From assembly GCA_937891735.1 (NCBI GenBank), contig CALAGR010000064.1, forward strand, positions 26,723 through 90,722: a DNA stretch of 64,000 nucleotides. Reading direction: 5' to 3'. Numbering within the stretch: position 1 is the first letter of the stretch; every line of letters begins with the position of its first letter. This document shows, in pieces, positions 1 to 64,000 of the stretch. Below the pieces are notes generated by a model. The model saw only the letters and a list, made by a program, of their open reading frames with translations. It made no database searches and was not told the DNA's origin. Both the position numbers and the translations under genes were made by a program. The DNA comes from an uncultured Pseudomonadota bacterium. Lineage in GTDB: Bacteria > Myxococcota_A > UBA796 > UBA9615.

Positions 1-433
1 GACGGGCAACGTGTCCTACGACCCGGCGAACCACCAGTTCATGTGCGAGCTGCGGCGCGACAAGGTCCTGCGGATCCAGGCGGACATGGGGCCCCTGGAC
101 CTGACCGGCGAGCGCACGGGCGAGGTGCTGGCGATCGGCTGGGGCAGCACCCGCGGCGCCATCGCCACCGCGGTCGAGGCCGCGCAGGCGGAGGGCAAGA
201 AGGTCAGCCACTGCCACCTGCGGCACATCCATCCCCTGCACCCCGATCTGGGCGACCTCATCGCGGGCTTCGACAAGGTCCTGGTGCCCGAGATCAACCT
301 CGGCCAGCTGATCCAGCTGCTCCGCGCGGAGTTCCTGATCGACGCCACGGGCTACAACCGGGTCACGGGCCAGCCCCTGAGCGTGCGCGGCATCCGCGAG
401 GCCATCGACGACCTGCTGTACGGAGACCTCTGA
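1..433 (+). CDS. korA: 2-oxoacid:ferredoxin oxidoreductase alpha subunit, C-terminal fragment (5' end upstream of window)
   Basis: The frame is open to the window edge. The C-terminal 140 aa (GWGSTRGAI...VLVPEINLGQL) resemble KorA/OorA-type alpha subunits. The stop at 431-433 overlaps the ATG of the beta-subunit gene (TGATG). Confidence 0.7.
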   Translation, partial: TGNVSYDPANHQFMCELRRDKVLRIQADMGPLDLTGERTGEVLAIGWGSTRGAIATAVEAAQAEGKKVSHCHLRHIHPLHPDLGDLIAGFDKVLVPEINLGQLIQLLRAEFLIDATGYNRVTGQPLSVRGIREAIDDLLYGDL

Positions 434-1446
434 TGACCGCCCAGCCCCTCATCACGCTCGGCCGCAAGGACCTGGCCACCGATCAGGAGGTCCGCTGGTG
501 CCCCGGCTGCGGGGACTACGCGATCCTCAAGAGCGTGCAGGGCGCCCTGGCCGGCCTGGGAGTGGCCAAGGAGAACATGGTCATCATCTCGGGGATCGGC
601 TGCGCCGCGCGCTTCCCGTACTACATGGACACCTACGGGTTCCACAGCATCCACGGGCGGGCGCCGGCCTTCGCCACGGGCGCGAAGATGGCCAACCCGG
701 ATCTGTCGGTGTGGGTGGTGGGCGGCGACGGCGACATGATGTCCATCGGCGGCAACCACCTCATCCACCTGCTGCGACGCAACGTGGACCTGACCGTGCT
801 GCTGTTCAACAACCGCATCTACGGGCTGACCAAGGGCCAGTTCTCCCCCACCAGCGGGCTGGGCATCAAGACGAAGTCGAGCCCGATGGGGTCCATCGAT
901 CCGGCCTTCAACCCCCTGGCCCTGGCGCTGGGGGCTGGCGCGACGTTCGTCGGGCGCTCGGTGGACATCTGGGGCAAGCACCTCGAGGCGATGGTGACCG
1001 CGGCCCACGCGCACAAGGGCACCTCGTTCATCGAGATCCTCCAGAACTGCATCATCTTCAACAAGGACGTGCACGACGGCGCCATCGGCCGCGCCGAGAA
1101 GGCGGAGCACAGCGTGGACCTGGTGCACGGCGAGCCCCTGATCTTCGGGGAGAACCGCGACAAGGGGATCCGCCTGGACGGCTTCACGCCGCGGATCGTC
1201 AACGTGGCCGACGTGGACCCGTCCCAGCTCCTGGTGCACGACGAGACCACGGACTCGGCCGCCTACGCCCAGCTGCTGGCGAGCTTCGACATCCCGGACC
1301 TGCCGGTGGTGACGGGGATCCTGCGCAAGGTGCAGCGCCCCACCTACGAGGTGTCGATCGCCGACCAGGTCAAGCTCGCCCAGGCCGCGGGCCGTCCGAG
1401 CCTGGACGACCTCTTCAGTCAGGGCGACACCTGGACGGTGCAGTAA
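433..1446 (+). CDS. korB: 2-oxoacid:ferredoxin oxidoreductase beta subunit (TPP-binding)
   Basis: 337 aa with N-terminal CPGCGDY and the TPP-binding VVGGDGDMMSIGGNH block. It is translationally coupled to the upstream alpha subunit. The upstream part of track ORF 43..1446 is out-of-frame overlap with korA. Confidence 0.9.
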   Translation: MTAQPLITLGRKDLATDQEVRWCPGCGDYAILKSVQGALAGLGVAKENMVIISGIGCAARFPYYMDTYGFHSIHGRAPAFATGAKMANPDLSVWVVGGDGDMMSIGGNHLIHLLRRNVDLTVLLFNNRIYGLTKGQFSPTSGLGIKTKSSPMGSIDPAFNPLALALGAGATFVGRSVDIWGKHLEAMVTAAHAHKGTSFIEILQNCIIFNKDVHDGAIGRAEKAEHSVDLVHGEPLIFGENRDKGIRLDGFTPRIVNVADVDPSQLLVHDETTDSAAYAQLLASFDIPDLPVVTGILRKVQRPTYEVSIADQVKLAQAAGRPSLDDLFSQGDTWTVQ

Positions 1447-1478
1447 CCCGCGCGCAGGACTGGTTACGATGCGCGGCG

Positions 1479-3155
1479 ATGCAACCGATCCGTCTCCTCG
1501 TCTTCGTCCTCCTGCTCCTCCCCGGCCTGGCCCGCGCGGGCGACTGCCCCGACGGCAAGGTGCTCGGCTGGGACGGCGGCACCTGCTGCTGGCCCGGCCA
1601 GAACGTGGGCCCCTTCGGGTGCACCGGCACGCCGACGAGCTGCCCGTCGGGCCTGGTTCCCACCGCGGAGGGGTGCTCCCCCGGTGACTCGGCGGCGGTG
1701 AAGCGCCTGGCCTACAACCCGGCGCTGCTCGATCCACGGCTCGCTCGCGAGCAGGCCCCCGAGACGTACGCGGTGTCCTTCATGACGACGAAGGGCGAGA
1801 TCATCATCGACGTGACCCGCGCCTGGGCCCCCCTCGGCGCCGACCGCTTCTACAACCTCGTCAAGATCGGGTTCTACGACGACGTCGCGCTGTTCCGGGT
1901 GATCGACGGGTTCATGGCGCAGCTGGGCATCACCGGGGATCCGCTGCTCAACACGATCTGGCGCGAGGCCACCATCCCCGACGATCCGATCGTGCAGTCG
2001 AACCTGCCTGGCTTCGTCACCTTCGCCATGTCCGGCAAGGACTCGCGCACGACCCAGATCTTCATGAACCTGGCGGACAACCACCGCCTGGATCGCATGG
2101 GGTTTCCGCCGTTCGGCAAGCTGAGGGATCTGGCGGTCCTGAAGGCCGTCTACAACGGGTACGGCGAGGGCGCACCCGGCGGCCGGGGCCCGGACCAGGG
2201 GCGGATCCAGGACGAGGGCAACGACTATCTGCGGGCGAAGTTCCCGAAGATGGACTGGATCGTGAGCGCCCGCATCCTCGGGGAGGAGCCGCGCGAGGGG
2301 GGCATCACGGCGCGGGATGACGCGGGGCTGCAGGCGCTGAACGGCACCGAGCTGTACGTGCGCACGATGGGGCAGGGCGATCCGATCATCGTGGTGCACG
2401 GCGGACCGATGCTGGAGCACGGCTACCTGCTGCCGCACCTGTCGGCGCTGGCGGACACGCACGAGCTGATCTTCTACGACCAGCGGCTGTCGGGCCGCTC
2501 ATCGGCCGAGGTGCCGGGCGGCTCGGTGCGCATGACGGACTTCGTGGCAGACCTGGAGGCCCTGCGGGTCGCCAGCGGGCACGAGCGCGTGCACGTGATG
2601 GGCCACTCGTTCGGCGGACGCATCGCCATGGAGTACGCCCTGGCCCACCCGGTGCGGGTGCGGTCGCTGCTGCTGTTGGACGCGATGCCCCCGACGGCGG
2701 CGCTGTGGCAGGAGGAGGAGGCGGCGCTGACGATGCCCGACGGCATGCAGGCGGAGATCGGGAAGATCACCGCCTCGGAGGCCTACACGTCGGGCGACGG
2801 GGCGGCGTACACGGAGCTGATGCGGCTGGTGTTCTCGATCCAGTTCCACGACCCGAAGCTGGCCAGCGGCCTCGACTTCTACCGGGCGCCGGACCTGGAG
2901 GCGCGCGCGGAGAACTACGCCAGGCTCATGCCGGATCTGCAGGACTTCGACCTGCTGCCGCAGCTGGCGGGGCTGCAGGCGCGCACGCTGGTGCTGTACG
3001 GGGCGGACGAGCCGGCGGCCACGATCAGCGGACCACGGCTCGACGCGGCGATCCCCGACTCGACGCTGGTGATCATCCCCGAGGCGGGGCACTTCCCGAT
3101 GGTCGAGCAGCCGGCGGCGTTCCTGAAGGCCGTGCGGGCGTTCCTGGCGAAGTAG
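1479..3155 (+). CDS. secreted cyclophilin-type peptidyl-prolyl isomerase fused to an alpha/beta hydrolase (prolyl-aminopeptidase-like)
   Basis: ATG at 1479 lies within track ORF 498..3155. It has a signal peptide MQPIRLLVFVLLLLPGLARA and a Cys-rich stretch. The cyclophilin core reads FYDDVALFRVIDGFMAQLG...FVTFAMSG...TTQIFMNL. The hydrolase part follows with VVHGGPM and the nucleophile elbow GHSFGG. Confidence 0.85.
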   Translation: MQPIRLLVFVLLLLPGLARAGDCPDGKVLGWDGGTCCWPGQNVGPFGCTGTPTSCPSGLVPTAEGCSPGDSAAVKRLAYNPALLDPRLAREQAPETYAVSFMTTKGEIIIDVTRAWAPLGADRFYNLVKIGFYDDVALFRVIDGFMAQLGITGDPLLNTIWREATIPDDPIVQSNLPGFVTFAMSGKDSRTTQIFMNLADNHRLDRMGFPPFGKLRDLAVLKAVYNGYGEGAPGGRGPDQGRIQDEGNDYLRAKFPKMDWIVSARILGEEPREGGITARDDAGLQALNGTELYVRTMGQGDPIIVVHGGPMLEHGYLLPHLSALADTHELIFYDQRLSGRSSAEVPGGSVRMTDFVADLEALRVASGHERVHVMGHSFGGRIAMEYALAHPVRVRSLLLLDAMPPTAALWQEEEAALTMPDGMQAEIGKITASEAYTSGDGAAYTELMRLVFSIQFHDPKLASGLDFYRAPDLEARAENYARLMPDLQDFDLLPQLAGLQARTLVLYGADEPAATISGPRLDAAIPDSTLVIIPEAGHFPMVEQPAAFLKAVRAFLAK

Positions 3156-3178
3156 GCGCAGACGCGCGGGAGGGCTCT

Positions 3179-4297
3179 CTACCCCTCGGTCCAGCGGCTC
3201 AGCACGGCGTGGAAGTGGGCGGCGGCCTCCTCTTCGTCGTGCAGCCGCTGCATGCGCACGGCGTCGGTCCGCACCCCCTCCTGGAACGCCTTGAGGATGT
3301 GCAGATCCTCCCGCAGGATGTAGCGCGACGCCCCCCAGGTGGCCAACGCCCGCGCCAGCTCCAGGCCCCGCGCCCCCTGCCGACGACAGAACGCGTAGTG
3401 CAGCTCGCAGGTGTGCTGGTCGATGGGCCAGACCTGCATCACCGTGAGGTGGTACGGCAGCACGTTGATGAGGAAGTTGGGGAACAGCAGGTACTTGTGC
3501 AGCGTCGAGGTCTGCGCCGCGGTGTAGGGCCCGGCGCGACTGCACTTGTCGTCGAGCCACTTGCGGAACCCATAAGGCGCGATCTCCAGCGTCTGGCGCG
3601 TGTGATCGCCGTAGCTCGTCATCACCGGACCCACGTTCACGTGCCGACTGATGGTCGCCGCGTGCACGAAGGGCACATGATAGAAATCCGTTGCGTTCTC
3701 GAGCACCGCCTTCCAGTTGGTCGGCAGCTTGAACACCTTCTCCTGGATCGGCCGCATCTCCTCCAGCCGGTAGGGCGCCAGCTCTTCGGCGATGCCCCCC
3801 AGCGTGTCCCGCAGCGGCGGCGCGTTGCCCTCCACGTTGATCCACACGAAGCCCAGCAACACCTCGAGCCGCACGTTGTGCAGGTGCATCTTGCTGCAGT
3901 CGATGTGCTCGAAGCCCTCGGGTCGAGGCACCTGGTCCAGGGTGCCGTCCAGCCGGTACCGCCACCCGTGGTAGCGACAGCGGATCTCCTGCACGTTGCC
4001 GCCGCCCTCGAGGAGCTTGCTGCCGCGGTGCAGGCAGGTGTTCTGGAACGCCCGAAGCTCGCCCTGGCCGTCGCGCAGGACGATGACGGACGCGTCGAAC
4101 TGTTCGAAGCAGAAGAAGTCGCCGGCCTTGGCCACCCGCCACGCGGGGCAGGCCACCACCCAGGACCGGCGAAACACCCGCTCCTTCTCCAGCGCGAGGA
4201 AGGACGCGTCCGTGTACCGGGTGCCCGGCACGGAGCGCATCAGCCCCGGCGCGCGCAGGCGGGTCACCTTTGGATGCTCACGGAGCGGTGTCACCAT
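3179..4297 (-). CDS. Rieske [2Fe-2S] aromatic-ring-hydroxylating oxygenase alpha subunit family
   Basis: It carries the Rieske ligand motifs CLHRG and CRYHGW. The catalytic domain has NWK...E...D.YH.PF.H-type spacing (NWKAVLENATDFYHVPFVH). An alternative start is M20 at 4240. Confidence 0.85.
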   Translation of the reverse strand: MVTPLREHPKVTRLRAPGLMRSVPGTRYTDASFLALEKERVFRRSWVVACPAWRVAKAGDFFCFEQFDASVIVLRDGQGELRAFQNTCLHRGSKLLEGGGNVQEIRCRYHGWRYRLDGTLDQVPRPEGFEHIDCSKMHLHNVRLEVLLGFVWINVEGNAPPLRDTLGGIAEELAPYRLEEMRPIQEKVFKLPTNWKAVLENATDFYHVPFVHAATISRHVNVGPVMTSYGDHTRQTLEIAPYGFRKWLDDKCSRAGPYTAAQTSTLHKYLLFPNFLINVLPYHLTVMQVWPIDQHTCELHYAFCRRQGARGLELARALATWGASRYILREDLHILKAFQEGVRTDAVRMQRLHDEEEAAAHFHAVLSRWTEG

Positions 4298-4364
4298 TCC
4301 GGCAGCATAACCGGCCCGCGCCGCGCGCCGCTCCAGGGGCCCCCGGCTCCCAGCGCGCCCCCCG

Positions 4365-4859
4365 TCAGGTGGCCAGATCCCCGCCGCTGGTGCCTGCCTC
4401 GCCGGTCAGCTCCCGGATCGTGTCCGGGAGGGGCACCGCAGCGGCCAGCGCCTCGTCCGAGTCGAGCTCCAGCTCGGCGATGATCAACCCCTCCTTCGGG
4501 CCCTCGAACACGTCGATCACCCAGGTCCCCTCGGGCCGCACGAGGTCGTAGCGCCGCTTGCAGGAGGTCCGCGCGGGCAACGCGGACAGGGCGTCGTACT
4601 CGGACGCGTCGAGGTAGATGGTGGTCATCTCCCGCCAGCTGGCCGGGCCCCCCGGCACCGGCTTCTTCTGCCCGAGCTTGCGCAGGAGCACGACTCCGTC
4701 CGGGTCCTCGACTCGTCGCAGGCGCAGCCGGGTCCCGATCAGGTAGCGGTCGTGCAACCGGCGGAAGTCCGGATCCACCCCCGGGGGCAGGCGCGCGAGC
4801 TCGAAGCGCCGCTCCTTCTCGATGCGCGCGTACCTGCCGATGTTGAGTCCGAAGGCCAT
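4365..4859 (-). CDS. CYTH-domain protein (CyaB/thiamine-triphosphatase-like)
   Basis: 164 aa starting at ATG 4859, inside track ORF 4365..5372. An N-terminal ExExK/R-type signature (RIEKERRFEL) is followed by beta-rich acidic segments (IIAELELD). The upstream extension of the ORF is Arg/Pro junk. Confidence 0.7.
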   Translation of the reverse strand: MAFGLNIGRYARIEKERRFELARLPPGVDPDFRRLHDRYLIGTRLRLRRVEDPDGVVLLRKLGQKKPVPGGPASWREMTTIYLDASEYDALSALPARTSCKRRYDLVRPEGTWVIDVFEGPKEGLIIAELELDSDEALAAAVPLPDTIRELTGEAGTSGGDLAT

Positions 4860-4957
4860 TGGTAGACCTCCTACCACGGCGCCGAGTTGGCCTCGTGGGT
4901 GGACGCCGCGCTCGGTACGCTGGGACGCCCATTGGGTGCCGCAGCAGAGGAGCCGCC

Positions 4958-5608
4958 GTGAGTGAGCACGACCCGTCCGACCCACTGCTCGCCGAGCAGG
5001 TCGCCTATTACCGCGCCATCGCTGGCGAGTATGAGGATCACGCCATCCCGGGGGCCGGCGCAGCCGAGGTGATCGCCGCCCTCGATGCCTTCGGTCCGAC
5101 CGGCGACGTGCTGGAGCTCGCCTGCGGCCCGGGGATCTGGACCGAGCGATTGCTGCGCCAGGCGACCAGCCTGACCGCCGTGGACGCCTCGCCGGAGATG
5201 CTGGCCCGCGCCCGTGCCCGGGTCGGGGAGCGCGCGCGCTTCCTGCGGGCCGATCTCTTCGGCTGGACACCGGACCGGCGGTACGACGTCGTGTTCTTCG
5301 GGTTCTGGATCTCCCATGTGCCCCTGGATCGCTTCGAGGCCTTCTGGTCGATGATCGCGGCGGCGCTCGCACCCGGCGGGCGCGTGTTCTTCGTGGACGA
5401 CTCCTACCGTCCCGCCGAGGAGCTCATCGAGGGCGCGGCCTCCGCCACGGTGCAGCGCAGACTCAAGGACGGCACGCCGTTCCGCGCGGTCAAGGTCCCG
5501 CACCGCGCACCGGACCTGCAGGCTCGGCTGGGGGAGCTGGGCTGGGAGATCGCCGTCACCCAGACGGCTGGGGCCTTCTACTGGGGCGCCGGCGTACACG
5601 CCCGGTGA
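4958..5608 (+). CDS. class I SAM-dependent methyltransferase
   Basis: Motif I is VLELACGPGIW and the post-I acidic residue is AVDAS. GTG at 4958 is preceded by GAGGAG at 4947-4952. The track start at 4859 adds an Arg-rich extension. Confidence 0.8.
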   Translation: MSEHDPSDPLLAEQVAYYRAIAGEYEDHAIPGAGAAEVIAALDAFGPTGDVLELACGPGIWTERLLRQATSLTAVDASPEMLARARARVGERARFLRADLFGWTPDRRYDVVFFGFWISHVPLDRFEAFWSMIAAALAPGGRVFFVDDSYRPAEELIEGAASATVQRRLKDGTPFRAVKVPHRAPDLQARLGELGWEIAVTQTAGAFYWGAGVHAR

Positions 5609-5637
5609 CCGGCGTCGGGCACGGCGGTCCCCCTGGC

Positions 5638-5678
5638 GCGTCAACGGCGCCAGACAGGTTGTCTCCCCTCGATGACGC
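5638..5678. repeat. 41-bp composite palindrome GCGTCA-N8-AGACA-N3-TGTCT-N8-TGACGC, copy 1 (possible operator)
   Basis: Read directly: gcgtca acggcgcc agaca ggt tgtct cccctcga tgacgc. It is 37/41 identical to the reverse complement of 36502-36542, or 43/49 including flanks. Function is unknown. Confidence 0.85.
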
Positions 5679-6002
5679 AACACCTTGGCGGCCGGTGGCC
5701 CACCTGCGGCGTCGCCGGCGGCGCGTCACCGGCGCCAGACCGCGGAGCGCGACAACCCAGCACGATGTAGCGAGTCAACCGCCTACTTTGTAGTCAGACG
5801 ACTCCTGCCCACCGTCCGAGGCGCTTGTGATCCCGCCACCCCCTGGGCCGCAGTCCCCCATCGGCGACCTGTGGTCCCGCCCTGGCTCACTTGATGCACC
5901 GCATGTGCTCGTGACCGCCCGCTTGTCCTTCCGACTGCTCCTGTTCGCCACCGGCCTCGCCGCCGGCGCCCGGATCGCGGTCGCGCTGGGCGGCGGCTGA
6001 CC

Positions 6003-6257
6003 TTGGAGCCCTCGGTGTCTGACCCGCTGCACGATCCACCGCACCCCGAAGGACTCGAGTCCCTCAGGTCCGCCATCGCACACCGGCTGAGCTCCAGCTT
6101 CGCCCACTCTGGCCGGCCGGCCCTGCACGCGGCGACCCTGATCGACGACCCGGTGCCGGACCCCTGGCGCCCGACGCCCGACACCGCCCACATCCCCACC
6201 CTGACCGACTCGATGGTCGTGTCCTTGACCCACCCTGCGCTGATGGAGGCGAGCTGA
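6003..6257 (+). CDS. hypothetical small protein (84 aa, Pro/His/Ser-rich)
   Basis: There is no recognisable domain. Hand-counted codon-position GC is about 68/55/90% (pos1/2/3), which favours plus-strand coding over the antisense shadow. It has a TTG start, and its stop overlaps the next ATG (ATGA). Confidence 0.35.
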   Translation: MEPSVSDPLHDPPHPEGLESLRSAIAHRLSSSFAHSGRPALHAATLIDDPVPDPWRPTPDTAHIPTLTDSMVVSLTHPALMEAS

Positions 6258-6466
6258 TGGCCGACCACGCCCTCAAACAGACCAACGGCTGGGACCCGCT
6301 CGATCTGGGCGGCCCCCGCGCCACCCGTCGCCGCGACCTCGACTCCGGGAGCGGGATCCTGCGGGACACGGACACGCGCCCGGAGATCCGGCCCGTCACG
6401 CGGCCCACGAGCCGAGCGGCCGCGCCCCAGCACCCCCCGAGCGACGCCCCCTGGGACCAGCGCTAG
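6257..6466 (+). CDS. hypothetical small protein (69 aa, likely disordered)
   Basis: Hand-counted codon-position GC is about 75/62/94%. Its ATG overlaps the stop of the preceding small ORF. No domain is recognisable. Confidence 0.35.
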   Translation: MADHALKQTNGWDPLDLGGPRATRRRDLDSGSGILRDTDTRPEIRPVTRPTSRAAAPQHPPSDAPWDQR

Positions 6467-7665
6467 AGCGCCTGGCAGCCGCAGCCGCACTGGTTGGCGA
6501 AGTACGTCTCCTCCGCCCCGCACACGAAGCGCAGCACCTGGCACTGCGCTGGGCTGGTGCTGACGTAGGTGAAGTCGGGGTCGTTGACGGCGCCGCAGGC
6601 GTTCCAGCCGCAGCTGTACTCCTCGCAGCCGAAGAAGCCCGGCACCTGGGGGTGCATGACGTTGGCGCAGTCCGCCGCCGCGCTGGAGTCGCTCTCGCAC
6701 CACAGCTCGGTGTGGCAGGAGCCCGCCGGGTCCGAGACCCAGGTCTGCACGGCCTTGCACCACAGCCCCGGGTCGCACGACAGCGTCGCGATGCCCAGGC
6801 ACGTGTCCCCGGCCCCCTCGCCCCAGCTGTAGGTCACCTCGGCGTCGCCCGCCTCGTAGCCGAACGCCTTCATCACCAGGGGCCGGCTGACGGCGCCGGT
6901 GATCTCGATGCTCTCGTGGCCCCAGTTGCCGCCGATCCCGTTGTAGCCGGACCAGGTGATCGTCATGCCGCGGTACAGCGTGGACTGCGCCCCGGCGCCG
7001 TTCAGGATCCCGTTGGGCCAGGACACGATCTCCGTGCCGTCCAGCCCGTCGATCAGCTGCACGTCCACGTCGCGCCCCTGGCCGGCCTGCAGCTCGATGG
7101 CGACGTTCACCATGCTCTGGGGGATCTCGCCGACCACCACCACGTCGTTCAGGGGCACGTACTGGGAGAACGAGCCGTCGCCGATCTCGTAGCAGGTGGG
7201 CACCGCGTCGAACGAGTAGCTGACGGCGGAGTCGCCGGCCTGGTAGCCGTACACCTTGAGCTGCACGTCCCGGTTGCTGTCGCCGTTGACGCGGATCCAC
7301 TCGTTGCCGAACGTGCCCGCCGTCTGACCGCCGTTGTAGCCGGACCAGCAGTAGGTCACGCCCTCCCAGGTGGTGCAGTCCTCGGTGGAGCCGTTGAGCA
7401 GCCCGTTGGGCCACGCGATGATCTGGGTGCCCGTGGCCACGTCGATCAGCTGGATGTCCACGTCCTCCTGGGACACCAGGGACACCTCCACGGACCGCTT
7501 GCCGGCCGGGATCACGCCCACCTCCAGCGTCTGGTACTGGGGCACGAACTCGGTGAACGTGCCCGCACCAGACGAACAGTCACCGCCCCACTCGAACCCC
7601 GCGTGGGCCGCCGACGGCAGGACGAGCAGGGAACACAGGGCGATCAGGGGGCTGGAGCGGAGCAT
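6463..7665 (-). CDS. secreted protein with two tandem copies of a ~120-aa domain plus a Cys-rich C-terminal module
   Basis: The signal peptide is MLRSSPLIALCSLLVLPSAAHA. An internal duplication shares DVD.QLID...GT.I..WPNG.LNG...WSGYNG...GY.AGD..V.YS. The last ~110 aa contain 14 Cys. Confidence 0.85.
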   Translation of the reverse strand: MLRSSPLIALCSLLVLPSAAHAGFEWGGDCSSGAGTFTEFVPQYQTLEVGVIPAGKRSVEVSLVSQEDVDIQLIDVATGTQIIAWPNGLLNGSTEDCTTWEGVTYCWSGYNGGQTAGTFGNEWIRVNGDSNRDVQLKVYGYQAGDSAVSYSFDAVPTCYEIGDGSFSQYVPLNDVVVVGEIPQSMVNVAIELQAGQGRDVDVQLIDGLDGTEIVSWPNGILNGAGAQSTLYRGMTITWSGYNGIGGNWGHESIEITGAVSRPLVMKAFGYEAGDAEVTYSWGEGAGDTCLGIATLSCDPGLWCKAVQTWVSDPAGSCHTELWCESDSSAAADCANVMHPQVPGFFGCEEYSCGWNACGAVNDPDFTYVSTSPAQCQVLRFVCGAEETYFANQCGCGCQAL

Positions 7666-7795
7666 GGCGAGGACCTCGAAAATCGCCTCGGATCGGGACT
7701 TTCCGACCGCGAGGGGCAGGGCTTCTAGGTGAGCCCCCCCGGGAGGTCAACCTTCCTGCGCTACCATCCGCCGCTCCGAACGAAAGGGACCCGCC

Positions 7796-8578
7796 ATGCG
7801 TGCATCTTCGCTCCTGCTGACCTTGCTCCTCGTCCTGCCTCTCGCGGCCTGCGGCGACGGCGGCAACGCCTCCGATCCGGTGGAGCTCGACCCCCCCGCC
7901 AAGACCATCACGAAGCCCGCCGTGGCCCCCACCAAGACCGTGGCGCCCATCGCCGCCACCGCGGAGCCGGCGGTCGATCCCTTCGCGGAGCGACGGGCCA
8001 GCTACCAGCCCGGCATGCTCGACCCCACCGTCGCCAAGGAGCAGGCCCCCGCCACCTTCACGGTGAAGTTCGAGACGACCAAGGGCGACATGCTGATCGA
8101 CGTCACGCGCGCCTGGGCCCCCAACGGCGCCGACCGCTTCTACAACCTCGTCAAGATCGGCTACTTCGACGACACGGCGGTCTTCCGCGTCATCGGCGGG
8201 TTCATGGCCCAGCTCGGGATCAGCAGCGATCCGAAGGTCAGCGAGGTCTGGCGCGCCGCCAAGATCGACGACGATCCGGTCAAGGAGTCCAACCTGCCGG
8301 GCTACGTCACCTTCGCCATGGCCGGGCCCAACAGCCGCACGACCCAGATCTTCTTCAACTTCGTGGACAACAACCGGCTCGATCCCATGGGCTTCGCGCC
8401 CTTCGGCAAGCTGCGGGACATGGAGACGCTCAATGAGCTGTACGGCGGGTACGGAGAGGGCGCGCCCCGCGGACGCGGCCCCCACCAGGGCCTGCTGCAG
8501 AGCAAGGGCGGCCCCTACCTGAAGGAGAAGTTCCCGCTGCTCGACTACGTCACGAAGGCGAGCATCGTCACGCCGTAG
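7796..8578 (+). CDS. cyclophilin-type peptidyl-prolyl isomerase lipoprotein
   Basis: It has a lipobox (LPLAAC). The cyclophilin core is paralogous to 1479..3155 (TRAWAPNGADRFYNLVKIGYFDD...FRVIGGFMAQLG...TTQIFFNF). Confidence 0.9.
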   Translation: MRASSLLLTLLLVLPLAACGDGGNASDPVELDPPAKTITKPAVAPTKTVAPIAATAEPAVDPFAERRASYQPGMLDPTVAKEQAPATFTVKFETTKGDMLIDVTRAWAPNGADRFYNLVKIGYFDDTAVFRVIGGFMAQLGISSDPKVSEVWRAAKIDDDPVKESNLPGYVTFAMAGPNSRTTQIFFNFVDNNRLDPMGFAPFGKLRDMETLNELYGGYGEGAPRGRGPHQGLLQSKGGPYLKEKFPLLDYVTKASIVTP

Positions 8579-8666
8579 CGCGCATCAGCGGGGCGGGCGT
8601 GCCCTGCCCTTTGGCGCGGCGGCCCGTCACTGGCACCATGTGCGCTTCACGGGAGGGGCCCAGCCC

Positions 8667-10955
8667 ATGTGTGTTCGATCCTGCCTCGCCGCCCTGCCGG
8701 CCCTCGCCATCCTCGCGGTGGGCAACCCCGCGCAGGCCCAGACCGGCGGCCCCGACAACTTCGGCTACCAGTACCTGCCCACCACCTACGACTTCGTGCC
8801 GTTGCTGAGCACCTCGGGCGCCACGAGCACGAGCATCAACGGCAGCGGCGAGCAGGTCGTCACCCTGCCCTTCGCGTTCTCGTACTACGGCAACACGTAC
8901 TCCCAGGTCGCCATCTCGGCGGAGGGCGCCCTCACCTTCACGACGAGCGCCTCGGTTCCCCCCAGCAACAGCTGCTTCCCCGCCGTGTCCGCCGGCTCGC
9001 CGGACATCGCCATCTTCTGGGATGACCTCAACCCCCTGACGGGCGAGATCCGGACCTGGCACGACTCCGCCAACCAGCGCTTCATCATCAGCTGGGAGGG
9101 CGTCGCCCACGCGCCCAACAACGGCGCGGCGAGCTTTCAGATCCAGCTGTACGAGGTCGGCGGCGACATCGAGATGCACTACGCCGACGTGGACTTCGGC
9201 AACGTCGTGTCCAACAACGGGGTCAGCGCCACGGTGGGGATCCAGGACAACGTGGGCGGCACCATCCTGCAGGGCAACTTCCTGGAGTGGTTCTGCGACA
9301 GCGGCCAGCTGTCCGACGGCATCGCCGTGAAGTTCAGCTCCTGCCCCGACGTGGACGGGGACGGCTTCACCGACGCCACCTGCGGCGGCGACGACTGCGA
9401 CGACACCCTCGCGGTGAGCAACCCGGACTCCCCCGAGCTGTGCGACGGCCTGGACAACGACTGCGATGGCGTCACCAGCGACGAAAACAGCGACGACGAC
9501 GGCGACGGCCAGACGCCCTGCGCCGGCGACTGCGACGACACCGAGTCCACGGTCCTCACCGGGGGCACCGAGGTCTGCGACGGCCTCGACAACGACTGCG
9601 TGCTCGGGGTCGATGATCCGTTCGACAACGACGGCGACAGCGTGGCCACCTGCGTGGGGGACTGCGACGACACCAACCCCAACGTGTACCCCGGCGCGGT
9701 GGAGATCTGCGACGGGCTCGACTCCGACTGCGACGGCGAGACCCTGCAGAGCTACCAGACGCCCGACGCCTCCCTGTTCACGACGGCGACGGACTTCTTC
9801 CGGGGCACGATGTTCGCGCCCTCCCAGACCACGTTCCTGGACTCCCTGAGCGCCTACATCGATCCCCAGGCGAGCTTCCAGACCCCCCGGGACATCGCGT
9901 GGCTGGTGTTCGAGGGCCCGGACCAGAACGGGGAGATGTTCAAGATCGCCGAGGTGGCCCAGCAGATCCCGAGCTCGGGGCAGGGTTGGTACGAGTCGCC
10001 GCAGATCGCCGTGTCCATGCAGCCCGGCATGCACTACGCGGTGGGCCTGTGGTGGGACGGCGAGGTGGGGTACGGCTACAACACCTCCCCCGGCTTCCCC
10101 GTGAGCCTGGACTGGGGCGAGAACATCGGCGGGGCGAGCTCGGGGCCCTGGGGCGCCCCCCCGAACAGCTCCGTGACGCTGTCGACGTCCACGTCCTACG
10201 ACATCATCGTCAACACCGGAGGCGAGGCCGACTACGACTCCGACGGCGCCCTGGCGTGCGAGGACTGCGACGACACCGACGCGGGCACGAACACCGCCAG
10301 CGTCGAGGTCTGCGACGGCTCGGACAACGACTGCGACGGCGTGCTGCCCGCGGACGAGGCCGACGCGGACGGCGACGGCTACCTCGCCTGCGCCGACGAC
10401 TGCGACGACACCAGCGCCGAGGCCTTCCCCGGCAACCCCGACGGCGAGACCTGCGACGGCCTCGACAACGACTGCGACGGGGCGCTGCCGGACGACGAAC
10501 TCGACGCCGACTCCGACGGCTTCGTGCAGTGCGCCGAGTGCGACGACGCCAACGCCGCCATCAACCCCGACGCCGTCGAGATCTGCGACGGCGAGGACAA
10601 CGACTGCGACAACATCACCCCCGCGGACGAGTCCGACCTGGACTCCGACGGGGCGCGGCCGTGCAGCGGCGACTGCAACGACCTCGCCGCGTCCGCCCAC
10701 CCGGACAACACCACCGAGACGTTCTGCAGCGACAACGTGGACAACGACTGCGACGGCGACATCGACGGCGACGACATGGACTGCGTGACCGGGTTCGACG
10801 ACGACGACACCACCGAGGCGACGGACGACGACGACTCCACGGGCGGAGGCGGCGGCGGTGGCTGCAGCGGCTGCGAGAGCAACGTGTCCGGGGACGGCGC
10901 TCCGTCCTGGCTGTGGCTGGGGGTGTTGGCCCTGGGGCTGCGGCGCCGACGCTGA
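8667..10955 (+). CDS. secreted repeat protein with MopE-like putative metal-binding motifs and a MYXO-CTERM-type sorting tail
   Basis: ATG 8667 is preceded by GGGAGG at 8651-8656 (track start 8640). The signal peptide ends AQAQ. There are seven C..DCDD...P....E.CDG.DNDCDG repeats, at nt ~9342-9737 and ~10224-10787. The C-terminus is GGCSGC + hydrophobic helix + RRRR. Confidence 0.85.
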   Translation: MCVRSCLAALPALAILAVGNPAQAQTGGPDNFGYQYLPTTYDFVPLLSTSGATSTSINGSGEQVVTLPFAFSYYGNTYSQVAISAEGALTFTTSASVPPSNSCFPAVSAGSPDIAIFWDDLNPLTGEIRTWHDSANQRFIISWEGVAHAPNNGAASFQIQLYEVGGDIEMHYADVDFGNVVSNNGVSATVGIQDNVGGTILQGNFLEWFCDSGQLSDGIAVKFSSCPDVDGDGFTDATCGGDDCDDTLAVSNPDSPELCDGLDNDCDGVTSDENSDDDGDGQTPCAGDCDDTESTVLTGGTEVCDGLDNDCVLGVDDPFDNDGDSVATCVGDCDDTNPNVYPGAVEICDGLDSDCDGETLQSYQTPDASLFTTATDFFRGTMFAPSQTTFLDSLSAYIDPQASFQTPRDIAWLVFEGPDQNGEMFKIAEVAQQIPSSGQGWYESPQIAVSMQPGMHYAVGLWWDGEVGYGYNTSPGFPVSLDWGENIGGASSGPWGAPPNSSVTLSTSTSYDIIVNTGGEADYDSDGALACEDCDDTDAGTNTASVEVCDGSDNDCDGVLPADEADADGDGYLACADDCDDTSAEAFPGNPDGETCDGLDNDCDGALPDDELDADSDGFVQCAECDDANAAINPDAVEICDGEDNDCDNITPADESDLDSDGARPCSGDCNDLAASAHPDNTTETFCSDNVDNDCDGDIDGDDMDCVTGFDDDDTTEATDDDDSTGGGGGGGCSGCESNVSGDGAPSWLWLGVLALGLRRRR

Positions 10956-10971
10956 GGATCCGCGCGCGCCT

Positions 10972-11167
10972 CGCGAACAAACCCGGGGGAGCTGCGGTCT
11001 CTCCCCCCACCTTGTTCGCCGATCCGGGTGCGGCGGGGGTCGGACGCGGCGGATCCGCGAACGAAGCGGCCCGGGGTGTCGCATCTCCCCGGAGTTGGTT
11101 CGCCGGGGGGGCTGGCTGAGCGAACAAAGCCGGTACAGGTGCCGCAGGTACCCCGAGCTGGTTCGCC
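10972..11167. repeat. three tandem 49-nt hairpin modules (REP-like), conserved termini GCGAAC...GTTCGCC
   Basis: The modules are 10972-11020, 11056-11104 and 11119-11167. Each starts (C/A)GCGAAC(A/G)AA and ends T(T/G)GTTCGCC. The inner stems differ but stay self-complementary (GGGGGAG/CTCCCCC, CCGGGG/CCCCGG, GGTAC/GTACC). They lie between convergent genes. Confidence 0.85.
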
Positions 11168-11282
11168 AGGAGACCGTGCGCCGCCTCACGACCCACAGGC
11201 CGGCGCACTTCAGTGCGTCGCAGGGAGCGGCGCCGACGCTGACGAAGAGATCGGGCGTCGCGCGAGTCTTCCGCGGCTGCGA

Positions 11283-11942
11283 TCAGCTCCGCTTGCGCCC
11301 GCGCACGGCGAGGGAGCCGATGGTGTCGGTGACGTCCGCCCGCCGGTCCAGGCACCGCCAGGATCGCTCGACGACGAAGCCCGCGTCCTGCAGGGCCTGG
11401 CTCCAGCCGGCCTCGGACAGCATCGTCATGGGGATCCCCATGACCTCGGGCCAGCCGTGGCACTCCGGGTTCTCCTCGTAGAAGTCCGTGCAGACGGTCA
11501 GGGTTCCGCCGGGCTTGATCACGCGCCACACCTCGGTCAGCGCGGCGCCCAGGTCGATGGCGTAGTACAGCGCCTCCATCGAGAACGCGTGGTTGAAGAA
11601 GGCGTCCTTCCACACGAGCTTGTCGAAAGACGCCTGCCGAAAGCTCAGGCCGTAGTGGGTGCCGTGGGCCGCCTTCGCGCGGGCCACCATCTCGGGCGCC
11701 GCGTCCACCCCCACCGCGGCCCCGAAGTTGCCCGCCTTCTCCCGGAGCCACAGCGTCGCCCAGCCGTTGCCGCAGCCCAGATCGAGCAGCTTGTCACCCA
11801 GATCGATGGGCATGTCCTCCAGGGCCTGGATGGCTCGGGGCTTGTGACCTCTCTCCATGCCCTCGGCGCGGCCGTTGCGGGCCCAGTCATCGAACAGGGC
11901 AGCGGTCTCGTTTCCGGTGGGCATCGGATCTCCAGTGTTCAT
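11283..11942 (-). CDS. class I SAM-dependent methyltransferase
   Basis: Motif I is LLDLGCGNGW, with a downstream VIKPGGTL block. Confidence 0.85.
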   Translation of the reverse strand: MNTGDPMPTGNETAALFDDWARNGRAEGMERGHKPRAIQALEDMPIDLGDKLLDLGCGNGWATLWLREKAGNFGAAVGVDAAPEMVARAKAAHGTHYGLSFRQASFDKLVWKDAFFNHAFSMEALYYAIDLGAALTEVWRVIKPGGTLTVCTDFYEENPECHGWPEVMGIPMTMLSEAGWSQALQDAGFVVERSWRCLDRRADVTDTIGSLAVRGRKRS

Positions 11943-11989
11943 CGGGGCCTGCGTGCATTCCCCGAGCCGCTGATATGGTCGGCCGCAGC

Positions 11990-12589
11990 ATGGGTAGCAC
12001 GCGAAGACGCTTCTTGAAGTACGGCCTGGGCGGCGTGGTCCTGCTGGCGGTGCCGGCCATCGGCCTGGGGCTGCGCCCCACGGTGCTGGTGGAGCCCGGG
12101 CGCCCGCTCCAGACCTTCAGCCCGGGGCAGTTCAGCGTGTTGAGGGCGGTGGCCGACGCGTTCTGTCCCGGCACCGAGGCGCTGCCCCCGGCGCGGGACC
12201 TGGCGGTGGCGGAGCAGCTCGATGCGCTGTTCGCGCGCATGCATCCGGGGGTCGGCAAGGATCTCGCTGCGGCCCTCGATCTGCTCGAGAACGCGCTCGC
12301 GTCGGCGCTGCTGGACCAGCGGCTCCAGACGTTCACCGCCTGCTCCGAGGGGGCGCGGGCCGCGGTGCTCGAGCAGTGGAAGACGAGCGGCCTGACCGTA
12401 CGTCGAGCGATCTACAAGGCCCTGCGGGGCTTCGTCATGGCCGCCTACTGGGGCGACCGACGCACCTGGGGCCCGATGGGGTACGTCGGAATGCCGGACT
12501 ACAGCGGCGTGCCGAGCCCCGCTCCGTTCGATGAGTGGATCGCCGCCAGCAAGGCCACGTCCGAGGACGCCGCCGAGGGAACCCAATGA
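11990..12589 (+). CDS. Tat-signal small subunit, gluconate 2-dehydrogenase subunit-3-like
   Basis: The twin-arginine motif STRRRFLKYG follows ATG 11990. Its stop overlaps the ATG of the GMC oxidoreductase (ATGA at 12586-12589), a typical two-gene arrangement. Confidence 0.75.
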   Translation: MGSTRRRFLKYGLGGVVLLAVPAIGLGLRPTVLVEPGRPLQTFSPGQFSVLRAVADAFCPGTEALPPARDLAVAEQLDALFARMHPGVGKDLAAALDLLENALASALLDQRLQTFTACSEGARAAVLEQWKTSGLTVRRAIYKALRGFVMAAYWGDRRTWGPMGYVGMPDYSGVPSPAPFDEWIAASKATSEDAAEGTQ

Positions 12590-14127
12590 CCGGCAGGATC
12601 TTCGGCGCCGCAGACGTCGCCTCCGACATCACGCTGGACCCCCAGGTCTGCATCATCGGATCTGGCGCCGGCGGAGCCGTGCTCGCCGCGGGGCTCGTGG
12701 CCCAGGGCCTGGACGTGGTGATGCTCGAGGCGGGCGGACACTTCACCCGGGAGCAGTTCACGGGGGACGAGGCCTGGTCCTTCGACCGGATGTACCAGGA
12801 GCGCGGAGCCCGGGCGACCGAGGATCTGGCCTTCACGGTGCTGCAGGGACGCACGGTGGGCGGCTCCACCACCATCAACTGGACGACCTGCTACCGCACG
12901 CCGGATCGCGTGCTGGCGCACTGGGCGGAGCACCACGGGATCGAGGGGCTCGACCCGGACACGATGGGGCCGCACTTCGAGAGCGTCGAGCACCGGCTGA
13001 ACATCCGCGAGTGGCCTGCCGGCGCCGCCAACCAGAACAACCAGGTCCTGCTGCGCGGGGGGCAGGCCCTCGGCTGGGACCCGCACCTGCTGCGGCGCAA
13101 CGTGCGCGGATGCGTCAACAGCGGGTACTGCGGCCTGGGCTGCCCGGTGGACGGCAAGCAGGCCATGGGGGTCAGCTACCTGTCGGACGCGGTGCGGGAC
13201 GGGCTGCGCATCTACAGCAACGTGGAGGCCACGCGGATCGAACACGCCAACGGCCGGGCCACGGCGGTGCACGCCTCCGTCCTCGATCCCCACACGGATC
13301 GACCGACCGGCGCCTCGATCACCGTGCGCCCGAAGATCCTGGTGAGCGCGGCCGGCGCCATCAACGGCCCGGCGCTGCTGCTGCGCTCGGGGATCGAGGG
13401 CGGCGGTCTGGTGGGGCGGCGCACGTTCATCCACCCCGTGTGCGGCGTGGCGGGGCTGTACGAGCAGCCGATCAACCCCTGGCACGGCGCGCCCCAGTCC
13501 GTCGGCTGCCACCACTTCAACGTGCGCGGCCCGGGCCAGATGGGCTACTTCCTGGAGTCGGCGCCGCTGCAGCCGATGCTGGCCTCCACCGTGGGGTCCC
13601 AGTTCGGCAGCGAGCACTCCGCGTTCATGGGCCGGCTCGGCCACGTCGGCGTGCTGATCGCCCTGGGGATCGACGGGTTCCTGCCCGAAGACGTGGGCGG
13701 CGCCGTGAAGGTCAAGGCCGACGGCCGGATCTGGCTGGACTACCCGGTGCGGGCCCCGCTCCTGGAGGCGCTGAAGGACGCGCACCTCAACATGGCCCGC
13801 TGCCACCTCGCCGCCGGGGCGTTGGAGCAGGTGACGCTGCACTCCGACCCGGTGCGGATCCGCGGCGAGGCGGATCTGGCGCTGCTGGCGGACGCGCCCT
13901 ACGGCGCCCACAAGCACACGATGTTCACGGCCCACGTCATGGGGGGCTGCGGGATGGGCGGCGATCCGGCCAGCAGCGTGGTGGACACCGAGCACCGGCT
14001 GCGGGGGTTCGAGAACGTGTTCGTGGTCGATGGCTCGGTGCTGCCCACGTCCCTCGGCGTGAACCCGTCCCAGACGATCTACGGCCTCGCCCACCGGGCG
14101 CGGGGCTTCGTGGCAGCCGCGGTGTAG
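12586..14127 (+). CDS. GMC-family FAD-dependent oxidoreductase
   Basis: The N-terminal FAD fold is CIIGSGAGGAVLA...LEAG, and the C-terminal GMC signature region is HVMGGCGMG...VVDGSVLP. Confidence 0.9.
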   Translation: MTGRIFGAADVASDITLDPQVCIIGSGAGGAVLAAGLVAQGLDVVMLEAGGHFTREQFTGDEAWSFDRMYQERGARATEDLAFTVLQGRTVGGSTTINWTTCYRTPDRVLAHWAEHHGIEGLDPDTMGPHFESVEHRLNIREWPAGAANQNNQVLLRGGQALGWDPHLLRRNVRGCVNSGYCGLGCPVDGKQAMGVSYLSDAVRDGLRIYSNVEATRIEHANGRATAVHASVLDPHTDRPTGASITVRPKILVSAAGAINGPALLLRSGIEGGGLVGRRTFIHPVCGVAGLYEQPINPWHGAPQSVGCHHFNVRGPGQMGYFLESAPLQPMLASTVGSQFGSEHSAFMGRLGHVGVLIALGIDGFLPEDVGGAVKVKADGRIWLDYPVRAPLLEALKDAHLNMARCHLAAGALEQVTLHSDPVRIRGEADLALLADAPYGAHKHTMFTAHVMGGCGMGGDPASSVVDTEHRLRGFENVFVVDGSVLPTSLGVNPSQTIYGLAHRARGFVAAAV

Positions 14128-14139
14128 GACCGCGACGCC

Positions 14140-14643
14140 TCAGCCTGCGGACGAAGCGCCCACCAGGCCCATCCCGATGCGCACCAGCTGGAAGGCGAGC
14201 ACCGCGTAGCCGGTGAACGTCACGAAGAGCAGCCGCTTGGGGACCGCTCGACCGAGCCTGCCCCCCAGCACGAACGGGTAGGCCGCCCGCGCGGCGACGT
14301 AGATCCCGCCGGTGATCGTCGCCTCGTCGATGCTGCCCACCAGGGCGTGCAGCCACAGCAGCACCAGGAAGATGGGCATGTGCTCCAGCATGTTCAGCTG
14401 GATCCGGTCCGCGGCGAGCATCTCCCGGTCCTGGGAGTAGTAGCGGTCGAACTTCTCGCCCCGCTCCTGGTAGGCGCGCCCCAGCCGGATCTTCGTGCGC
14501 AGCACCTGGGTCATGAAGGCGTAGTACAGGCCCACGTAGGCCAACGTGACCCAGGCCGGACCGATGGGGATGCCTCCGTCGGTGGTCTGGGAGCAGCCGG
14601 GCAGCAGCACGAGGAGCAGGGTGAGGAGCAGCGGGGTCTTCAT
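14140..14643 (-). CDS. MAPEG-family membrane protein with lipobox N-terminus
   Basis: 167 aa from ATG 14643. The N-terminus LLPGC is lipobox-like. It has four hydrophobic segments, and the N.LE..P.F-type motif (QLNMLEHMPIF) matches my recollection of MAPEG/YecN proteins. Confidence 0.6.
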   Translation of the reverse strand: MKTPLLLTLLLVLLPGCSQTTDGGIPIGPAWVTLAYVGLYYAFMTQVLRTKIRLGRAYQERGEKFDRYYSQDREMLAADRIQLNMLEHMPIFLVLLWLHALVGSIDEATITGGIYVAARAAYPFVLGGRLGRAVPKRLLFVTFTGYAVLAFQLVRIGMGLVGASSAG

Positions 14644-14716
14644 GGAAGACGACTGTACCGCTGAGGCCCCCGGGGCGCATTGACCGACCCCGGACCCTTC
14701 TCTACCGTCGCGGGCC

Positions 14717-16534
14717 ATGGGCGATCTGAACCTGTTCGACGCGTACGACCTCGTGATCCTGGGCGGCGGTCTGGCCGGGCTGACCCTCGCCCGCCAGCTG
14801 GGCCTGGAGCGCCCCGGCACCTCCATCCTGGTCGTCGAGCAGGCGGCGCACCCCTGCCCCGAGTCGGCCCACAAGATCGGCGAGAGCAGCGTCGAGCTGG
14901 CCGGACGCTGGTTCCGGGACACGCTCCAGCTCAAGGACCACCTGGACGAGCAGCACCTGCCCAAGCTCGGGCTGCGCTACTTCCTGCCCGGCGACAAGCA
15001 CGACATCACCTCGCGCCTGGAGTACGGCCCGCTGCTCAACAAGGTGCCCGTGCCCTTCCGGGGCCTGCTGGTGCCGAGCTACCAGCTGGATCGGGGGCGC
15101 CTGGAGACCTTCCTCGCAAAGGACCTGCCGCCCACGACCCACTTCCGGGACACCACCGAGGTGATGGACTTCACCATCGACCGGGCCGGCCACTCCGTCA
15201 CCGTGCGGCGGGGCGACGAACTCGTGACCGTCGCGGCGCGGTGGATCGTGGACGCGAGCGGGCGTCGGGCGCTGCTGAAGACGAAGCTGGGCCTGGCCGA
15301 ACCCGTGGTGCACCACGCCAACTCCGTGTGGTGGCGGGTACAGGGCCGCATCAAGGTGGACGACTGGAGCGACGATCCCGAGTGGAGCAGCCGCATCAAG
15401 GCCCCCATCCGGTGGCAGAGCACGTGCCAGCTCCTGGGTGAGGGCTACTGGATCTGGATCATCGCCCTCGCCCCGAACCGCACCTCGGTGGGGATCGTGG
15501 CCGACCCCCGGATCCACCCCTTCAAGACCATGAACCGGAGCAGCAAGGCCCTTCAGTGGCTGGCCGAGCACGAGCCGCTCCTCGCCGAGGCGATGGCGGG
15601 CCGGGAGGTCTGCGACTTCATGGCGCTGAACGACTTCTCGCGCAACAGCCGGCAGGTGTTCTCGGCGGATCGCTGGGGCATGACGGGCGACGCGGGCCTG
15701 TTCACCGACCCGTTCTACTCGCCGGGCAGCGACTTCATCGCCATCGCCAACACCTACAACCTCGACCTCATCAAGCGCGAGCTGGCGGGGGAGGACATCG
15801 CCGAGCGGGCCGACCGGTCCAACTACTTCTTCAAGCTCCTGTACGACCAGTTCATGCGGGTCTACCGCGACCACTACGTCACCATGGGCAACCCCCAGGT
15901 AATGGCCGCCAAGATGGTGTTCGACAACGCCTTCTACTGGGGCTGGGCGGTGCTCGCGTTCCAGAACGGGCGCCTGTGCGACGTGGACTTCATGCAGGAG
16001 TTCCACGACGAGGTCCTGCGCTCGATCTCGCTGCACGGGCGGGTCGAAGAGCTCCTGCGGGAGTGGAACGCCGCCGAGCAGCCCCCGGTGGCGCCGGGTC
16101 AGTACATCGACCAGTTCGACGTGAAGATGCTCTGGTCCATCTACACGACCCTGATCCGGCCCATCGACGGCGACGTGCTCAAGCGCCGCATGAGCGAGAA
16201 CCTCGACCGGCTCGAGGCGCTGGCTGAGGTGATCTTCCGGCGGGCGACGCGGGGGAATCCACGGGTGCAGGCGGCCGAGCACATCAACTGCCACGTGCTC
16301 ACCCTGGACGAGTCGAAGTGGGACGCGCTGGGGCTGTTCGACGCCCCGGACAAGTCCGCCGCGGTGGCGCGGGTGCGGCAGCAGGCGATCCCGCTGTGGG
16401 TGGACGGATCGGTGGACGCAGCGGCCCGGCTCGCCGCGATCAGCAGGCCCGACGGGCCCGACGCGGCCCTCGTGCCCCAGGCCGCGCCCGCCCCCCTCGA
16501 AGCCGGCGGCTCCTTCGACGCATTTGGCGACTGA
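14717..16534 (+). CDS. FAD-dependent halogenase-like oxidoreductase
   Basis: It has the GxGxxG motif (ILGGGLAGL), HKIGESS (the Lys-containing motif of flavin halogenases), a W.W.IP-like block degenerated to GEGYWIWIIAL, and a long C-terminal helical extension. Confidence 0.65.
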   Translation: MGDLNLFDAYDLVILGGGLAGLTLARQLGLERPGTSILVVEQAAHPCPESAHKIGESSVELAGRWFRDTLQLKDHLDEQHLPKLGLRYFLPGDKHDITSRLEYGPLLNKVPVPFRGLLVPSYQLDRGRLETFLAKDLPPTTHFRDTTEVMDFTIDRAGHSVTVRRGDELVTVAARWIVDASGRRALLKTKLGLAEPVVHHANSVWWRVQGRIKVDDWSDDPEWSSRIKAPIRWQSTCQLLGEGYWIWIIALAPNRTSVGIVADPRIHPFKTMNRSSKALQWLAEHEPLLAEAMAGREVCDFMALNDFSRNSRQVFSADRWGMTGDAGLFTDPFYSPGSDFIAIANTYNLDLIKRELAGEDIAERADRSNYFFKLLYDQFMRVYRDHYVTMGNPQVMAAKMVFDNAFYWGWAVLAFQNGRLCDVDFMQEFHDEVLRSISLHGRVEELLREWNAAEQPPVAPGQYIDQFDVKMLWSIYTTLIRPIDGDVLKRRMSENLDRLEALAEVIFRRATRGNPRVQAAEHINCHVLTLDESKWDALGLFDAPDKSAAVARVRQQAIPLWVDGSVDAAARLAAISRPDGPDAALVPQAAPAPLEAGGSFDAFGD

Positions 16535-16560
16535 ATCGGGAGCCGCTAACCTCCCGCGCC

Positions 16561-17319
16561 ATGAGCCAAGACCTCTCCGCCCCCGCAGACGTCGCCGCAC
16601 CGCCGGCCGACGCGACGATCACCGCCTCCGGCCTCGCCTGGAGGAGCCTCAGCGCCGGCTCGGGCGAGCGCCCCACGAGCGGCGCCACCGTGACCGTGCA
16701 CTACAGCGGCTGGACCCTGGACGGCACGCTGTTCGACAGCTCCCGCAAGCGCGGCCAGCCCACGAGCTTCCCCCTCAACCGCGTCATCAAGGGCTGGACC
16801 GAGGGTCTGCAGCTCATGACGCTGGGCGAGAGCATGCGGTTCTGGATCCCCGCGGGCCTCGCGTACGGCGAGAACCCCGGCGGCGGCCGTCCAGGCGGCA
16901 TGCTGGTGTTCGACGTGGAGCTGCTCAGCTTCGTGGAGCCCCCCGCCCCGCCGCAGGTCCCCGAGGACGTGGCCGCGCCCCCGGCCGGAGCGAAGGTCAC
17001 GCCGTCGGGGCTGTTCCGTCGGGTGCTCAAGGCGGGCACCGGCACGCGGCACCCGAGCGCGCGGCACACGGTGTCCGTGCACTACAGCGGCTGGACGCTG
17101 GACGGCAAGATGTTCGACAGCAGCGTGCTGCGCGGCGAGCCCGCGAGCTTCCCCCTCAACCGGGTCATCGCGGGCTGGACCGAGGGCCTGCAGCTGATGG
17201 TCGAGGGCGAAAAGACCCGCTTCTGGATCCCCGCGAAGCTCGCCTACGGCGACAACCCCGGCGGCGGGCGCCCCGGCGGCATGCTGGTGTTCGACGTGGA
17301 GCTGCTCAAGATCGGCTGA
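16561..17319 (+). CDS. tandem-domain FKBP-type peptidyl-prolyl isomerase
   Basis: Two near-identical FKBP cores are present (VHYSGWTLDG..FDSS...FPLNRVI.GWTEGLQLM...RFWIPA.LAYG.NPGGGRPGGMLVFDVELL). No signal peptide is seen. Confidence 0.9.
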   Translation: MSQDLSAPADVAAPPADATITASGLAWRSLSAGSGERPTSGATVTVHYSGWTLDGTLFDSSRKRGQPTSFPLNRVIKGWTEGLQLMTLGESMRFWIPAGLAYGENPGGGRPGGMLVFDVELLSFVEPPAPPQVPEDVAAPPAGAKVTPSGLFRRVLKAGTGTRHPSARHTVSVHYSGWTLDGKMFDSSVLRGEPASFPLNRVIAGWTEGLQLMVEGEKTRFWIPAKLAYGDNPGGGRPGGMLVFDVELLKIG

Positions 17320-17356
17320 CCCGCGCGTAGGCTGGCGGCCGCACCCTGGAGCGGTC

Positions 17357-18364
17357 ATGACGAACGACAAGCAGCTCAAGAGCCGACGCGGCACCTATTC
17401 GCTGCCCCACCTCATGCGCTGGGGCGAGCGGACCGCCTGGCCGGAGCCGACGCCGCGCCCCCTCGTCGGCCCCGACACGAAGATCGCGGCCATCGGGTCC
17501 TGCTTCGCCGAGCGCATCACCGAGTACCTGTCGGCGCGCGGGCTCCACACGACCTTCCACCCCGCCGGGCTGCAGTACAACACCTTCGCCATCCGCCAGG
17601 AGTTCGAGCACCTGTTCGGGACCAGCGGGTACAGCGACGACGACGTGGTGCTGGGCGACGACGGGGTCTGGGAGCACCTGTTCCGCAAGGCCTTCCGCAG
17701 CAAGGAGTCCAAGGAGACGGTGCTCGCGATGGCCAGGGCGGCGGACGTCCTGGCTCGACGCGCGTACGCCGAGGCCGACGTGGTGGTGATCACGCTGGGC
17801 CTCACCGAGATCTGGCAGCGGGAGAGCGACGGACTCGTGGCCGTGGAGCTGCCCCCGGCGCCCTCGTACCGCTCTGGCGGCTGGACCTTCCGCGACGCGC
17901 GGGTCAGCGAGAACATCGCCAACCTGGAGCGCACCCTGGAGCTGCTGCAGGCGAACACGAAGGCCACGGTGCTGATGACGGTGTCGCCGGTGCCCCTCGC
18001 GGCGACCTTCCGGGACGAGGACATCATCGTGGCCAACTGCGAGAGCAAGTCCCGGCTGCGGGCCGCGCTCGCCGACTTCCTGCTCGACCACCCCGACGTG
18101 CTGACCTTTCACAGCTACGAGCTGGTGGCCCAGTGGCAGGGGCAGGGCACGTTCTTCGAGGACGACGGCCGCCACATCAACCCCCAGGGGGTCGCCTTCA
18201 TCATGAACGAGTTCCTGCGCATGTTCGGCAGGGGCGCGATGAAGGCCGAGTTCGTGCCCTTCGGCAGCGTCGCGATGCCCGACCAGACGGCAGCAAGGCG
18301 GCTGTCGCGGCTCAAGTCGAAGGTCGCGCGCAAGGTCCGCCGCCTCAAGGGCCTGGAGGGCTGA
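17357..18364 (+). CDS. GSCFA-family protein (SGNH-like fold)
   Basis: The family-defining IGSCFAE motif lies near the N-terminus, and the length of 335 aa fits the family. Confidence 0.75.
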   Translation: MTNDKQLKSRRGTYSLPHLMRWGERTAWPEPTPRPLVGPDTKIAAIGSCFAERITEYLSARGLHTTFHPAGLQYNTFAIRQEFEHLFGTSGYSDDDVVLGDDGVWEHLFRKAFRSKESKETVLAMARAADVLARRAYAEADVVVITLGLTEIWQRESDGLVAVELPPAPSYRSGGWTFRDARVSENIANLERTLELLQANTKATVLMTVSPVPLAATFRDEDIIVANCESKSRLRAALADFLLDHPDVLTFHSYELVAQWQGQGTFFEDDGRHINPQGVAFIMNEFLRMFGRGAMKAEFVPFGSVAMPDQTAARRLSRLKSKVARKVRRLKGLEG

Positions 18365-18369
18365 GCGCG

Positions 18370-19296
18370 GTGCACGGCCTGGACGGCGCGGCCGTGAGCG
18401 CCCTGGTGGACGCGCGCTTCGCCGCCCTTCGCCACACGCTCGGCCCCCGGCTGCGACCCGGCTTCGACGCCCTGCTCGCGCGCCAGCGCTGGGGGGCGGC
18501 CGCTCCGGGCTGGTACACCGCGCCGGAGTCCCAGCCGATCCTGGTGCTGGTGCTGCAGGTGGCCGAGGCGCTGGGGGACGCGGTGCCGCGCAGCGCCGTC
18601 CAGGACGCCCTCGAGGCGGCGATGCTCGGGTACGCCTTCGTGCGGGTGCAGGACGACTGGCTCGACGACGGCCTGCTGGCCACGGATCCCGAGACCACGG
18701 CCCTGCTCGCCGATGCCCTGCTCGTGCACCACCAGGCCGCCACCGCGCGGGCCGTGGGGGGCGGCGACCCGGCCTACTGGGATCTCTTCGCCCGAACCTG
18801 GACCGGCTACGGCGAGGCGATGCTGCTGGAGCGGGAGCTCCTGCGGGGACCCGCGGCGGGCGCCCCGCCCTACGACGCGGCGGCGTTCGAGGCGGTGCTG
18901 CTCCGCTCCCGGCCCATGGTGCTTCCGCCCGCGGCCCTGCTCGCCCGGGCCCACCACCTGAGCCGGCTGGGTGCCCTGGAGCGGGTGGTGCACGAGGCCG
19001 CGCGCGCGGCGCAGCTGCTGGACGACGCCCTGGACGTGCTGTCGGACTTCGACGCGGGGGCCATGAACCACCTCGTCCAGCGATTCGGCGGCCTGCACGG
19101 ACGGCAGGCCCTGTGCGCAGGTTGGGTCCTGGGCGGGTTCGCCACCGTCTGGGAGGAGGCCGACGCCGCGCTGCAGGCCGCCCTTCACGCCGCCGACGAG
19201 GTCGGGATCAGCGGACCCTTCGGGCGCTTCGTCGCCGCCCGGCGCGCGGTCATGGACCGGGTGCGCGAGGCTGCCTGGGCCGCAGTCACGCGCTGA
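18370..19296 (+). CDS. divergent isoprenoid-synthase-like (polyprenyl synthetase-type) all-helical protein
   Basis: GTG 18370 lies 5 nt after the GSCFA stop. There are two Asp-rich motifs spaced like FARM/SARM: RVQDDWLDD (aa 95-100) and AAQLLDDALDV (aa 218-222). The composition is Ala/Leu-rich and helical. Confidence 0.55.
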   Translation: MHGLDGAAVSALVDARFAALRHTLGPRLRPGFDALLARQRWGAAAPGWYTAPESQPILVLVLQVAEALGDAVPRSAVQDALEAAMLGYAFVRVQDDWLDDGLLATDPETTALLADALLVHHQAATARAVGGGDPAYWDLFARTWTGYGEAMLLERELLRGPAAGAPPYDAAAFEAVLLRSRPMVLPPAALLARAHHLSRLGALERVVHEAARAAQLLDDALDVLSDFDAGAMNHLVQRFGGLHGRQALCAGWVLGGFATVWEEADAALQAALHAADEVGISGPFGRFVAARRAVMDRVREAAWAAVTR

Positions 19297-19393
19297 GAAA
19301 AGGTCGCGCGAACCGCTCATGGTTTCTGTTGCGTGCACTCTTGTGGTACGTGATGGAGGCACGGTTCGGGTCGAATCACCACGGGGACCAACA

Positions 19394-19606
19394 ATGATCA
19401 AGCTTCCGCACGAGACCATCGGCAAGGCCATCGCTGACGCCGACTTCCGCAAGCGCCTCCTGGCAGACCCCAGGGCCACCCTCGCCGCCGACGGCGTGCA
19501 CGCGGACGACGCGACGATCTCCAAGATCGCGGCCCTCGATCCCGATGTCGTCGAGAAGATGCTGTCCGATGCCGGTGGCGCCCTGGGCGACGCGGCCGCC
19601 ATGTAG
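19394..19606 (+). CDS. 70-aa NHLP-clan-like small protein (possible RiPP-precursor-like peptide)
   Basis: The sequence is MIKLPHETIGKAIADADFRKRLLADPRATLAADGV...SDAGG/ALGDAAAM. The IGKA..D..FR..LL.DP...L pattern matches NHLP/Os1348-type leaders as I recall them. GG lies at aa 61-62. The stop is 2 nt before the methyltransferase ATG. Confidence 0.55.
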   Translation: MIKLPHETIGKAIADADFRKRLLADPRATLAADGVHADDATISKIAALDPDVVEKMLSDAGGALGDAAAM

Positions 19607-19608
19607 GC

Positions 19609-20406
19609 ATGAGCGGCGAGCCCGGCGCGGCCCTGGACGCGGTCGCCGCCCTCTACGACCGCCTGAGTCCGACGTTCCTGCGTTGCGCCGGGCCGACCTT
19701 TCAGGCCGGGCTCGTGCGGCGTCCGGACGGCGTTGAGGACGCGGCCTGGTCCAACCGCGCCCTCGCGGAGCGAGCCGGCGTGCAGCCCGGGGCCCACATC
19801 CTCGACGCCGGCTGCGGGGTCGGTGGCCCCGCCTGCGACATCGCCGCCGCGTTCCCGGACGCGCAGGTGGTGGGCCTGACCGTGTCGGTTGTGCAGGTGG
19901 ACCTCGCCACAGAGCGGGCGCGGGCCGCGGGGTTGTCCGAGCGGGTGACGTTCGTGGAGGGCGACTTTCACGCCCTCCCCTTCGCGGACGACACGTTCGA
20001 CGTCGTGCTGTACCTCGAGAGCAGCGAGTACTCCTCCGATCTCGACCGGCTCTTCGCCGAAGCGGCCCGGGTCCTCAAGCCCGGCGGCGCGGTCTACGTG
20101 AAGGGCGCCTTGCGGCGCGAGGGGGCCCTGAGCCCGCAGCAGCAGGCCGACCTCGCCGCGTACGACGCGATGTGGGCGATCCAGCGCACGCCGTCGCCGT
20201 CGGAGATCGCGGCGGCGATGGCGCGGACGGGCCTGGTCGTGGGGCTCCCCACCTGGCTCGAGTTGGGCAGCGGTCACTTCATCGGCAGCATGTTCGAGCT
20301 CGGCCCCGATGGGCTGAAACCCAACGCGTTCGGGCAGGCGCTCTTTCGCCGGTTCGTGGATCTGCCGGTCGGCTTCGCGGACATCCGGGCCGTGTGTCCC
20401 CCATGA
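19609..20406 (+). CDS. class I SAM-dependent methyltransferase
   Basis: Motif I is ILDAGCGVGGP, followed by VVGLTVS, DVVLYLES and LKPGGAVYV. Confidence 0.85.
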   Translation: MSGEPGAALDAVAALYDRLSPTFLRCAGPTFQAGLVRRPDGVEDAAWSNRALAERAGVQPGAHILDAGCGVGGPACDIAAAFPDAQVVGLTVSVVQVDLATERARAAGLSERVTFVEGDFHALPFADDTFDVVLYLESSEYSSDLDRLFAEAARVLKPGGAVYVKGALRREGALSPQQQADLAAYDAMWAIQRTPSPSEIAAAMARTGLVVGLPTWLELGSGHFIGSMFELGPDGLKPNAFGQALFRRFVDLPVGFADIRAVCPP

Positions 20407-20466
20407 CCCGAGCGCGCGCGCACCGGGACCCCGACTGCTAGCTTCGGGCCGGCGCGAAAGGGAACC

Positions 20467-23400
20467 GTGGGCCGAGTCGATCAGTTCTCCAGCTACCTGC
20501 CCCGCAGGTTGATCGACCGGGTGGCCCTGCGGGGGTCGCCGCCCGCCGATGTCTCCAGTGACCACTTCGAGGCAGCGGCGCTCTTCGCGGACATCACGGG
20601 CTTCACGGCCCTCGCGGAGCGCCTCGCCCAGGGCGGACCCCGCGGCGCCGAGCGCCTGACCGATCTGCTGGAGCTGCTCTTCGGCCGACTCATCGAGCAG
20701 ATCCTCGACTCCGGCGGCGACATCATGCTGTTCGCGGGGGACGCGATCCTCGCGGTGTGGCCCGCCGCCGCCGGCTTCCCCCTGGACTCCGCGGCGCGGG
20801 TGGCGGTGAGCTGTGCGCTGGCCTGCCAGGACGCGGTCGCCAACCTCGCGCTGCAGGGCGACGAGGGCGAGCTGACCATGCGCATCGGCGTGGGGGCCGG
20901 CGAGTGCGCGCTGCACGAGGTCGGGGGCACCCAGGGTCGGTGGCTGAGCGTGGCCACGGGCGCCGCGCTGGTCCGCATGGGCCGCGCCGAGAAGGCGAGC
21001 GGGCCCGGGCAGGTGGTGGTCGCCGACGAGGTGTTTCCCCTGGTCGAGGGCGCCTTCGCGCTCGAGCGGATCCCGCGGGGGTGGGTCGTCAAGGCCCGCA
21101 AGGCCCCAGCGCCGCCGTCGCGCCCTTGCAGCCTCGATCCGGACACGCACGTGGCCGAGGACGTCATCCGCGCCTACCTGCCCGACACGTTGATCGCCGG
21201 GATCGACGCCGACCAGGTCCGGTGGATCGCCGAGCTCCGCACGGTGTCTACGGTCTTCCTGCAGCTCCCGACGCTCAACCCCTCCGCGCCGGGCCATCTG
21301 CGCACCCTGCAGTCGGTGGTGATCCGGGTCCAGGAGCTGATGGAGTCGATGGGCGGCGCGCTCAACAAGATCATGTGCGACGACAAGGGAACGACCATCG
21401 TCATCGGGTTCGGGCTCCCGCCCCAGGCCCACGAGGACGACGCGGTCCGCGCGGTGCGCACGGCGAGCCGACTGCGCGAGTTCCTCCGGGCAAGGGAGCT
21501 GTCCTTCGGGATCGGCGTCGCCACGGGCCGGGCCTTCTGCGGCGCCTATGGATCGGATCGGCGCCGCGAGTACACGATGCTCGGCGACTCGGTGAACCTG
21601 TCCGCGCGCCTCATGGCCGCGGCGCGGGACGATGTCCTGTGCGACCAGCGCACCGTCCTGGACTCCCTGGAGCGCCTCTCCTTCGTCGAGCTGCCGCCGG
21701 TCTCGGTGAAGGGCAAGGCGGGGCCGGTGCCCGTGGCCAGCCCCACCGGAGAGCTCGACCTGACGGGCCGCCACGAGGTCCTGCTGACAGGCCGGCACGA
21801 GACCCTGGCCACCGGCCGCTTCGACCTCACCTCCAACCCGGCGGGCTTCGGCACCCTGAGCAACATGGAGCTCCCATCGGCGTTCGACGTGTCGCTCTCG
21901 GGGGACGCGCCAGGTCCCGAGGGGAGCCGCCTGGTGGGACGCGCCGCGGAGCGAGAGCTGCTGGCCCGCCGCCTGGAGGAGCTCTGCGACGACGGCCGCA
22001 AGGGGGTGATCGTCATCGAGGGCGAGGCGGGCTTCGGCAAGTCGCTGCTGGGCGCGTGGCTGCACGGAGCGGCGGTGGGGCGCCAGGTGACCCCGCTGCT
22101 CGGGTCCAGCGAGCCGACCACCCGGGCGGATGCGTGGCACCCCATCCGGGAGGTCTTCGCCCAGCTGCTGGAGCTGGACGGCACCGACGATCCGGCGGCC
22201 GCCGAGCAAGCCGTCGCGCGCCTGCTCGGCGGGCACGAGCGCCTGCTGAGCTGGGCCCCGCTGCTCGGCGACCTGCTGCCCACGGCGCTGGCCTCCAACG
22301 AGACGACCGCCCGCATGACCGGCACGAGCCGCGCGGACGCCCTGCGGGAGCTGCTCGCGGCCCTGCTCCAGGCCGAAGCCGCCCGCAGGCCCCAGCTGAT
22401 CCTGCTCGAGGACGTGCACTGGATGGACGCGACCTCCTGGGCGTTCGTGCGCACCATCGTCAGGAGCGTCGATCGGGTGCTGCTGGTCCTCCTGACCCGT
22501 CCGATGGGCGCGTCCACACCGCCGGAGCTGGAGGAGCTCCTCGGGCGGGCCGACTGTGACCACATCGTGCTCGACTCCCTGCATGACGCCGAGATCGTCG
22601 AGCTCGCCCGACGCCGGCTGCGGGTGAACGAGGTGCCCGAGGCGGTCGCCCGCGCGATCACCACCCGGGCCGAGGGGAACCCCTTCTTCGCGCAGGAGCT
22701 GACGTTCGCGCTCCTGGAGTCTGGCGCCATCGAGGTGTCGGACGGTGTGTGCACGCTGGTTCGACCTGCCGTGAACATCGACCTGCCGGACACGCTGCAG
22801 GCCGTCGTCACGAGCCGCCTGGACCGGCTGGAGGCCCGCCACGGCCTGACCACCAAGGTCGCCTCGGTGATCGGGCGCTCCTTCGGGCAGCTGCTGCTCG
22901 CCGACGTGCATCCCCAGCCAGACATGCGCCTGGTGGTGCGCGGCCACCTGGAGGCCCTGGCCGAGGCGGACATCGCGGAGGTGGAGACCGACGACATCGA
23001 CCCCACCTGGGGGTTCCGCCACATCCTCTTCCAGGAGACGGCGTATTCGCTGCTTCCCTTCGCCCAGCGCCGCGAGCTGCACAGGGAGATCGCGCGCTGG
23101 TACGAGGCCCACCCCCTGGACGACGCGGTCAACGGTCCGCTCCTGGCGTGGCACTGGCGCGGGGCGGAGGAGCTCCCGAAGGCCATCGACGTGCTCGAGG
23201 CCTCCGGCGAGGCGGCGGTGCGTCGGGGCGCGGCGCGGGAGGGCCTGGCCCTGTTCGACGAGGCCCTGGAGCTCAACCGGATCCTGGGCGAACCCGACTC
23301 CCCGGCGTCCCCCGCGAGGCTCGCGCGCTGGCATCAGCAGCGAGGCGCGGCCCTGACCCAGATGGGCGACATGGCCCGCTCCAAGGCGACGTACGTCCTG

Positions 23401-24678
23401 GCCCTGGACAACCTCGGCTTCGCCCTGCCCACCACCGGGCTCGGGTGGGGCTGGATGCTCGTCCGGGCCCTGCTGACCCAGCTGCGCCATCGCTTCCTGC
23501 CGGCTCGACGCACCATCCTTCCCCCGGACGAGGAGGCTCGCCTCAAGAGCGCCGCGCAGGTGTTCTCGGCGTGGGGAACGTGCGGCTACTTCACCATCGA
23601 GGTGATGCACTGGTTCCTGGGCACGCTCCTGGCGATCAACCTCGCCGACGAGACGGGCGACGACCAGCCGGCGGGGCAGGCGCTGGGCTCCTTCGGCAAC
23701 GTCGTCGGCGCCTTGAAGCTGCAGCGAGCGGCGCGGCACTACTTCGACCGCTGCCGCCCCATCGAGAACGCCTACGACCGCACGGTCGGGATCTGGGCCG
23801 AGGCCGTGTTCGAGATGACGTACTGCCGCTGGGATCCGCTGGACCGGGTGCTGCAGGAGGGGATCGCCCTGGGCCGGAGCACCGCGGATCACTACACCCT
23901 CGGGGTCGGGCTGACGGTGCGGGCGGTGGGCTCGTTCCTGCGCGGCGAGATCGAGAGCGCCGTCAAGGATCACCACGAGGTGCTCGTGTCGGCGCGGCAG
24001 CGGGGCAACACGGAGCACGAGTCCTGGTCGCTGACGTTCGGGGTCCCCGCCCTGCTGGGGCTGGGCCGCGACAGCCTCGCCGACGAACAGCTCCAGGCCT
24101 GCGAAGAGCTCGTCGAGCGCCTGGATCCGTTCACCCACGTCGGGTTCCACGGGGTTCGGGCCCAGGTCCGGGCCCGTCGCGCCGACTACGACGGAGCGCT
24201 GGCGGACGTCGCCCGGATGCTGGCGCTGTACGGGCAGCACCCCATCGCCTTGTTCACCCACCTGCCCGGGTTCGCCGGCGCCGGGGAGGCCGTCCTGGCG
24301 GCCCTCGCCGCGTACAACAGCGGGGCCAGCGTGCGCCCCCCACCCGGCTGGACCCTGAACAAGCTCGTCAGGAAGACCTTCGGGCTGATGAACGCAGGGG
24401 CGTTGAGCTTCTTGTACTTCCGGCCCCGGCGGCACCTGCTGAAGGGCACGCGGGCGTGGCACGAAGGGCGGCACGGAGCGGCCCGCAGGGCCTGGGCCAA
24501 GGGCACCGAGCAGGCCGAGGTGTGGCGAATGGACTACGAGGTCGCCCTGATCGCGGTGGAGCGGGCGCGGCTGCTCCCGCCGGGCTCGGCGGACCAGGTC
24601 GCGGCCGACGAGCACGCGCGAGCCACCCTCACCCGGCTGGGCGCCACCGGCGACCTCGCCCGGCTGGATCAGGCGTAG
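20467..24678 (+). CDS. tandem class III nucleotidyl cyclase domains + STAND/AAA ATPase + helical-repeat (TPR-like) region
   Basis: CHD1 reads AALFADITGFTALAE...FAGDAILAVW. CHD2 reads VFLQLPTLN...MLGDSVNLSARLM. Walker A is GEAGFGKS (aa 519-526) and Walker B is LILLEDVHWMD. The C-terminal ~800 aa are helical. Confidence 0.9.
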   Translation: MGRVDQFSSYLPRRLIDRVALRGSPPADVSSDHFEAAALFADITGFTALAERLAQGGPRGAERLTDLLELLFGRLIEQILDSGGDIMLFAGDAILAVWPAAAGFPLDSAARVAVSCALACQDAVANLALQGDEGELTMRIGVGAGECALHEVGGTQGRWLSVATGAALVRMGRAEKASGPGQVVVADEVFPLVEGAFALERIPRGWVVKARKAPAPPSRPCSLDPDTHVAEDVIRAYLPDTLIAGIDADQVRWIAELRTVSTVFLQLPTLNPSAPGHLRTLQSVVIRVQELMESMGGALNKIMCDDKGTTIVIGFGLPPQAHEDDAVRAVRTASRLREFLRARELSFGIGVATGRAFCGAYGSDRRREYTMLGDSVNLSARLMAAARDDVLCDQRTVLDSLERLSFVELPPVSVKGKAGPVPVASPTGELDLTGRHEVLLTGRHETLATGRFDLTSNPAGFGTLSNMELPSAFDVSLSGDAPGPEGSRLVGRAAERELLARRLEELCDDGRKGVIVIEGEAGFGKSLLGAWLHGAAVGRQVTPLLGSSEPTTRADAWHPIREVFAQLLELDGTDDPAAAEQAVARLLGGHERLLSWAPLLGDLLPTALASNETTARMTGTSRADALRELLAALLQAEAARRPQLILLEDVHWMDATSWAFVRTIVRSVDRVLLVLLTRPMGASTPPELEELLGRADCDHIVLDSLHDAEIVELARRRLRVNEVPEAVARAITTRAEGNPFFAQELTFALLESGAIEVSDGVCTLVRPAVNIDLPDTLQAVVTSRLDRLEARHGLTTKVASVIGRSFGQLLLADVHPQPDMRLVVRGHLEALAEADIAEVETDDIDPTWGFRHILFQETAYSLLPFAQRRELHREIARWYEAHPLDDAVNGPLLAWHWRGAEELPKAIDVLEASGEAAVRRGAAREGLALFDEALELNRILGEPDSPASPARLARWHQQRGAALTQMGDMARSKATYVLALDNLGFALPTTGLGWGWMLVRALLTQLRHRFLPARRTILPPDEEARLKSAAQVFSAWGTCGYFTIEVMHWFLGTLLAINLADETGDDQPAGQALGSFGNVVGALKLQRAARHYFDRCRPIENAYDRTVGIWAEAVFEMTYCRWDPLDRVLQEGIALGRSTADHYTLGVGLTVRAVGSFLRGEIESAVKDHHEVLVSARQRGNTEHESWSLTFGVPALLGLGRDSLADEQLQACEELVERLDPFTHVGFHGVRAQVRARRADYDGALADVARMLALYGQHPIALFTHLPGFAGAGEAVLAALAAYNSGASVRPPPGWTLNKLVRKTFGLMNAGALSFLYFRPRRHLLKGTRAWHEGRHGAARRAWAKGTEQAEVWRMDYEVALIAVERARLLPPGSADQVAADEHARATLTRLGATGDLARLDQA

Positions 24679-24685
24679 GAGCCAC

Positions 24686-26359
24686 ATGACGAGCTGGTTG
24701 GAGACAGATCTGTTCGGGCTCGGGCAAGCCGCGTTCGACGACTTCAAGGCCGAGCTGCTCACCTACGGGCTCGACATCGATCCGGAGCTGGAGCTGCGTC
24801 GCGCCAACGGGCTGCTCTGCTACTACAGCGTCACCGATCACCACATCTACCTGTCGATCCCCGAGTGGGACGACACGTCCATCGCCATCTTCCAGATGGT
24901 CGTGGGATCCCTGTTCGACGCCGAGGACGAGGCGGCGCTGCTGCGCTTCCTGAAGCTGTTCATCCCCCGGGTCATCGCCCACGAGATCGGCCACCACCTG
25001 CGCCACCGTCAAGGCCTGTTCGACAAGGCGAACCTGTGGCAGGAAGAGCAGATCGCCAACGAGCTCGCGGTGGCGCTGACCAAGCGGCGCTGGTCCCCGG
25101 AGGACCGGGCCTTCTGCACGCGGTTCATCCGGCGGGCCATCGACTCGCTGGCCACCAAGGTCGGCCAGAAGATGATCGCCAACGACAGCTACAGCGATGT
25201 GCTGGAGGCGCTGTACTCCGAGGGGCGGCTGGGCACCAGGACCGTCATGACGATCCGGGCGGTGGGCGAGCTGTTCGACGTCGAGCCGCTGGACATCCTG
25301 GCCAAGGCGGGCGTGGTTCCGGCCGACGTCGTCGCGCGGCTGGGGGGGCGCGACGACCTGATCACGGACTTCAACGCGACCTACACCAACGACCAGCTGA
25401 CCTACATGTACTACCAGATGGGTTGGCTGCAGGTGGACCTGACGAGCCGCGAGTCGGGGTACATCGACGAGTTCGCGCGGGTCCGCCTGAACGTCGATCC
25501 GGAGCTGCTGCCGCCGGTCCCCAGGGACTACAAGACGTCCACGGGGCAGGTCATGGCGTGCTACCGGGCCCACCAGCGCGCGCTCGCGGCGGGCAGCGAG
25601 GTCGGGTCCAACTACTTCTACAAGCGGTACCGCACCGAGCTGCTGGAGCGGCTGCAGACCGCGAAGCTCGGCGTGCCCGTGCAGGTGGCGGCGCTCAAGC
25701 GCAACGGGGACTTCCTGCTGGAGTCGTGGGACGCGGGAGAGACAGACCGGCTCGAGATGCTCGCGCCCCTGGTGCCGGCCAGGCTGCGCAGCCTGCTGCC
25801 CTCCCGGATCGACCAGACCGTGCAGCCCGACCTGAATGTGCGCGCCCTGCTGACGACGGAGACGGACCGGCGGCTGTTCGAGCACCTGTGTGGCCGGGAC
25901 GACCCGGCCGCCGCGAACACCCTGGAGCGCCTGGCGTTCCTGGATCGCAGCGAGCTGTTCAAGTCGTTGTCGGCCGAGGTCCTGATGGACGTCGCCCACT
26001 CGATGTTCGACATCCGGCTGAGAACCGACGAGGTGATCATCTGGCAGGGCGAGCACCAGAACGACGTGTACGTCACCGCCGCCGGGGCGCTGCGGTACGA
26101 GGCGAGGAACGCGCGCGGAGCCCTGGTGAAGAAGGGCGACATCGTGGTCGGTCAGGTGTTCGGCGAGATGTCGTTCCTCGCGGACCAGGCCCGCAACGCG
26201 ACCATCGTGGCCTCGGAGCCGACGCGGCTGCTGGTGGTCAAGGGGGCGGACCTGTCGGTGCTGATCTACGAGCACCCCTCGATCATGAAGAGGCTGGCCA
26301 CCGTGATGGTCCGGCGACTGGCGGCGACGATGGCCGACGGAGCCGGCGGGGCCGGTTGA
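24686..26359 (+). CDS. HExxH (ImmA/IrrE-like) putative metallopeptidase region fused to a C-terminal cyclic-nucleotide-binding domain
   Basis: It starts 7 nt after the cyclase-STAND stop. AHEIGHHLRH lies at aa 98-107, followed by EEQIANELAVAL. The C-terminal cNMP phosphate-binding cassette reads FGEMSFL...RNATIVA. Confidence 0.8.
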   Translation: MTSWLETDLFGLGQAAFDDFKAELLTYGLDIDPELELRRANGLLCYYSVTDHHIYLSIPEWDDTSIAIFQMVVGSLFDAEDEAALLRFLKLFIPRVIAHEIGHHLRHRQGLFDKANLWQEEQIANELAVALTKRRWSPEDRAFCTRFIRRAIDSLATKVGQKMIANDSYSDVLEALYSEGRLGTRTVMTIRAVGELFDVEPLDILAKAGVVPADVVARLGGRDDLITDFNATYTNDQLTYMYYQMGWLQVDLTSRESGYIDEFARVRLNVDPELLPPVPRDYKTSTGQVMACYRAHQRALAAGSEVGSNYFYKRYRTELLERLQTAKLGVPVQVAALKRNGDFLLESWDAGETDRLEMLAPLVPARLRSLLPSRIDQTVQPDLNVRALLTTETDRRLFEHLCGRDDPAAANTLERLAFLDRSELFKSLSAEVLMDVAHSMFDIRLRTDEVIIWQGEHQNDVYVTAAGALRYEARNARGALVKKGDIVVGQVFGEMSFLADQARNATIVASEPTRLLVVKGADLSVLIYEHPSIMKRLATVMVRRLAATMADGAGGAG

Positions 26360-26368
26360 TCCGCGGGA

Positions 26369-26683
26369 TCAGAGGGGACGCAGCGCGCTCCTGACGACCT
26401 CGTGCAGCTCGACGCTCAGGGCGTGCAGCTGGGTGGTCGCGTCCCGCGCGGGCCGGTCGTCCAGGGTCAGCTCCAGGTCGCCGAAGGTGCCCATCCCGCC
26501 GGCAAACATGTGCAGCAGGTCGCGCACGAGGCGCGGCACGGAGAGCGGATCCGCGCTCGACCGGCCCACGGCGACGTGCTCGTGCACCCGCCCGAACGCC
26601 ATGGCCCAGCGGTCCTCGCCGTGGTCGTTCAAGATCGCCACCATCTCGGTGATGAGGACGTCGATGCGGTCTGCTGCGGTCAT
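26369..26683 (-). CDS. small hypothetical protein (104 aa)
   Basis: ATG 26683 lies inside track ORF 26369..27379. The composition is sensible and includes an LLHMFAGGMGTFGDLEL motif. The gene is convergent with the cNMP-binding gene. Confidence 0.55.
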   Translation of the reverse strand: MTAADRIDVLITEMVAILNDHGEDRWAMAFGRVHEHVAVGRSSADPLSVPRLVRDLLHMFAGGMGTFGDLELTLDDRPARDATTQLHALSVELHEVVRSALRPL

Positions 26684-26702
26684 GGGTCGGTAGGATAGGC
26701 CC

Positions 26703-28394
26703 GTGACCGAGCCCACCGCGCTTCCGCCCACCCTTCGCCGCAACCTCGCCCTGCTCACGGCCCAGAACAAGGAGCTGGCCGAGCGGATCACGTGGCCGTG
26801 CTCCAGCGAACATGTGGCCTGGACCGACGACGGACAGGCCGCGTACCAGGTGCACCGGACATGGCTCCCGCTGTCCCTGTCTGCCGAAGACGCCGCGGAC
26901 GTGGCGCTCGGGGATGGCGGCACCCACACCGACGTGCTGGTCTTCGGGCTCGGGTTGGGGGAGCAGCTCGAGCACCTGCTCACCGTGTTGCCGAAGGCCC
27001 GGATCTGGGCGTGGGAGCGGGACCCGTGGCTGCTGCGGCAGGTCCTGGACCGCCGTGACTGGACGCCGGCCCTGCGGCGCGGCCAGCTGAAGTTCCTGCT
27101 GACCTCGGATCTGGTGGAGATCGCCCGGTCCGAGCGGCCCCTGCGCATCGTGGAGCATCCCTTGCTGGCCGACGTGTACCGGCTCGAGCGGCGGCTGCTG
27201 GAGCGGCGGCCCGAGCGGATCGCGCTGCTGGCCGCGGGCGGGCTGTTCGTCGATGACGTGGCCGCGGCGCTGGCGGAGCAGGGCGTGAGCGCGGTCACCT
27301 GGGATCTGGCCCGGTGGTCGCGCGAAGAGCTGGTGCGCGTGGCGGAGCAGCTGAAGCCCGAAGTGGCCATCGCCATCAACTACACCCACGGCCTGGCGGA
27401 GCTGGCCGCCGAGCTGGGGGTCCCCCTCAAGGTCTGGGAGATCGATCCGTCCACGGACGTGCTGCCGGACCTGCCGGGCGGACCGGAGGGCGCGGCGTCC
27501 CAGGGGACCCGGCTGTTCACGTTCCGCAAGGGCAACGTGGACGCGTTCGAGGCGGCGGGGTTCGCACATGTGGAGCACCTGCCGCTGGCCGCCAACCCGG
27601 AGCGGCGCAAGCCGACGGAGCTGTCGCCCGAGGAGCAGGAGCGGTACGGCGCCGACGTGACGTTCGTGGGCAGCTCGATGGTGGAGCAGGGGCTGGCCTT
27701 CCGCTCGCGGCTGTTCGCGGGGTACGCGTTCTGGAAGGGCGGCGATCCCGACGCCGCGATGCAGGAGGCGGAGGAGGCCACGCAGCGGGTGCTGGACGCG
27801 CAGCGCGACGATCTGTCGGCGTACCGCGTGCCGGAGCTGCTCGCGCAGGAGCTGCGCTGGTTCGTGGAGGCGTACGGCAAGGACGACGCGGTCTACGAAT
27901 CCCTCGGGGGCGCCTCGCCGGACGCGCTGCTGGGCGAGATGGCGGCGGCGGACAAACGCATCACGTACGTGGCCAACCTGGGGCAGGTGGGCATCAAGGT
28001 CTGGGGCGACGCGGGCTGGGACCACGTCGCGCAGTACGGGTGCGAGGTCATGGGGCCGGCGGGCCACCGGGACGAGCTGACGGCGATCTACGGCACCGAC
28101 GCGATCCACGTGGACATCGGGCGCATCTACCAGAGCAACATCGTCACGATGCGGGTGTTCGACGTGCTCGCGTGCGGAGGGTTCTGCCTCGCCGAGTGGA
28201 GCGAGGGGCTCGACGAGCTGTTCGTGATCGGGGAGGAACTCGACACGTACCGGAGCCTCGACGAGCTGCTCGAGAAGGTCGAGCACTGGCTGGAGCGGGG
28301 CCCCGAAGCACGCCGGGCGGTGGGGGCGGCGGGGCGCGCCCGGGTCCTGAAGGACCACACGATCGAGGCCCGATTGAGGCACATGCTGCGATAG
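26703..28394 (+). CDS. CgeB-family glycosyltransferase-like protein
   Basis: The start is GTG. The C-terminal block reads NIVTMRVFDVLACGGFCLAEW...LDTYRSLDELLEKV...ARLRHML, as in CgeB-type/GT-like proteins (from memory). Confidence 0.65.
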   Translation: MTEPTALPPTLRRNLALLTAQNKELAERITWPCSSEHVAWTDDGQAAYQVHRTWLPLSLSAEDAADVALGDGGTHTDVLVFGLGLGEQLEHLLTVLPKARIWAWERDPWLLRQVLDRRDWTPALRRGQLKFLLTSDLVEIARSERPLRIVEHPLLADVYRLERRLLERRPERIALLAAGGLFVDDVAAALAEQGVSAVTWDLARWSREELVRVAEQLKPEVAIAINYTHGLAELAAELGVPLKVWEIDPSTDVLPDLPGGPEGAASQGTRLFTFRKGNVDAFEAAGFAHVEHLPLAANPERRKPTELSPEEQERYGADVTFVGSSMVEQGLAFRSRLFAGYAFWKGGDPDAAMQEAEEATQRVLDAQRDDLSAYRVPELLAQELRWFVEAYGKDDAVYESLGGASPDALLGEMAAADKRITYVANLGQVGIKVWGDAGWDHVAQYGCEVMGPAGHRDELTAIYGTDAIHVDIGRIYQSNIVTMRVFDVLACGGFCLAEWSEGLDELFVIGEELDTYRSLDELLEKVEHWLERGPEARRAVGAAGRARVLKDHTIEARLRHMLR

Positions 28395-28407
28395 ATCCGG
28401 CTCGCGA

Positions 28408-29655
28408 TCAAAAGCGGATCCCGAACCCGAGCATCACCCGGGTGTCCTGCTTTGTGTCCGCTGGGTTCGTGGTGGCCTGCACGTCGAACCAGTACGGCCC
28501 GAAGTCGGCCCGCACGCCGCCGCCCACCGCCGGCATCCACCGCCGCGTGTCCCAGGTCGTGCCCGAGGTCGCGTCGTAGGCGCAGTCCTGGGCGAACGGA
28601 TCGCAGCCCGGATCCTTGAAGCGCAGCGTCTGCTCGTGCGTGCCGGTCCGCTCCGAGGCGATCCCCGCCGTGAAGTAGGGCTGGATCGCGAAGGGCAAGT
28701 GGCTCTTGGGGTGGAACGGGAGCTCGAGCCGCGGCCCGATCTGGGCCGCCAGCAGCAGCCGGCTGCCCCGTCGCCCGTCGTCCTGCCCGTCCACCTTCTT
28801 GCGCGCCAGCAGGTCCGCCTCGAAGACGAGCCCGACCATCAGCTTGCGGTCGAGCACCACCTCCAGACCGGTGGTGAGGGTCAAGAACGTGCCGGACCGC
28901 GCGTCCCGCCCCGGCAGCCGGCTGACCCCCAGGCCGAACCGGCCCTGCGGCTCCACGGTCGGCCCCTTCGGCAGCGACGCCTCCCCATCGAGCAGCTCCC
29001 GCAGCAGCTCCACCCGGGTGGCCGCGCCGAGGCTCCCGATGCCCAACGTCACCACGCCGATCACGTTCCCCTGCAGGTCCAGGATCGGACCGCCCGAGTT
29101 GCCCGGCTGCACCGCCGCCGACGTCTGCACCGACGTCTCGCCGATCTGCGACACGATCCCCTCGGTCAACGACCACGTCAGCAGCCCCTTCGTCGGCCCC
29201 TTCTTGACGTCTTCCGGCGGCGCCAGGGGATGGCCCAGCACGGCGACGGTCGTGCCCACCGGTGGCGTCTGCGCGGCCAGGGACAGCGGGGCCACGGCCT
29301 CGCCGCCCACCACCAGGGGGGCCGGGAGCGACAGCACCGCCAGGTCCCGCTTGCGGTCTCGACGGGTCACCTCGACCGCGATCAGCTGCCCGTCCAGCGT
29401 CTCGATCCGGAGGTCGTGCCGCACGTCGGCCACGTGCCACGCCGTGGCGATCTGCGTTGGCCCGATCAGGAACCCCGTGCCCACGCCTTCGCGGGTATGC
29501 ACCCTCACGACGGCCGGCTGCACGCGCTCATACAGGCCGACGAGCCCCGACGGCTCCGACGGCTCCGGCGGCTCGGGGGGATCTGCGGTCAGGGCGGTGG
29601 CCGGCAGGCCAAGAACAAACAACGCGGCCATCGCCGCACGCACGGTCGTCATCAT
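28408..29655 (-). CDS. secreted trypsin-like (S1C) serine protease fused to a C-terminal beta-barrel-like domain
   Basis: It has a signal peptide and His (TAWHV), Asp (RDLAVL) and Ser (GNSGGP) triad motifs. The C-terminal ~190 aa show alternating hydrophobicity and end GFGIRF. Confidence 0.85.
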   Translation of the reverse strand: MMTTVRAAMAALFVLGLPATALTADPPEPPEPSEPSGLVGLYERVQPAVVRVHTREGVGTGFLIGPTQIATAWHVADVRHDLRIETLDGQLIAVEVTRRDRKRDLAVLSLPAPLVVGGEAVAPLSLAAQTPPVGTTVAVLGHPLAPPEDVKKGPTKGLLTWSLTEGIVSQIGETSVQTSAAVQPGNSGGPILDLQGNVIGVVTLGIGSLGAATRVELLRELLDGEASLPKGPTVEPQGRFGLGVSRLPGRDARSGTFLTLTTGLEVVLDRKLMVGLVFEADLLARKKVDGQDDGRRGSRLLLAAQIGPRLELPFHPKSHLPFAIQPYFTAGIASERTGTHEQTLRFKDPGCDPFAQDCAYDATSGTTWDTRRWMPAVGGGVRADFGPYWFDVQATTNPADTKQDTRVMLGFGIRF

Positions 29656-29745
29656 CGGACCCTCCTCGGGTTCAGCAGGACATGTGCCGGCTCGAACCGT
29701 GAGAGGGGCTGGTCATTCCGCGTCGGCACGACGTTGCCCGACCTG

Positions 29746-32406
29746 TCACTGATCGACGACGACCCCGTCGACCACGGCCTCGATGCGGATCCGCGTAACC
29801 TTGATGTTGGTCTGGGACGTGTAGGGGCACCGCCCGCTGTGGGACGTGAGCTGGTTGATGTACACGCCGTCCTCCACCTGCGCGCGGCTCTTGTGGAACG
29901 ACACGAACGCCGCCTCACCCACCACCCGCTCGGTGATCCGCACCGGCAGCTGCAAGCTCGCCCCGGTCTCCACGCTCGTCACCCGCGCGAGGCCGCCGTG
30001 CACCAGCCCCAGCCGGCCCGCGAGCCCCGGCCCGACGCACAGCGGGTTGTGATCCGGCATGCCCTCCCGGGGGGTGGCCTTGCCCGAGTTGAACGTCGCC
30101 GTGGCGAAGGCGATGGCGCGCGGATCGTCGCTCACCGCGCTGCGCCCGGAGTTCAGGATGATCCCCTCGGGGATCGCCAGGTCGCCCGCGTTGGGCACGA
30201 AGAACTCGAACTCCACCCGGTCGCCGTACAGGTCGCCGAAGGGCTGCGCGTCGGCGTCGTCGAAGTCGATCACGTACCGGGTGGTGCCCACGCCGCCGTA
30301 GACCAGATGCCCCGCGTCGAGCAGCTCGCCCCAGCGGATCGGCGCGCCGCCCCGGCTCGGCATGCAGTACAGGCGCCCCTTGCGCCCGGGTCCACCGTCC
30401 AGGTAGCCCAGCACGCGACTCCACAGGTGCGGCCGACTGACCTCCCCGTCGATCCGCGGCAGCCCGCCCCCGGTCGCCGGGTCCTCGAACCGCTCCCGCA
30501 AGTACCCGGTCTGGCTGTGGTAGCCCAGGTCGGGGTGGATCATCCGCAGGATGGAGTCGGTGCGGACCCGCCGGCTGATCTCGGCCATGACGTCGTAGAT
30601 GATCGTGGGATCCGAACGCGTCTCCGGCGGCGCCTCCTTGTAGGGCACCGACAGGCTCAGCCGCCACTCCCCGTTCTGGTACAGCTTCGGAGCCGCGGCG
30701 TGGGGCGGAGACGGGATGATCAGGTCGGCGTGGGCCAGCGTGAACGGATCCGGGATCGGATCCACCACCACCAGGGTGCTGTCCGGGTCCTTCAGCTTCT
30801 TGATCCAGCGATCCCGCTCCATCAGGTTCGCTTCGAACTGCGTGCCGAAGCAGACGAACAGCTCGCGGTCCGCCCGGGCGCTGGGGTCGCTGTAGTCCAG
30901 CGTCGCCCGGGGCTCGTCCCGCTCCGCGAGCTCGTAGGCGTCGTCCGGCAGGCCCATGCGCCGCGCGGCGTCCACCATCCCGTCGTGGTCCACGGGGATC
31001 CGCCCGAAGAAGAAGAGCCGGGACAGCCCCTGGATCTCCGACTCGGCGTTGATCTGCCCCGGCAGACGCAGGACGCCACCCCGGGGCTCGCCGCCCGGAT
31101 GCAGCCCGTAGCGCCCCACCATCGCCAGCGCGCTGCCCCACAGGCAATGACTGACGGCGCCCTTGCTCTGGGACAGGCCCACGCTGGGGATGTTGATGGG
31201 CACGGTGTCCGGCGCCGCGAGACCCGCCGCGATCCCGCGGATTCCTCGCTCCAGGCGGTCCACCAGCGCTGGCTCCGGCGCGATGCGGGCCGCCACCTCC
31301 TCGGGCGCGAAGCGCGACTCCAGGGCCAGGTCCCGGTACGCCCGCCACGCCGCGGTGTTGGCGAAGCGCGCGATGAACCGCTGGTCCACGGCGTCCGGGT
31401 GCGCGTGCAGGATCACGTGGGCGACGGACAGGGCGAGGTGCGGATCGCTGCCCGCCTTGATGAGCAGGACCCGGTCGTCTCCCAGGCGCTCGGCGATCTG
31501 CGTGGCCGACTCGGACACCATCACGTCGATGAGGTACCCGTCGAAGTCCGGCCGGGCGAGCAGCGGGGTCCAGGCCCCGGGGTGGGTGACGCGGCCGTTC
31601 CACCCGTTGAGCAGATAGAAGCGCCCGGGACCCGCCACCGCCTGCTCGATGGTCAGGAACGGCCCCTCCTGCCCCGTGAGCATCTCGTTGTGCACCGCGC
31701 CCGCGTTCAGGCAGTGCTCCGCGTTCCCGCCGAGGTTGCGCACGCCGAGCAGCCGGAAGACCTCCTGCAGGGCGAAGATCGTGAAGTAGTCGATCTGCCC
31801 GCATCCGTAGACGAGGACCTGGCTGTCCGGCTCCCGATGGGCCAGCACGTGATCCGCCAGCCGCGCGATGGCTTCGGCGTAGGTGATGGGGATCCGCTGC
31901 CCCGTGGCGCGGTCGAGCACCGAGGGCTGCGCGTGGTACGGCCAGAAGGGCCGACCCTTCCCCGCTGCTCCCTGGATCTTGACGCACCCCGGGGTGGGGG
32001 CCCGCTCGTCCACCCGGACCAGGGGACCGCGCGCGTCCCGCCCCCGGCGCTCATGTACGTGGCCGGAGTCGCCGACGCCGCAGTAGGCGCAAGAGACCCG
32101 GTGGGGGTTCGGGGCATCGGTGGCGTGCTCGGGGTGCAGCGCACCGGGCAGGCGATCCAGGATGGCCAGCGCGTCCAGGTCCTCGAACGTGGGCACCGGC
32201 GCGGGGGGCCGGGCCTCCGGGGCGACGACGGGGATCTGCGGCGCTGAAGGACCTTGTTCGCTCGTGGCGGGCTGGTCCCACGGATCCCGCCGGGCCCACT
32301 CCGCCGGGGCGGGCGTCTCGATGGGCGCGGTCGGGCGCAGCGCGCGGGTGAGCCCGGCCTTGAGCTGACCGCGCAGCGCGTTCTTGAGTCGATCCCTCAG
32401 GGCCAT
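29746..32406 (-). CDS. molybdopterin oxidoreductase family protein (MopB superfamily)
   Basis: A C-x2-C-x3-D-x27-C cluster-like motif (CAYCGVGDSG...PGCVKIQG) follows a ~100-aa Pro-rich N-terminal extension. The body has MopB-like blocks and a C-terminal beta-barrel (molydopterin dinucleotide-binding-like) region. Confidence 0.8.
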   Translation of the reverse strand: MALRDRLKNALRGQLKAGLTRALRPTAPIETPAPAEWARRDPWDQPATSEQGPSAPQIPVVAPEARPPAPVPTFEDLDALAILDRLPGALHPEHATDAPNPHRVSCAYCGVGDSGHVHERRGRDARGPLVRVDERAPTPGCVKIQGAAGKGRPFWPYHAQPSVLDRATGQRIPITYAEAIARLADHVLAHREPDSQVLVYGCGQIDYFTIFALQEVFRLLGVRNLGGNAEHCLNAGAVHNEMLTGQEGPFLTIEQAVAGPGRFYLLNGWNGRVTHPGAWTPLLARPDFDGYLIDVMVSESATQIAERLGDDRVLLIKAGSDPHLALSVAHVILHAHPDAVDQRFIARFANTAAWRAYRDLALESRFAPEEVAARIAPEPALVDRLERGIRGIAAGLAAPDTVPINIPSVGLSQSKGAVSHCLWGSALAMVGRYGLHPGGEPRGGVLRLPGQINAESEIQGLSRLFFFGRIPVDHDGMVDAARRMGLPDDAYELAERDEPRATLDYSDPSARADRELFVCFGTQFEANLMERDRWIKKLKDPDSTLVVVDPIPDPFTLAHADLIIPSPPHAAAPKLYQNGEWRLSLSVPYKEAPPETRSDPTIIYDVMAEISRRVRTDSILRMIHPDLGYHSQTGYLRERFEDPATGGGLPRIDGEVSRPHLWSRVLGYLDGGPGRKGRLYCMPSRGGAPIRWGELLDAGHLVYGGVGTTRYVIDFDDADAQPFGDLYGDRVEFEFFVPNAGDLAIPEGIILNSGRSAVSDDPRAIAFATATFNSGKATPREGMPDHNPLCVGPGLAGRLGLVHGGLARVTSVETGASLQLPVRITERVVGEAAFVSFHKSRAQVEDGVYINQLTSHSGRCPYTSQTNIKVTRIRIEAVVDGVVVDQ

Positions 32407-32457
32407 CGCTGGGGACCATAGCCAGCGTGCCGCCCGGACGCGGCAGCGGGGCTCGAC

Positions 32458-34722
32458 TCAGCCCACGGCGCGCTCTTCGCCCAGGAGCCCGCTCAGGGGC
32501 ACGGCCTCGCTGAACAGGAAGCCCTGGCCGTGGGTGCAGCCGAGCGCGACCAACGCCTGACGCTGCGCCTCCGTCTCGATCCCCTCCGCCGACGTGTCCA
32601 GCCCGAGCTTGTCCGCCACGGACAGGATCGCCTCGCAGATGGGGCCGGGCCCGCGCTCCCCGAGCTCCTGGACGAAGCTGATGTCGATCTTGAGCACCTG
32701 CAGGTCCAGCCGGTGCAGGTAGCTCAGGGAGCTGTACCCGGTCCCGAAGTCGTCCAGAGCGACGCGGATCCCGCGGGCCGTGAGCCGGCTGAAGGTCTGA
32801 CGGGTCCGCGGCAGATCGACGAGCAGGACCGACTCGGTGACCTCCACCTGCAGGCGGTGGGGCGGCAGGCCGGAGCTGGCCAGGGCCGCGAGCACCCAAT
32901 CCTCGATCCCCCGGTCCCGGAACTGGCGGGCCGACAGGTTCACGCTGAGCAGCAGGTCCGGTAGCGCCCCGATCTCCCGCATGGCGCGGGCGATGATCTG
33001 CTTGTCGAGCTCCGCCACGAGCCCCGTCTCCTCCGCCCGGGGGATGAAGGAGCCCGGACCGCGGACCGATCCGTCGGGCTGGGGCCAGCGGGCCAGCGCC
33101 TCCACCCCCAGCAGCTCCCCCGTGCGCAGATCGACGATGGGCTGGTACCAGGGCACGAACTCCTGTCGGTCGAGGGCGCCGCGCAGGGCCGCGTCGAGCT
33201 CCATCAGGCTGCGCACCCGGGCGCGCAGGCTCGGCTCGTAGAAACGGACCGAGACCGTCGCCTCGGACTTCGCCGCGTACATCGCCATGTCGGCGTCGGC
33301 CAGGAGCTCTTCCGGCTCCCGGTAGTCCAGCGTGGCGATCAGGATCCCCAGGCTCGCCTGGATCAGGACCTCCTCGCCCCGGATCGGGAACGGCGCGTCC
33401 AGGGCCGCCACGCACCGCCGCACCACCACCTGGAGCGCCGCCGCGTCCGAGACGCCCCGCAGCAGCAGGGCGAACTCATCGCCCCCGATGCGGGCCACGG
33501 TGTCCGGCTCCCGCAGCGTCGCCGCGAGCCGCTGCCCGACCTCGACCAGCAGCGCGTCCCCGGCGGCGTGCCCGAAGGTGTCGTTGACGACCTTGAACCT
33601 GTCCAGGTCCAGGAAGACGACCGCGAAGTCTGCGACGCATGCGCGGCGCGCGTCGGCCAGGGCCTGACCCACCCGGTCGTGGAACAGGTCGCGGTTCGGC
33701 AGGCCCGTCAGGGGATCGTGGAAGGCCCGGTGCTGCAGCTCCTGCTCCAGCCGCTTGGTGGACGCGATGTTGCTCAGCGAGCCCACGCAGCGAGTGGCCC
33801 CGCTGCTGCCGTCCCCGACCACGCGCCCACGGCTCTGCACCCACAGCCAGGTGCCGTCGGCGTGCCGAATCCGGTAGTCGATGGCGAACTCGGGCGCCGA
33901 GCGCTGGACCGGCGCGCCCAGACTGTTCGCCGCCATCTGGCGGTCCTCGGGGTGCACCCGCTCCAGGAAGGCGGCGATGCTGGTGGTCACGGCTCCCGCG
34001 GGCCCGCCCAGGAGCTGCTGGATCCCGGGACCCCGCCAGAGGGCGCTGGTGGCCTGATCACAGTCCCACACCCCGAACAACGCGCCTTGCCCCGCCAGCT
34101 CGTAGCGCTCGATCAGGGCGGCGCGCTCCGCGTCTGCGTCGCCGAACCGGCGCAGGCCCTGCTCGATCCGCCTCGTCAGGCTCCAGGCGAGCAACCCCAC
34201 GATCAAGAACAGCGCGCTGCCGATCCGCAGGGAGGTCAGCGATGTGTCGGGGCGCAGCGGCTCCGGCAGGGCTCCCTGGAGCTCCAACCCGTACAACGCC
34301 AGCCCGAAGAGCACGCCGAAGCCCGCGAAGAACCAACCGGCGCGAGGGCGGACCAGCACCGCAGACAGGAGAATGACCACGACCCAGCCGACGAACGGCA
34401 CCGAGTTGACGCCTCCGAACCACGTGGCCCGACCGAGGAGCGTCAGGGTGACCACCGACAGGATCACCAGACGGCCCACCGCGCCGCGGTTCGAGCGGAT
34501 CAGGCCGATCCCGATGCCCAGACCGCCGAAGAGGGCGACGGCGAGCCCCGCCAGCGCGGGTTGGAAGTCGGTGATCGCAAAGGAGGTCAGGACGGGGATC
34601 CCGACGATCAGGATCGCCCCCGCGGCCATGGTCGCCACGCGGTTCCTGAGGGCCTCGATCTCGAGCGCGACGGCCTGCTGTCCGATGTGACTGTCCACGG
34701 CGTTCCTGGGGCCCTCCGCCAC
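32458..34722 (-). CDS. membrane-anchored PAS-GGDEF-EAL protein (c-di-GMP turnover)
   Basis: The N-terminal region has multiple TM segments. It carries GGDEF (RIGGDEFALL), EAL (LGVEALARW) and a DDFGTGYSSL block. Confidence 0.9.
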   Translation of the reverse strand: MAEGPRNAVDSHIGQQAVALEIEALRNRVATMAAGAILIVGIPVLTSFAITDFQPALAGLAVALFGGLGIGIGLIRSNRGAVGRLVILSVVTLTLLGRATWFGGVNSVPFVGWVVVILLSAVLVRPRAGWFFAGFGVLFGLALYGLELQGALPEPLRPDTSLTSLRIGSALFLIVGLLAWSLTRRIEQGLRRFGDADAERAALIERYELAGQGALFGVWDCDQATSALWRGPGIQQLLGGPAGAVTTSIAAFLERVHPEDRQMAANSLGAPVQRSAPEFAIDYRIRHADGTWLWVQSRGRVVGDGSSGATRCVGSLSNIASTKRLEQELQHRAFHDPLTGLPNRDLFHDRVGQALADARRACVADFAVVFLDLDRFKVVNDTFGHAAGDALLVEVGQRLAATLREPDTVARIGGDEFALLLRGVSDAAALQVVVRRCVAALDAPFPIRGEEVLIQASLGILIATLDYREPEELLADADMAMYAAKSEATVSVRFYEPSLRARVRSLMELDAALRGALDRQEFVPWYQPIVDLRTGELLGVEALARWPQPDGSVRGPGSFIPRAEETGLVAELDKQIIARAMREIGALPDLLLSVNLSARQFRDRGIEDWVLAALASSGLPPHRLQVEVTESVLLVDLPRTRQTFSRLTARGIRVALDDFGTGYSSLSYLHRLDLQVLKIDISFVQELGERGPGPICEAILSVADKLGLDTSAEGIETEAQRQALVALGCTHGQGFLFSEAVPLSGLLGEERAVG

Positions 34723-34808
34723 CCGACGAACACTATTCGCCAGGAAGGACGACGGTACCCACCGTCGCCGGGGTACGTGTCCGCTGCGGGCTCCGGATGT
34801 GACGCCGA

Positions 34809-36455
34809 TCAGACCAGGGGTACGCCCAGGTCCTTGGCGACGATGCTCGCCGCGGCGCGCCCGGAGTGCAGCGCCCCCGCGATGCCGTGGCCGGACCGGG
34901 TGTTCATGCCCGCGAGGTACAGGCCGGGCACGGGGCCGCGCCAGCTCGGTCGGCCGTCCCCGAACTGCCCCGGGGTCTGGGCCAGCCCGTAGCCGCTGCC
35001 CCCCTCCGCCCGGGTGTAGCGGACCTGGGTGATCGGCGTGGCGGACTCCCGGAACTCGATGTGCTGGCCCACGCCGGGGAACTGGTCGTCCAGCCGACGC
35101 ACCAGCTCGTCCTCGACACGCTGCTTGCGGGCCAGGTACTCCGGCTTCTTGCGGTAGCTCTCGTCGACGAGGTCGTCGGGCTCCAGGCCCCAGACCCTGG
35201 GATCGCCCGGGAGCAGCGCCATGACCTCGACCGTCTCGACGCCCTCGGGGGCGTGGTGCGTGCAGCTCGGATCCTTCTGGGTCGCCGAGGTGATGTACGA
35301 GCCCTGCACGTTGGGGCGGCCGCCCAGGGCGTTGTCCCGGTAGTAGGCCTCCACGTCGTAGTGGTCGAACTGCCAGTAGTTGCGCCGGCCGAAGTCGCGC
35401 GCGGTCAGATCGTCCTTGATGGCGAGGCAGGTCATGAACACGCCATCCGGCACGGACCAGCGGTCCCGCTGGGACCTCCAGGCCTTCGGCAGGTGCTCGC
35501 GGCCCAGCAACGTGTCCATGGTCAGGAAGATGTCGGCGCCGGAGATGACCGCCTTGGCCCGCACCTGCTCGGTGGCGCCGTGCCGATCAGCGACGGTGAG
35601 GCCCGTGGCGCGGCCGTTCTCCATGGTGATCTTCGTGACCTCGTGCTGCAGGAGCACGGCGCCTCCGCTCGCCTCGATGCTGTCCGCGAGCCCGTTCGCC
35701 ATCACCTGCCCGCCGCCCTTGGGGTACCAGCCGCCGGTGGTCAGGTAGTGCAGCATCAGGCCGCAGTGGTGCAGCAGGGACACCTTGCTGGGAGGCAGCC
35801 CGTGATCGCCGTGGGAGCCCGCGAGCACCGCCCGCAGCTGCATGTTGTCGGTGCAGGTGTCCAGGAACGCAGCCAGGGTGGCGTTCTGGTACCAGGGCAG
35901 CAGCTGGCCCCGCAGCAGGATGTGCAGCAGGACGCTCCAGCTCATCTTGCCGTGGGTCTTGTCCAGGGCGGCGATGGCGCCCAGGACCTGCCGCAGCATC
36001 TTCATCCAGCGGGCGATGGCCTTCCGCTCATCGGGGAAGTGCTCCAGCAGGCGCGCTTCGTAGTTGTCCAGGCCCGCCGGGGTCTTGAAGGTGCGATCCG
36101 GGAAGACGAGCACGTCGAACCCGTCCGGGTCCATGGCCTCGTACTCCAGGTTCACGCCGACGGGCCGCAGGAGCCGGTCGAACATGCCCCCGGGCGCGCA
36201 GTCGCCGATGTAGTGCAGGCCCACGTCGAACAGGTAGCGCCGGGAGCGCTTGCCCCGGGCGAACTGGGTCGCGCAGCCGCCGGCGACGTAGTGGGGATCG
36301 AAGCAGGCCACCTTGAGGCCGGCCTGGGCGAGGTAGGCGGCGGCGGTGAGGGAGCCGGTGCCGGCGCCCACGAGGGCCACATCGAGGTCGGTGGGGATGG
36401 CGCCCTGCGAGCGGTCGCGGGTGCGGGCGGTCGGAAGATGGGGCTCGGCTGCCAT
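34809..36455 (-). CDS. phytoene-desaturase-family (CrtI/CrtD-like) FAD-dependent oxidoreductase
   Basis: ATG 36455 lies inside track ORF 34809..36566. The dinucleotide fold is VALVGAGTGSLTAAAYLAQAGLKV...GGCA, and the C-terminal block is LYLAGMNTRSGHGIAGALHSG. Confidence 0.85.
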   Translation of the reverse strand: MAAEPHLPTARTRDRSQGAIPTDLDVALVGAGTGSLTAAAYLAQAGLKVACFDPHYVAGGCATQFARGKRSRRYLFDVGLHYIGDCAPGGMFDRLLRPVGVNLEYEAMDPDGFDVLVFPDRTFKTPAGLDNYEARLLEHFPDERKAIARWMKMLRQVLGAIAALDKTHGKMSWSVLLHILLRGQLLPWYQNATLAAFLDTCTDNMQLRAVLAGSHGDHGLPPSKVSLLHHCGLMLHYLTTGGWYPKGGGQVMANGLADSIEASGGAVLLQHEVTKITMENGRATGLTVADRHGATEQVRAKAVISGADIFLTMDTLLGREHLPKAWRSQRDRWSVPDGVFMTCLAIKDDLTARDFGRRNYWQFDHYDVEAYYRDNALGGRPNVQGSYITSATQKDPSCTHHAPEGVETVEVMALLPGDPRVWGLEPDDLVDESYRKKPEYLARKQRVEDELVRRLDDQFPGVGQHIEFRESATPITQVRYTRAEGGSGYGLAQTPGQFGDGRPSWRGPVPGLYLAGMNTRSGHGIAGALHSGRAAASIVAKDLGVPLV

Positions 36456-36501
36456 TGGGTGAGGGTATCGCGCCGCGAGAAGGGGGGCACGCCGAGGGGT
36501 C

Positions 36502-36542
36502 GCGTCATCGGGGGGAGACAATCTGTCTGGTGGCGTTGACGC
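36502..36542. repeat. 41-bp composite palindrome GCGTCA-N8-AGACA-N3-TGTCT-N8-TGACGC, copy 2 (inverted orientation; possible operator)
   Basis: Read on the plus strand it is gcgtca tcgggggg agaca atc tgtct ggtggcgt tgacgc. It lies in the 136-bp divergent intergenic region, 46 nt from the crtI-like start and ~50 nt from the ycaQ-like start. Confidence 0.85.
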
Positions 36543-36591
36543 GCCACCTCCGGCCGCCGGGGGCACCTCAGCGTCCCGTCATCCCGCGGGC

Positions 36592-37746
36592 GTGCCACCA
36601 TGCGCCGCCGTGCTCACGTTGACCCCCGACATCGCCCGCCGCCGCCTCGTGTCCTGGCTTGGCCTGACCCACCCCCAGGGGAGCGGCGCCGACGGCGTGC
36701 GCGCGCTGCTGGATCGCCTCAACCACATCCAGCTCGATCCCCTCGATCCCCTGGGCACCAACGCCGACCTCGTCGCCATGGCCCGCCTGGACGACGTGGA
36801 TCGCGGCGACGTGTACCGGTCCCTGTCCGGCGGAGCATCCTTCGAGCACTTCGCCAAGATGCGGTGCCTGCTGCCTGCCCGCGCCTTCCCCTGGTACCGC
36901 GATCACATCGCGACCACCACCTGGTGGCGCGCCGACCGTGAGCAACGCCTGCCCGACGGCGCCCTGGCCGATGTGCTCGACGAGGTCCGGGAGCGGGGCC
37001 CCATCAGCGCCCAGGCGTTGACCGACCGGGGGGCCGTGAAGGCCCTCGACTGGCACGGCTGGAAGGGCACGGGCAAGGCCACCACCATGGCCCTGGAGGA
37101 GCTGTGGGCGCGCTGCGCGGTGATCGTCTGGGGACGCTCCCCCACCGGCCAGCGGCTGTACGCCGTGCCCGAGCAGGTCCTGGCGGCGCAGATGACGGCC
37201 CCGTCGTCCCTCTGGGGGCCCTGGGCGGTGATGCAGCGGGCCAACGCCGCGGGGCTGCTGCAGACCGCCGACGGTCCCCAGTGGGGGGTGCTCCGGGAGG
37301 CCCGCACCGACGGCACGGTGGATCGCCTCGTGGCGGACGGGGAGCTCGTGCGGGTGCGCGTGGAGGGCTCGTCCCGAGGCTACGTGGCTCCGGCGGCGTT
37401 CCTGGAGTCGCAGATCCTGCAGCCCGACGACGTGATTCGCATCCTGGGGCCCCTGGATCCGCTGATCTGGGACCGCAAGCTCGTCCAGAACGCCTTCGAC
37501 TTCGAGTACCTGTGGGAGGTCTACAAGCCGGAGGTCCAGCGCCGCTGGGGCTGGTACGTGGTGCCGCTGCTCCGGGCGGGCCGCCTGATCGGGCGGGTGG
37601 ATGCGCGCATCGACGGACCAGCCCTGCGGGTGCGCGAGGTGTGGTGGGAGACCCCCGCCGACAAGGACGTGCCAGCGCTGCGGGCGGCCCTGCAGCTCCA
37701 CGCCCGACGCTGCGGCGCGAGTCGGGTGAACGGTCTGCGGCGCTGA
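36592..37746 (+). CDS. YcaQ/AlkZ-family winged-helix DNA glycosylase-like protein
   Basis: The C-terminal block ILGPLDPLIWDRKLVQNAFDFEYLWEVYKPEVQRRWGWYVVPLLRAGRLIGRVDA closely parallels E. coli YcaQ as I recall it. The start is GTG 36592, with alternative starts at 36610/36619. Confidence 0.85.
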   Translation: MPPCAAVLTLTPDIARRRLVSWLGLTHPQGSGADGVRALLDRLNHIQLDPLDPLGTNADLVAMARLDDVDRGDVYRSLSGGASFEHFAKMRCLLPARAFPWYRDHIATTTWWRADREQRLPDGALADVLDEVRERGPISAQALTDRGAVKALDWHGWKGTGKATTMALEELWARCAVIVWGRSPTGQRLYAVPEQVLAAQMTAPSSLWGPWAVMQRANAAGLLQTADGPQWGVLREARTDGTVDRLVADGELVRVRVEGSSRGYVAPAAFLESQILQPDDVIRILGPLDPLIWDRKLVQNAFDFEYLWEVYKPEVQRRWGWYVVPLLRAGRLIGRVDARIDGPALRVREVWWETPADKDVPALRAALQLHARRCGASRVNGLRR

Positions 37747-37747
37747 C

Positions 37748-38386
37748 TCAGGTCCCCGGCTTGCGCTCCGGGACCCAGACCGTCGCCACGTACCCCATGG
37801 GCCGGTCCACCAGGCGCTCGATCATCCGTGACCGCAGCAGACCGCCCTGGATCCGCTCCACCGTGAAGGGGAACGTCGTCGTCTCGACCGTCTTGCCGAG
37901 CAGCCGCTTGACCGTCTTGCTGGCCTTGGGATGCCACCGCCACGGCCCCGCCACCACCAGCCGCCCGTCGGGCCGGCACACCCGCTCGGCCTCCCGCAGC
38001 AGCGGCCCGGGCTCGGGCACCAGGTGCACCACCGAGGCGAGCAGCACCACCTCGAACGAGTCATCCGGGAACGGCAGCTCGGCCCCGGAGCCCACGACGC
38101 CCTCGACGCTCACGCCCGACTCCAGCGCGTAGTCCCGCAGCATCGCCACGTGCTCGGCGCTCAGATCGATCCCCACCGTACGCGCTGCCCGCTTCGCCAG
38201 AGGCACGGCCAGGCACCCCGTCCCGCAGCCGATGTCGAGCACGGAGCGCCCCGCCGCCTCGGCCGCGCGCTCGATGAGCCGCAGCCTGGCGCGGTGAAAG
38301 GCCTGCTCCGCGCGGGAGCCGGACTGGCTCGCGCGGTAGTAGTCGTAGGGGTCGATCTGGCCGTGGGGCTGGACGGTGCGCGACAT
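37748..38386 (-). CDS. class I SAM-dependent methyltransferase
   Basis: Motif I is VLDIGCGTGC, followed by VGIDLS and CRPDGRLVV. Confidence 0.85.
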   Translation of the reverse strand: MSRTVQPHGQIDPYDYYRASQSGSRAEQAFHRARLRLIERAAEAAGRSVLDIGCGTGCLAVPLAKRAARTVGIDLSAEHVAMLRDYALESGVSVEGVVGSGAELPFPDDSFEVVLLASVVHLVPEPGPLLREAERVCRPDGRLVVAGPWRWHPKASKTVKRLLGKTVETTTFPFTVERIQGGLLRSRMIERLVDRPMGYVATVWVPERKPGT

Positions 38387-38436
38387 CCTCCCAGCCTGAC
38401 CCGGTCGGCGAGACCCCGCAATGCGAGGCCTTGGGA

Positions 38437-39189
38437 TCAGAGGTCCGCGGTCACGCCGTTCGCCGACGCCCAGTCCTTCAGGGCGGCCTTGGCCCCGTCG
38501 GGGATGATCGCCTGGTGGAACAGGTACTTGATGCCGCCGGCCTTGATGAACGAGCCCTTCCAGATGCTGGACTTGATCTCCTCGACCTCGTTGGGCCGCA
38601 GGGTCCAGCTGAACTCGCTCAGGCTCGCGCGCTGGTCCTCGGGCACGGCCGCCGCCGCGGCGCGTCCTGCTTCGAGGGCCTCGGCTCGTTTCCCCGATCC
38701 GATCGATCCGAGGATGGCGCCGATCAACGCCCCGAGCAGGCCGAACTGCGTGCTTCCAGCGTTGCCCGCGTTGGCCACGAAGATGCTCTGGTCCCGAAAG
38801 CAGACGAACATCAGACGCTCGGGGTTGATGTAGAGATCACCGACGCAGTGGCGGCGCTTCAGGGCCATCTCCACCGGAAACACCCCGTCGGTGCCAGCCC
38901 CGTCGCCGGTCAGGACGACGCCACCGGACGACACGGCGGCCGAGGCCCCGGTGGCCGTCCCGCCTTCGTGGAAGATCCCCTTCGCCATCAGCACGGCGCC
39001 GATGGCCCCCATGAATCCGAACAGCAGCAGCCAGTGGATCACGGTCCAGTACCCGATGATCGATTCGATGACCTCGTACGGGACGACCTTGAAGAAGATG
39101 AACGAGAAGATGAACCGTGCGACCCAGGCTCCGAGGAGCGCGGTCCCCCAGATCTTGGCGTGGTTGGGGGTGCCCTTGGATTCAGTCAC
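38437..39189 (-). CDS. hypothetical membrane protein (two TM helices plus a soluble C-terminal domain)
   Basis: GTG 39189 is preceded by GGGAGG (complement of 39194-39199). The hydrophobic segments are WGTALLGAWVARFIFSFIFF and IGYWTVIHWLLLFGFMGAIGAVL. The upstream ORF extension is Arg/Pro-rich. Confidence 0.6.
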   Translation of the reverse strand: MTESKGTPNHAKIWGTALLGAWVARFIFSFIFFKVVPYEVIESIIGYWTVIHWLLLFGFMGAIGAVLMAKGIFHEGGTATGASAAVSSGGVVLTGDGAGTDGVFPVEMALKRRHCVGDLYINPERLMFVCFRDQSIFVANAGNAGSTQFGLLGALIGAILGSIGSGKRAEALEAGRAAAAAVPEDQRASLSEFSWTLRPNEVEEIKSSIWKGSFIKAGGIKYLFHQAIIPDGAKAALKDWASANGVTADL

Positions 39190-39406
39190 GTGTCCTCCCG
39201 AGAAGTGGCTGCCGGTCCGATGATCGTGGAGCCCGATCATACCTGTCGCCGCGTGACCACCTGGACCGCCCCGACGCCCCACCCCCGCCTGGTGAGGACC
39301 ACTCCGACCCGCCCCCGTGCGGCCGGGCTGTTCCCCGAACCGCGTCGATCCCCCTTGGCATCCCGGAGTATCCTCCCCTGAACCCTTCCAGGTCAGGAGG
39401 ACCCGC

Positions 39407-40603
39407 GTGTCCCAGAGCCGGCGCCCCATCCGTCGCCGTGGCGGCCTGATTCCGAGGCTCGTCTTCGCCCTCGCGACGACGCTGCTCGTCGTCGAGTTCG
39501 GTCTGCGGCTGCTCCTGGGGAACGGCGGGCAGGGGCTCGTCGTGCAGCCCTCCGTGTCGCGCGCGGTGTGCTTCGAGATCATCCCCGGCCAGCGTGTGGC
39601 CTACACCGGCGACGTCGTGCGGAGGCCCCAGAGCTGGATCTCCACCTCGGCGGTCGGCACCCGGGGCCCCCTGTTCGGTGACGACGAGCGCACCCGCGTG
39701 GTCGTGATCGGTGACGGGCTGACCTTCGGACAGGGCGTCAACGACAACGAGACCCTGCCCTGGTTCATGCAGGAGGAACTGGTGCGGCGGGGCCACTCGG
39801 TCCAGGTGTTGAACCTGGCGGTGCCCGGCACGTCGCCCCCCCAGGCGGTGGCACGCCTGGAGCGCGAGCTCAAGCGGCTCAAGCCGGACGCCGCGGTGCT
39901 GGTGGTCTCGCCCAACGACCTCGATCCAGGCGGCAGCGACTGCCCCCACATGGGTCTGCAACGCGAAGAAGAGGGGCTGAGCGCCGGCGCCGCCCAGCGC
40001 CAGCTCCAGGATCTGCTGTCCACCCGCGTGTACCTCGTGCGCGCGGTCCGGCTGCTCCGGGAGAGCGGCATGCGGGGGCTGCTCGACGAGCGCGGGCCCT
40101 ACGGTCCAGGGCGGGAGCAGCGCACCGGCGCCCAGGGCGGGCGGGCCGCCGTGACGCGGCCCCCGGGACCGATCTTCGCGGCCACCCTGACGCCCCAGGA
40201 GCAGTGGGGGGATGTGCCGATCCTGATGCCTGCCCCTCGGGTGATCCCCGCGGTGGTGCCCGAGGGGCGGCAGGAGTACGCGTTCGTGTCCGCGGTGGAC
40301 GACCTGCGGAACCTGGGCCGGGAGCACGGCTTCCCGGTGGCCGTGGCGGTGCTCGCGGACCGGGACAGCTTCGGGCAGATCACCGCCTGCGCCACGTGTC
40401 GCGCGCCCCAGCAGCTGATCACCCGGTCCGATGATCTGCAGGTGGTGGACCTGGGGAGCTGGTGGGCCCAGATGGTGCGGAGACCCGAGCAGTGGTTCCA
40501 GTCCGGCGAGGGCTGGCTCAACGCCGCCGGGAGCGAGGAACTGGGTCGGGCGCTGGCGAGTGAGCTGGCCCACTGGCCGGCGCTCCAGGAGCAGGCCGAG
40601 TAG
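39407..40603 (+). CDS. SGNH/GDSL-hydrolase-like protein with substituted catalytic residues
   Basis: GTG 39407 lies 6 nt after AGGAGG and is followed by an N-terminal TM/signal anchor. Block I reads VVIGDGLTFG (Gly in place of the Ser nucleophile). Block III reads VSPND. Block V reads EGWLNAAG (no DxxH). Confidence 0.6.
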   Translation: MSQSRRPIRRRGGLIPRLVFALATTLLVVEFGLRLLLGNGGQGLVVQPSVSRAVCFEIIPGQRVAYTGDVVRRPQSWISTSAVGTRGPLFGDDERTRVVVIGDGLTFGQGVNDNETLPWFMQEELVRRGHSVQVLNLAVPGTSPPQAVARLERELKRLKPDAAVLVVSPNDLDPGGSDCPHMGLQREEEGLSAGAAQRQLQDLLSTRVYLVRAVRLLRESGMRGLLDERGPYGPGREQRTGAQGGRAAVTRPPGPIFAATLTPQEQWGDVPILMPAPRVIPAVVPEGRQEYAFVSAVDDLRNLGREHGFPVAVAVLADRDSFGQITACATCRAPQQLITRSDDLQVVDLGSWWAQMVRRPEQWFQSGEGWLNAAGSEELGRALASELAHWPALQEQAE

Positions 40604-41086
40604 TCAGCCCGTCAGCACGAAGCAGGCGACGTAGAACCCCAGCCCCGTCACGGCCGTCAACGCCATGTCCACGGCGGCGATCCGTCCCCAGAGGCGGTGG
40701 GACGCGCTCGACGCAGACGGCCTGGGGGGGTTGTCGAACCGGATCAGCGACCAGCCGATGAGCCCCACCCACACGATGGCGGTGGTCGTCGAGAACACGA
40801 GATGCACGTTGAGGATCAGCTGGAGGACGCTGGGGTCGAAGCGGCTCGCGGCGGCCAGCTCCATGACATCGCCCACCATGTAGTGGATGTCGATCTCCAG
40901 GGCCGTGACGACCACCAGGAGCAGGGCGGCCAGGGTCAGCTGCGTGTTGCGGTGGGTGGTCCACGCCTTCGCCCGGGCGCGCCTGATGGCCCACACCATC
41001 ACGCCCAGCACCACCGGGAGCGCGATGATGATCACGTCCATCAAGAGGTCGGCGTCGGTGCCGAGGAAGCCATCCGGGAGTCGCAT
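40604..41086 (-). CDS. DUF420-family membrane protein
   Basis: It has four TM segments. The N-terminal GFLGT.A motif and the R.....H.. pattern match DUF420 as I recall it. Confidence 0.7.
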   Translation of the reverse strand: MRLPDGFLGTDADLLMDVIIIALPVVLGVMVWAIRRARAKAWTTHRNTQLTLAALLLVVVTALEIDIHYMVGDVMELAAASRFDPSVLQLILNVHLVFSTTTAIVWVGLIGWSLIRFDNPPRPSASSASHRLWGRIAAVDMALTAVTGLGFYVACFVLTG

Positions 41087-41143
41087 CGCCGGGAGCGTGG
41101 CGCGTCAGCCGGCCTTCCGCAAGAGCGGCACCGGGGCCCGCGC

Positions 41144-41923
41144 TCAGTGTGCGAACACGAAGGGCCAGATGATCTGCGCTCGGCCCGATCCGTAGGGCGG
41201 CGGCCACGCGACCTTGCCCAGCTGCTTCATGACGCAGACCTCGGCCTGCTCGTCGCCGAGATCCGAGTCGATCACCACCATCGCGTCCACGTGCACCGCC
41301 CAGGTGTCGGGATCGCGCGACAGGCGCACCAGCACGTCCATGCGCGAGCCCATGTCCGGCACCTTGCGGCGGCGACGGGACACGCACCGCGCCATCGCCG
41401 CCTCGACCCCTCCGAGCCCCGCCAGGATCGCGTTGATGTCCACGTTGCCCTCGATGGTGGGATCCGGGACCTCGCGCAGGATCCGCTTCTGTTCCTCGGT
41501 CAGCGCGAGGAACTCGAGCCGCGCGCGCGCCCACCTCAGCCGGATCGTCAGCCCCACGGACCGCTCGTCCGACCGCCCGGCATCGGCCGGAAACCGCAGC
41601 GCGTCAGCCACGTCCAGCACGCACTGCCGCGCCCCCTGCAGTTCCTCCTGGGGACCCGACACCTCTCGGACCCGGCCGTCCTCCCACAGCCCCAACACCA
41701 GCGGGACCTGCACCTCCTCGGACGCGCTCGGGGCCGCCGCGAGCAGCTCGGAGCAGGCCTGCAGCGCAGCGGAGGAGTCCAGGGCCACGGCCGTCCACAC
41801 GGTCGGTGACCCCCCCGGCGGGGGCTGGACCGCGGTGACGCTGACGGTGCGCATCCAGGGCGGCGCCTCGTCGGCGGAGGACGCCGCGGGCATACAGCAG
41901 GCCAGCGCCAGGGTCAGGCGCAT
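41144..41923 (-). CDS. hypothetical secreted/lipoprotein
   Basis: ATG 41923 lies inside track ORF 41144..44179. The signal-like N-terminus is MRLTLALACC. The C-terminus (VAWPPPYGSGRAQIIWPFVF) has a TonB-C/AgmX-like flavour. No firm family is assigned. Confidence 0.6.
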   Translation of the reverse strand: MRLTLALACCMPAASSADEAPPWMRTVSVTAVQPPPGGSPTVWTAVALDSSAALQACSELLAAAPSASEEVQVPLVLGLWEDGRVREVSGPQEELQGARQCVLDVADALRFPADAGRSDERSVGLTIRLRWARARLEFLALTEEQKRILREVPDPTIEGNVDINAILAGLGGVEAAMARCVSRRRRKVPDMGSRMDVLVRLSRDPDTWAVHVDAMVVIDSDLGDEQAEVCVMKQLGKVAWPPPYGSGRAQIIWPFVFAH

Positions 41924-41983
41924 CACAGAGGCAGAGCGGTGCACGGCGCCATCTTGCCCGACGGGCGCTGCTACGGTCGGGCC

Positions 41984-43918
41984 GTGCGCCCCCTCGCCCT
42001 CGCCCTCCTCGCCGGCCTGCTCGGCTGCCCGTCTGCGCCGCCGCCGGATCCGGACCCCACCCCGGCCGACGTGCCCTGCGCGGATCAGACACCGACCCGA
42101 CGGGCGCTGTTCGGTGACCTGCACGTGCACACCCGGTGGTCGTTCGACGCATACGTGCAGGACGTGCGGGTCAGCCCCGACGAGGCCTACGCCTTCGCCC
42201 GCGGCGAGCCGGTCCTGCTGCCGCCCCTGGACGCCCAGGGCAACGGCACCCGGCAGGTGCGTCTGGCCCGTCCCCTGGACTTCGTGGCCATCACCGATCA
42301 CGCCGAGTACCTGGGCGAGATGGCGGTCTGCCTGGATCCGGACGCGCCCGGATACGCCTCGGAGCCCTGCGTGGGGATCCGCTCGGGGAGCGTGTCGGCG
42401 ACCTACGGCTGGGGAGGCAACCTCACCGAGGCTCCGCCCACCCGGTTCGACGCGGTGTGCGAGGGCTCGGACTGCCCGGCGCTGGTGCGGGACGGCTGGC
42501 GGCGCACCGTGGATCAGGCGAACGCCTGGGACGACGCCACGGACGCCTGCACCTTCACGGCGCTGGTGGCCTACGAGTACAGCTGCTCCCCGGACGTGAG
42601 CAACGCCCACCGCAACGTCATCTTCCGCAGCGGGGTCGTGCCCGATCTGCCCACCACCTGCTTCGAGGAGTCGACCCAGTGGGGGCTGTGGCGCGCGCTG
42701 GAGCGGGACTGCCTCAACGGGGTGTTCGCGGACGGCGAGTGCGACGTGCTGGCCATCCCCCACAACAGCAACTGGTCCAACGGCAACATGTTCGTGCCGG
42801 ACTACCCCTTCGCGGCCACGCCGGAGGCCACCGCCGAGCTCGCCCGGTTCCGGGCGCGGATGGAGCCCCTGGTCGAGATCTATCAGCACAAGGGCGACAG
42901 CGAGTGCTCCATGGGCTTTGCGTCCCCCCTCGGGGAGCCGGACGAGGCGTGTGGATTCGAGAAGCTGCGGACCCCGGGGTTCGGCGACTGCGGGGACGGC
43001 ACGGGCAGCGGCGCCATGGCGGGGCTGGGCTGCGTGTCGCGCCTGGACTTCGTGCGGGACGCCCTCGCCGAGGGCCTGCTGGAGGAGGAGCGCATCGGCG
43101 TGAACCCCTTCCGCCTCGGCATCATCGCGTCCACGGACACGCACAACGGGATCCCCGGCTACACCAGCGAGCAGGCCTTCGAGGGCCACACGGGCCGGGA
43201 AGAGAGCACCGCCCAGGGCCGCTTGAGCTCCGGGGGGCTCATCCCCGGAGGCGTGCTGATGAGCGGCGGCGGCCTCGCCGGGGTCTGGGCGGCGGAGAAC
43301 TCCCGGGAGGCGATCTTCGAGGCGCTGCGCCGACGCGAGACGTTCGGCACCAGCGGGCCCCGCATCGTGCCCCGGCTGTACGGCGGCGACCTCGACCCCG
43401 GGCTGTGCGCCGACCCGGAGATGCTGGAGCACGCGGACGCGGACGGCGTGCCCATGGGCGGCGACCTGCCAGGTCCGAACGCCAGCTTCCTGGTGGCCGC
43501 CCTCGCGGATCCGGGGACCGACGAGGAGCCAGGGGCGCCGCTGCAGCGGATCCAGATCATCAAGGGCTGGGTCGGTGCCGATGGCGCGGCCCACACCCGG
43601 GTGTACGACGTGGCCGGAGACGGCGACAACGGCGCGGGGGTCGATGAGGCCACCTGCGCGCCCACGGGTCCCGCCGATGCAGGGGCCGCCGAGCTCTGCG
43701 CGGTCTGGACCGACCCCGACTTCGACCCGACCCAGCGGGCGTTCTGGTACGCCCGGGTGCTCGAGAACCCCACCTGCCGCTGGAGCACCTGGCAGTGCAA
43801 CGACCTGCCGGCAGCGGAGCGGCCCGCCTCTTGCTCCGATCCCGCCATCCCGCGCACGGTGCAGGAGCGCGCATGGACCTCGCCGATCTGGTTCAGCCCC
43901 ACGGATTGGGTACCCTGA
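41984..43918 (+). CDS. DUF3604-family lipoprotein (PHP-like metal-dependent fold)
   Basis: GTG 41984 gives VRPLALALLAGLLGC (lipobox); the track start is 41939. The FGDLHVHTRWSFDA motif is typical of DUF3604. Confidence 0.75.
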   Translation: MRPLALALLAGLLGCPSAPPPDPDPTPADVPCADQTPTRRALFGDLHVHTRWSFDAYVQDVRVSPDEAYAFARGEPVLLPPLDAQGNGTRQVRLARPLDFVAITDHAEYLGEMAVCLDPDAPGYASEPCVGIRSGSVSATYGWGGNLTEAPPTRFDAVCEGSDCPALVRDGWRRTVDQANAWDDATDACTFTALVAYEYSCSPDVSNAHRNVIFRSGVVPDLPTTCFEESTQWGLWRALERDCLNGVFADGECDVLAIPHNSNWSNGNMFVPDYPFAATPEATAELARFRARMEPLVEIYQHKGDSECSMGFASPLGEPDEACGFEKLRTPGFGDCGDGTGSGAMAGLGCVSRLDFVRDALAEGLLEEERIGVNPFRLGIIASTDTHNGIPGYTSEQAFEGHTGREESTAQGRLSSGGLIPGGVLMSGGGLAGVWAAENSREAIFEALRRRETFGTSGPRIVPRLYGGDLDPGLCADPEMLEHADADGVPMGGDLPGPNASFLVAALADPGTDEEPGAPLQRIQIIKGWVGADGAAHTRVYDVAGDGDNGAGVDEATCAPTGPADAGAAELCAVWTDPDFDPTQRAFWYARVLENPTCRWSTWQCNDLPAAERPASCSDPAIPRTVQERAWTSPIWFSPTDWVP

Positions 43919-43922
43919 GGCC

Positions 43923-45425
43923 ATGGCGGCCCGATCGCTCCTCCTCCTCATCGCGCTGATCCTGCTGCCGGCCACCGTCGCCGCCCAGGACGGCGAGGAC
44001 TTCCCCGACAAGGACACGTCCGGCAAGGACAAGTCCGGCAAGGACGACGCGCCCGCGGACCTCGCCCCCATCGTCAGTCCCCTCGAGCACCTCGAGGCCC
44101 CCTGCGCCGAAGGGGACGGGGCGAAGTGCCTCGAAGCCGGCAACGCCTGGTACACCGGGGCGGGCGTGGACAAGCCCAACCACCCCCTGGCCGTGAACCT
44201 GTACCAGGCCGCGTGCGCCTACAAGGTGGTGGACGGCTGCCTGCAGGCAGCGCGCATGTACCTCGAGCTCGAAGCGGGAATGCAGCTCGTCATGCCCGAG
44301 GGCACCCCGAGCGCCGACCTGGACGCCGCCACGGGCCAGCTGCGGTTCGCGTGCGAGCTCGGCAACCTCGCGGCCTGCGGGCGCATGGGCGATCTGTTCG
44401 TCAACCCCGACGGGGCCCTGCCCCCGGGGACCCAGCACCGCGGCATCGACCAGGACTACTTCTACGCCGCGCAGGCCTACCAGTCGGGCTGCAACGAGCG
44501 GAACGTGCCCAACGCGTCGGATGTGCGGCCCGACGGCAAGGTGGACGCGCGAAGCTGCGCCCGCCTCGGGGAGCTGCACGAGCGCGGGGCCGGCGTGATG
44601 CGCAGCGCGGATCTGGCCGCCACCTTCTACGACCGCGCGTGCCGGGCCGGAGCCGCGGCGTGGTGCGACAAGGCGGACGCGGTGCGCAAGGCGGTGGCCG
44701 AAGGCACCTGGGTGCACCCCGATCAGCAGGCCCGCGCGGAGCATCGCGAGCAGGGGTCCCGCGGCAGCGGCCACCTCGGATCCATCGAGCCGGACACGCA
44801 GCGCTTCGAGGATCCGGACCTGGGCATCGGCGACCGCAAGAAGGAGGCGGGCGTTCGCTTCGATCTGGTGGGCATGATCGGCTCGCGGTGGTTCTACGGT
44901 CCGCCCCGCACCCTGGGGGGCGTCAACTTCAAGGCGGGCATGACCCTGTGGGTGAAGCTGATCGGGTTCAGCTTCGAGACGGGCTTCAACACCGACCGCC
45001 TCTTCTTCCCCAGCGGGCGCTACTACGCGCGCTACACCCACGCCCTGGTGGTCAAGGGGATCTTCCCGCTGCCGATCAAGATGCCGATCCCGGCGGTGCT
45101 GGCGCTGTCCGTGGGAGCGGGTCCGCTGCTCGGGCACCAGCGCTTGCCGGACGTGCCGTTCTTCCTCATCTACGGCGCCCGCGAGCACATCCAGATCGTG
45201 ATCAGCTCGCCCCAGCGACGGGGACCGCGGCAGTGGGGCGCGTTCCGGGTGGAGCAGCAGCAGACCTGGCTGTCGGTGGAGCAGCGCACCGAGCACAGCA
45301 GCCAGATCATGTTCCTGTTCGGCTTCACCTTCGGCGGAGTCGCCCCCGAATACCCCCGGGGCGGCGGCCGGGTGAAGGACGACATCACGGACCGGGACGC
45401 CCCGCGGCCAAACTGGATCCCCTGA
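43923..45425 (+). CDS. secreted Sel1-like (Cys-bracketed) repeat protein with a C-terminal beta-barrel-like domain
   Basis: ATG 43923 lies inside track ORF 43575..45425. The signal peptide ends AAQ. It has Hcp/Sel1-like units (C..LG.L...G.GV......A...Y..AC). The C-terminal ~200 aa are beta-rich. Confidence 0.7.
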   Translation: MAARSLLLLIALILLPATVAAQDGEDFPDKDTSGKDKSGKDDAPADLAPIVSPLEHLEAPCAEGDGAKCLEAGNAWYTGAGVDKPNHPLAVNLYQAACAYKVVDGCLQAARMYLELEAGMQLVMPEGTPSADLDAATGQLRFACELGNLAACGRMGDLFVNPDGALPPGTQHRGIDQDYFYAAQAYQSGCNERNVPNASDVRPDGKVDARSCARLGELHERGAGVMRSADLAATFYDRACRAGAAAWCDKADAVRKAVAEGTWVHPDQQARAEHREQGSRGSGHLGSIEPDTQRFEDPDLGIGDRKKEAGVRFDLVGMIGSRWFYGPPRTLGGVNFKAGMTLWVKLIGFSFETGFNTDRLFFPSGRYYARYTHALVVKGIFPLPIKMPIPAVLALSVGAGPLLGHQRLPDVPFFLIYGAREHIQIVISSPQRRGPRQWGAFRVEQQQTWLSVEQRTEHSSQIMFLFGFTFGGVAPEYPRGGGRVKDDITDRDAPRPNWIP

Positions 45426-45443
45426 GGCGCCCGACCGGGGCGG

Positions 45444-46328
45444 TCACTCCTCGGCGGCGGCCTGGGCCTTGAGGTCTCGAAGCCCCTTGAGGGCGATCCA
45501 GGGCTCGCTGTCGTGGGGCAGCTCCCCCAGCGTCCAGGCCACCTCCAGCCGCTGCAGCACCTCGCGGCTGGTCTGCTCCTGGTCGTGCCGGGCGGTCTCG
45601 AGCCCCTGCTCGATGCGCTTGATCGCGGGCTTGAGGTCCTTCGGGGTGCGCACGGTGTCCAGCGAGTAGCGGTCCTCGGCGAGCTGCCCGGTGGCGATGC
45701 GATCCGCGTTGGCGGCGTTGAGCAGCCGGTCCAGCTGGGAGACCGCCGTGCGCGCTCCGGCGATCTTCGACAGGACGACCTCGGTCGCCGAACACCGCAC
45801 GGACTCCTCGTTGCGCGCCTCGATCAGGGCGCGGCCGATGTCGCGCTCCTGGGAGCGGAACTTCGTGCGCGTGGCGGCGGAGCGGGCCAGCAGCCCGGCC
45901 TGACGGGCCTTCGCCTTCACGACGGCGCCGAAGCCCTTGGCCTGACCGAGCTCGGTGATCTCGCCCTCGATGGTCTCCACCTCGTCGCGGGAGATGCGGC
46001 GCGGCTCGAAGAGCGGATCGTGATCCAGATCACCGAGCTCGAAGGCCTCGAAGGCGTTCTTTCCGAGCTCGCCGGCGAGATTCTCGAGCTCCTTGACGGC
46101 CCTGTCGGCGTCCTTGCGGCGCTCCCGCACCCGGGCGTCCTGCTCGTCGAGCTCGTCCCGGGTGAGCTCGATGGCGGCCAGATCCTCCATCAGCTTCTGC
46201 TCGGCCGCGAAGGCTCGCCGGCGCGCGTCCACCAGCTCCTGCAGGCCGTCGGTGACGTCCGGCATGATGTCCGCGGCGTCGAGCGCGCGCTCCCGGGCGG
46301 CGTCGAGCTGGTGGTGCAGGGTGCTCAT
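45444..46328 (-). CDS. hypothetical coiled-coil protein
   Basis: The composition is charged and heptad-like (E/R/K/L/A-rich). GC3 is high, and no domain is recognised. Confidence 0.65.
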   Translation of the reverse strand: MSTLHHQLDAARERALDAADIMPDVTDGLQELVDARRRAFAAEQKLMEDLAAIELTRDELDEQDARVRERRKDADRAVKELENLAGELGKNAFEAFELGDLDHDPLFEPRRISRDEVETIEGEITELGQAKGFGAVVKAKARQAGLLARSAATRTKFRSQERDIGRALIEARNEESVRCSATEVVLSKIAGARTAVSQLDRLLNAANADRIATGQLAEDRYSLDTVRTPKDLKPAIKRIEQGLETARHDQEQTSREVLQRLEVAWTLGELPHDSEPWIALKGLRDLKAQAAAEE

Positions 46329-46388
46329 GGGATCCCTCCGAATGTCGCCGGGGCGCTCGCCCCGGGGGCGGACAGTATGGTCCGCGGA

Positions 46389-47765
46389 TCAGCGGAACGC
46401 GAAGCTCAGGTCCATCCGCCCGAAGTACGCCGCCCCCGCCTGGCCCAGGAAGGCGCCCCCTGCGGTCACGTCCAGCGTCATGCGGCGCACCTGCAGCGCG
46501 ACCCCGCCGTGGGCCTCCACGCCGATCGCGGCCGCCTTGGGGGTCGTTACCCGGTCCTGGTTCACCTGGACGAGCTCGGTGCCCGCCTCCTCGAAGAGGG
46601 TCGTCGTGTGCACCGCCCGGCCCCCGACGACCGCCGAGCGCAGCCCCGCACGGAGCAGCAGCGCCGGCCGCACCCGGTACTCGGCCCCCAGGGACAGCTC
46701 CGGCAGGGACAGCTCGACCTTCGAGTCGCGGATCTGGTAGCCGGCCCGGGCCTGCGTCTGGCGGACGCGCAGTTCCTCGGCGACCACCGACGCGGTGCCC
46801 ACGATCCGCAGCTCGTTCAGCCGGACCGCGACCCCCAGCCCGCCCCGCAGGTGGTGGGCCGACGGCGCCCAGGTGGTGCGCTCGGCGTCCCCGCTGAGGT
46901 TGTCGTCGTTGTACGAGTACCACCCGATCGCGCCGTCGTACTGCACGGCTGGAGACAGCACCACGCCGCGCGGATCGAGGGGATCTCCGATGTGCACGCG
47001 CACGCCGCCGCCGCCGCGCACGTCCGCGCTCAGGGCCAGGGACCAGCGGTCGATTCGTTCGCCCTCCTGCAGGGCCGTGCGGCCCACCACCTGCTCCCGC
47101 GCGGCCCGGGACGACAGGTTGCCCACCCGTAGCCACACCTCGGGCCGAACGAAGTCCGTGTCCCGGGCCGCGAGGCCGAAGGTCACGTTGACGAGGTGCG
47201 ACTGCCGCGTGAGATCCACCACGTCCTCGGACGTCTCGGAGATGTCGGTGTCCTGCAGCCGGACCTCGCCGCCTGCGTAGTAGATGTTCAGCCCACCCCG
47301 GACCGCCGCCTGGGCCCTGCCAAAGCCGAAGAACACGTCCACCGGGAACCGCAGCGGCGCCGTCCCCTCGGCCGGCGCGCCGGGCAGCGCGAAGGCGCCC
47401 CCTGGGCCGTCGGGCAGGTACACCGTGGCCACCGGCCACAGCGCGTTGCCGAAGTCGTAGCTGGTGGGGTTGCGGTTGAGGGCCACCCCCAGATCGAAGC
47501 CGTCCGTCACCCGGATCGCCGCGCCCCCCATGGGATCGAAACCGAAGCTCCCGCCGTTGCCCGTCACCCCCAGGGAGATCCACACCCGGTCGCTGTAGCG
47601 CCCCAGCAGGGCGGGGTTGGTGAACAGGTCGCTGCTGTCTTCGATCAACAGATCCACCGCGCCCAGCGCCTCGACCCGCGCCCGATCCGCGGACGCGGTG
47701 GCGGGCAGGACGGCGAGCAGGAGCGCCACGGACAGGGCGAGGAGTCGGGGGAAGGCCAGGTTCAT
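46389..47765 (-). CDS. putative outer-membrane beta-barrel protein
   Basis: The signal peptide ends ATASA. Alternating beta-strand patterns run throughout, and the C-terminus is aromatic (LSFAFR). Confidence 0.7.
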   Translation of the reverse strand: MNLAFPRLLALSVALLLAVLPATASADRARVEALGAVDLLIEDSSDLFTNPALLGRYSDRVWISLGVTGNGGSFGFDPMGGAAIRVTDGFDLGVALNRNPTSYDFGNALWPVATVYLPDGPGGAFALPGAPAEGTAPLRFPVDVFFGFGRAQAAVRGGLNIYYAGGEVRLQDTDISETSEDVVDLTRQSHLVNVTFGLAARDTDFVRPEVWLRVGNLSSRAAREQVVGRTALQEGERIDRWSLALSADVRGGGGVRVHIGDPLDPRGVVLSPAVQYDGAIGWYSYNDDNLSGDAERTTWAPSAHHLRGGLGVAVRLNELRIVGTASVVAEELRVRQTQARAGYQIRDSKVELSLPELSLGAEYRVRPALLLRAGLRSAVVGGRAVHTTTLFEEAGTELVQVNQDRVTTPKAAAIGVEAHGGVALQVRRMTLDVTAGGAFLGQAGAAYFGRMDLSFAFR

Positions 47766-47782
47766 CGCGGGTGCCTCGACAC

Positions 47783-47797
47783 TTTACGTTTCTTCAC
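47783..47797 (-). promoter_or_regulatory. CpxR-box-like direct repeat GTGAA-N5-GTAAA (read on minus strand)
   Basis: The plus strand tttacgtttcttcac reverse-complements to gtgaa gaaac gtaaa, one mismatch from the enterobacterial GTAAA-N5-GTAAA consensus. It lies ~90 nt upstream of the CpxP-like gene. Cross-phylum transfer of this consensus is uncertain. Confidence 0.25.
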
Positions 47798-47885
47798 GCC
47801 GGCGAAATCACCGGGACAAGGCCGCCACCTAGGTTCATCACGTCGGGGATGCATGCCGCTCCCGACCAATGAAGGACCGCACACC

Positions 47886-48392
47886 ATGACCAACGACAGC
47901 AACACCGCCTCCTCCAGGACCCCCCGCCCGCGCCGCGGACTCATCCTCGCCCTCGTCGCCATGGGCCTGTTCGCGGTCAGCGCCGCGTTCGCAGGCGGTG
48001 GCTTCGGAGGCCATTGCGGCGCCCACGGTGCCATGGGGGGGCAGCCGGATGCGAAGGCCGCCTTCGTTGCGCAGCGGATCTCCGACCGGGCTGACGCCAC
48101 CGACGAGCAGCAGGCCTCCATCCAGGCGGTCCTGGTCGACCTGTTCACCGACATGGCCGCGCTGGAGGCGGACAAGGAGACCTTCCACGCCCAGGTCAAG
48201 GACGCGCTGACCGCCGAGACCATCGACGCCGCGCGGCTGCAGACCCTGCGCTCCCAGGGCCTCTCGAGGGTGGACGACGCGAGCATCCAGGTGGTGGACG
48301 CCCTCGCGGAGGTGGCCTCGATCCTGACCCCCCAGCAGCGCCTCGATCTGGCCGACGACTTCGAGCGCATGCACGACCGCTGGAACCGGTAG
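47886..48392 (+). CDS. Spy/CpxP-family periplasmic protein (LTxxQ motif)
   Basis: ATG 47886 lies inside track ORF 47196..48392. It has an N-terminal anchor/signal. The body is helical with ILTPQQRLDL (LTxxQ). Confidence 0.75.
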   Translation: MTNDSNTASSRTPRPRRGLILALVAMGLFAVSAAFAGGGFGGHCGAHGAMGGQPDAKAAFVAQRISDRADATDEQQASIQAVLVDLFTDMAALEADKETFHAQVKDALTAETIDAARLQTLRSQGLSRVDDASIQVVDALAEVASILTPQQRLDLADDFERMHDRWNR

Positions 48393-48402
48393 AGAGTGGC
48401 GG

Positions 48403-48426
48403 CCCCGGGACCGTGTGGTCTCGGGG
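48403..48426 (+). terminator. stem-loop after the CpxP-like gene (possible terminator/attenuator)
   Basis: The sequence is ccccgggacc gtgt ggtctcgggg, a 10-bp stem with one mismatch, followed by tctt. It lies 11 nt after the stop. Confidence 0.4.
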
Positions 48427-48457
48427 TCTTCCGCGTCGCGAGGCTAGGATCCCGCCC

Positions 48458-49168
48458 ATGAACGACGCGCCCCGCATCCTGCTCATCGACGACGACGACG
48501 CCCTGTCGGCGATGGTGTCCGAGTACCTGATCGCCCGCGGCCTGCGCGTGGAGCGCTCCGCTGATGGCCCCAGCGGCCTCGCCCGCCTCGCCGCCGAGCC
48601 CTTCGACGCCGTGGTGCTGGACGTGATGATGCCGGGGCCCGACGGCTTCGAGGTCCTGCAGGGCATTCGCCGGGACAGCGCGGTGCCCGTGGTGATGTTG
48701 ACCGCCCGGGGCGAGGACATGGACCGGATCATCGGCCTGGAGATGGGCGCCGACGACTACCTGTCCAAGCCCTTCAACCCCCGCGAGCTGCTGGCCCGCA
48801 TCAAGGCCGTGCTGCGGCGCAGCCGCGGCGAGTTGACCACGGACGGCGAGGCGAAGGCCCCGCCCCTGCGCTTCGGGCGCCTGGAGATCGACGTGGACGC
48901 GCGGGTGGTGCGCCTGGACGGCGAGGACAGGAGCCTCACCGGCCACCAGTTCGCCCTGCTGCTGGCCATGGCGCGCTCGGCGGGCCGCGCCCTGACCCGC
49001 GACGAGATCATGCAGCGGGTCCGCGGAGAGGGCCTGGAGGCCTTCGACCGGAGCATCGACGTGCACGTCTCCCGGATCCGGGCCGCCATCGAGGACGACC
49101 CCAAGAACCCACGGCGCATCATCACGCTGCGGGGCGTGGGCTACCTGTTCGCCAAGGCGCAGGCCTGA
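48458..49168 (+). CDS. OmpR-family response regulator
   Basis: The receiver domain reads ILLIDDDD...VVLDVMMPGPDG...KP. The winged-helix C-terminus reads LTGHQFALL...RGVGYLF. Confidence 0.9.
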   Translation: MNDAPRILLIDDDDALSAMVSEYLIARGLRVERSADGPSGLARLAAEPFDAVVLDVMMPGPDGFEVLQGIRRDSAVPVVMLTARGEDMDRIIGLEMGADDYLSKPFNPRELLARIKAVLRRSRGELTTDGEAKAPPLRFGRLEIDVDARVVRLDGEDRSLTGHQFALLLAMARSAGRALTRDEIMQRVRGEGLEAFDRSIDVHVSRIRAAIEDDPKNPRRIITLRGVGYLFAKAQA

Positions 49169-50511
49169 TGGGCCACCGAGGGCATCGACGCCACCTTCGT
49201 CGCCACATGGTGCGCCGGCGCCTGTGGGCCCAGGTCTACGTGGCCATCATCGGCATCCTGCTCGCGACGATCGTCGCCGCGGGGCTCGGCTTGAAGGCGC
49301 TGCATCCCGAGTGGGAGACGCGCCGGAGCGAGGTGCCTCCGTCCCTGGTGGGCGCCGCGGAGGTCATCGCCGCGTCGCTGCCGGCGGATCCCGCCTCCAT
49401 CCCGGCCCAGCTGGGCGACACGGCCCGCAAGCTCGAGCTGCGGCTGGCGATCTACGACCGCGCCGGCGGCGTCCTGGGCACCACCGACGCGTCCCTGCCG
49501 CGCCCCCCTGCGGCGCTGGGTGGCCCGCTCTGGCAGCGCGACGCCGGCGGGCCCGTGATCGTGGTGCCGCTGCCGGACGGCCGGGTGCTGGTGGGCGGGC
49601 CCATGTGGCGCAGCGCCTGGGGAGGCAGCACCCAGATCAAGCACGTGACGCTGCTCGCCGGCCTGCTGGTCCTGCTGGGGATGCTGAGCTGGCCCCTGAG
49701 CCGGCGCATCACCCGGCGCGTGGAGCGGCTGCAGGCGGGAGTGGACAGCCTGGGCTCGGGGGACCTGCGGGCGCGGGTGGCGGTGGAGGGGCACGACGAG
49801 GTGGCGAACCTGGCCCGCTCCTTCAACCGCGCGGCGGAGCGGATCGAGGCCCTGGTCAGCGCGCAGCAGCGCATGCTGGCCAGCGCGTCCCACGAGCTGC
49901 GCTCTCCCCTGGCCCGTCTGCGGGTGGCCCTGGAGCTGCTGACGGATCCCGAGGTGGCGCCCACCGAGGTGCGCCGGGGAGCCCTGCTGACCCAGGCCGG
50001 GGCCGACGTGAACGAGCTCGACGGCCTGATCGAGGACCTGCTGCTCGTGGGACGCCTGGGCTCGGACCAGGGCGCGGCGGCGCGCAGGGTGGATCTGGAT
50101 CTGCTGGTGCTCGCGGCGGAGGAGGCCGCGCGACACGGCGTCGAGGTGGAGGGGGCGCCGACCCCGGTGCGCGGCGACGAGCGGGCCCTGCGGCGACTGG
50201 TGCGCAACCTGCTCGACAACGCCGACAAGCACGCTGGCGGCGAGCAGGTCGAGGTCGTGGTCACGCCCGTGGAGGGTGGCGCGCGGCTGGTGGTGCGCGA
50301 CCGCGGCCCGGGCGTCCCGGAAGCGGAGCGGGAGTCGATCTTCGAGGCGTTCCATCGCGCCGTGGACCACCGGGAGGGGGCCCACGGAGGCGTCGGCCTG
50401 GGACTCGCCCTGGTGCGGGAGATCGCCCGGGCCCACGGCGGCACGGTGCATATCGAGGGCCGCGACGGCGGCGGCAGCGCCTTCGTGGTGGAGCTGCCCG
50501 CCACCAGCTAA
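49168..50511 (+). CDS. HAMP-containing sensor histidine kinase (CpxA-like architecture)
   Basis: Its ATG overlaps the regulator stop (TGATG). It has two TM segments, a HAMP domain, an H-box (SHELRSPLA), an N-box (DNADKH) and a G-box (GVGLGLALV). Confidence 0.9.
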   Translation: MGHRGHRRHLRRHMVRRRLWAQVYVAIIGILLATIVAAGLGLKALHPEWETRRSEVPPSLVGAAEVIAASLPADPASIPAQLGDTARKLELRLAIYDRAGGVLGTTDASLPRPPAALGGPLWQRDAGGPVIVVPLPDGRVLVGGPMWRSAWGGSTQIKHVTLLAGLLVLLGMLSWPLSRRITRRVERLQAGVDSLGSGDLRARVAVEGHDEVANLARSFNRAAERIEALVSAQQRMLASASHELRSPLARLRVALELLTDPEVAPTEVRRGALLTQAGADVNELDGLIEDLLLVGRLGSDQGAAARRVDLDLLVLAAEEAARHGVEVEGAPTPVRGDERALRRLVRNLLDNADKHAGGEQVEVVVTPVEGGARLVVRDRGPGVPEAERESIFEAFHRAVDHREGAHGGVGLGLALVREIARAHGGTVHIEGRDGGGSAFVVELPATS

Positions 50512-50586
50512 AGGGTCAGGTTTTCCCCCACGGAGCGTTCGAGTCGATAGCCTGCGCGGCCATCAACCAACCGAGGAGGATCTTCC

Positions 50587-51282
50587 ATGCTCAAGCAGCT
50601 CCATTCCCTGACGTTCCTGACGCTCCTGGCCTTCGCGCTCGCCTTGTCTGGCTGCCCCGCCAGCGACGACGATGACAGCGGGACCGACGACGACGACACC
50701 ACCGCCGCGGACGACGACGACACCACCGCCGCGGACGACGACGACAGCGGCGACGACGACGACACCATCGGTGATGACGACGACAGCGCCGGCCCGACCG
50801 CGTGCGGCACCTACTGCAACCGGGCGATGAACAACTGCACCGGCGAGAACTCCCTGTTCGGCGACATCGGCCAGTGCATGACGGCCTGCGCGGCGATGCC
50901 CGAAGGCGACTTCACCGACACGAGCGGGGACACCGCCTGGTGCCGCGCCTACCACGCCGAAGCGGCCGCCGGCGCGCCCGCGTCCCACTGCCCCCACGCC
51001 TCGACCACCAGCGACAGCGGCATCTGCGGCACCCCGTGCGATGCGTACTGCGACCAGGTCATGGCGAACTGCACCGGGACGGGCGGCGACTCCGACTTCG
51101 CCGACCGCAACGCCTGCGAGACGGCCTGTGCGCTGTACCCGTCGGGCAGCTGGAACGACCAGGCGGGCGACACGGCGCAGTGCCGCACCTACCACGGCAG
51201 CTTCCCGGCGGCCGGCGCGCCCGCCACCCACTGCGGCCACGCCGGTGTGTCCGGTGACGGCGTCTGCGTGAACACGCGTTAG
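50587..51282 (+). CDS. lipoprotein with a poly-Asp linker and two Cys/His-rich repeat modules
   Basis: The lipobox is ALSGC. The DDDDTTAA unit is duplicated, encoded by a perfect 24-nt tandem repeat at 50686-50733. Two ~75-aa modules share C..(Y)C...M.NCTG...C...CA..P.G...D..GDTA.CR.YH......GAPA.HC.HA. Confidence 0.8.
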   Translation: MLKQLHSLTFLTLLAFALALSGCPASDDDDSGTDDDDTTAADDDDTTAADDDDSGDDDDTIGDDDDSAGPTACGTYCNRAMNNCTGENSLFGDIGQCMTACAAMPEGDFTDTSGDTAWCRAYHAEAAAGAPASHCPHASTTSDSGICGTPCDAYCDQVMANCTGTGGDSDFADRNACETACALYPSGSWNDQAGDTAQCRTYHGSFPAAGAPATHCGHAGVSGDGVCVNTR

Positions 51283-51291
51283 GGAGTTGAC

Positions 51292-51325
51292 GCTCCCGCC
51301 CGGCGCTTGTTGGCCGGGCGGGAGC
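51292..51325. terminator. perfect 13-bp-stem hairpin between convergent genes (bidirectional terminator candidate)
   Basis: The sequence is gctcccgcccggc gcttgttg gccgggcgggagc. It lies 10 nt after the stop of 50587..51282 and 6 nt from the stop of 51331..52326. There is no clear U-tract. Confidence 0.6.
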
Positions 51326-51330
51326 CCCCC

Positions 51331-52326
51331 TCAGGGTTCCCGGGGGAAGCTGAGCCGGAACGTGGCCCCCGCCCCCGGCTCCGAACGCACCGTCGCCCGC
51401 CCGCCGTGCCCTTCGGCGACGGCCTTCACGAGGGCCAGACCCAGCCCCGTGCCCAGCCCCGTCTTGCGCTTCGTGAAGAAGCGGTCGAAGACGTGGGGCA
51501 GGTCGTCGGGGCCGATGCCGGGTCCCGAGTCCCGCACTTGCAGGATCAGGGCGCGCGGCGAGGCCTCCACCTCGATCCACACCGTCGGCTTGCCCTCCCC
51601 CAGCGGCGCGAAGGACGCGGCGTTCTCCACGAGGTTGCGCAGCGCCGACTCGATGGACGAGGAGACCCCCGACAGCGTGGCGTGCGCAGGCCCCGCCACC
51701 GTGAAGGTCACCCCCGCGAACCGCGGATCGGCGCCGCTGCTGTGCGCCACGCCCCGCGCCAGGGCCGCCGCGTCGAACGTCTCGCGCTCCGCCCCCGGGA
51801 GCCCGGCCTGGGCCCGCGCCAGCTCCAGGAAGCGGCTCACCACCTGATCCAGCCGGCTCGAGCTGGTCTGCAGGATGCTGGCGAGGCGGGCCGCCCGCTT
51901 CGGATCGATCTCGGTGCGCTCCAGCGCCTCGGCCGACGCGCGCACCGCCGCCACGGGGTTCTTCAGCTCGTGCACGAGGTCCGCGACGAACGCCTCGTGC
52001 TCGCGCTTCTCCCGCTCCAGCGCCGCGAGCAGCGCGTTGAAGGCGGCCGCGAGGTCGCCGAACTCGTCGTCCCGGTCCAGGACCAGGGCGTGCTCGGGCG
52101 GCGTGCCCCCCTCCGGCGCGGCCCGCGCGGCCCGCTCCAGGGCCTGTCGCTTGAGCTGCTCCAGGGGCAGGGCCATTCGCCACCCCAGCCACCACGCCAG
52201 GAACAGCGCCGCGGACAGCACCGCGACGGTGGTGCGGAACGGGCGGTCTTCGGCGTTGCTGTAGAAGATCATCAACAGCGGCCCCACCGCCGCCAGGCAG
52301 ACCACGAGCATCGCCCGCAGCCGCAA
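51331..52326 (-). CDS. sensor histidine kinase
   Basis: It has an N-terminal TM pair, a HAMP-like DDEFGDLAAAFN segment, an H-box (VHELKNPVA) and a G-box (GTGLGLALV). Confidence 0.9.
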   Translation of the reverse strand: MRLRAMLVVCLAAVGPLLMIFYSNAEDRPFRTTVAVLSAALFLAWWLGWRMALPLEQLKRQALERAARAAPEGGTPPEHALVLDRDDEFGDLAAAFNALLAALEREKREHEAFVADLVHELKNPVAAVRASAEALERTEIDPKRAARLASILQTSSSRLDQVVSRFLELARAQAGLPGAERETFDAAALARGVAHSSGADPRFAGVTFTVAGPAHATLSGVSSSIESALRNLVENAASFAPLGEGKPTVWIEVEASPRALILQVRDSGPGIGPDDLPHVFDRFFTKRKTGLGTGLGLALVKAVAEGHGGRATVRSEPGAGATFRLSFPREP

Positions 52327-52346
52327 GGACCGGGAGCGCAGCCGGA

Positions 52347-53033
52347 TCAGCCGTCTCTCCAGCGGTATCCGGCGCCGACGATGGTCTCGATCCGGTCGAA
52401 GGCAGGGTCCAGCGTCTCGAAGTTCCGGCGCAGGCGGCGCACGTAGGTGTCGATGATCCGCTCGACCACCACGCTGTCGTCGTCCCGGATGGCGCGCAGC
52501 AGCTGCCCCCGGCTGAACACCACGCCCGGCCGGATCGACAGCGCCTCGACCATGCGGAACTCAGTCACCGTCAAGGTGAGCTCCAGGTCCCGCCACCGCA
52601 CCTCCAGGCGATCCGCGTCCACCGAGAGGTCACCGACGTGCCGCGCCGCGCTCTCCTGCCCCGCCCGGGCGGTCTGACGCCGCAGCAACGCAGCCACCCG
52701 CGCCATCAGCACCCGGGTCGAGAACGGCTTCGCCACGTAGTCGTCGGCGCCCAGCTCCAGCCCCAGGGCCTCGTCGATCTCGGAGTCGCGGCTGGTGAGC
52801 AGGATCACCGGGATCTGGACATCGGCCTCCCGCAGCCGGCGACACAGCGTGAACCCGTCGATGCCGGGCATGTTCACGTCGCTCACCACGAGCTGGGGCG
52901 CCTCGGCGTGGATCCGGGCCAGGCCCCGCGTGCCGTCCGGGGCCGTCAGGACCTCGTGCCCCGCGTCCTCGAAGGACAGGGCGAGGACGTCGAGCAGGGC
53001 GTCGTCGTCGTCGATGAGCAGGATCCGGGCCAC
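52347..53033 (-). CDS. OmpR-family response regulator
   Basis: The receiver domain reads ILLIDDDD...VVSDVNMPGIDG...KP. The winged-helix C-terminus reads LTVTEFRMV...GAGYRW. Confidence 0.9.
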   Translation of the reverse strand: MARILLIDDDDALLDVLALSFEDAGHEVLTAPDGTRGLARIHAEAPQLVVSDVNMPGIDGFTLCRRLREADVQIPVILLTSRDSEIDEALGLELGADDYVAKPFSTRVLMARVAALLRRQTARAGQESAARHVGDLSVDADRLEVRWRDLELTLTVTEFRMVEALSIRPGVVFSRGQLLRAIRDDDSVVVERIIDTYVRRLRRNFETLDPAFDRIETIVGAGYRWRDG

Positions 53034-53042
53034 GGCTGGATC

Positions 53043-55187
53043 CTACGCGGTCGCCTTCGCGTGCACCCGCACCCGCACGTCCGCCGCGGCCGCGCGACCG
53101 GTCTCGGGGTGGGCGAAGAAGGGGTTCAGATCGAGCTCGGCGACCTGGGGGAAGTCGGTCAGCAGCGCCGACACGCGCAGCAGCACGTCCTCGATCTGCA
53201 CCAGATCCACGCCGCGCTTGCCCCGGGCGCCCTGCAGCAGCGGGAGCCCGCGGATCGCGCGCACCATGGAGGTGGCGTCCCGGTCCGTCAGGGGGTGCAG
53301 GCGGAAGATGACGTCCCGCATGACCTCGACGAACACGCCCCCCAGGCCGAACGCGAGGATGTGGCCCACCACCGGGTCCGTGGTGGCGCCGATCAGGCAC
53401 TCGGTGCCGCCCTGGACCATGGTCTGGACGATGAAGCGGTGGTCGCCCGCGATGTGCGCGACGTTGCGCTCCAGCTCCCAGAAGGCCCCCTGGATCTCGC
53501 GCTCGTTGCGCAGGTCCACGGCGACTCCGCCGGTCTCGGTGCGGTGCAGGATCGTGTCGCTGTCCAGCTTCACCACGACGGGATAGCCGTGCAGGTCCGC
53601 GAAGGCGCGGGTCGAGTCCGGATCGGTGACCATCGCCCAGGGAGCCACGGGGATCCCGTACGCGGCCATCAGCTCCATCGCCGCGGGGAACCGCAGCCAG
53701 CCCTGCTCGCCCTTGAGGGCCCGGGCCGCGCGGGCCACATCGGGCGGCGGGTCGAGCGTCGGGATGGCGCCCGTCGGCTCGGCGCGGAACTCGGCGAACC
53801 AGGCCATGGCGGACAGCGCGCGGGTCGAGCTCTCCGGGAAGTCGTACACCGGGATCCCCGCGCCCCGCAGGATCGCGCGCCCCTCATCGCCCTTGTTCCG
53901 GCCCATGAAGCACGCCAGGACCGGCTTGTTGTCGCCGCCGCGCCTGCGCCCATCCTCCACGCCGGCCTTCAAGGCGATGGCCACGCGCTCGGCGTCCATC
54001 GTCGCGGGCGACACGAAGATCGGGAGCAGCGCGTCCACCCCCGGATCCGCGAGCAGCGCCGCCGAGCAGGCCTCGAACTGCTCCGGCGAGGCCGACGCGA
54101 TCATGTCCACGGGGTTGCGCAGCGAGGCCTCGGGAGGGAGCACCGCGGCGAGGGCGGCGAGGGTCTCGGGAGCCAGCTCGGCCAGCTCCAGCCCGACGTG
54201 CACCGCAGCGTCCGTGGCGAGGATCCCCGGGCCGCCTGCGTTGGTGAGGATCGCCAGGCGGCGCCCCCGGGGAAGGGGCTGCGTGGCGAAGCCCTGGGCG
54301 AGGGTGAACAGCTCCCGAACGGTGTTCGCCCGGATCACCCCGCACTGCTGGAGCAGCGAGGAGACCGCGGCGTCCGTGCCCGCCAGCGCCCCGGTGTGCG
54401 ACGTGGCGGCCTCGGCGCCCCGGCTGGACCGGCCCGACTTCACCGCCAGGATCGGCTTGCCGCGCTCCTTGGTGAGGCGGCGGGCGAGGGTCGCGAACCG
54501 ACGCGGGTTGCCGAAGCTCTCCAGGTACAGCAGGACCAGCTTCGTGCGCGGGTCGTCGGCCCACCAGTCCAGCAGGTCGTTGGACGACACGTCCGCCTTG
54601 TTGCCCAGCGACACGAACGTGCTCAGCCCCAGACCCAGGTCGGAGGCCACGTCCAGGATGGCCTCGCCGAGCGCGCCGGACTGGCTCGCGAACGCCACCG
54701 AGCCGGCGGGCGGCGTGCGGGCCGCGAAGGACGCGTTCAGCCGGACCGCCGGATCCGTGTTGATCACCCCCATGCAGTTGGGGCCGACCATGCGGATCCC
54801 ATGGGCGCGCAGCAGGTCGACGATCGCCTGCTCCCGGGCCACGCCCTCCCCACCGACCTCCTTGAAGCCGGCGGTGATGGTCACCAGGGCCTTGACCCCC
54901 TTGGCGATGGCCTCCTTGACGGTCGGCAGCACGAGATCCCGGGGGACCGAGATGACCGCGAGGTCCACGGGCCACGGGATGGCGGTCAGCGAAGGAAACG
55001 CCCGCATGGAGCGGATGGACGTGGCCTTGGGGTTGACCGGGTAGACAGGCCCCGTGAAGCCGGCGCGGATCAGGTTCGCGACCACCTCGTGGCCGATGGT
55101 GTGGGCGGCTCGAGAGGCGCCTACGACGGCGACGGAGCGTGGGGCGAGGAGGGGGTCGAGGTCGTGCACGGCGCGAGCGTGGGCCAT
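53043..55187 (-). CDS. ADP-forming acyl-CoA synthetase family protein (CoA-binding + ATP-grasp)
   Basis: ATG 55187 lies inside track ORF 53043..57908. It has a CoA-binding block (SVAVVGAS...PVYPVNP), MVGPNCMG, SQSGALG, and a C-terminal ATP-grasp (GYPVVVKL). The 2.7-kb upstream ORF extension is a shadow. Confidence 0.85.
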   Translation of the reverse strand: MAHARAVHDLDPLLAPRSVAVVGASRAAHTIGHEVVANLIRAGFTGPVYPVNPKATSIRSMRAFPSLTAIPWPVDLAVISVPRDLVLPTVKEAIAKGVKALVTITAGFKEVGGEGVAREQAIVDLLRAHGIRMVGPNCMGVINTDPAVRLNASFAARTPPAGSVAFASQSGALGEAILDVASDLGLGLSTFVSLGNKADVSSNDLLDWWADDPRTKLVLLYLESFGNPRRFATLARRLTKERGKPILAVKSGRSSRGAEAATSHTGALAGTDAAVSSLLQQCGVIRANTVRELFTLAQGFATQPLPRGRRLAILTNAGGPGILATDAAVHVGLELAELAPETLAALAAVLPPEASLRNPVDMIASASPEQFEACSAALLADPGVDALLPIFVSPATMDAERVAIALKAGVEDGRRRGGDNKPVLACFMGRNKGDEGRAILRGAGIPVYDFPESSTRALSAMAWFAEFRAEPTGAIPTLDPPPDVARAARALKGEQGWLRFPAAMELMAAYGIPVAPWAMVTDPDSTRAFADLHGYPVVVKLDSDTILHRTETGGVAVDLRNEREIQGAFWELERNVAHIAGDHRFIVQTMVQGGTECLIGATTDPVVGHILAFGLGGVFVEVMRDVIFRLHPLTDRDATSMVRAIRGLPLLQGARGKRGVDLVQIEDVLLRVSALLTDFPQVAELDLNPFFAHPETGRAAAADVRVRVHAKATA

Positions 55188-55253
55188 GTCCCCGGCACGG
55201 TCAACCCGGCCTGCGGGCAGGTGCCGCAGGTCCGCAGGCCCTAGGATCTGCAC

Positions 55254-57029
55254 ATGGCGATTTCCCGTCGCACCTGGCGCAACCCCTGGCTGTGGCCCGC
55301 GACCCAGCTCGCGGTGCTGCTGTTCCCCCTCGTGACGGCCCTTCGCCTGGCGGCGGAGCTGCACTCGGAGATGGACGGGGTCATCGGGATCGAGCTGATC
55401 GTGCCCCTGGTGAGCACCTGGGCGGCGCTGTGCGGCCTCGTCCTGGGGGCGGGCGCCGAGATGTTCGTGCCGGCGGCGCAGCGCGAGGATCCGGAGGCGA
55501 AGCTGGCGGCGGTCTCGTGGCGCATGCTCGCGGTGCTCGTGGTGGTGCCGCTCAGTCTCGCGATCATCCAGCCCCCACGCCTGCTCGACCTGGGGCCGGA
55601 GTGGCGGGACATCGCGGTGCGCATGGCCACCGTCGCCGTGCCGATCTGGGCGGGCACCCTGCTCGCCCGGTCCCGGGGCCTGGGGCCGCTGAGGACGCTC
55701 CTGCTCGTTCCGGCCTGGGGAGGGGCCGTGCTGGGCGCCGCCGTGGTCGCCGGACGGCTGGCGTACCTGGACGACAGCGCAGCGCAGGCCGTGGTGGCGG
55801 CGGCCGGCGTGGTGGGTTCGATCGGGCTGTATCTGGCGGTCACGGAGCGGGTCACGGCGAGCCTGAGCCGGGTCCTGCTGTCCGTGGGCAGCCTCGCAGT
55901 GGCGATCTGCGGCGCGATGATCCTGTGGTTCATGCACCCGCCCGCGGAGCTCGCCTGGGTCGAGGGGCTCGGAGGGGTCAGCGCAGCGTCGGGCGAGATC
56001 TTCTTTGACGCCCAGGAGCCGAACCGGTTGACCCGGATCTTCGCCCTGCAGACCGCGTCGGGGGAGATCCGGCGGCTGCCCCACGGGATCCGGATCATGA
56101 AGGTCCTGGGAGACCAGCAGCTGACCTCGCATCCATCGGCGCGGCTCCCCTTCCTGGACCGGACCACGCGCATGTGTGCGACGCGGCGGGGCGAGGAGGA
56201 GCGCTGCCTCGGTCCGGCGTTTCCTTACGAGGGCACGCACATCGACGTGCACGGGGCCCTGCCGCTTGCCCTCATGGTCACCCGCCACGCGATCCTGGTG
56301 TGGGACCTGGGCGCGAACCAGGCCTGGCAGGTGGCGCGGCCCGAAGCGGTGGTGCGCTGGCCGTGCTTCGATGACGCGGGCGGTCTGATCTGGCGCCTCC
56401 AGACCGCGGAGGGGCCGTTCCTCCAGGAGCGCCTGGTGCTGGGCGAGCTCCCCCCGGGGGACGCGAGCGATCCACCCGAGGTGTCCGCCCTCGCGCGACC
56501 GCTGCCCATGGATCACCGGTTCCAGTGCCGCCCTGCGCGGCCCCACACCGTCGGGCGACTCGTGCGGGGGCGCACCCTGATGGGTCGGCCCCACGTCCTG
56601 TTCGGACCCGGGCTCCCCGGGGGCCGGGTGGAGCTGGATTCGCTGTCCGGCGAGTCCTTCTGGTCCGACGATGGGGGCACGTTCCTGTTCAAGAACGACG
56701 AGCAGCACCTCCGGTTCTACCGGCCCGAGTTCGGCCTGAGCGCGCCGCTGCTCCTGCCCCGGGAGACGGGCTCCAACCTGTCCCCGAACGGGGCCCTGCT
56801 GGCCCACTTCACCGACGCCGGGCCCGGTGGATTCCCCCTCCTGGTGCGCGACGTGCCCGACGGCACGCTCCTGATGAGCACGACCTCGGACACCCCGGGC
56901 ACCACCTGGATCGGCGACGACGCGGTGCTCGTGGTGCGGACCGGGCGGCTGATCCGGGTGGACGTGCCGAGCGGCGAGGAGACGGTGCTGTTTCCGCCTC
57001 CCGACCGTCAGGCTCCGGTGGGTCCGTAG
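55254..57029 (+). CDS. hypothetical polytopic membrane protein with a C-terminal beta-propeller-like domain
   Basis: The N-terminal ~250 aa contain at least six hydrophobic helices. The C-terminal half has SPNG/DDGG-type turns reminiscent of TolB/WD40-like blades. Confidence 0.65.
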   Translation: MAISRRTWRNPWLWPATQLAVLLFPLVTALRLAAELHSEMDGVIGIELIVPLVSTWAALCGLVLGAGAEMFVPAAQREDPEAKLAAVSWRMLAVLVVVPLSLAIIQPPRLLDLGPEWRDIAVRMATVAVPIWAGTLLARSRGLGPLRTLLLVPAWGGAVLGAAVVAGRLAYLDDSAAQAVVAAAGVVGSIGLYLAVTERVTASLSRVLLSVGSLAVAICGAMILWFMHPPAELAWVEGLGGVSAASGEIFFDAQEPNRLTRIFALQTASGEIRRLPHGIRIMKVLGDQQLTSHPSARLPFLDRTTRMCATRRGEEERCLGPAFPYEGTHIDVHGALPLALMVTRHAILVWDLGANQAWQVARPEAVVRWPCFDDAGGLIWRLQTAEGPFLQERLVLGELPPGDASDPPEVSALARPLPMDHRFQCRPARPHTVGRLVRGRTLMGRPHVLFGPGLPGGRVELDSLSGESFWSDDGGTFLFKNDEQHLRFYRPEFGLSAPLLLPRETGSNLSPNGALLAHFTDAGPGGFPLLVRDVPDGTLLMSTTSDTPGTTWIGDDAVLVVRTGRLIRVDVPSGEETVLFPPPDRQAPVGP

Positions 57030-57739
57030 CCCCGCAGGTCCTCGGACTCCAGGATCCGGTGGTCGCTCGACCGCTCCAACCCGTGGTGCACCAGCGCCGC
57101 GGCGAGGGCCGTGTTGGTCGTGGACCGATAGCGGTCGCGCAGGGTGCGCGCGCCCAGGAGCCCCGCCAGCCCGAGGGCGGCGTCGGTGAGGCTCGCGCCG
57201 ATCCGTTCGGCGGGTCGCACCTCGTCCCGGTCGGGTCCGGTGATCCAGCTGGGGCGGGCGATCACCCACTCCAGCCCCGTCTGATGAAGCTCCGTCTCGA
57301 CCCGGTACCGCGCCGCGACGTAGGCGTTGCCCTTGGGCCCCACGCCCGCGGCGGACAGGTAGACGAAGCGGCGGGACCCGGGCAGCGCATCCAGCCCCCG
57401 CACGAGCATCATCGTCATCCCGTAGTCCACCTGCTCGTACGAGTTCTGCTCGCGGGAGACCCCCGCCTTCGCCTCGCGGCGGGCCCGCGACTGCGTGGTC
57501 CCGAGCAGCCCGAACACGAGGTCTGGCTGAAGGGCGGCCAGGGTCGCGGCCATGGCGCCCTCCTCCCAGGGCGTCGTGTCCACCCGGACCCCGAGGCGCT
57601 CGAACCGCTCCCGCCACTGCTCCAGCCGGCCGCTGTCCGGGCGCACGTGGGCGATGGTGTCGATCTTGCGGGACCGGAGGAGGCGAACCACCTCCCGGCC
57701 TGTGTACCCGGTGGCGCCGGCGACGTACGCGACAGTCAT
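57008..57739 (-). CDS. NAD(P)-binding (atypical SDR/NmrA-like) protein
   Basis: The N-terminal Rossmann motif is VAGATGYTGREVV. Its 3' end overlaps the convergent gene by 22 nt. Confidence 0.8.
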   Translation of the reverse strand: MTVAYVAGATGYTGREVVRLLRSRKIDTIAHVRPDSGRLEQWRERFERLGVRVDTTPWEEGAMAATLAALQPDLVFGLLGTTQSRARREAKAGVSREQNSYEQVDYGMTMMLVRGLDALPGSRRFVYLSAAGVGPKGNAYVAARYRVETELHQTGLEWVIARPSWITGPDRDEVRPAERIGASLTDAALGLAGLLGARTLRDRYRSTTNTALAAALVHHGLERSSDHRILESEDLRGYGPTGA

Positions 57740-57762
57740 GGCTGGACGGTATCATCCGCGCC

Positions 57763-58761
57763 ATGCCCCGTTCCCTGACTTCCCTCCTCCTGTTCCTGAC
57801 GCTCCTGGGTCTGCCGCACACCGCGCTGGCAGACGTCCTGGATTGCTCGGCGCCGGACCTGAACGCCACCCGCCGGGGCACGTCGACTTCGACCGACGGC
57901 ACCGTCATCGCCTGGACGGTCTGCTCGGCCCTCGCCGATCACGGCCGGTCCGAGGGCGCGGTGTACGCGTCGGTGAACGAGGGAGAGCCGCGGCAGCTCA
58001 TCCAGACCATCGCGGACGGGACGGCGGCCGAGTGGGAGGTGGAGCTCGGCGGGGGCAGGCTGCTCATCGACTACCCGTGCTTCGACGAGGACGAGAGCCC
58101 CATGCGGTGCGTGCGCCTGTACGGAGCGCGGCAGGGCGAGCTCAAGGAGATGAAGGCGGAGGTCTGGTCCGATTGGGCCGTCGGCGCCCAGCGGCTGGAG
58201 ATGAGGCTGGCGGAGGGGGACATCGAGGGGGCCCGGGGGATCGCGATGCACATGGGCGTCGCGCCCGAAGGGCACGGCAACGCGGTGGACCGGATCTTCC
58301 TGGCGTTCCTGCAGGCGACGTGGACCCGCGCGCAGCATCTCGCCGAGGCTGGCGATGCCCGCCGAGCCACGGAGCAGGTGCTGGCCCTGCTCGCGCAGCC
58401 GCCGATCCTGTCGCCCCAGGGGCCCGTGGACCCCGGAAAGATCACGCTGCGCCCGGGTGTCGGCGCCTACGCGATCTCCGGGGTGCTCCAGGTGGCGCCG
58501 AACCCCGCGATCCTGACCCGACTGGTGGATTGCGCGCAGATCCTCGCCGACGGCGGCGAGCGGCGACGGGCGAGCGAGGTGCTGGCGGAGGTGACGCGCG
58601 CCGCGCCCGAACAGGCGGAGGCCTGGCTGGGGCTCGCGGATGTGCAATGGGACCAGCGGCTCAAGCGGCAGGCGGCAGCGTCCTACGGCCGATTCGTGGC
58701 CCTGGCGACGAAGAAGGGCACGCCGATTCCGGCCCGCGTCACCGAGCGCCTCGTGGACTGA
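57763..58761 (+). CDS. hypothetical secreted protein with a TPR-like C-terminal helices
   Basis: The signal peptide ends ALA. The C-terminal AEAWLGLADVQWDQ...A..Y..F pattern is TPR-like. Confidence 0.65.
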   Translation: MPRSLTSLLLFLTLLGLPHTALADVLDCSAPDLNATRRGTSTSTDGTVIAWTVCSALADHGRSEGAVYASVNEGEPRQLIQTIADGTAAEWEVELGGGRLLIDYPCFDEDESPMRCVRLYGARQGELKEMKAEVWSDWAVGAQRLEMRLAEGDIEGARGIAMHMGVAPEGHGNAVDRIFLAFLQATWTRAQHLAEAGDARRATEQVLALLAQPPILSPQGPVDPGKITLRPGVGAYAISGVLQVAPNPAILTRLVDCAQILADGGERRRASEVLAEVTRAAPEQAEAWLGLADVQWDQRLKRQAAASYGRFVALATKKGTPIPARVTERLVD

Positions 58762-58834
58762 GGCGAGTGGGATTCGCGGCGAGTTGCGCGCGCCACCTTG
58801 ACGCCACCACCCAGGGTGGCTAATCGGTTCGCCC

Positions 58835-59758
58835 ATGAGCAACACCCCCGAGTTCAAGGCCCGCATCGACACCCTCGTCGGCGGGAATCAGGTCGTCCTC
58901 TTCATGAAGGGGAACCGACGCATGCCGCAGTGCGGCTTCAGCGCCAAGGTGGTCGGCATGCTGGACGGCATCATCGACACCTACCAGACGGTCGACGTGC
59001 TGTCGGACCACGAGGTCCGAGGGGGCATGAAGGAGTACTCGGACTGGCCGACCTTCCCCCAGCTGTACATCGACGGCGAGTTCGTCGGCGGCTGCGACAT
59101 CATCACGGACATGCACGGCAGCGGCGAGCTGCACAAGGCGCTGGGGGTGGACCTGGGCGAAGCGTCCACGCCGACCATCACGGTCACCGACTCGGCCGCG
59201 GAGCAGTTCCTCGCCGCCCTCGCCGACCAGCCCGGAGCCAGCCTGCGATTCCAGGTGAGCCCGACGTTCCAGCACGGTCTGGACATCGGACCGAAGGGCG
59301 CCATCGACGTGGTGGTGGCGTGCAACGGGGTGGAGCTGGTGCTCGACCGGGCCAGCGCGGGGCGGGCTGACGGCATCGTCATCGACTTCGTGACCGAGGG
59401 CGGCAACGCCGGGTTCAAGATCGACAACCCCAACGCCCCGGTGGCGGTGCGGCAGCTCGGCCCGGCCGAGGCCAAGGCGCTGCTCGACGGCGGGGGAGGT
59501 GCGCTGATCGACGTGCGCACGCCCCAGGAGTGGCAGACGGCTCACATCGAAGGCGCACGGCTGATGGACGCGGAGGTGGAGGCCTGGATCCAGGCGCAGC
59601 CCAAGCACGCGCTGCTGATGTTCCTGTGCCACCACGGCAACCGCAGCAACCAGGCGGCCGAGCACTTCCTGCAGCAGGGCTACACCAACGTCGTCAACGT
59701 CGCCGGGGGCATCGACGCGTGGGCGCTCACCCTGGACAGCTCGGTGCCGCGGTACTGA
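58835..59758 (+). CDS. grxD: monothiol (CGFS) glutaredoxin fused to a Cys-less A-type-carrier-like domain and a rhodanese domain
   Basis: The Grx4 core reads VVLFMKG...PQCGFS...WPTFPQLYI.GEF.GG.DI. The middle ITVTDSAAEQF...LRFQV...FKIDNPNA resembles IscA/NfuA-N but lacks Cys. The rhodanese part reads LIDVRTPQEW...CHHGNRS. Confidence 0.9.
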   Translation: MSNTPEFKARIDTLVGGNQVVLFMKGNRRMPQCGFSAKVVGMLDGIIDTYQTVDVLSDHEVRGGMKEYSDWPTFPQLYIDGEFVGGCDIITDMHGSGELHKALGVDLGEASTPTITVTDSAAEQFLAALADQPGASLRFQVSPTFQHGLDIGPKGAIDVVVACNGVELVLDRASAGRADGIVIDFVTEGGNAGFKIDNPNAPVAVRQLGPAEAKALLDGGGGALIDVRTPQEWQTAHIEGARLMDAEVEAWIQAQPKHALLMFLCHHGNRSNQAAEHFLQQGYTNVVNVAGGIDAWALTLDSSVPRY

Positions 59759-60066
59759 TGTCGGGACCCATCCAGAGGTCGATCGAGCAGAAGCTCCTCG
59801 CGACGTTCCAGCCGGCGCGGCTGGAGGTGGTCAACGAGAGCGACATGCACAAGGGGCCGCCGGGGCGTGAGAGCCACTTCAAGGTGGTGATCGTGTCGGC
59901 CGCGTTCGACGGGTTGAACGCGGTGAAGCGGCACCGGGCCATCAACAAGTCCCTCGGGGCAGAGCTCGACGCAGGCCTGCACGCCCTGAGCATCCACGCC
60001 TGGACGCTGGCGCAGTGGGAAGAGCGGGGCGGACTGATCCCCGACTCGCCCCTCTGCGGCGGGTGA
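59758..60066 (+). CDS. bolA: BolA-family protein
   Basis: 102 aa, with its ATG overlapping the Grx stop (TGATG). The signature is SHFKVVIVS..F.G...V.RHR.I...L......HALSIHAWT. Confidence 0.85.
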   Translation: MSGPIQRSIEQKLLATFQPARLEVVNESDMHKGPPGRESHFKVVIVSAAFDGLNAVKRHRAINKSLGAELDAGLHALSIHAWTLAQWEERGGLIPDSPLCGG

Positions 60067-60647
60067 GGCTGGAGGAGGATCCCGGTCATCCCGTTGATCG
60101 GGCGCTGATCATCAAGTCGATCATCGGTGTCGGGGTGATGCTGGCGGTGGCGGGGGTGGTCGGCCTGGCCTTCCGGGGGGCGCTGGAGAGCGCTGGGAAC
60201 GCGTTCCTGGACGCCTTCGGGCTCGCCGGGCTGTTCGTCGCGGTGTTGATCACCGACGGCGTGCCGTTTCCGCTGACGAACGAGCCGATGATCTTCCTCG
60301 CGCACGGGGCGGGGGTCACGGCCTGGGTGATCTTCGCGGTGATCTCGGCGGGCAGCATCTGCGCGGGGATGATCGGCTACTGGGGCGGGCGGCTGATCGG
60401 GCGGGCCGCGGGGCTCGAGCAGTGGCTCGAAGCGAAGCAGCCGGCGCTGGTGCACTACATGCGCAAGTACGGGGCGGAGGGCGTGGCGATCGCGGCGCTG
60501 CTGCCGATCCCGTTCCAGTTCAGCACGTGGAGCGCGGGCACGCTGCGGGTCTCGTTCCCGAAGGTGGTGCTCGCCTCGCTGCTGAGGATCCCGAAGACCA
60601 GCTTCTACGTGCTGCTCATCGTCGGCGGGCTGAGCCTGACGGCGTAG
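60063..60647 (+). CDS. DedA/VTT-family membrane protein
   Basis: GTG 60063 overlaps the bolA stop (GTGA); the track start at 60015 lies inside bolA. It has a GYWGGRLIGR motif and several TM helices. Confidence 0.7.
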   Translation: MRLEEDPGHPVDRALIIKSIIGVGVMLAVAGVVGLAFRGALESAGNAFLDAFGLAGLFVAVLITDGVPFPLTNEPMIFLAHGAGVTAWVIFAVISAGSICAGMIGYWGGRLIGRAAGLEQWLEAKQPALVHYMRKYGAEGVAIAALLPIPFQFSTWSAGTLRVSFPKVVLASLLRIPKTSFYVLLIVGGLSLTA

Positions 60648-60688
60648 TTCCGTGGCCACGCCGGCTGCGCCGCCCCACCGTGTGGTGC

Positions 60689-61420
60689 ATGCGTTGCCTT
60701 GCCTTCTTGTCCCTCTCGCTCCTTGTCCCCCTTCAGCCCGGATGCATCGGACCCGCCGCCGACGTCGCCGCCAACGGGGTGGTCGTCGCCGCCCCCAGCA
60801 ACCCCGCCTGGACGCAGTACGTCGGCAGCTTCCAGGCTGGCGTGGCCCTGGCGCGCCCCGTGTCGATCACGGACCTCGAGTCCAACCTCGTCGCCGCCAG
60901 CAGCGTGTGGTTGGAGGTGGACGGAGCCGTCGCCGAGCTCGCCGAGGAGGGCACCGGCCTGTACGCCTACGACGGCGGCCCCGTCGCGCTCCCAGAGGGA
61001 GCCGAGGTCGCGCTGTTCGCGGTCGTCGATGGGGTCATGGGCTCGGTCTCGGTCGCCGCCCCTGCCCCGCCGGACCTGAGCGGCCTGCCCCAGGACCACG
61101 ACGCGTCCACCGACCTCGTCATCGACCTGCGCGGCCTGGACATCACGCTCGCCTATGGGACGGTCGTCGATGTGCAGGGCAACCTCATCTACGACGACCG
61201 ACCCAGCGGCGCGGACGACGTCCTGCTGGACCTGCGGGACGCCCGGGAAGAGCTGAACTACGTCCTGCCCGCCGAGATCTTCGAGCCGGGCACCGTGTAC
61301 TCGGTGGCGCTGACCGGGATCCGGGCCGCGCAAGGGCGGGACTACAGCAACCTGGAGGCCTTCTGGTCCAACTACGGCGTCGGCTCGGTCGGAGCCGGAG
61401 TGCTCGCCACCGCGCCCTGA
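60689..61420 (+). CDS. hypothetical lipoprotein
   Basis: ATG 60689 lies inside track ORF 60422..61420. The lipobox is LQPGC and the body is beta-rich. Confidence 0.65.
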   Translation: MRCLAFLSLSLLVPLQPGCIGPAADVAANGVVVAAPSNPAWTQYVGSFQAGVALARPVSITDLESNLVAASSVWLEVDGAVAELAEEGTGLYAYDGGPVALPEGAEVALFAVVDGVMGSVSVAAPAPPDLSGLPQDHDASTDLVIDLRGLDITLAYGTVVDVQGNLIYDDRPSGADDVLLDLRDAREELNYVLPAEIFEPGTVYSVALTGIRAAQGRDYSNLEAFWSNYGVGSVGAGVLATAP

Positions 61421-61449
61421 CCAACACGCGGCGCCCCCCTGAGGGCTCC

Positions 61450-62886
61450 TCAGCGAACACCTCGCTGGCGCACCACCTGGACGGCCTTCCACAGGTCCTT
61501 GCCATCCAGCACCACGAGCCCCAGGGCGAAGACCACGCCCAGCCCCAGCCGCACCGGCAGGGTCGCGCCGTGGCCCGCCCACAGGATCGTCGCCACCAGC
61601 GCGAACAGCACCGCCGCGTGCCCGTACTTGAACGGGATGGCCCGCGCGCGTCGACCCAGGATCCCCGCCAGCACCACGCTGACCCCGAAGGACACGGCCG
61701 TGCCCCAGGCCGCGCCGATCGCCCCGTGCTCGGGGATCCACATCATGTTGAGCACCACGTTGAGCCCCGCCGCCGGCAGCGTGGCCGCGGCGATCCAGCG
61801 AGCCGTGGACTTGTTGGCCATGACCACCGCCACCACCACCAGGTAGTAGTTCCGGACGAAGTTGCCGCCCACCAGGACCGGCACCACCGCCGCCGCGTCC
61901 GCGTAGCTGTCCGGTCCGGCGATGGCGACCAGCTCCGGCGCGAGCAGCCCCACCCCCACCGACACGCACGCCACCATCGACACGGCGAAGAACGACAGCA
62001 CCCGCACGCGGCTCCAGCCCCGCGCCGCGGCGTCCTGATCCTCTCGGAAGAAGAACGGGAGCCAGGCCTTCTGCATGCCCATCGCGATCATGAACACGAC
62101 GCTCGCCAGCTTCGCCGCCAGCTCGTAGATCCCCACCGCCCCCAGGCCGTGGTAGGCCGCCAGCAGCGTGCGGTCCGTCGCCAGGAAGATCACGCTGGCC
62201 AGCCCGTGGGGCAGGATCGGCAGCCCGTAGGCCAGCGACTCCCGCAGCACGGTCCGATCGAGCACCCCCAGCCGCACCCCCGCGGGCAGCATGCGCCAGC
62301 CCTGCCAGGACCCGACCGCGAACGACACCGCCGTGGCGGTCAGGATCGCCTCGGCCTTCCAGTGCGCGCCCAGCAGCAGCGCCAGCGCCACCGCCATCAA
62401 GACGAGCCAGCGCGCCACGCTCAGCGTCGTATGCGCGCGGGCCTGGCGGCTGAACTGCAGCCACGACAGCACCATCTGGAAGACCGCGCTCCCCACCACC
62501 GTCGCCAGACCCGCCACCCCCAGGGGCCACAGGCTCAGCCCGCCCACCAGCGGGAGAATCCACGGCCAGCCCACCGCCGCCAGCACGGTCAGGCCCGCCG
62601 TCGCGGCCACCACCCACGTCAGCTGGGTGCTGAGCAGCACCCGCAGTTTCTCAGTGTCGCCCTCCGCGTCCGTGCCGAGCCGAAGCAGCGCGTGGCTCTG
62701 GGACATCATGCCGAGGATCGTCAGCAGGTTCGCCACCGCCAGCACCACGCCGACCGCCCCGTACTCCTCCTTCGTCAGGAGCGAGGTGTACAGCGGGATG
62801 AGCAGGAAGTTGCCGGCCCGCAGCAGGATCAGGCCCGCGGTGTAGATCCCACCCTCGCGGAACAGGCGGAGGCCGGCGGAGCTCAA
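61450..62886 (-). CDS. Wzx-like polysaccharide/oligosaccharide flippase (MOP superfamily)
   Basis: 478 aa with ~12-14 TM helices. The N-terminal G...LL.....FLL.PLYT..L...EYG pattern is typical of polysaccharide biosynthesis flippases. Confidence 0.8.
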   Translation of the reverse strand: MSSAGLRLFREGGIYTAGLILLRAGNFLLIPLYTSLLTKEEYGAVGVVLAVANLLTILGMMSQSHALLRLGTDAEGDTEKLRVLLSTQLTWVVAATAGLTVLAAVGWPWILPLVGGLSLWPLGVAGLATVVGSAVFQMVLSWLQFSRQARAHTTLSVARWLVLMAVALALLLGAHWKAEAILTATAVSFAVGSWQGWRMLPAGVRLGVLDRTVLRESLAYGLPILPHGLASVIFLATDRTLLAAYHGLGAVGIYELAAKLASVVFMIAMGMQKAWLPFFFREDQDAAARGWSRVRVLSFFAVSMVACVSVGVGLLAPELVAIAGPDSYADAAAVVPVLVGGNFVRNYYLVVVAVVMANKSTARWIAAATLPAAGLNVVLNMMWIPEHGAIGAAWGTAVSFGVSVVLAGILGRRARAIPFKYGHAAVLFALVATILWAGHGATLPVRLGLGVVFALGLVVLDGKDLWKAVQVVRQRGVR

Positions 62887-62890
62887 GGCG

Positions 62891-64000
62891 CTACTTCAGC
62901 CCGACCAGCTTCAACAGGATCGCCTCGTCGAACGCGGCCACGTACACCACGTTCCAGCCGGCGTCGCCGCGCTTGCGCTCCGGGTCCGGCGCCACCCAGG
63001 CCAACCGGAGCGTGCGCGCCGCAGCCGGGTCCTCGTCAGCGATCAGGCGCAGGGACGGATCGATGTTGTTCGACACGCTGATCGGCAGCGCCGCCTGCTT
63101 GCGGGAGCCGTCCGTGGGCGCCACCACGAAGGGATGGCCCGCCGCGGCGTCGTCGGCGATGGCGAGCAGGTAGCGCCCCCCGGGGCCCCAGCAGTACGAC
63201 TGGGAGTCGTCGCTCACGCGCACCGCTTCGATGACCTTGATGTGCTCGTCCGCCGCCACGCCGACCTTGCCGACGAACAGGTCGTAGACCTTCGTGCCGG
63301 GGTGGGCGCGGTTGCTCAGGTACGCGTAGCGCTCGCCGTCCGGGTGCCAGCTGGGCCGCACCTCGTCGCTGTCGGGGAGCTGCAGCAGCGGGAGCTGCTC
63401 GAACCCGTCGATCTTGAACGTGAACAGGTCGCCCTGCTTGCGGTCGTACATCTCGTGCAGGACGAGCCGCTCGGTGGGGTGCCAGTCGGGCCACCGCTCG
63501 AAGTCCCGGGTCCAGGTCAGCTGCTCCGGGCGCGCGCCGGGCCGCACCTCGCTCCACCACAGATCCGTGCCCAGGGGGCTGCGCACCGTGGCGATGACCG
63601 CCGTGCCGTCGCGGGAGAAGAAGGCCTGCTCGTCGTCCCCTTCGCCGCCGAACCGCAGCTTCATGTCCTCGATGAGGATGTCGTTCCCCTCGCGCTTGTG
63701 CTTGACGATCATCGCGTTGTGCACGCCGTCGGGGTGCCACTCGAAGCCCACCAGATCCGAGAAGGAGTTCGGCCCCTCCTTCGGCTTGAAGCTCGGGTGC
63801 TTGTTGGGCCAGACCGTGCGGAACACGGCGTCCTGCACCAGCGAGCGCGCGTAGTACAGCGAGTAGATGGTGCCGCGCCGGTCCTCGCGCACGCCGTAGG
63901 CGACCCAGGTGCCCTCCGCGTTGAGCTTCGGCCCGAAGGTGCTGCCGTCGTGCAGGCCCGCGGCGACCTTGACCGCCTCGATGGATGAGCCGGCACGAGC
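62891..64000 (-). CDS. TolB-like beta-propeller protein, 5' end beyond the window
   Basis: The frame stays open upstream of the track start (GTG 63892) to the window edge (...IEAVKVAAGLHDGSTFGPKLNAEGTWVAYGV|REDRRG). Repeated W(H)PDG blades are present. Confidence 0.75.
   Translation of the reverse strand, partial: ARAGSSIEAVKVAAGLHDGSTFGPKLNAEGTWVAYGVREDRRGTIYSLYYARSLVQDAVFRTVWPNKHPSFKPKEGPNSFSDLVGFEWHPDGVHNAMIVKHKREGNDILIEDMKLRFGGEGDDEQAFFSRDGTAVIATVRSPLGTDLWWSEVRPGARPEQLTWTRDFERWPDWHPTERLVLHEMYDRKQGDLFTFKIDGFEQLPLLQLPDSDEVRPSWHPDGERYAYLSNRAHPGTKVYDLFVGKVGVAADEHIKVIEAVRVSDDSQSYCWGPGGRYLLAIADDAAAGHPFVVAPTDGSRKQAALPISVSNNIDPSLRLIADEDPAAARTLRLAWVAPDPERKRGDAGWNVVYVAAFDEAILLKLVGLK

Follow-up and report, generated by a model that had tools for sequence, protein, structure and literature searches.

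The cyclase–STAND gene and the HExxH–cNMP gene of the window (the whole 64,000-nucleotide stretch of DNA that was analysed) are best explained as the part of a conserved peptide-maturation cassette (18370–26359) that handles signalling and processing, in which cAMP from the STAND cyclase would gate a peptide-processing zincin, an explanation to which we give about an even chance. As the pair belongs to a larger cassette with a peptide and a prenyl-synthase-like enzyme, we favor second-messenger control of peptide maturation over defence or repressor cleavage.

The cyclase–STAND ORF (20467–24678, GTG start, 1403 aa) and the HExxH–cNMP ORF (24686–26359, ATG start, 557 aa) are located on the + strand, as are all features described below, and are separated by exactly 7 nt (24679–24685), in agreement with the sequence-only reading. 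Both ORFs are real genes, as indicated by their codon-position GC (GC3 0.94–0.95 in both). An AGGAG upstream of the HExxH–cNMP gene overlaps the TAG stop of the cyclase gene, and the junction therefore has the predicted geometry of translational coupling with an overlapping ribosome binding site. The pairing recurs in about 12 of the 19 dereplicated loci with enough flank, and the two genes were adjacent or overlapping in L008–L013, L015, L017, L018, L021–L027, L035, L039, L057, L058, and L066. In one lineage, they are naturally fused to a 2001-aa protein (P0283), which is 38% identical to the cyclase–STAND protein over 99% of the query and whose residues 1433–1976 are 41% identical to the HExxH–cNMP protein; this fusion was found on four contigs, inside the same cassette.

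It could be argued that a general cAMP-signalling STAND protein merely lies next to an unrelated cNMP-binding protein without any shared function, as Cyclase–AAA_16–TPR proteins occur in very large numbers (at least 1660 matches, so that most of them are not tied to the cassette) and about 40% of the cassettes have no cyclase nearby. However, the recurrence in about 12 of 19 loci and the fusion speak against chance, as do the translational-coupling geometry and the fact that the arrangement recurs across lineages with differing gene orders, among them Anaerolineae and the clade of the window itself. Adjacency without shared function is thus already disfavoured and extremely improbable. Judged from sequence and synteny, the two genes are a functionally linked, co-inherited pair, adjacent in most relatives and fused in one lineage.

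In the cyclase–STAND protein, Pfam identified two Guanylate_cyc domains, AAA_16, and AAA_22. The C1 catalytic domain (approximately residues 25–218) contains the metal-binding Asp residues in FADITGFT (20584–20607) and FAGDAILAVW (20731–20760), and the C2 catalytic domain (approximately residues 220–429) contains Lys301 in LNKIMCDDKG (21361–21390) as well as the Thr, Asn, and Arg residues in YTMLGDSVNLSARL (21571–21612). Walker A (GEAGFGKS, residues 519–526) is encoded at 22021–22044 and Walker B (LILLEDVHWMD, residues 644–654) at 22396–22428. The top PDB match is human ADCY10, which is matched collinearly across C1 and C2 (E 1.4e-41), and this alignment retains the two metal-binding Asp of C1 along with Lys, Thr, Asn, and Arg of C2. 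The protein thus resembles an sAC-type adenylyl cyclase with Lys/Thr purine-type specificity residues, and its catalytic residues are intact. The C-terminal part of about 700 aa is helical; the earlier claim of about 800 aa of helical repeats was not confirmed by Pfam in the window protein, although homologues carry TPR matches and bear the annotation class 3 adenylate cyclase/TPR.

The HExxH–cNMP protein begins with a zincin-like core (approximately residues 1–160) that has three strands at residues 37–56. The first metal-site helix (residues 82–108) carries H99-E100-x-x-H103 within AHEIGHHLRH (residues 98–107, 24977–25006), and the second (residues 117–135) carries E120-E121-Q-x-A-N125 within EEQIANELAVAL (residues 120–131, 25043–25078). 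A family-specific helical domain (approximately residues 160–410, with an invariant YFYKRYR at 25613–25633) and the C-terminal cyclic-nucleotide-binding domain (residues 444–527) follow. The latter was recognized by Pfam cNMP_binding with 45.5 bits (cutoff 27.5, E 7e-12), and Glu494 and Arg503 of its phosphate-binding cassette (FGEMSFL...RNATIVA, residues 492–509, 26159–26212) align with sites A and B of PKA RI-alpha and are invariant or nearly so across the family. All motifs that the sequence-only reading had quoted are thus found in the two proteins, and synteny, translational coupling, fusion, intact cyclase residues, and an intact phosphate-binding cassette bear out its proposal of a functional pair of cyclase and cNMP receiver.

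The metal-site motifs AHExxH(H).R and EEQxAN are invariant among 32 aligned family sequences. HExxH was present in 119 of 145 superfamily representatives (fragments included), and almost all HExxH carriers among the matches listed also have the downstream xEE..AN motif. In the AlphaFold2 model (pLDDT 89.5, pTM 0.88), the two motifs are on consecutive helices after a three-stranded sheet, and the conserved Glu follows 17–18 residues after HExxH on the next helix, which in this model is the classical gluzincin arrangement with a zincin-like topology. Foldseek with the N-terminal model gave weak matches, all of them to small zincins (abylysin, selecase, IrrE, ArdC, and SprT), with a best E-value of 0.3, and a PDB profile search with the N-terminal domain gave no match. 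Of the ImmA/IrrE-like assignment made initially, the conserved HExxH-plus-Glu metal site and the zincin-like topology therefore stand, whereas membership in the M78 family is not supported (12.1 bits in Pfam against a cutoff of 22; Foldseek E of about 0.5). We found no description of this family in the literature; it is small and unnamed. Its distant relatives are 800–970 aa long and combine HExxH, HEAT repeats, and a cNMP domain.

HExxH motifs are also known in non-proteolytic RiPP enzymes, such as the TIGR04267-type HEXXH proteins. Following this precedent, the HExxH–cNMP protein may not be a peptidase but may carry out other metal-site chemistry on a peptide or isoprenoid, or may, in response to cAMP, act as a scaffold for the prenyl-synthase-like enzyme or regulate it. 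In line with this, the PDB profile search and Foldseek revealed no significant sequence or fold similarity of the N-terminal domain to any characterised peptidase, the helical domain of about 250 residues with invariant YFYKRYR, W247, and R222 suggests more than a minimal protease, and the gene frequently overlaps that of the prenyl-synthase-like enzyme. We nevertheless regard this as unlikely, as the gluzincin layout with the HExxH helix and the spaced Glu after a small sheet is classical, every fold neighbor with any probability is a zincin peptidase, and loss of the HEXXH protein in the Os1348 cluster increases the peptide level (PMC7726476).

Upstream of the pair, a 308-aa protein termed hyp304 is encoded at 18370..19296, with a GTG start at 18370 that we infer in part from homologue alignment. 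The family profile indicates an isoprenoid-synthase (polyprenyl/terpene synthase) fold, matching PDB polyprenyl synthetases (4lob, E 7e-5; 7lbj, E 1e-3), and the protein has the Asp-rich motifs VRVQDDWLDD (18640–18669) and LLDDALDVLSDFD (19015–19053), the family invariants being Y..R..D(D/N)..D and NDxxDxxxD. By analogy, hyp304 is a candidate ComQ/PalQ-like peptide-modifying enzyme. The following gene (19394..19606) encodes a 70-aa peptide of the NHLP clan (Os1348-family/"Frankia_peptide"), which scored 42.3 bits with NCBIfam NF038399 (cutoff 40) and matched Pfam Frankia_peptide with an E-value of 6.5e-10, yet below the cutoff of that model; its family profile matches the Os1348 crystal structure 6lk7 (E 6.6e-8) and the NHLP leader 8tb1. 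The peptide ends in a conserved tail, ...GGALGDAAAM, and is the cassette's candidate substrate or scaffold. The absence of a substrate gene had been noted previously, but this conserved gene is located 5 kb upstream in the same operon. The peptide gene ends 2 nt ahead of a gene for a 265-aa class I SAM-dependent methyltransferase (19609..20406; Pfam Methyltransf_11/25/31, E 1e-19 to 1e-23), which is kept in the same position in L008–L012, L037, L039, L058, and L091 and is an accessory cassette gene in the window's clade. A gene for a 335-aa GSCFA-family protein (17357..18364; Pfam GSCFA, E 3.5e-49) abuts hyp304 with a 5-nt gap and is probably co-transcribed with it in the window; as tblastn did not detect it in the related loci L008–L012, it is not a conserved cassette member.

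Among the 19 dereplicated loci, hyp304 was found beside the HExxH–cNMP gene in 16–17 and the peptide gene in 17, whereas the STAND protein was present in 12 and the methyltransferase in 7. The peptide gene thus accompanies the HExxH–cNMP gene more faithfully than the cyclase gene does, and STAND kinases take the place of the cyclase in some cassettes. In L004 and L071, the HExxH–cNMP gene occurs alone. In distant relatives, the HExxH–HEAT–cNMP genes adjoin bona fide Pfam polyprenyl_synt genes that take the place of hyp304, in one case with three tandem Frankia_peptide genes, and even in very distant relatives the peptide, the polyprenyl synthase, and the HExxH–cNMP protein stay together. From these gene neighborhoods, the conserved core is the peptide, the prenyl-synthase-like enzyme, and the HExxH–cNMP protein, with a dedicated cyclase as an add-on in about 60% of the loci. 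No exporter was conserved in the cassette.

The peptide family is conserved over its whole length with a near-invariant ...AA-x(1-3) C-terminus, and the alignment of the cassette peptides revealed no hypervariable core. Such a pattern is atypical of RiPP precursors and would fit a small structural or regulatory protein just as well. It also accords with a scaffold-peptide pathway, in which a small molecule would be built on the C-terminus of the carrier by the isoprenoid-synthase-fold enzyme and either a methyltransferase or a radical SAM enzyme, the zincin would release the product and recycle the scaffold, and cAMP would set the flux. Further in its favor, the accessory tailoring genes differ by clade, with the methyltransferase in the window and a radical SAM gene in L014, and the three tandem, near-identical peptide genes of L045, L056, and L093 vary only at the extreme C-terminus. 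However, the cassette loci contain no amino-acid-adding (PEARL/LanB-like) enzyme, and the enzyme family has no known chemistry, and we consider this pathway rather improbable.

In the model that follows from the sequence-only reading, the pair is a stand-alone, messenger-gated protease system of the ImmA/IrrE type: the STAND cyclase would sense a threat, and the cNMP-activated M78 peptidase would cleave a repressor or another cellular target, in a Pycsar/CBASS-like defence or a stress switch. The cyclase and receiver genes are indeed linked, HExxH ... E..AN..A resembles M78 with IrrE and PprI among the weak fold matches, and the PADLOC PycC and Pycsar-effector models match the cyclase and cNMP domains. 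These PADLOC matches, however, reflect generic homology of the cyclase catalytic domain and the cNMP domain only, and the Pfam M78 score is below its cutoff. The repressor-cleavage logic lost its footing, as no XRE/HTH gene is conserved beside the pair in the related loci examined, and the defence parallel fared no better: the pair is flanked by housekeeping genes that are syntenic with a relative at 80% identity, without a compositional shift, no relatives were found among 2.9 million viral contigs, and the cyclase, an sAC-type enzyme, carries purine-specifying residues. Furthermore, the HExxH–cNMP protein is accompanied most faithfully by the peptide and the prenyl-synthase-like enzyme and less so by the cyclase. 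We find no support for a defence role, and the proposal as a whole is very unlikely.

For the favored peptide-maturation cassette, we envisage that the isoprenoid-synthase-fold enzyme introduces a modification into the conserved C-terminal region of the peptide, as ComQ/PalQ do with ComX/PalX, and that in the window's clade the methyltransferase would also act on it. The NTPase/helical-repeat module of the STAND cyclase, whose architecture is like that of full-length mammalian soluble adenylyl cyclase and whose catalytic residues are intact, may sense a signal, possibly the peptide product, and trigger cAMP formation. Binding of cAMP to the C-terminal cNMP domain would then switch on the gluzincin-type metal site of the HExxH protein, in which the nucleotide-binding residues and the metal motif are both conserved. 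The active zincin would finally cut the cassette peptide, removing the NHLP-like leader or releasing the C-terminal tail, which we infer from the genes occurring together and by analogy with Os1348/Os1350 and PalX. Peptidase activity, substrate, cyclase product, and cAMP gating are all presumed in this scheme.

Among known systems, the ComQX/PalPXQ prenylated-pheromone cassettes and the Os1348 cluster come closest to the window cassette. In PalPXQ, the precursor is of the NHLP type, the prenyltransferase has an isoprene-synthase fold, and the sensor is a kinase; the protease that removes the leaders of ComX and PalX is not yet known (PMC10853753). ComQXPA of Bacillus and PalPXQ of Paenibacillus alvei share with the window cassette a small precursor, with an NHLP-type domain and a conserved C-terminus in PalX, an adjacent isoprene-synthase-superfamily enzyme of about 300 aa, and a dedicated signal-transduction protein. 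In contrast, the acceptor residue of ComQ/PalQ is a Trp, which the window-family peptides lack, so that ComQ/PalQ chemistry cannot apply as such, and the relationship of hyp304 to polyprenyl synthases is only remote (PDB, E 7e-5). The sensor is a histidine kinase there and a STAND adenylyl cyclase or STAND kinase in the window family, which also encodes its own cNMP-binding zincin, and the hosts are Firmicutes there and Anaerolineae, Polyangiaceae, and a high-GC lineage here. The Os1348–Os1351 (OS3) cluster of Pseudomonas sp. Os17 has a small protein of the same NHLP-clan family (NF038399, 6lk7) and likewise includes a HEXXH gluzincin-like protein, whose deletion raises the Os1348 level (PMC7726476). 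This protein, Os1350, has Peptidase_MA and TIGR04267 domains but no cNMP domain. In place of an isoprenoid-synthase-fold enzyme, it is accompanied by a GNAT and a SagB-type protein, and there is no cyclase.

Individual components have further counterparts. ADCY10 sACfl (PMC12802110) shares with the window cyclase the C1–C2 order, the catalytic and Lys/Thr residues, and, in its layout, a STAND-type P-loop module followed by a long C-terminal region, whereas Lys95 of its bicarbonate site is a Leu in the window cyclase, the equivalent of Arg176 is ambiguous, and the window cyclase is a bacterial protein that shares its operon with a candidate effector. ImmA/IrrE peptidases (MEROPS M78, PF06114) share HExxH, the Glu in an E..AN..A-like helix, and a small zincin core with the HExxH–cNMP protein, IrrE and PprI being among its top, non-significant fold matches; the latter fails their HMM, lacks an XRE/HTH substrate partner, and has an additional helical domain of about 250 aa and a cNMP domain. 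Pycsar/CBASS systems also combine a cyclase gene with an effector that has a nucleotide-sensing domain, which in Pycsar effectors can be a cNMP-binding domain, but their effectors are TIR or membrane proteins and not zincins, and the window pair, with its sAC-like cyclase and STAND module, has no defence-island context and always occurs inside a cassette with peptide and prenyl-synthase genes. The large kinase that goes with NHLP-Burk precursors (PMC2887384), the TOMM system kinase/cyclase fusion protein (TIGR03903), is likewise a STAND-type signalling protein encoded beside precursor genes of the NHLP family. Its STAND module is homologous to that of the window cyclase (153.7 bits over residues 488–927, far below the family cutoff of 705.75), but the window cyclase has no kinase domain and is not accompanied by cyclodehydratase/TOMM machinery.

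Both open reading frames of the pair were found where the sequence-only reading had placed them, on the plus strand and 7 nt apart, and all motifs quoted in it are present in the two products. The first gene (20467-24678) starts with GTG and encodes a protein of 1403 aa, here called cyclase-STAND; the second (24686-26359) starts with ATG and encodes a protein of 557 aa, here called the HExxH-cNMP protein. An AGGAG sequence overlaps the TAG stop codon of the upstream gene, and together with the 7-nt gap this is the geometry of translational coupling. As GC3 is 0.94-0.95 in both reading frames, both are real genes. What had been overlooked is the context, since the two genes close a series of tightly spaced genes that all run in the same direction. 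Upstream of it on the same strand lie hyp304 (18370-19296), which encodes a protein of 308 aa without a Pfam or NCBIfam name, a gene for a 70-aa peptide matching NF038399 (19394-19606), and a SAM methyltransferase gene (19609-20406) that starts 2 nt past the peptide stop codon. We refer to the whole set (18370-26359) as the cassette. A GSCFA-family gene (17357-18364, plus strand; Pfam E 3.5e-49) is separated by 5 nt from the start of hyp304 and looks co-transcribed with the cassette; it is absent from related loci, in which its position is occupied by a trypsin-PDZ protein (L008; L-numbers denote related loci from other contigs) or a 294-aa protein (L011). A scan of 16.5-27 kb for sigma-70 promoters and terminators was uninformative. 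A minus-strand open reading frame for 2215 aa (18115-24762), antisense to the whole cassette, failed the codon-position GC filter that annotated genes pass, and it is thus a high-GC shadow ORF and no gene.

The cyclase and HExxH-cNMP genes are adjacent or overlapping in the clade of the window (L008-L013) and at many Anaerolineae loci. In the homologous protein P0283, messenger producer and receiver are joined in one chain of 2001 aa, the N-terminal part of which is 38% identical to cyclase-STAND over 99% of the query, while residues 1433-1976 share 41% identity with the HExxH-cNMP protein. P0283 was found on four contigs, and the two fetched loci (L091, 8001-14006; L092, 817-6822) derive from two samples and have the same cassette neighborhood. 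A second fusion, P0159 at L037, is partial. The co-conservation on which the sequence-only reading had made its proposal depend was thus confirmed by adjacency in relatives and, decisively, by the fusion, and it is established that cyclase and receiver are linked, both physically and genetically. It is extremely improbable that the two genes are neighbors by coincidence, as they would then hardly occur as a single polypeptide in P0283. The NTPase part of P0283 also has a weak Pfam match to BrxC_BrxD.

The C-terminal domain of the HExxH-cNMP protein (residues 444-527) matches Pfam cNMP_binding (PF00027) with 45.5 bits versus a cutoff of 27.5. Its FGE494...R503-N-A-T stretch aligns exactly with the FGE...RAAT of sites A and B of PKA RI-alpha, and in 32 diverse members of the family G493 and R503 of the phosphate-binding cassette are invariant, with E494 and T506 conserved to at least 90%. 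Judged from these alignments, the cNMP cassette is intact, so that the predicted domain stands, and a lack of the Arg/Glu geometry, which had been considered as a possible objection, does not apply to Glu494 and Arg503.

The N-terminal region had been compared with ImmA/IrrE-type metallopeptidases. In Pfam, it gave sub-threshold matches only (Zn_peptidase, Peptidase_M78, and DUF2268), and the M78 model PF06114 remained below its cutoff (12.1 bits versus 22, E 0.17), covering residues 96-131 only. A98-H-E-x-x-H-(H)-x-R, E120-E-Q-x-A-N, and Y-K-R-Y-R are invariant in the same 32 members; the combination of H99ExxH103 with E121-Q-I-A-N-E-L-A, the style of motif seen in M78, is invariant or nearly so and holds throughout the superfamily. 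An AlphaFold model of the full-length protein (pLDDT 89.5, pTM 0.88) places a three-stranded sheet (37-56) before the HExxH helix (82-108) and the EEQxAN helix (117-135), and this modeled order is that of gluzincins. Because a Foldseek search with the full-length model gave cNMP-domain matches only, the N-terminal 412 residues were modeled separately, with lower confidence (pLDDT 77). This model had no significant match in the PDB or BFVD (all E >= 0.3). All matches of appreciable probability were small zincins, in the PDB abylysin, jannalysin, selecase, IrrE/PprI, and ArdC; those in BFVD, likewise non-significant, were SprT-like and IrrE-like proteins. A sequence profile of the domain retrieved nothing from the PDB sequences. 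As the motif is conserved, the more probable of the non-significant fold matches were zincins, and the M78 HMM failed, the term "ImmA/IrrE-like" is justified for the motif and, probably, for the fold, but not as membership in M78. The gluzincin-type motif is thus invariant and lies on a scaffold predicted to be zincin-like, and it is fairly unlikely, though to be reckoned with, that this domain has a non-proteolytic role.

The family is compact, with full-length homologues of about 550 aa in Anaerolineae/Chloroflexota, Polyangiaceae, and the high-GC clade of the window, and it is small: when a profile of the N-terminal 412 aa was searched exhaustively against 1.84 billion proteins, only 269 clusters (at 50% identity) were obtained. 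In more distant relatives (800-970 aa), HEAT repeats separate a C-terminal cNMP domain from an N-terminus that again carries HExxH...EEQxAN, which indicates that zincin and cNMP domain form an ancient and stable combination. For this architecture, neither a model in Pfam or NCBIfam nor a relative with a solved structure was found, and databases name the members only "cyclic nucleotide-binding domain-containing protein".

In cyclase-STAND, Pfam recognizes two Guanylate_cyc stretches and an AAA_16 domain (52.4 bits versus a cutoff of 32.6). The first 430 residues match human ADCY10 (4clf) with an E-value of 1.4e-41 and with C1 and C2 in the same order. In this alignment, C1 keeps the metal-binding Asp42 and Asp92 (FADITGFT, FAGDAILAVW), and C2 keeps the purine-specifying Lys301 and Thr370 as well as Asn377 and Arg381 of VNLSAR, so that the tandem domains should form one competent sAC-like active site. 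The enzyme thus appears to be a class III cyclase of the soluble adenylyl cyclase (ADCY10) type with a complete set of catalytic residues, and the concern that the cyclase domains might be catalytically dead is without object. The residues of the sAC bicarbonate site, Lys95 and Arg176 in human numbering, are not matched in the same alignment: Lys95 is aligned with Leu and Arg176 with Gly, with an Arg one position to either side. Of the STAND build that had been proposed, the cyclase domains and the P-loop NTPase with Walker A (GEAGFGKS) and Walker B (LILLED) hold, whereas for the repeat sensor TPR matches were seen only in homologues and not in the window protein. The TOMM system kinase/cyclase fusion model TIGR03903 was not reached (153.7 bits versus 705.75) and aligned with the STAND module only, suggesting an NTPase that is homologous to this family yet lies outside it. 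Bacteria encode very many proteins of such a build (at least 1660 matches), and their abundance in myxobacteria had been cautioned before. The synteny of the small HExxH-cNMP family is clean.

For the synteny analysis, 90 related loci were fetched (a scan of genome contigs gave at least 4 true loci and a metagenome scan gave 74); ORFs were called, an HMM was iterated for each partner, and the loci were dereplicated at 90% identity. Partners were counted in the 19 dereplicated clusters whose flanks reached at least 5.5 kb upstream and at least 2.5 kb downstream. The peptide occurs in 17 of these, hyp304 in 16 (17 when L039 is counted, in which it is 6.2 kb away), a STAND cyclase or kinase in 12, and the methyltransferase in 7. 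The order in the clade of the window is hyp304, peptide, methyltransferase, STAND, and HExxH-cNMP, and that in Anaerolineae is STAND, hyp304, HExxH-cNMP, peptide, and then a hyp304 paralogue of about 650 aa (e.g., L024, 12005-13999; L015, 12084-14057), the C-terminal ~340 aa of which have no Pfam match. Polyangiaceae-type cassettes have HExxH-cNMP, a 72-aa peptide, and hyp304, followed by radical SAM and AAA_33 genes, the radical SAM gene not being present everywhere. The STAND proteins near these cassettes (L014, 4571-15631; L016, 13174-17184, minus strand) carry a Ser/Thr kinase instead of a cyclase (Pkinase-DUF5939; Pkinase-AAA_16). Among the very distant relatives of 800-970 aa, two loci were open to inspection: in L093, the relative directly follows a Pfam polyprenyl_synt gene and three tandem Frankia_peptide genes, and in L095 it adjoins a polyprenyl_synt gene. 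The partner counts and these distant loci show that the conserved core is the triad of peptide, isoprenoid-synthase-fold enzyme, and HExxH-cNMP protein, to which a dedicated cyclase is often added as an accessory. The L093 cassette lies just downstream of a TrwC relaxase gene, an HTH_17 gene, and integrase fragments (1-5239), and these neighbors indicate that this copy, unlike that of the window, may be on a mobile element.

The 70-aa peptide passes NCBIfam NF038399 (Os1348 family NHLP clan) with 42.3 bits versus 40, and its family profile matches the crystal structure of Os1348 (6lk7, E 6.6e-8) and an NHLP leader; the model of canonical NHLP leaders, TIGR03793, was not reached (25 bits versus 50.9). 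Family members are helical, have about 66-74 aa, and share an NHLP-like N-terminus. A conserved leader followed by a variable core, as in canonical RiPP precursors, was not found in this family: within each clade, the peptides are conserved over the full length and only the last 1-3 residues vary. The tails are near-invariant ...AA-x(1-3), with GDAAAM in the window, DNKAASL or QQAAL in Anaerolineae, and PSQPAAYxT in Polyangiaceae. Some loci have three tandem, near-identical peptide genes (L045, 7227-7957, minus strand; L056, 3072-5590; L093, 6237-6982) that differ mainly in the last 1-3 residues (...RRQGA, RRQGAG, RRQGAGG). A pathway in which the peptide serves as a scaffold is also conceivable at this point, and we consider it improbable.

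The hyp304-family profile matches polyprenyl synthetases in the PDB (4lob, E 7e-5; 7lbj, 1e-3) and, at weaker E-values, about a dozen further geranyltranstransferase/polyprenyl-synthase entries. Y..R..D(D/N)..D and NDxxDxxxD, which are the two motifs that bind Mg in the isoprenoid-synthase fold, are both conserved in the family. As the iterated hyp304 HMM misses the bona fide polyprenyl_synt neighbors of the distant relatives, the two are linked at the superfamily level only. We also considered a CaaX-like logic of prenylation, zincin cleavage, and carboxyl methylation, for which the three enzyme types are present, yet the peptide family has no conserved Cys, and this logic is thus kept as an analogy only.

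The sequence-only reading had compared the pair with Pycsar and CBASS defense systems and had proposed that the peptidase cleaves a repressor. This is very improbable. No XRE or other HTH repressor gene was found in the cassette or conserved in its flanks, in the window or at related loci. A Pycsar system would combine a pyrimidine cyclase with a cNMP-activated TIR or membrane effector in a defense island, but the flanks are non-defense; PADLOC matches were domain-level only (generic cyclase and cNMP domains), and no relatives were found in 2.9 million viral contigs. The caveat that the flanks have no defense genes and no compositional shift was borne out, as GC content is flat along the window and the neighbors are housekeeping and signaling genes (glycosyltransferase-like, trypsin-like protease, molybdopterin enzyme, PAS-GGDEF-EAL, amine oxidase, GMC oxidoreductase, MopE repeats). 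Nothing points to a defense role. The downstream genes are syntenic with L008, and the PAS-GGDEF-EAL gene 6 kb downstream of the cassette (32458-34722, minus strand), being part of this conserved synteny, is chromosomal backbone outside the cassette. Upstream, a GMC oxidoreductase (12535-14127) and a 605-aa FAD-dependent halogenase/monooxygenase-like protein (14717-16534), both on the plus strand, are not conserved with the cassette in related loci. A further plus-strand gene (8640-10955) has a product of 771 aa in which Pfam finds seven putative metal-binding repeats of the MopE type (E 1.9e-49). Repeats of this type are frequent among Myxococcota, and together with the high GC content they may point to this lineage as the host.

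For the cassette itself, we propose a mechanism in which the STAND module would sense a signal and the cyclase would then make cAMP, which upon binding to the C-terminal domain of the HExxH-cNMP protein would activate the zincin. The zincin would cut the peptide of its own cassette, either once hyp304 (and, in this clade, also the methyltransferase) has modified it or while this takes place. That cAMP from the STAND cyclase gates a zincin acting on the hyp304-modified peptide has, in our analysis, about an even chance of being correct. More tentatively, and as a possible rather than a probable reading, the cassette may be a new peptide-signaling or RiPP circuit, with the sAC-type STAND cyclase as an intracellular receptor and cAMP directly gating a zincin that matures a prenyl-synthase-modified NHLP-clan peptide. 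If this circuit exists, it would contain the first cyclic-nucleotide-gated protease and would offer a system open to genetics in which to study what the sAC STAND module senses. Direct cNMP control of a peptidase would be a new output class of bacterial cAMP signaling, and the cassette would tie a second messenger to the biosynthesis of a peptide natural product or pheromone.

What is new here is the candidate cNMP-gated zincin, the fact that it invariably occurs together with a peptide of the NHLP clan and an enzyme of the prenyl-synthase fold, and the sAC-type STAND cyclase as the signaling module of the cassette. We found no description in the literature of the zincin-cNMP architecture, of its cassette association, or of an sAC-type STAND cyclase as the signaling module of such a cassette, no paper combining cNMP domain, metallopeptidase, RiPP, and cyclase, and nothing for "Franean1_4349". 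The parts as such are of known kinds, and the cassette is akin to ComQX/PalPXQ-like peptide cassettes and to cyclase-effector pairs.

Full-length mammalian sAC consists of C1-C2 and a predicted STAND P-loop module without a known regulator (PMC12802110), and the window cyclase shares this architecture of C1-C2 followed by a STAND P-loop module. As its gene shares an operon with those of a candidate ligand source and a candidate effector, and as it is fused to the latter in one lineage, the question of the sAC STAND regulator becomes experimentally approachable in bacteria. As in ComQ/PalQ-type systems, an enzyme of the isoprene-synthase superfamily is encoded beside the precursor gene (hyp304, or polyprenyl_synt in the distant cassettes). 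However, ComQ/PalQ precursors have a Trp acceptor, whereas Trp is absent from the C-terminal region of all listed peptides of the family, and the histidine-kinase receptor of those cassettes is replaced here by a STAND cyclase or a STAND Ser/Thr kinase. In Paenibacillus, the precursor of PalPXQ is of the NHLP type and conserved at its C-terminus, a prenyltransferase of the isoprene-synthase fold and a sensor kinase accompany it, and the protease that removes the leader has no known identity (PMC10853753); the HExxH-cNMP protein is a candidate for this unassigned step in the maturation of ComX/PalX-like NHLP peptides. In Pseudomonas sp. Os17, a small protein of the Os1348 family is clustered with an HEXXH gluzincin, the deletion of which raises its level (PMC7726476), and Haft et al. 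described large kinases beside NHLP-Burk precursors (PMC2887384). It is these precedents of Os1348, PalPXQ, and the NHLP-Burk precursors that make the proposed mechanism of the cassette plausible.
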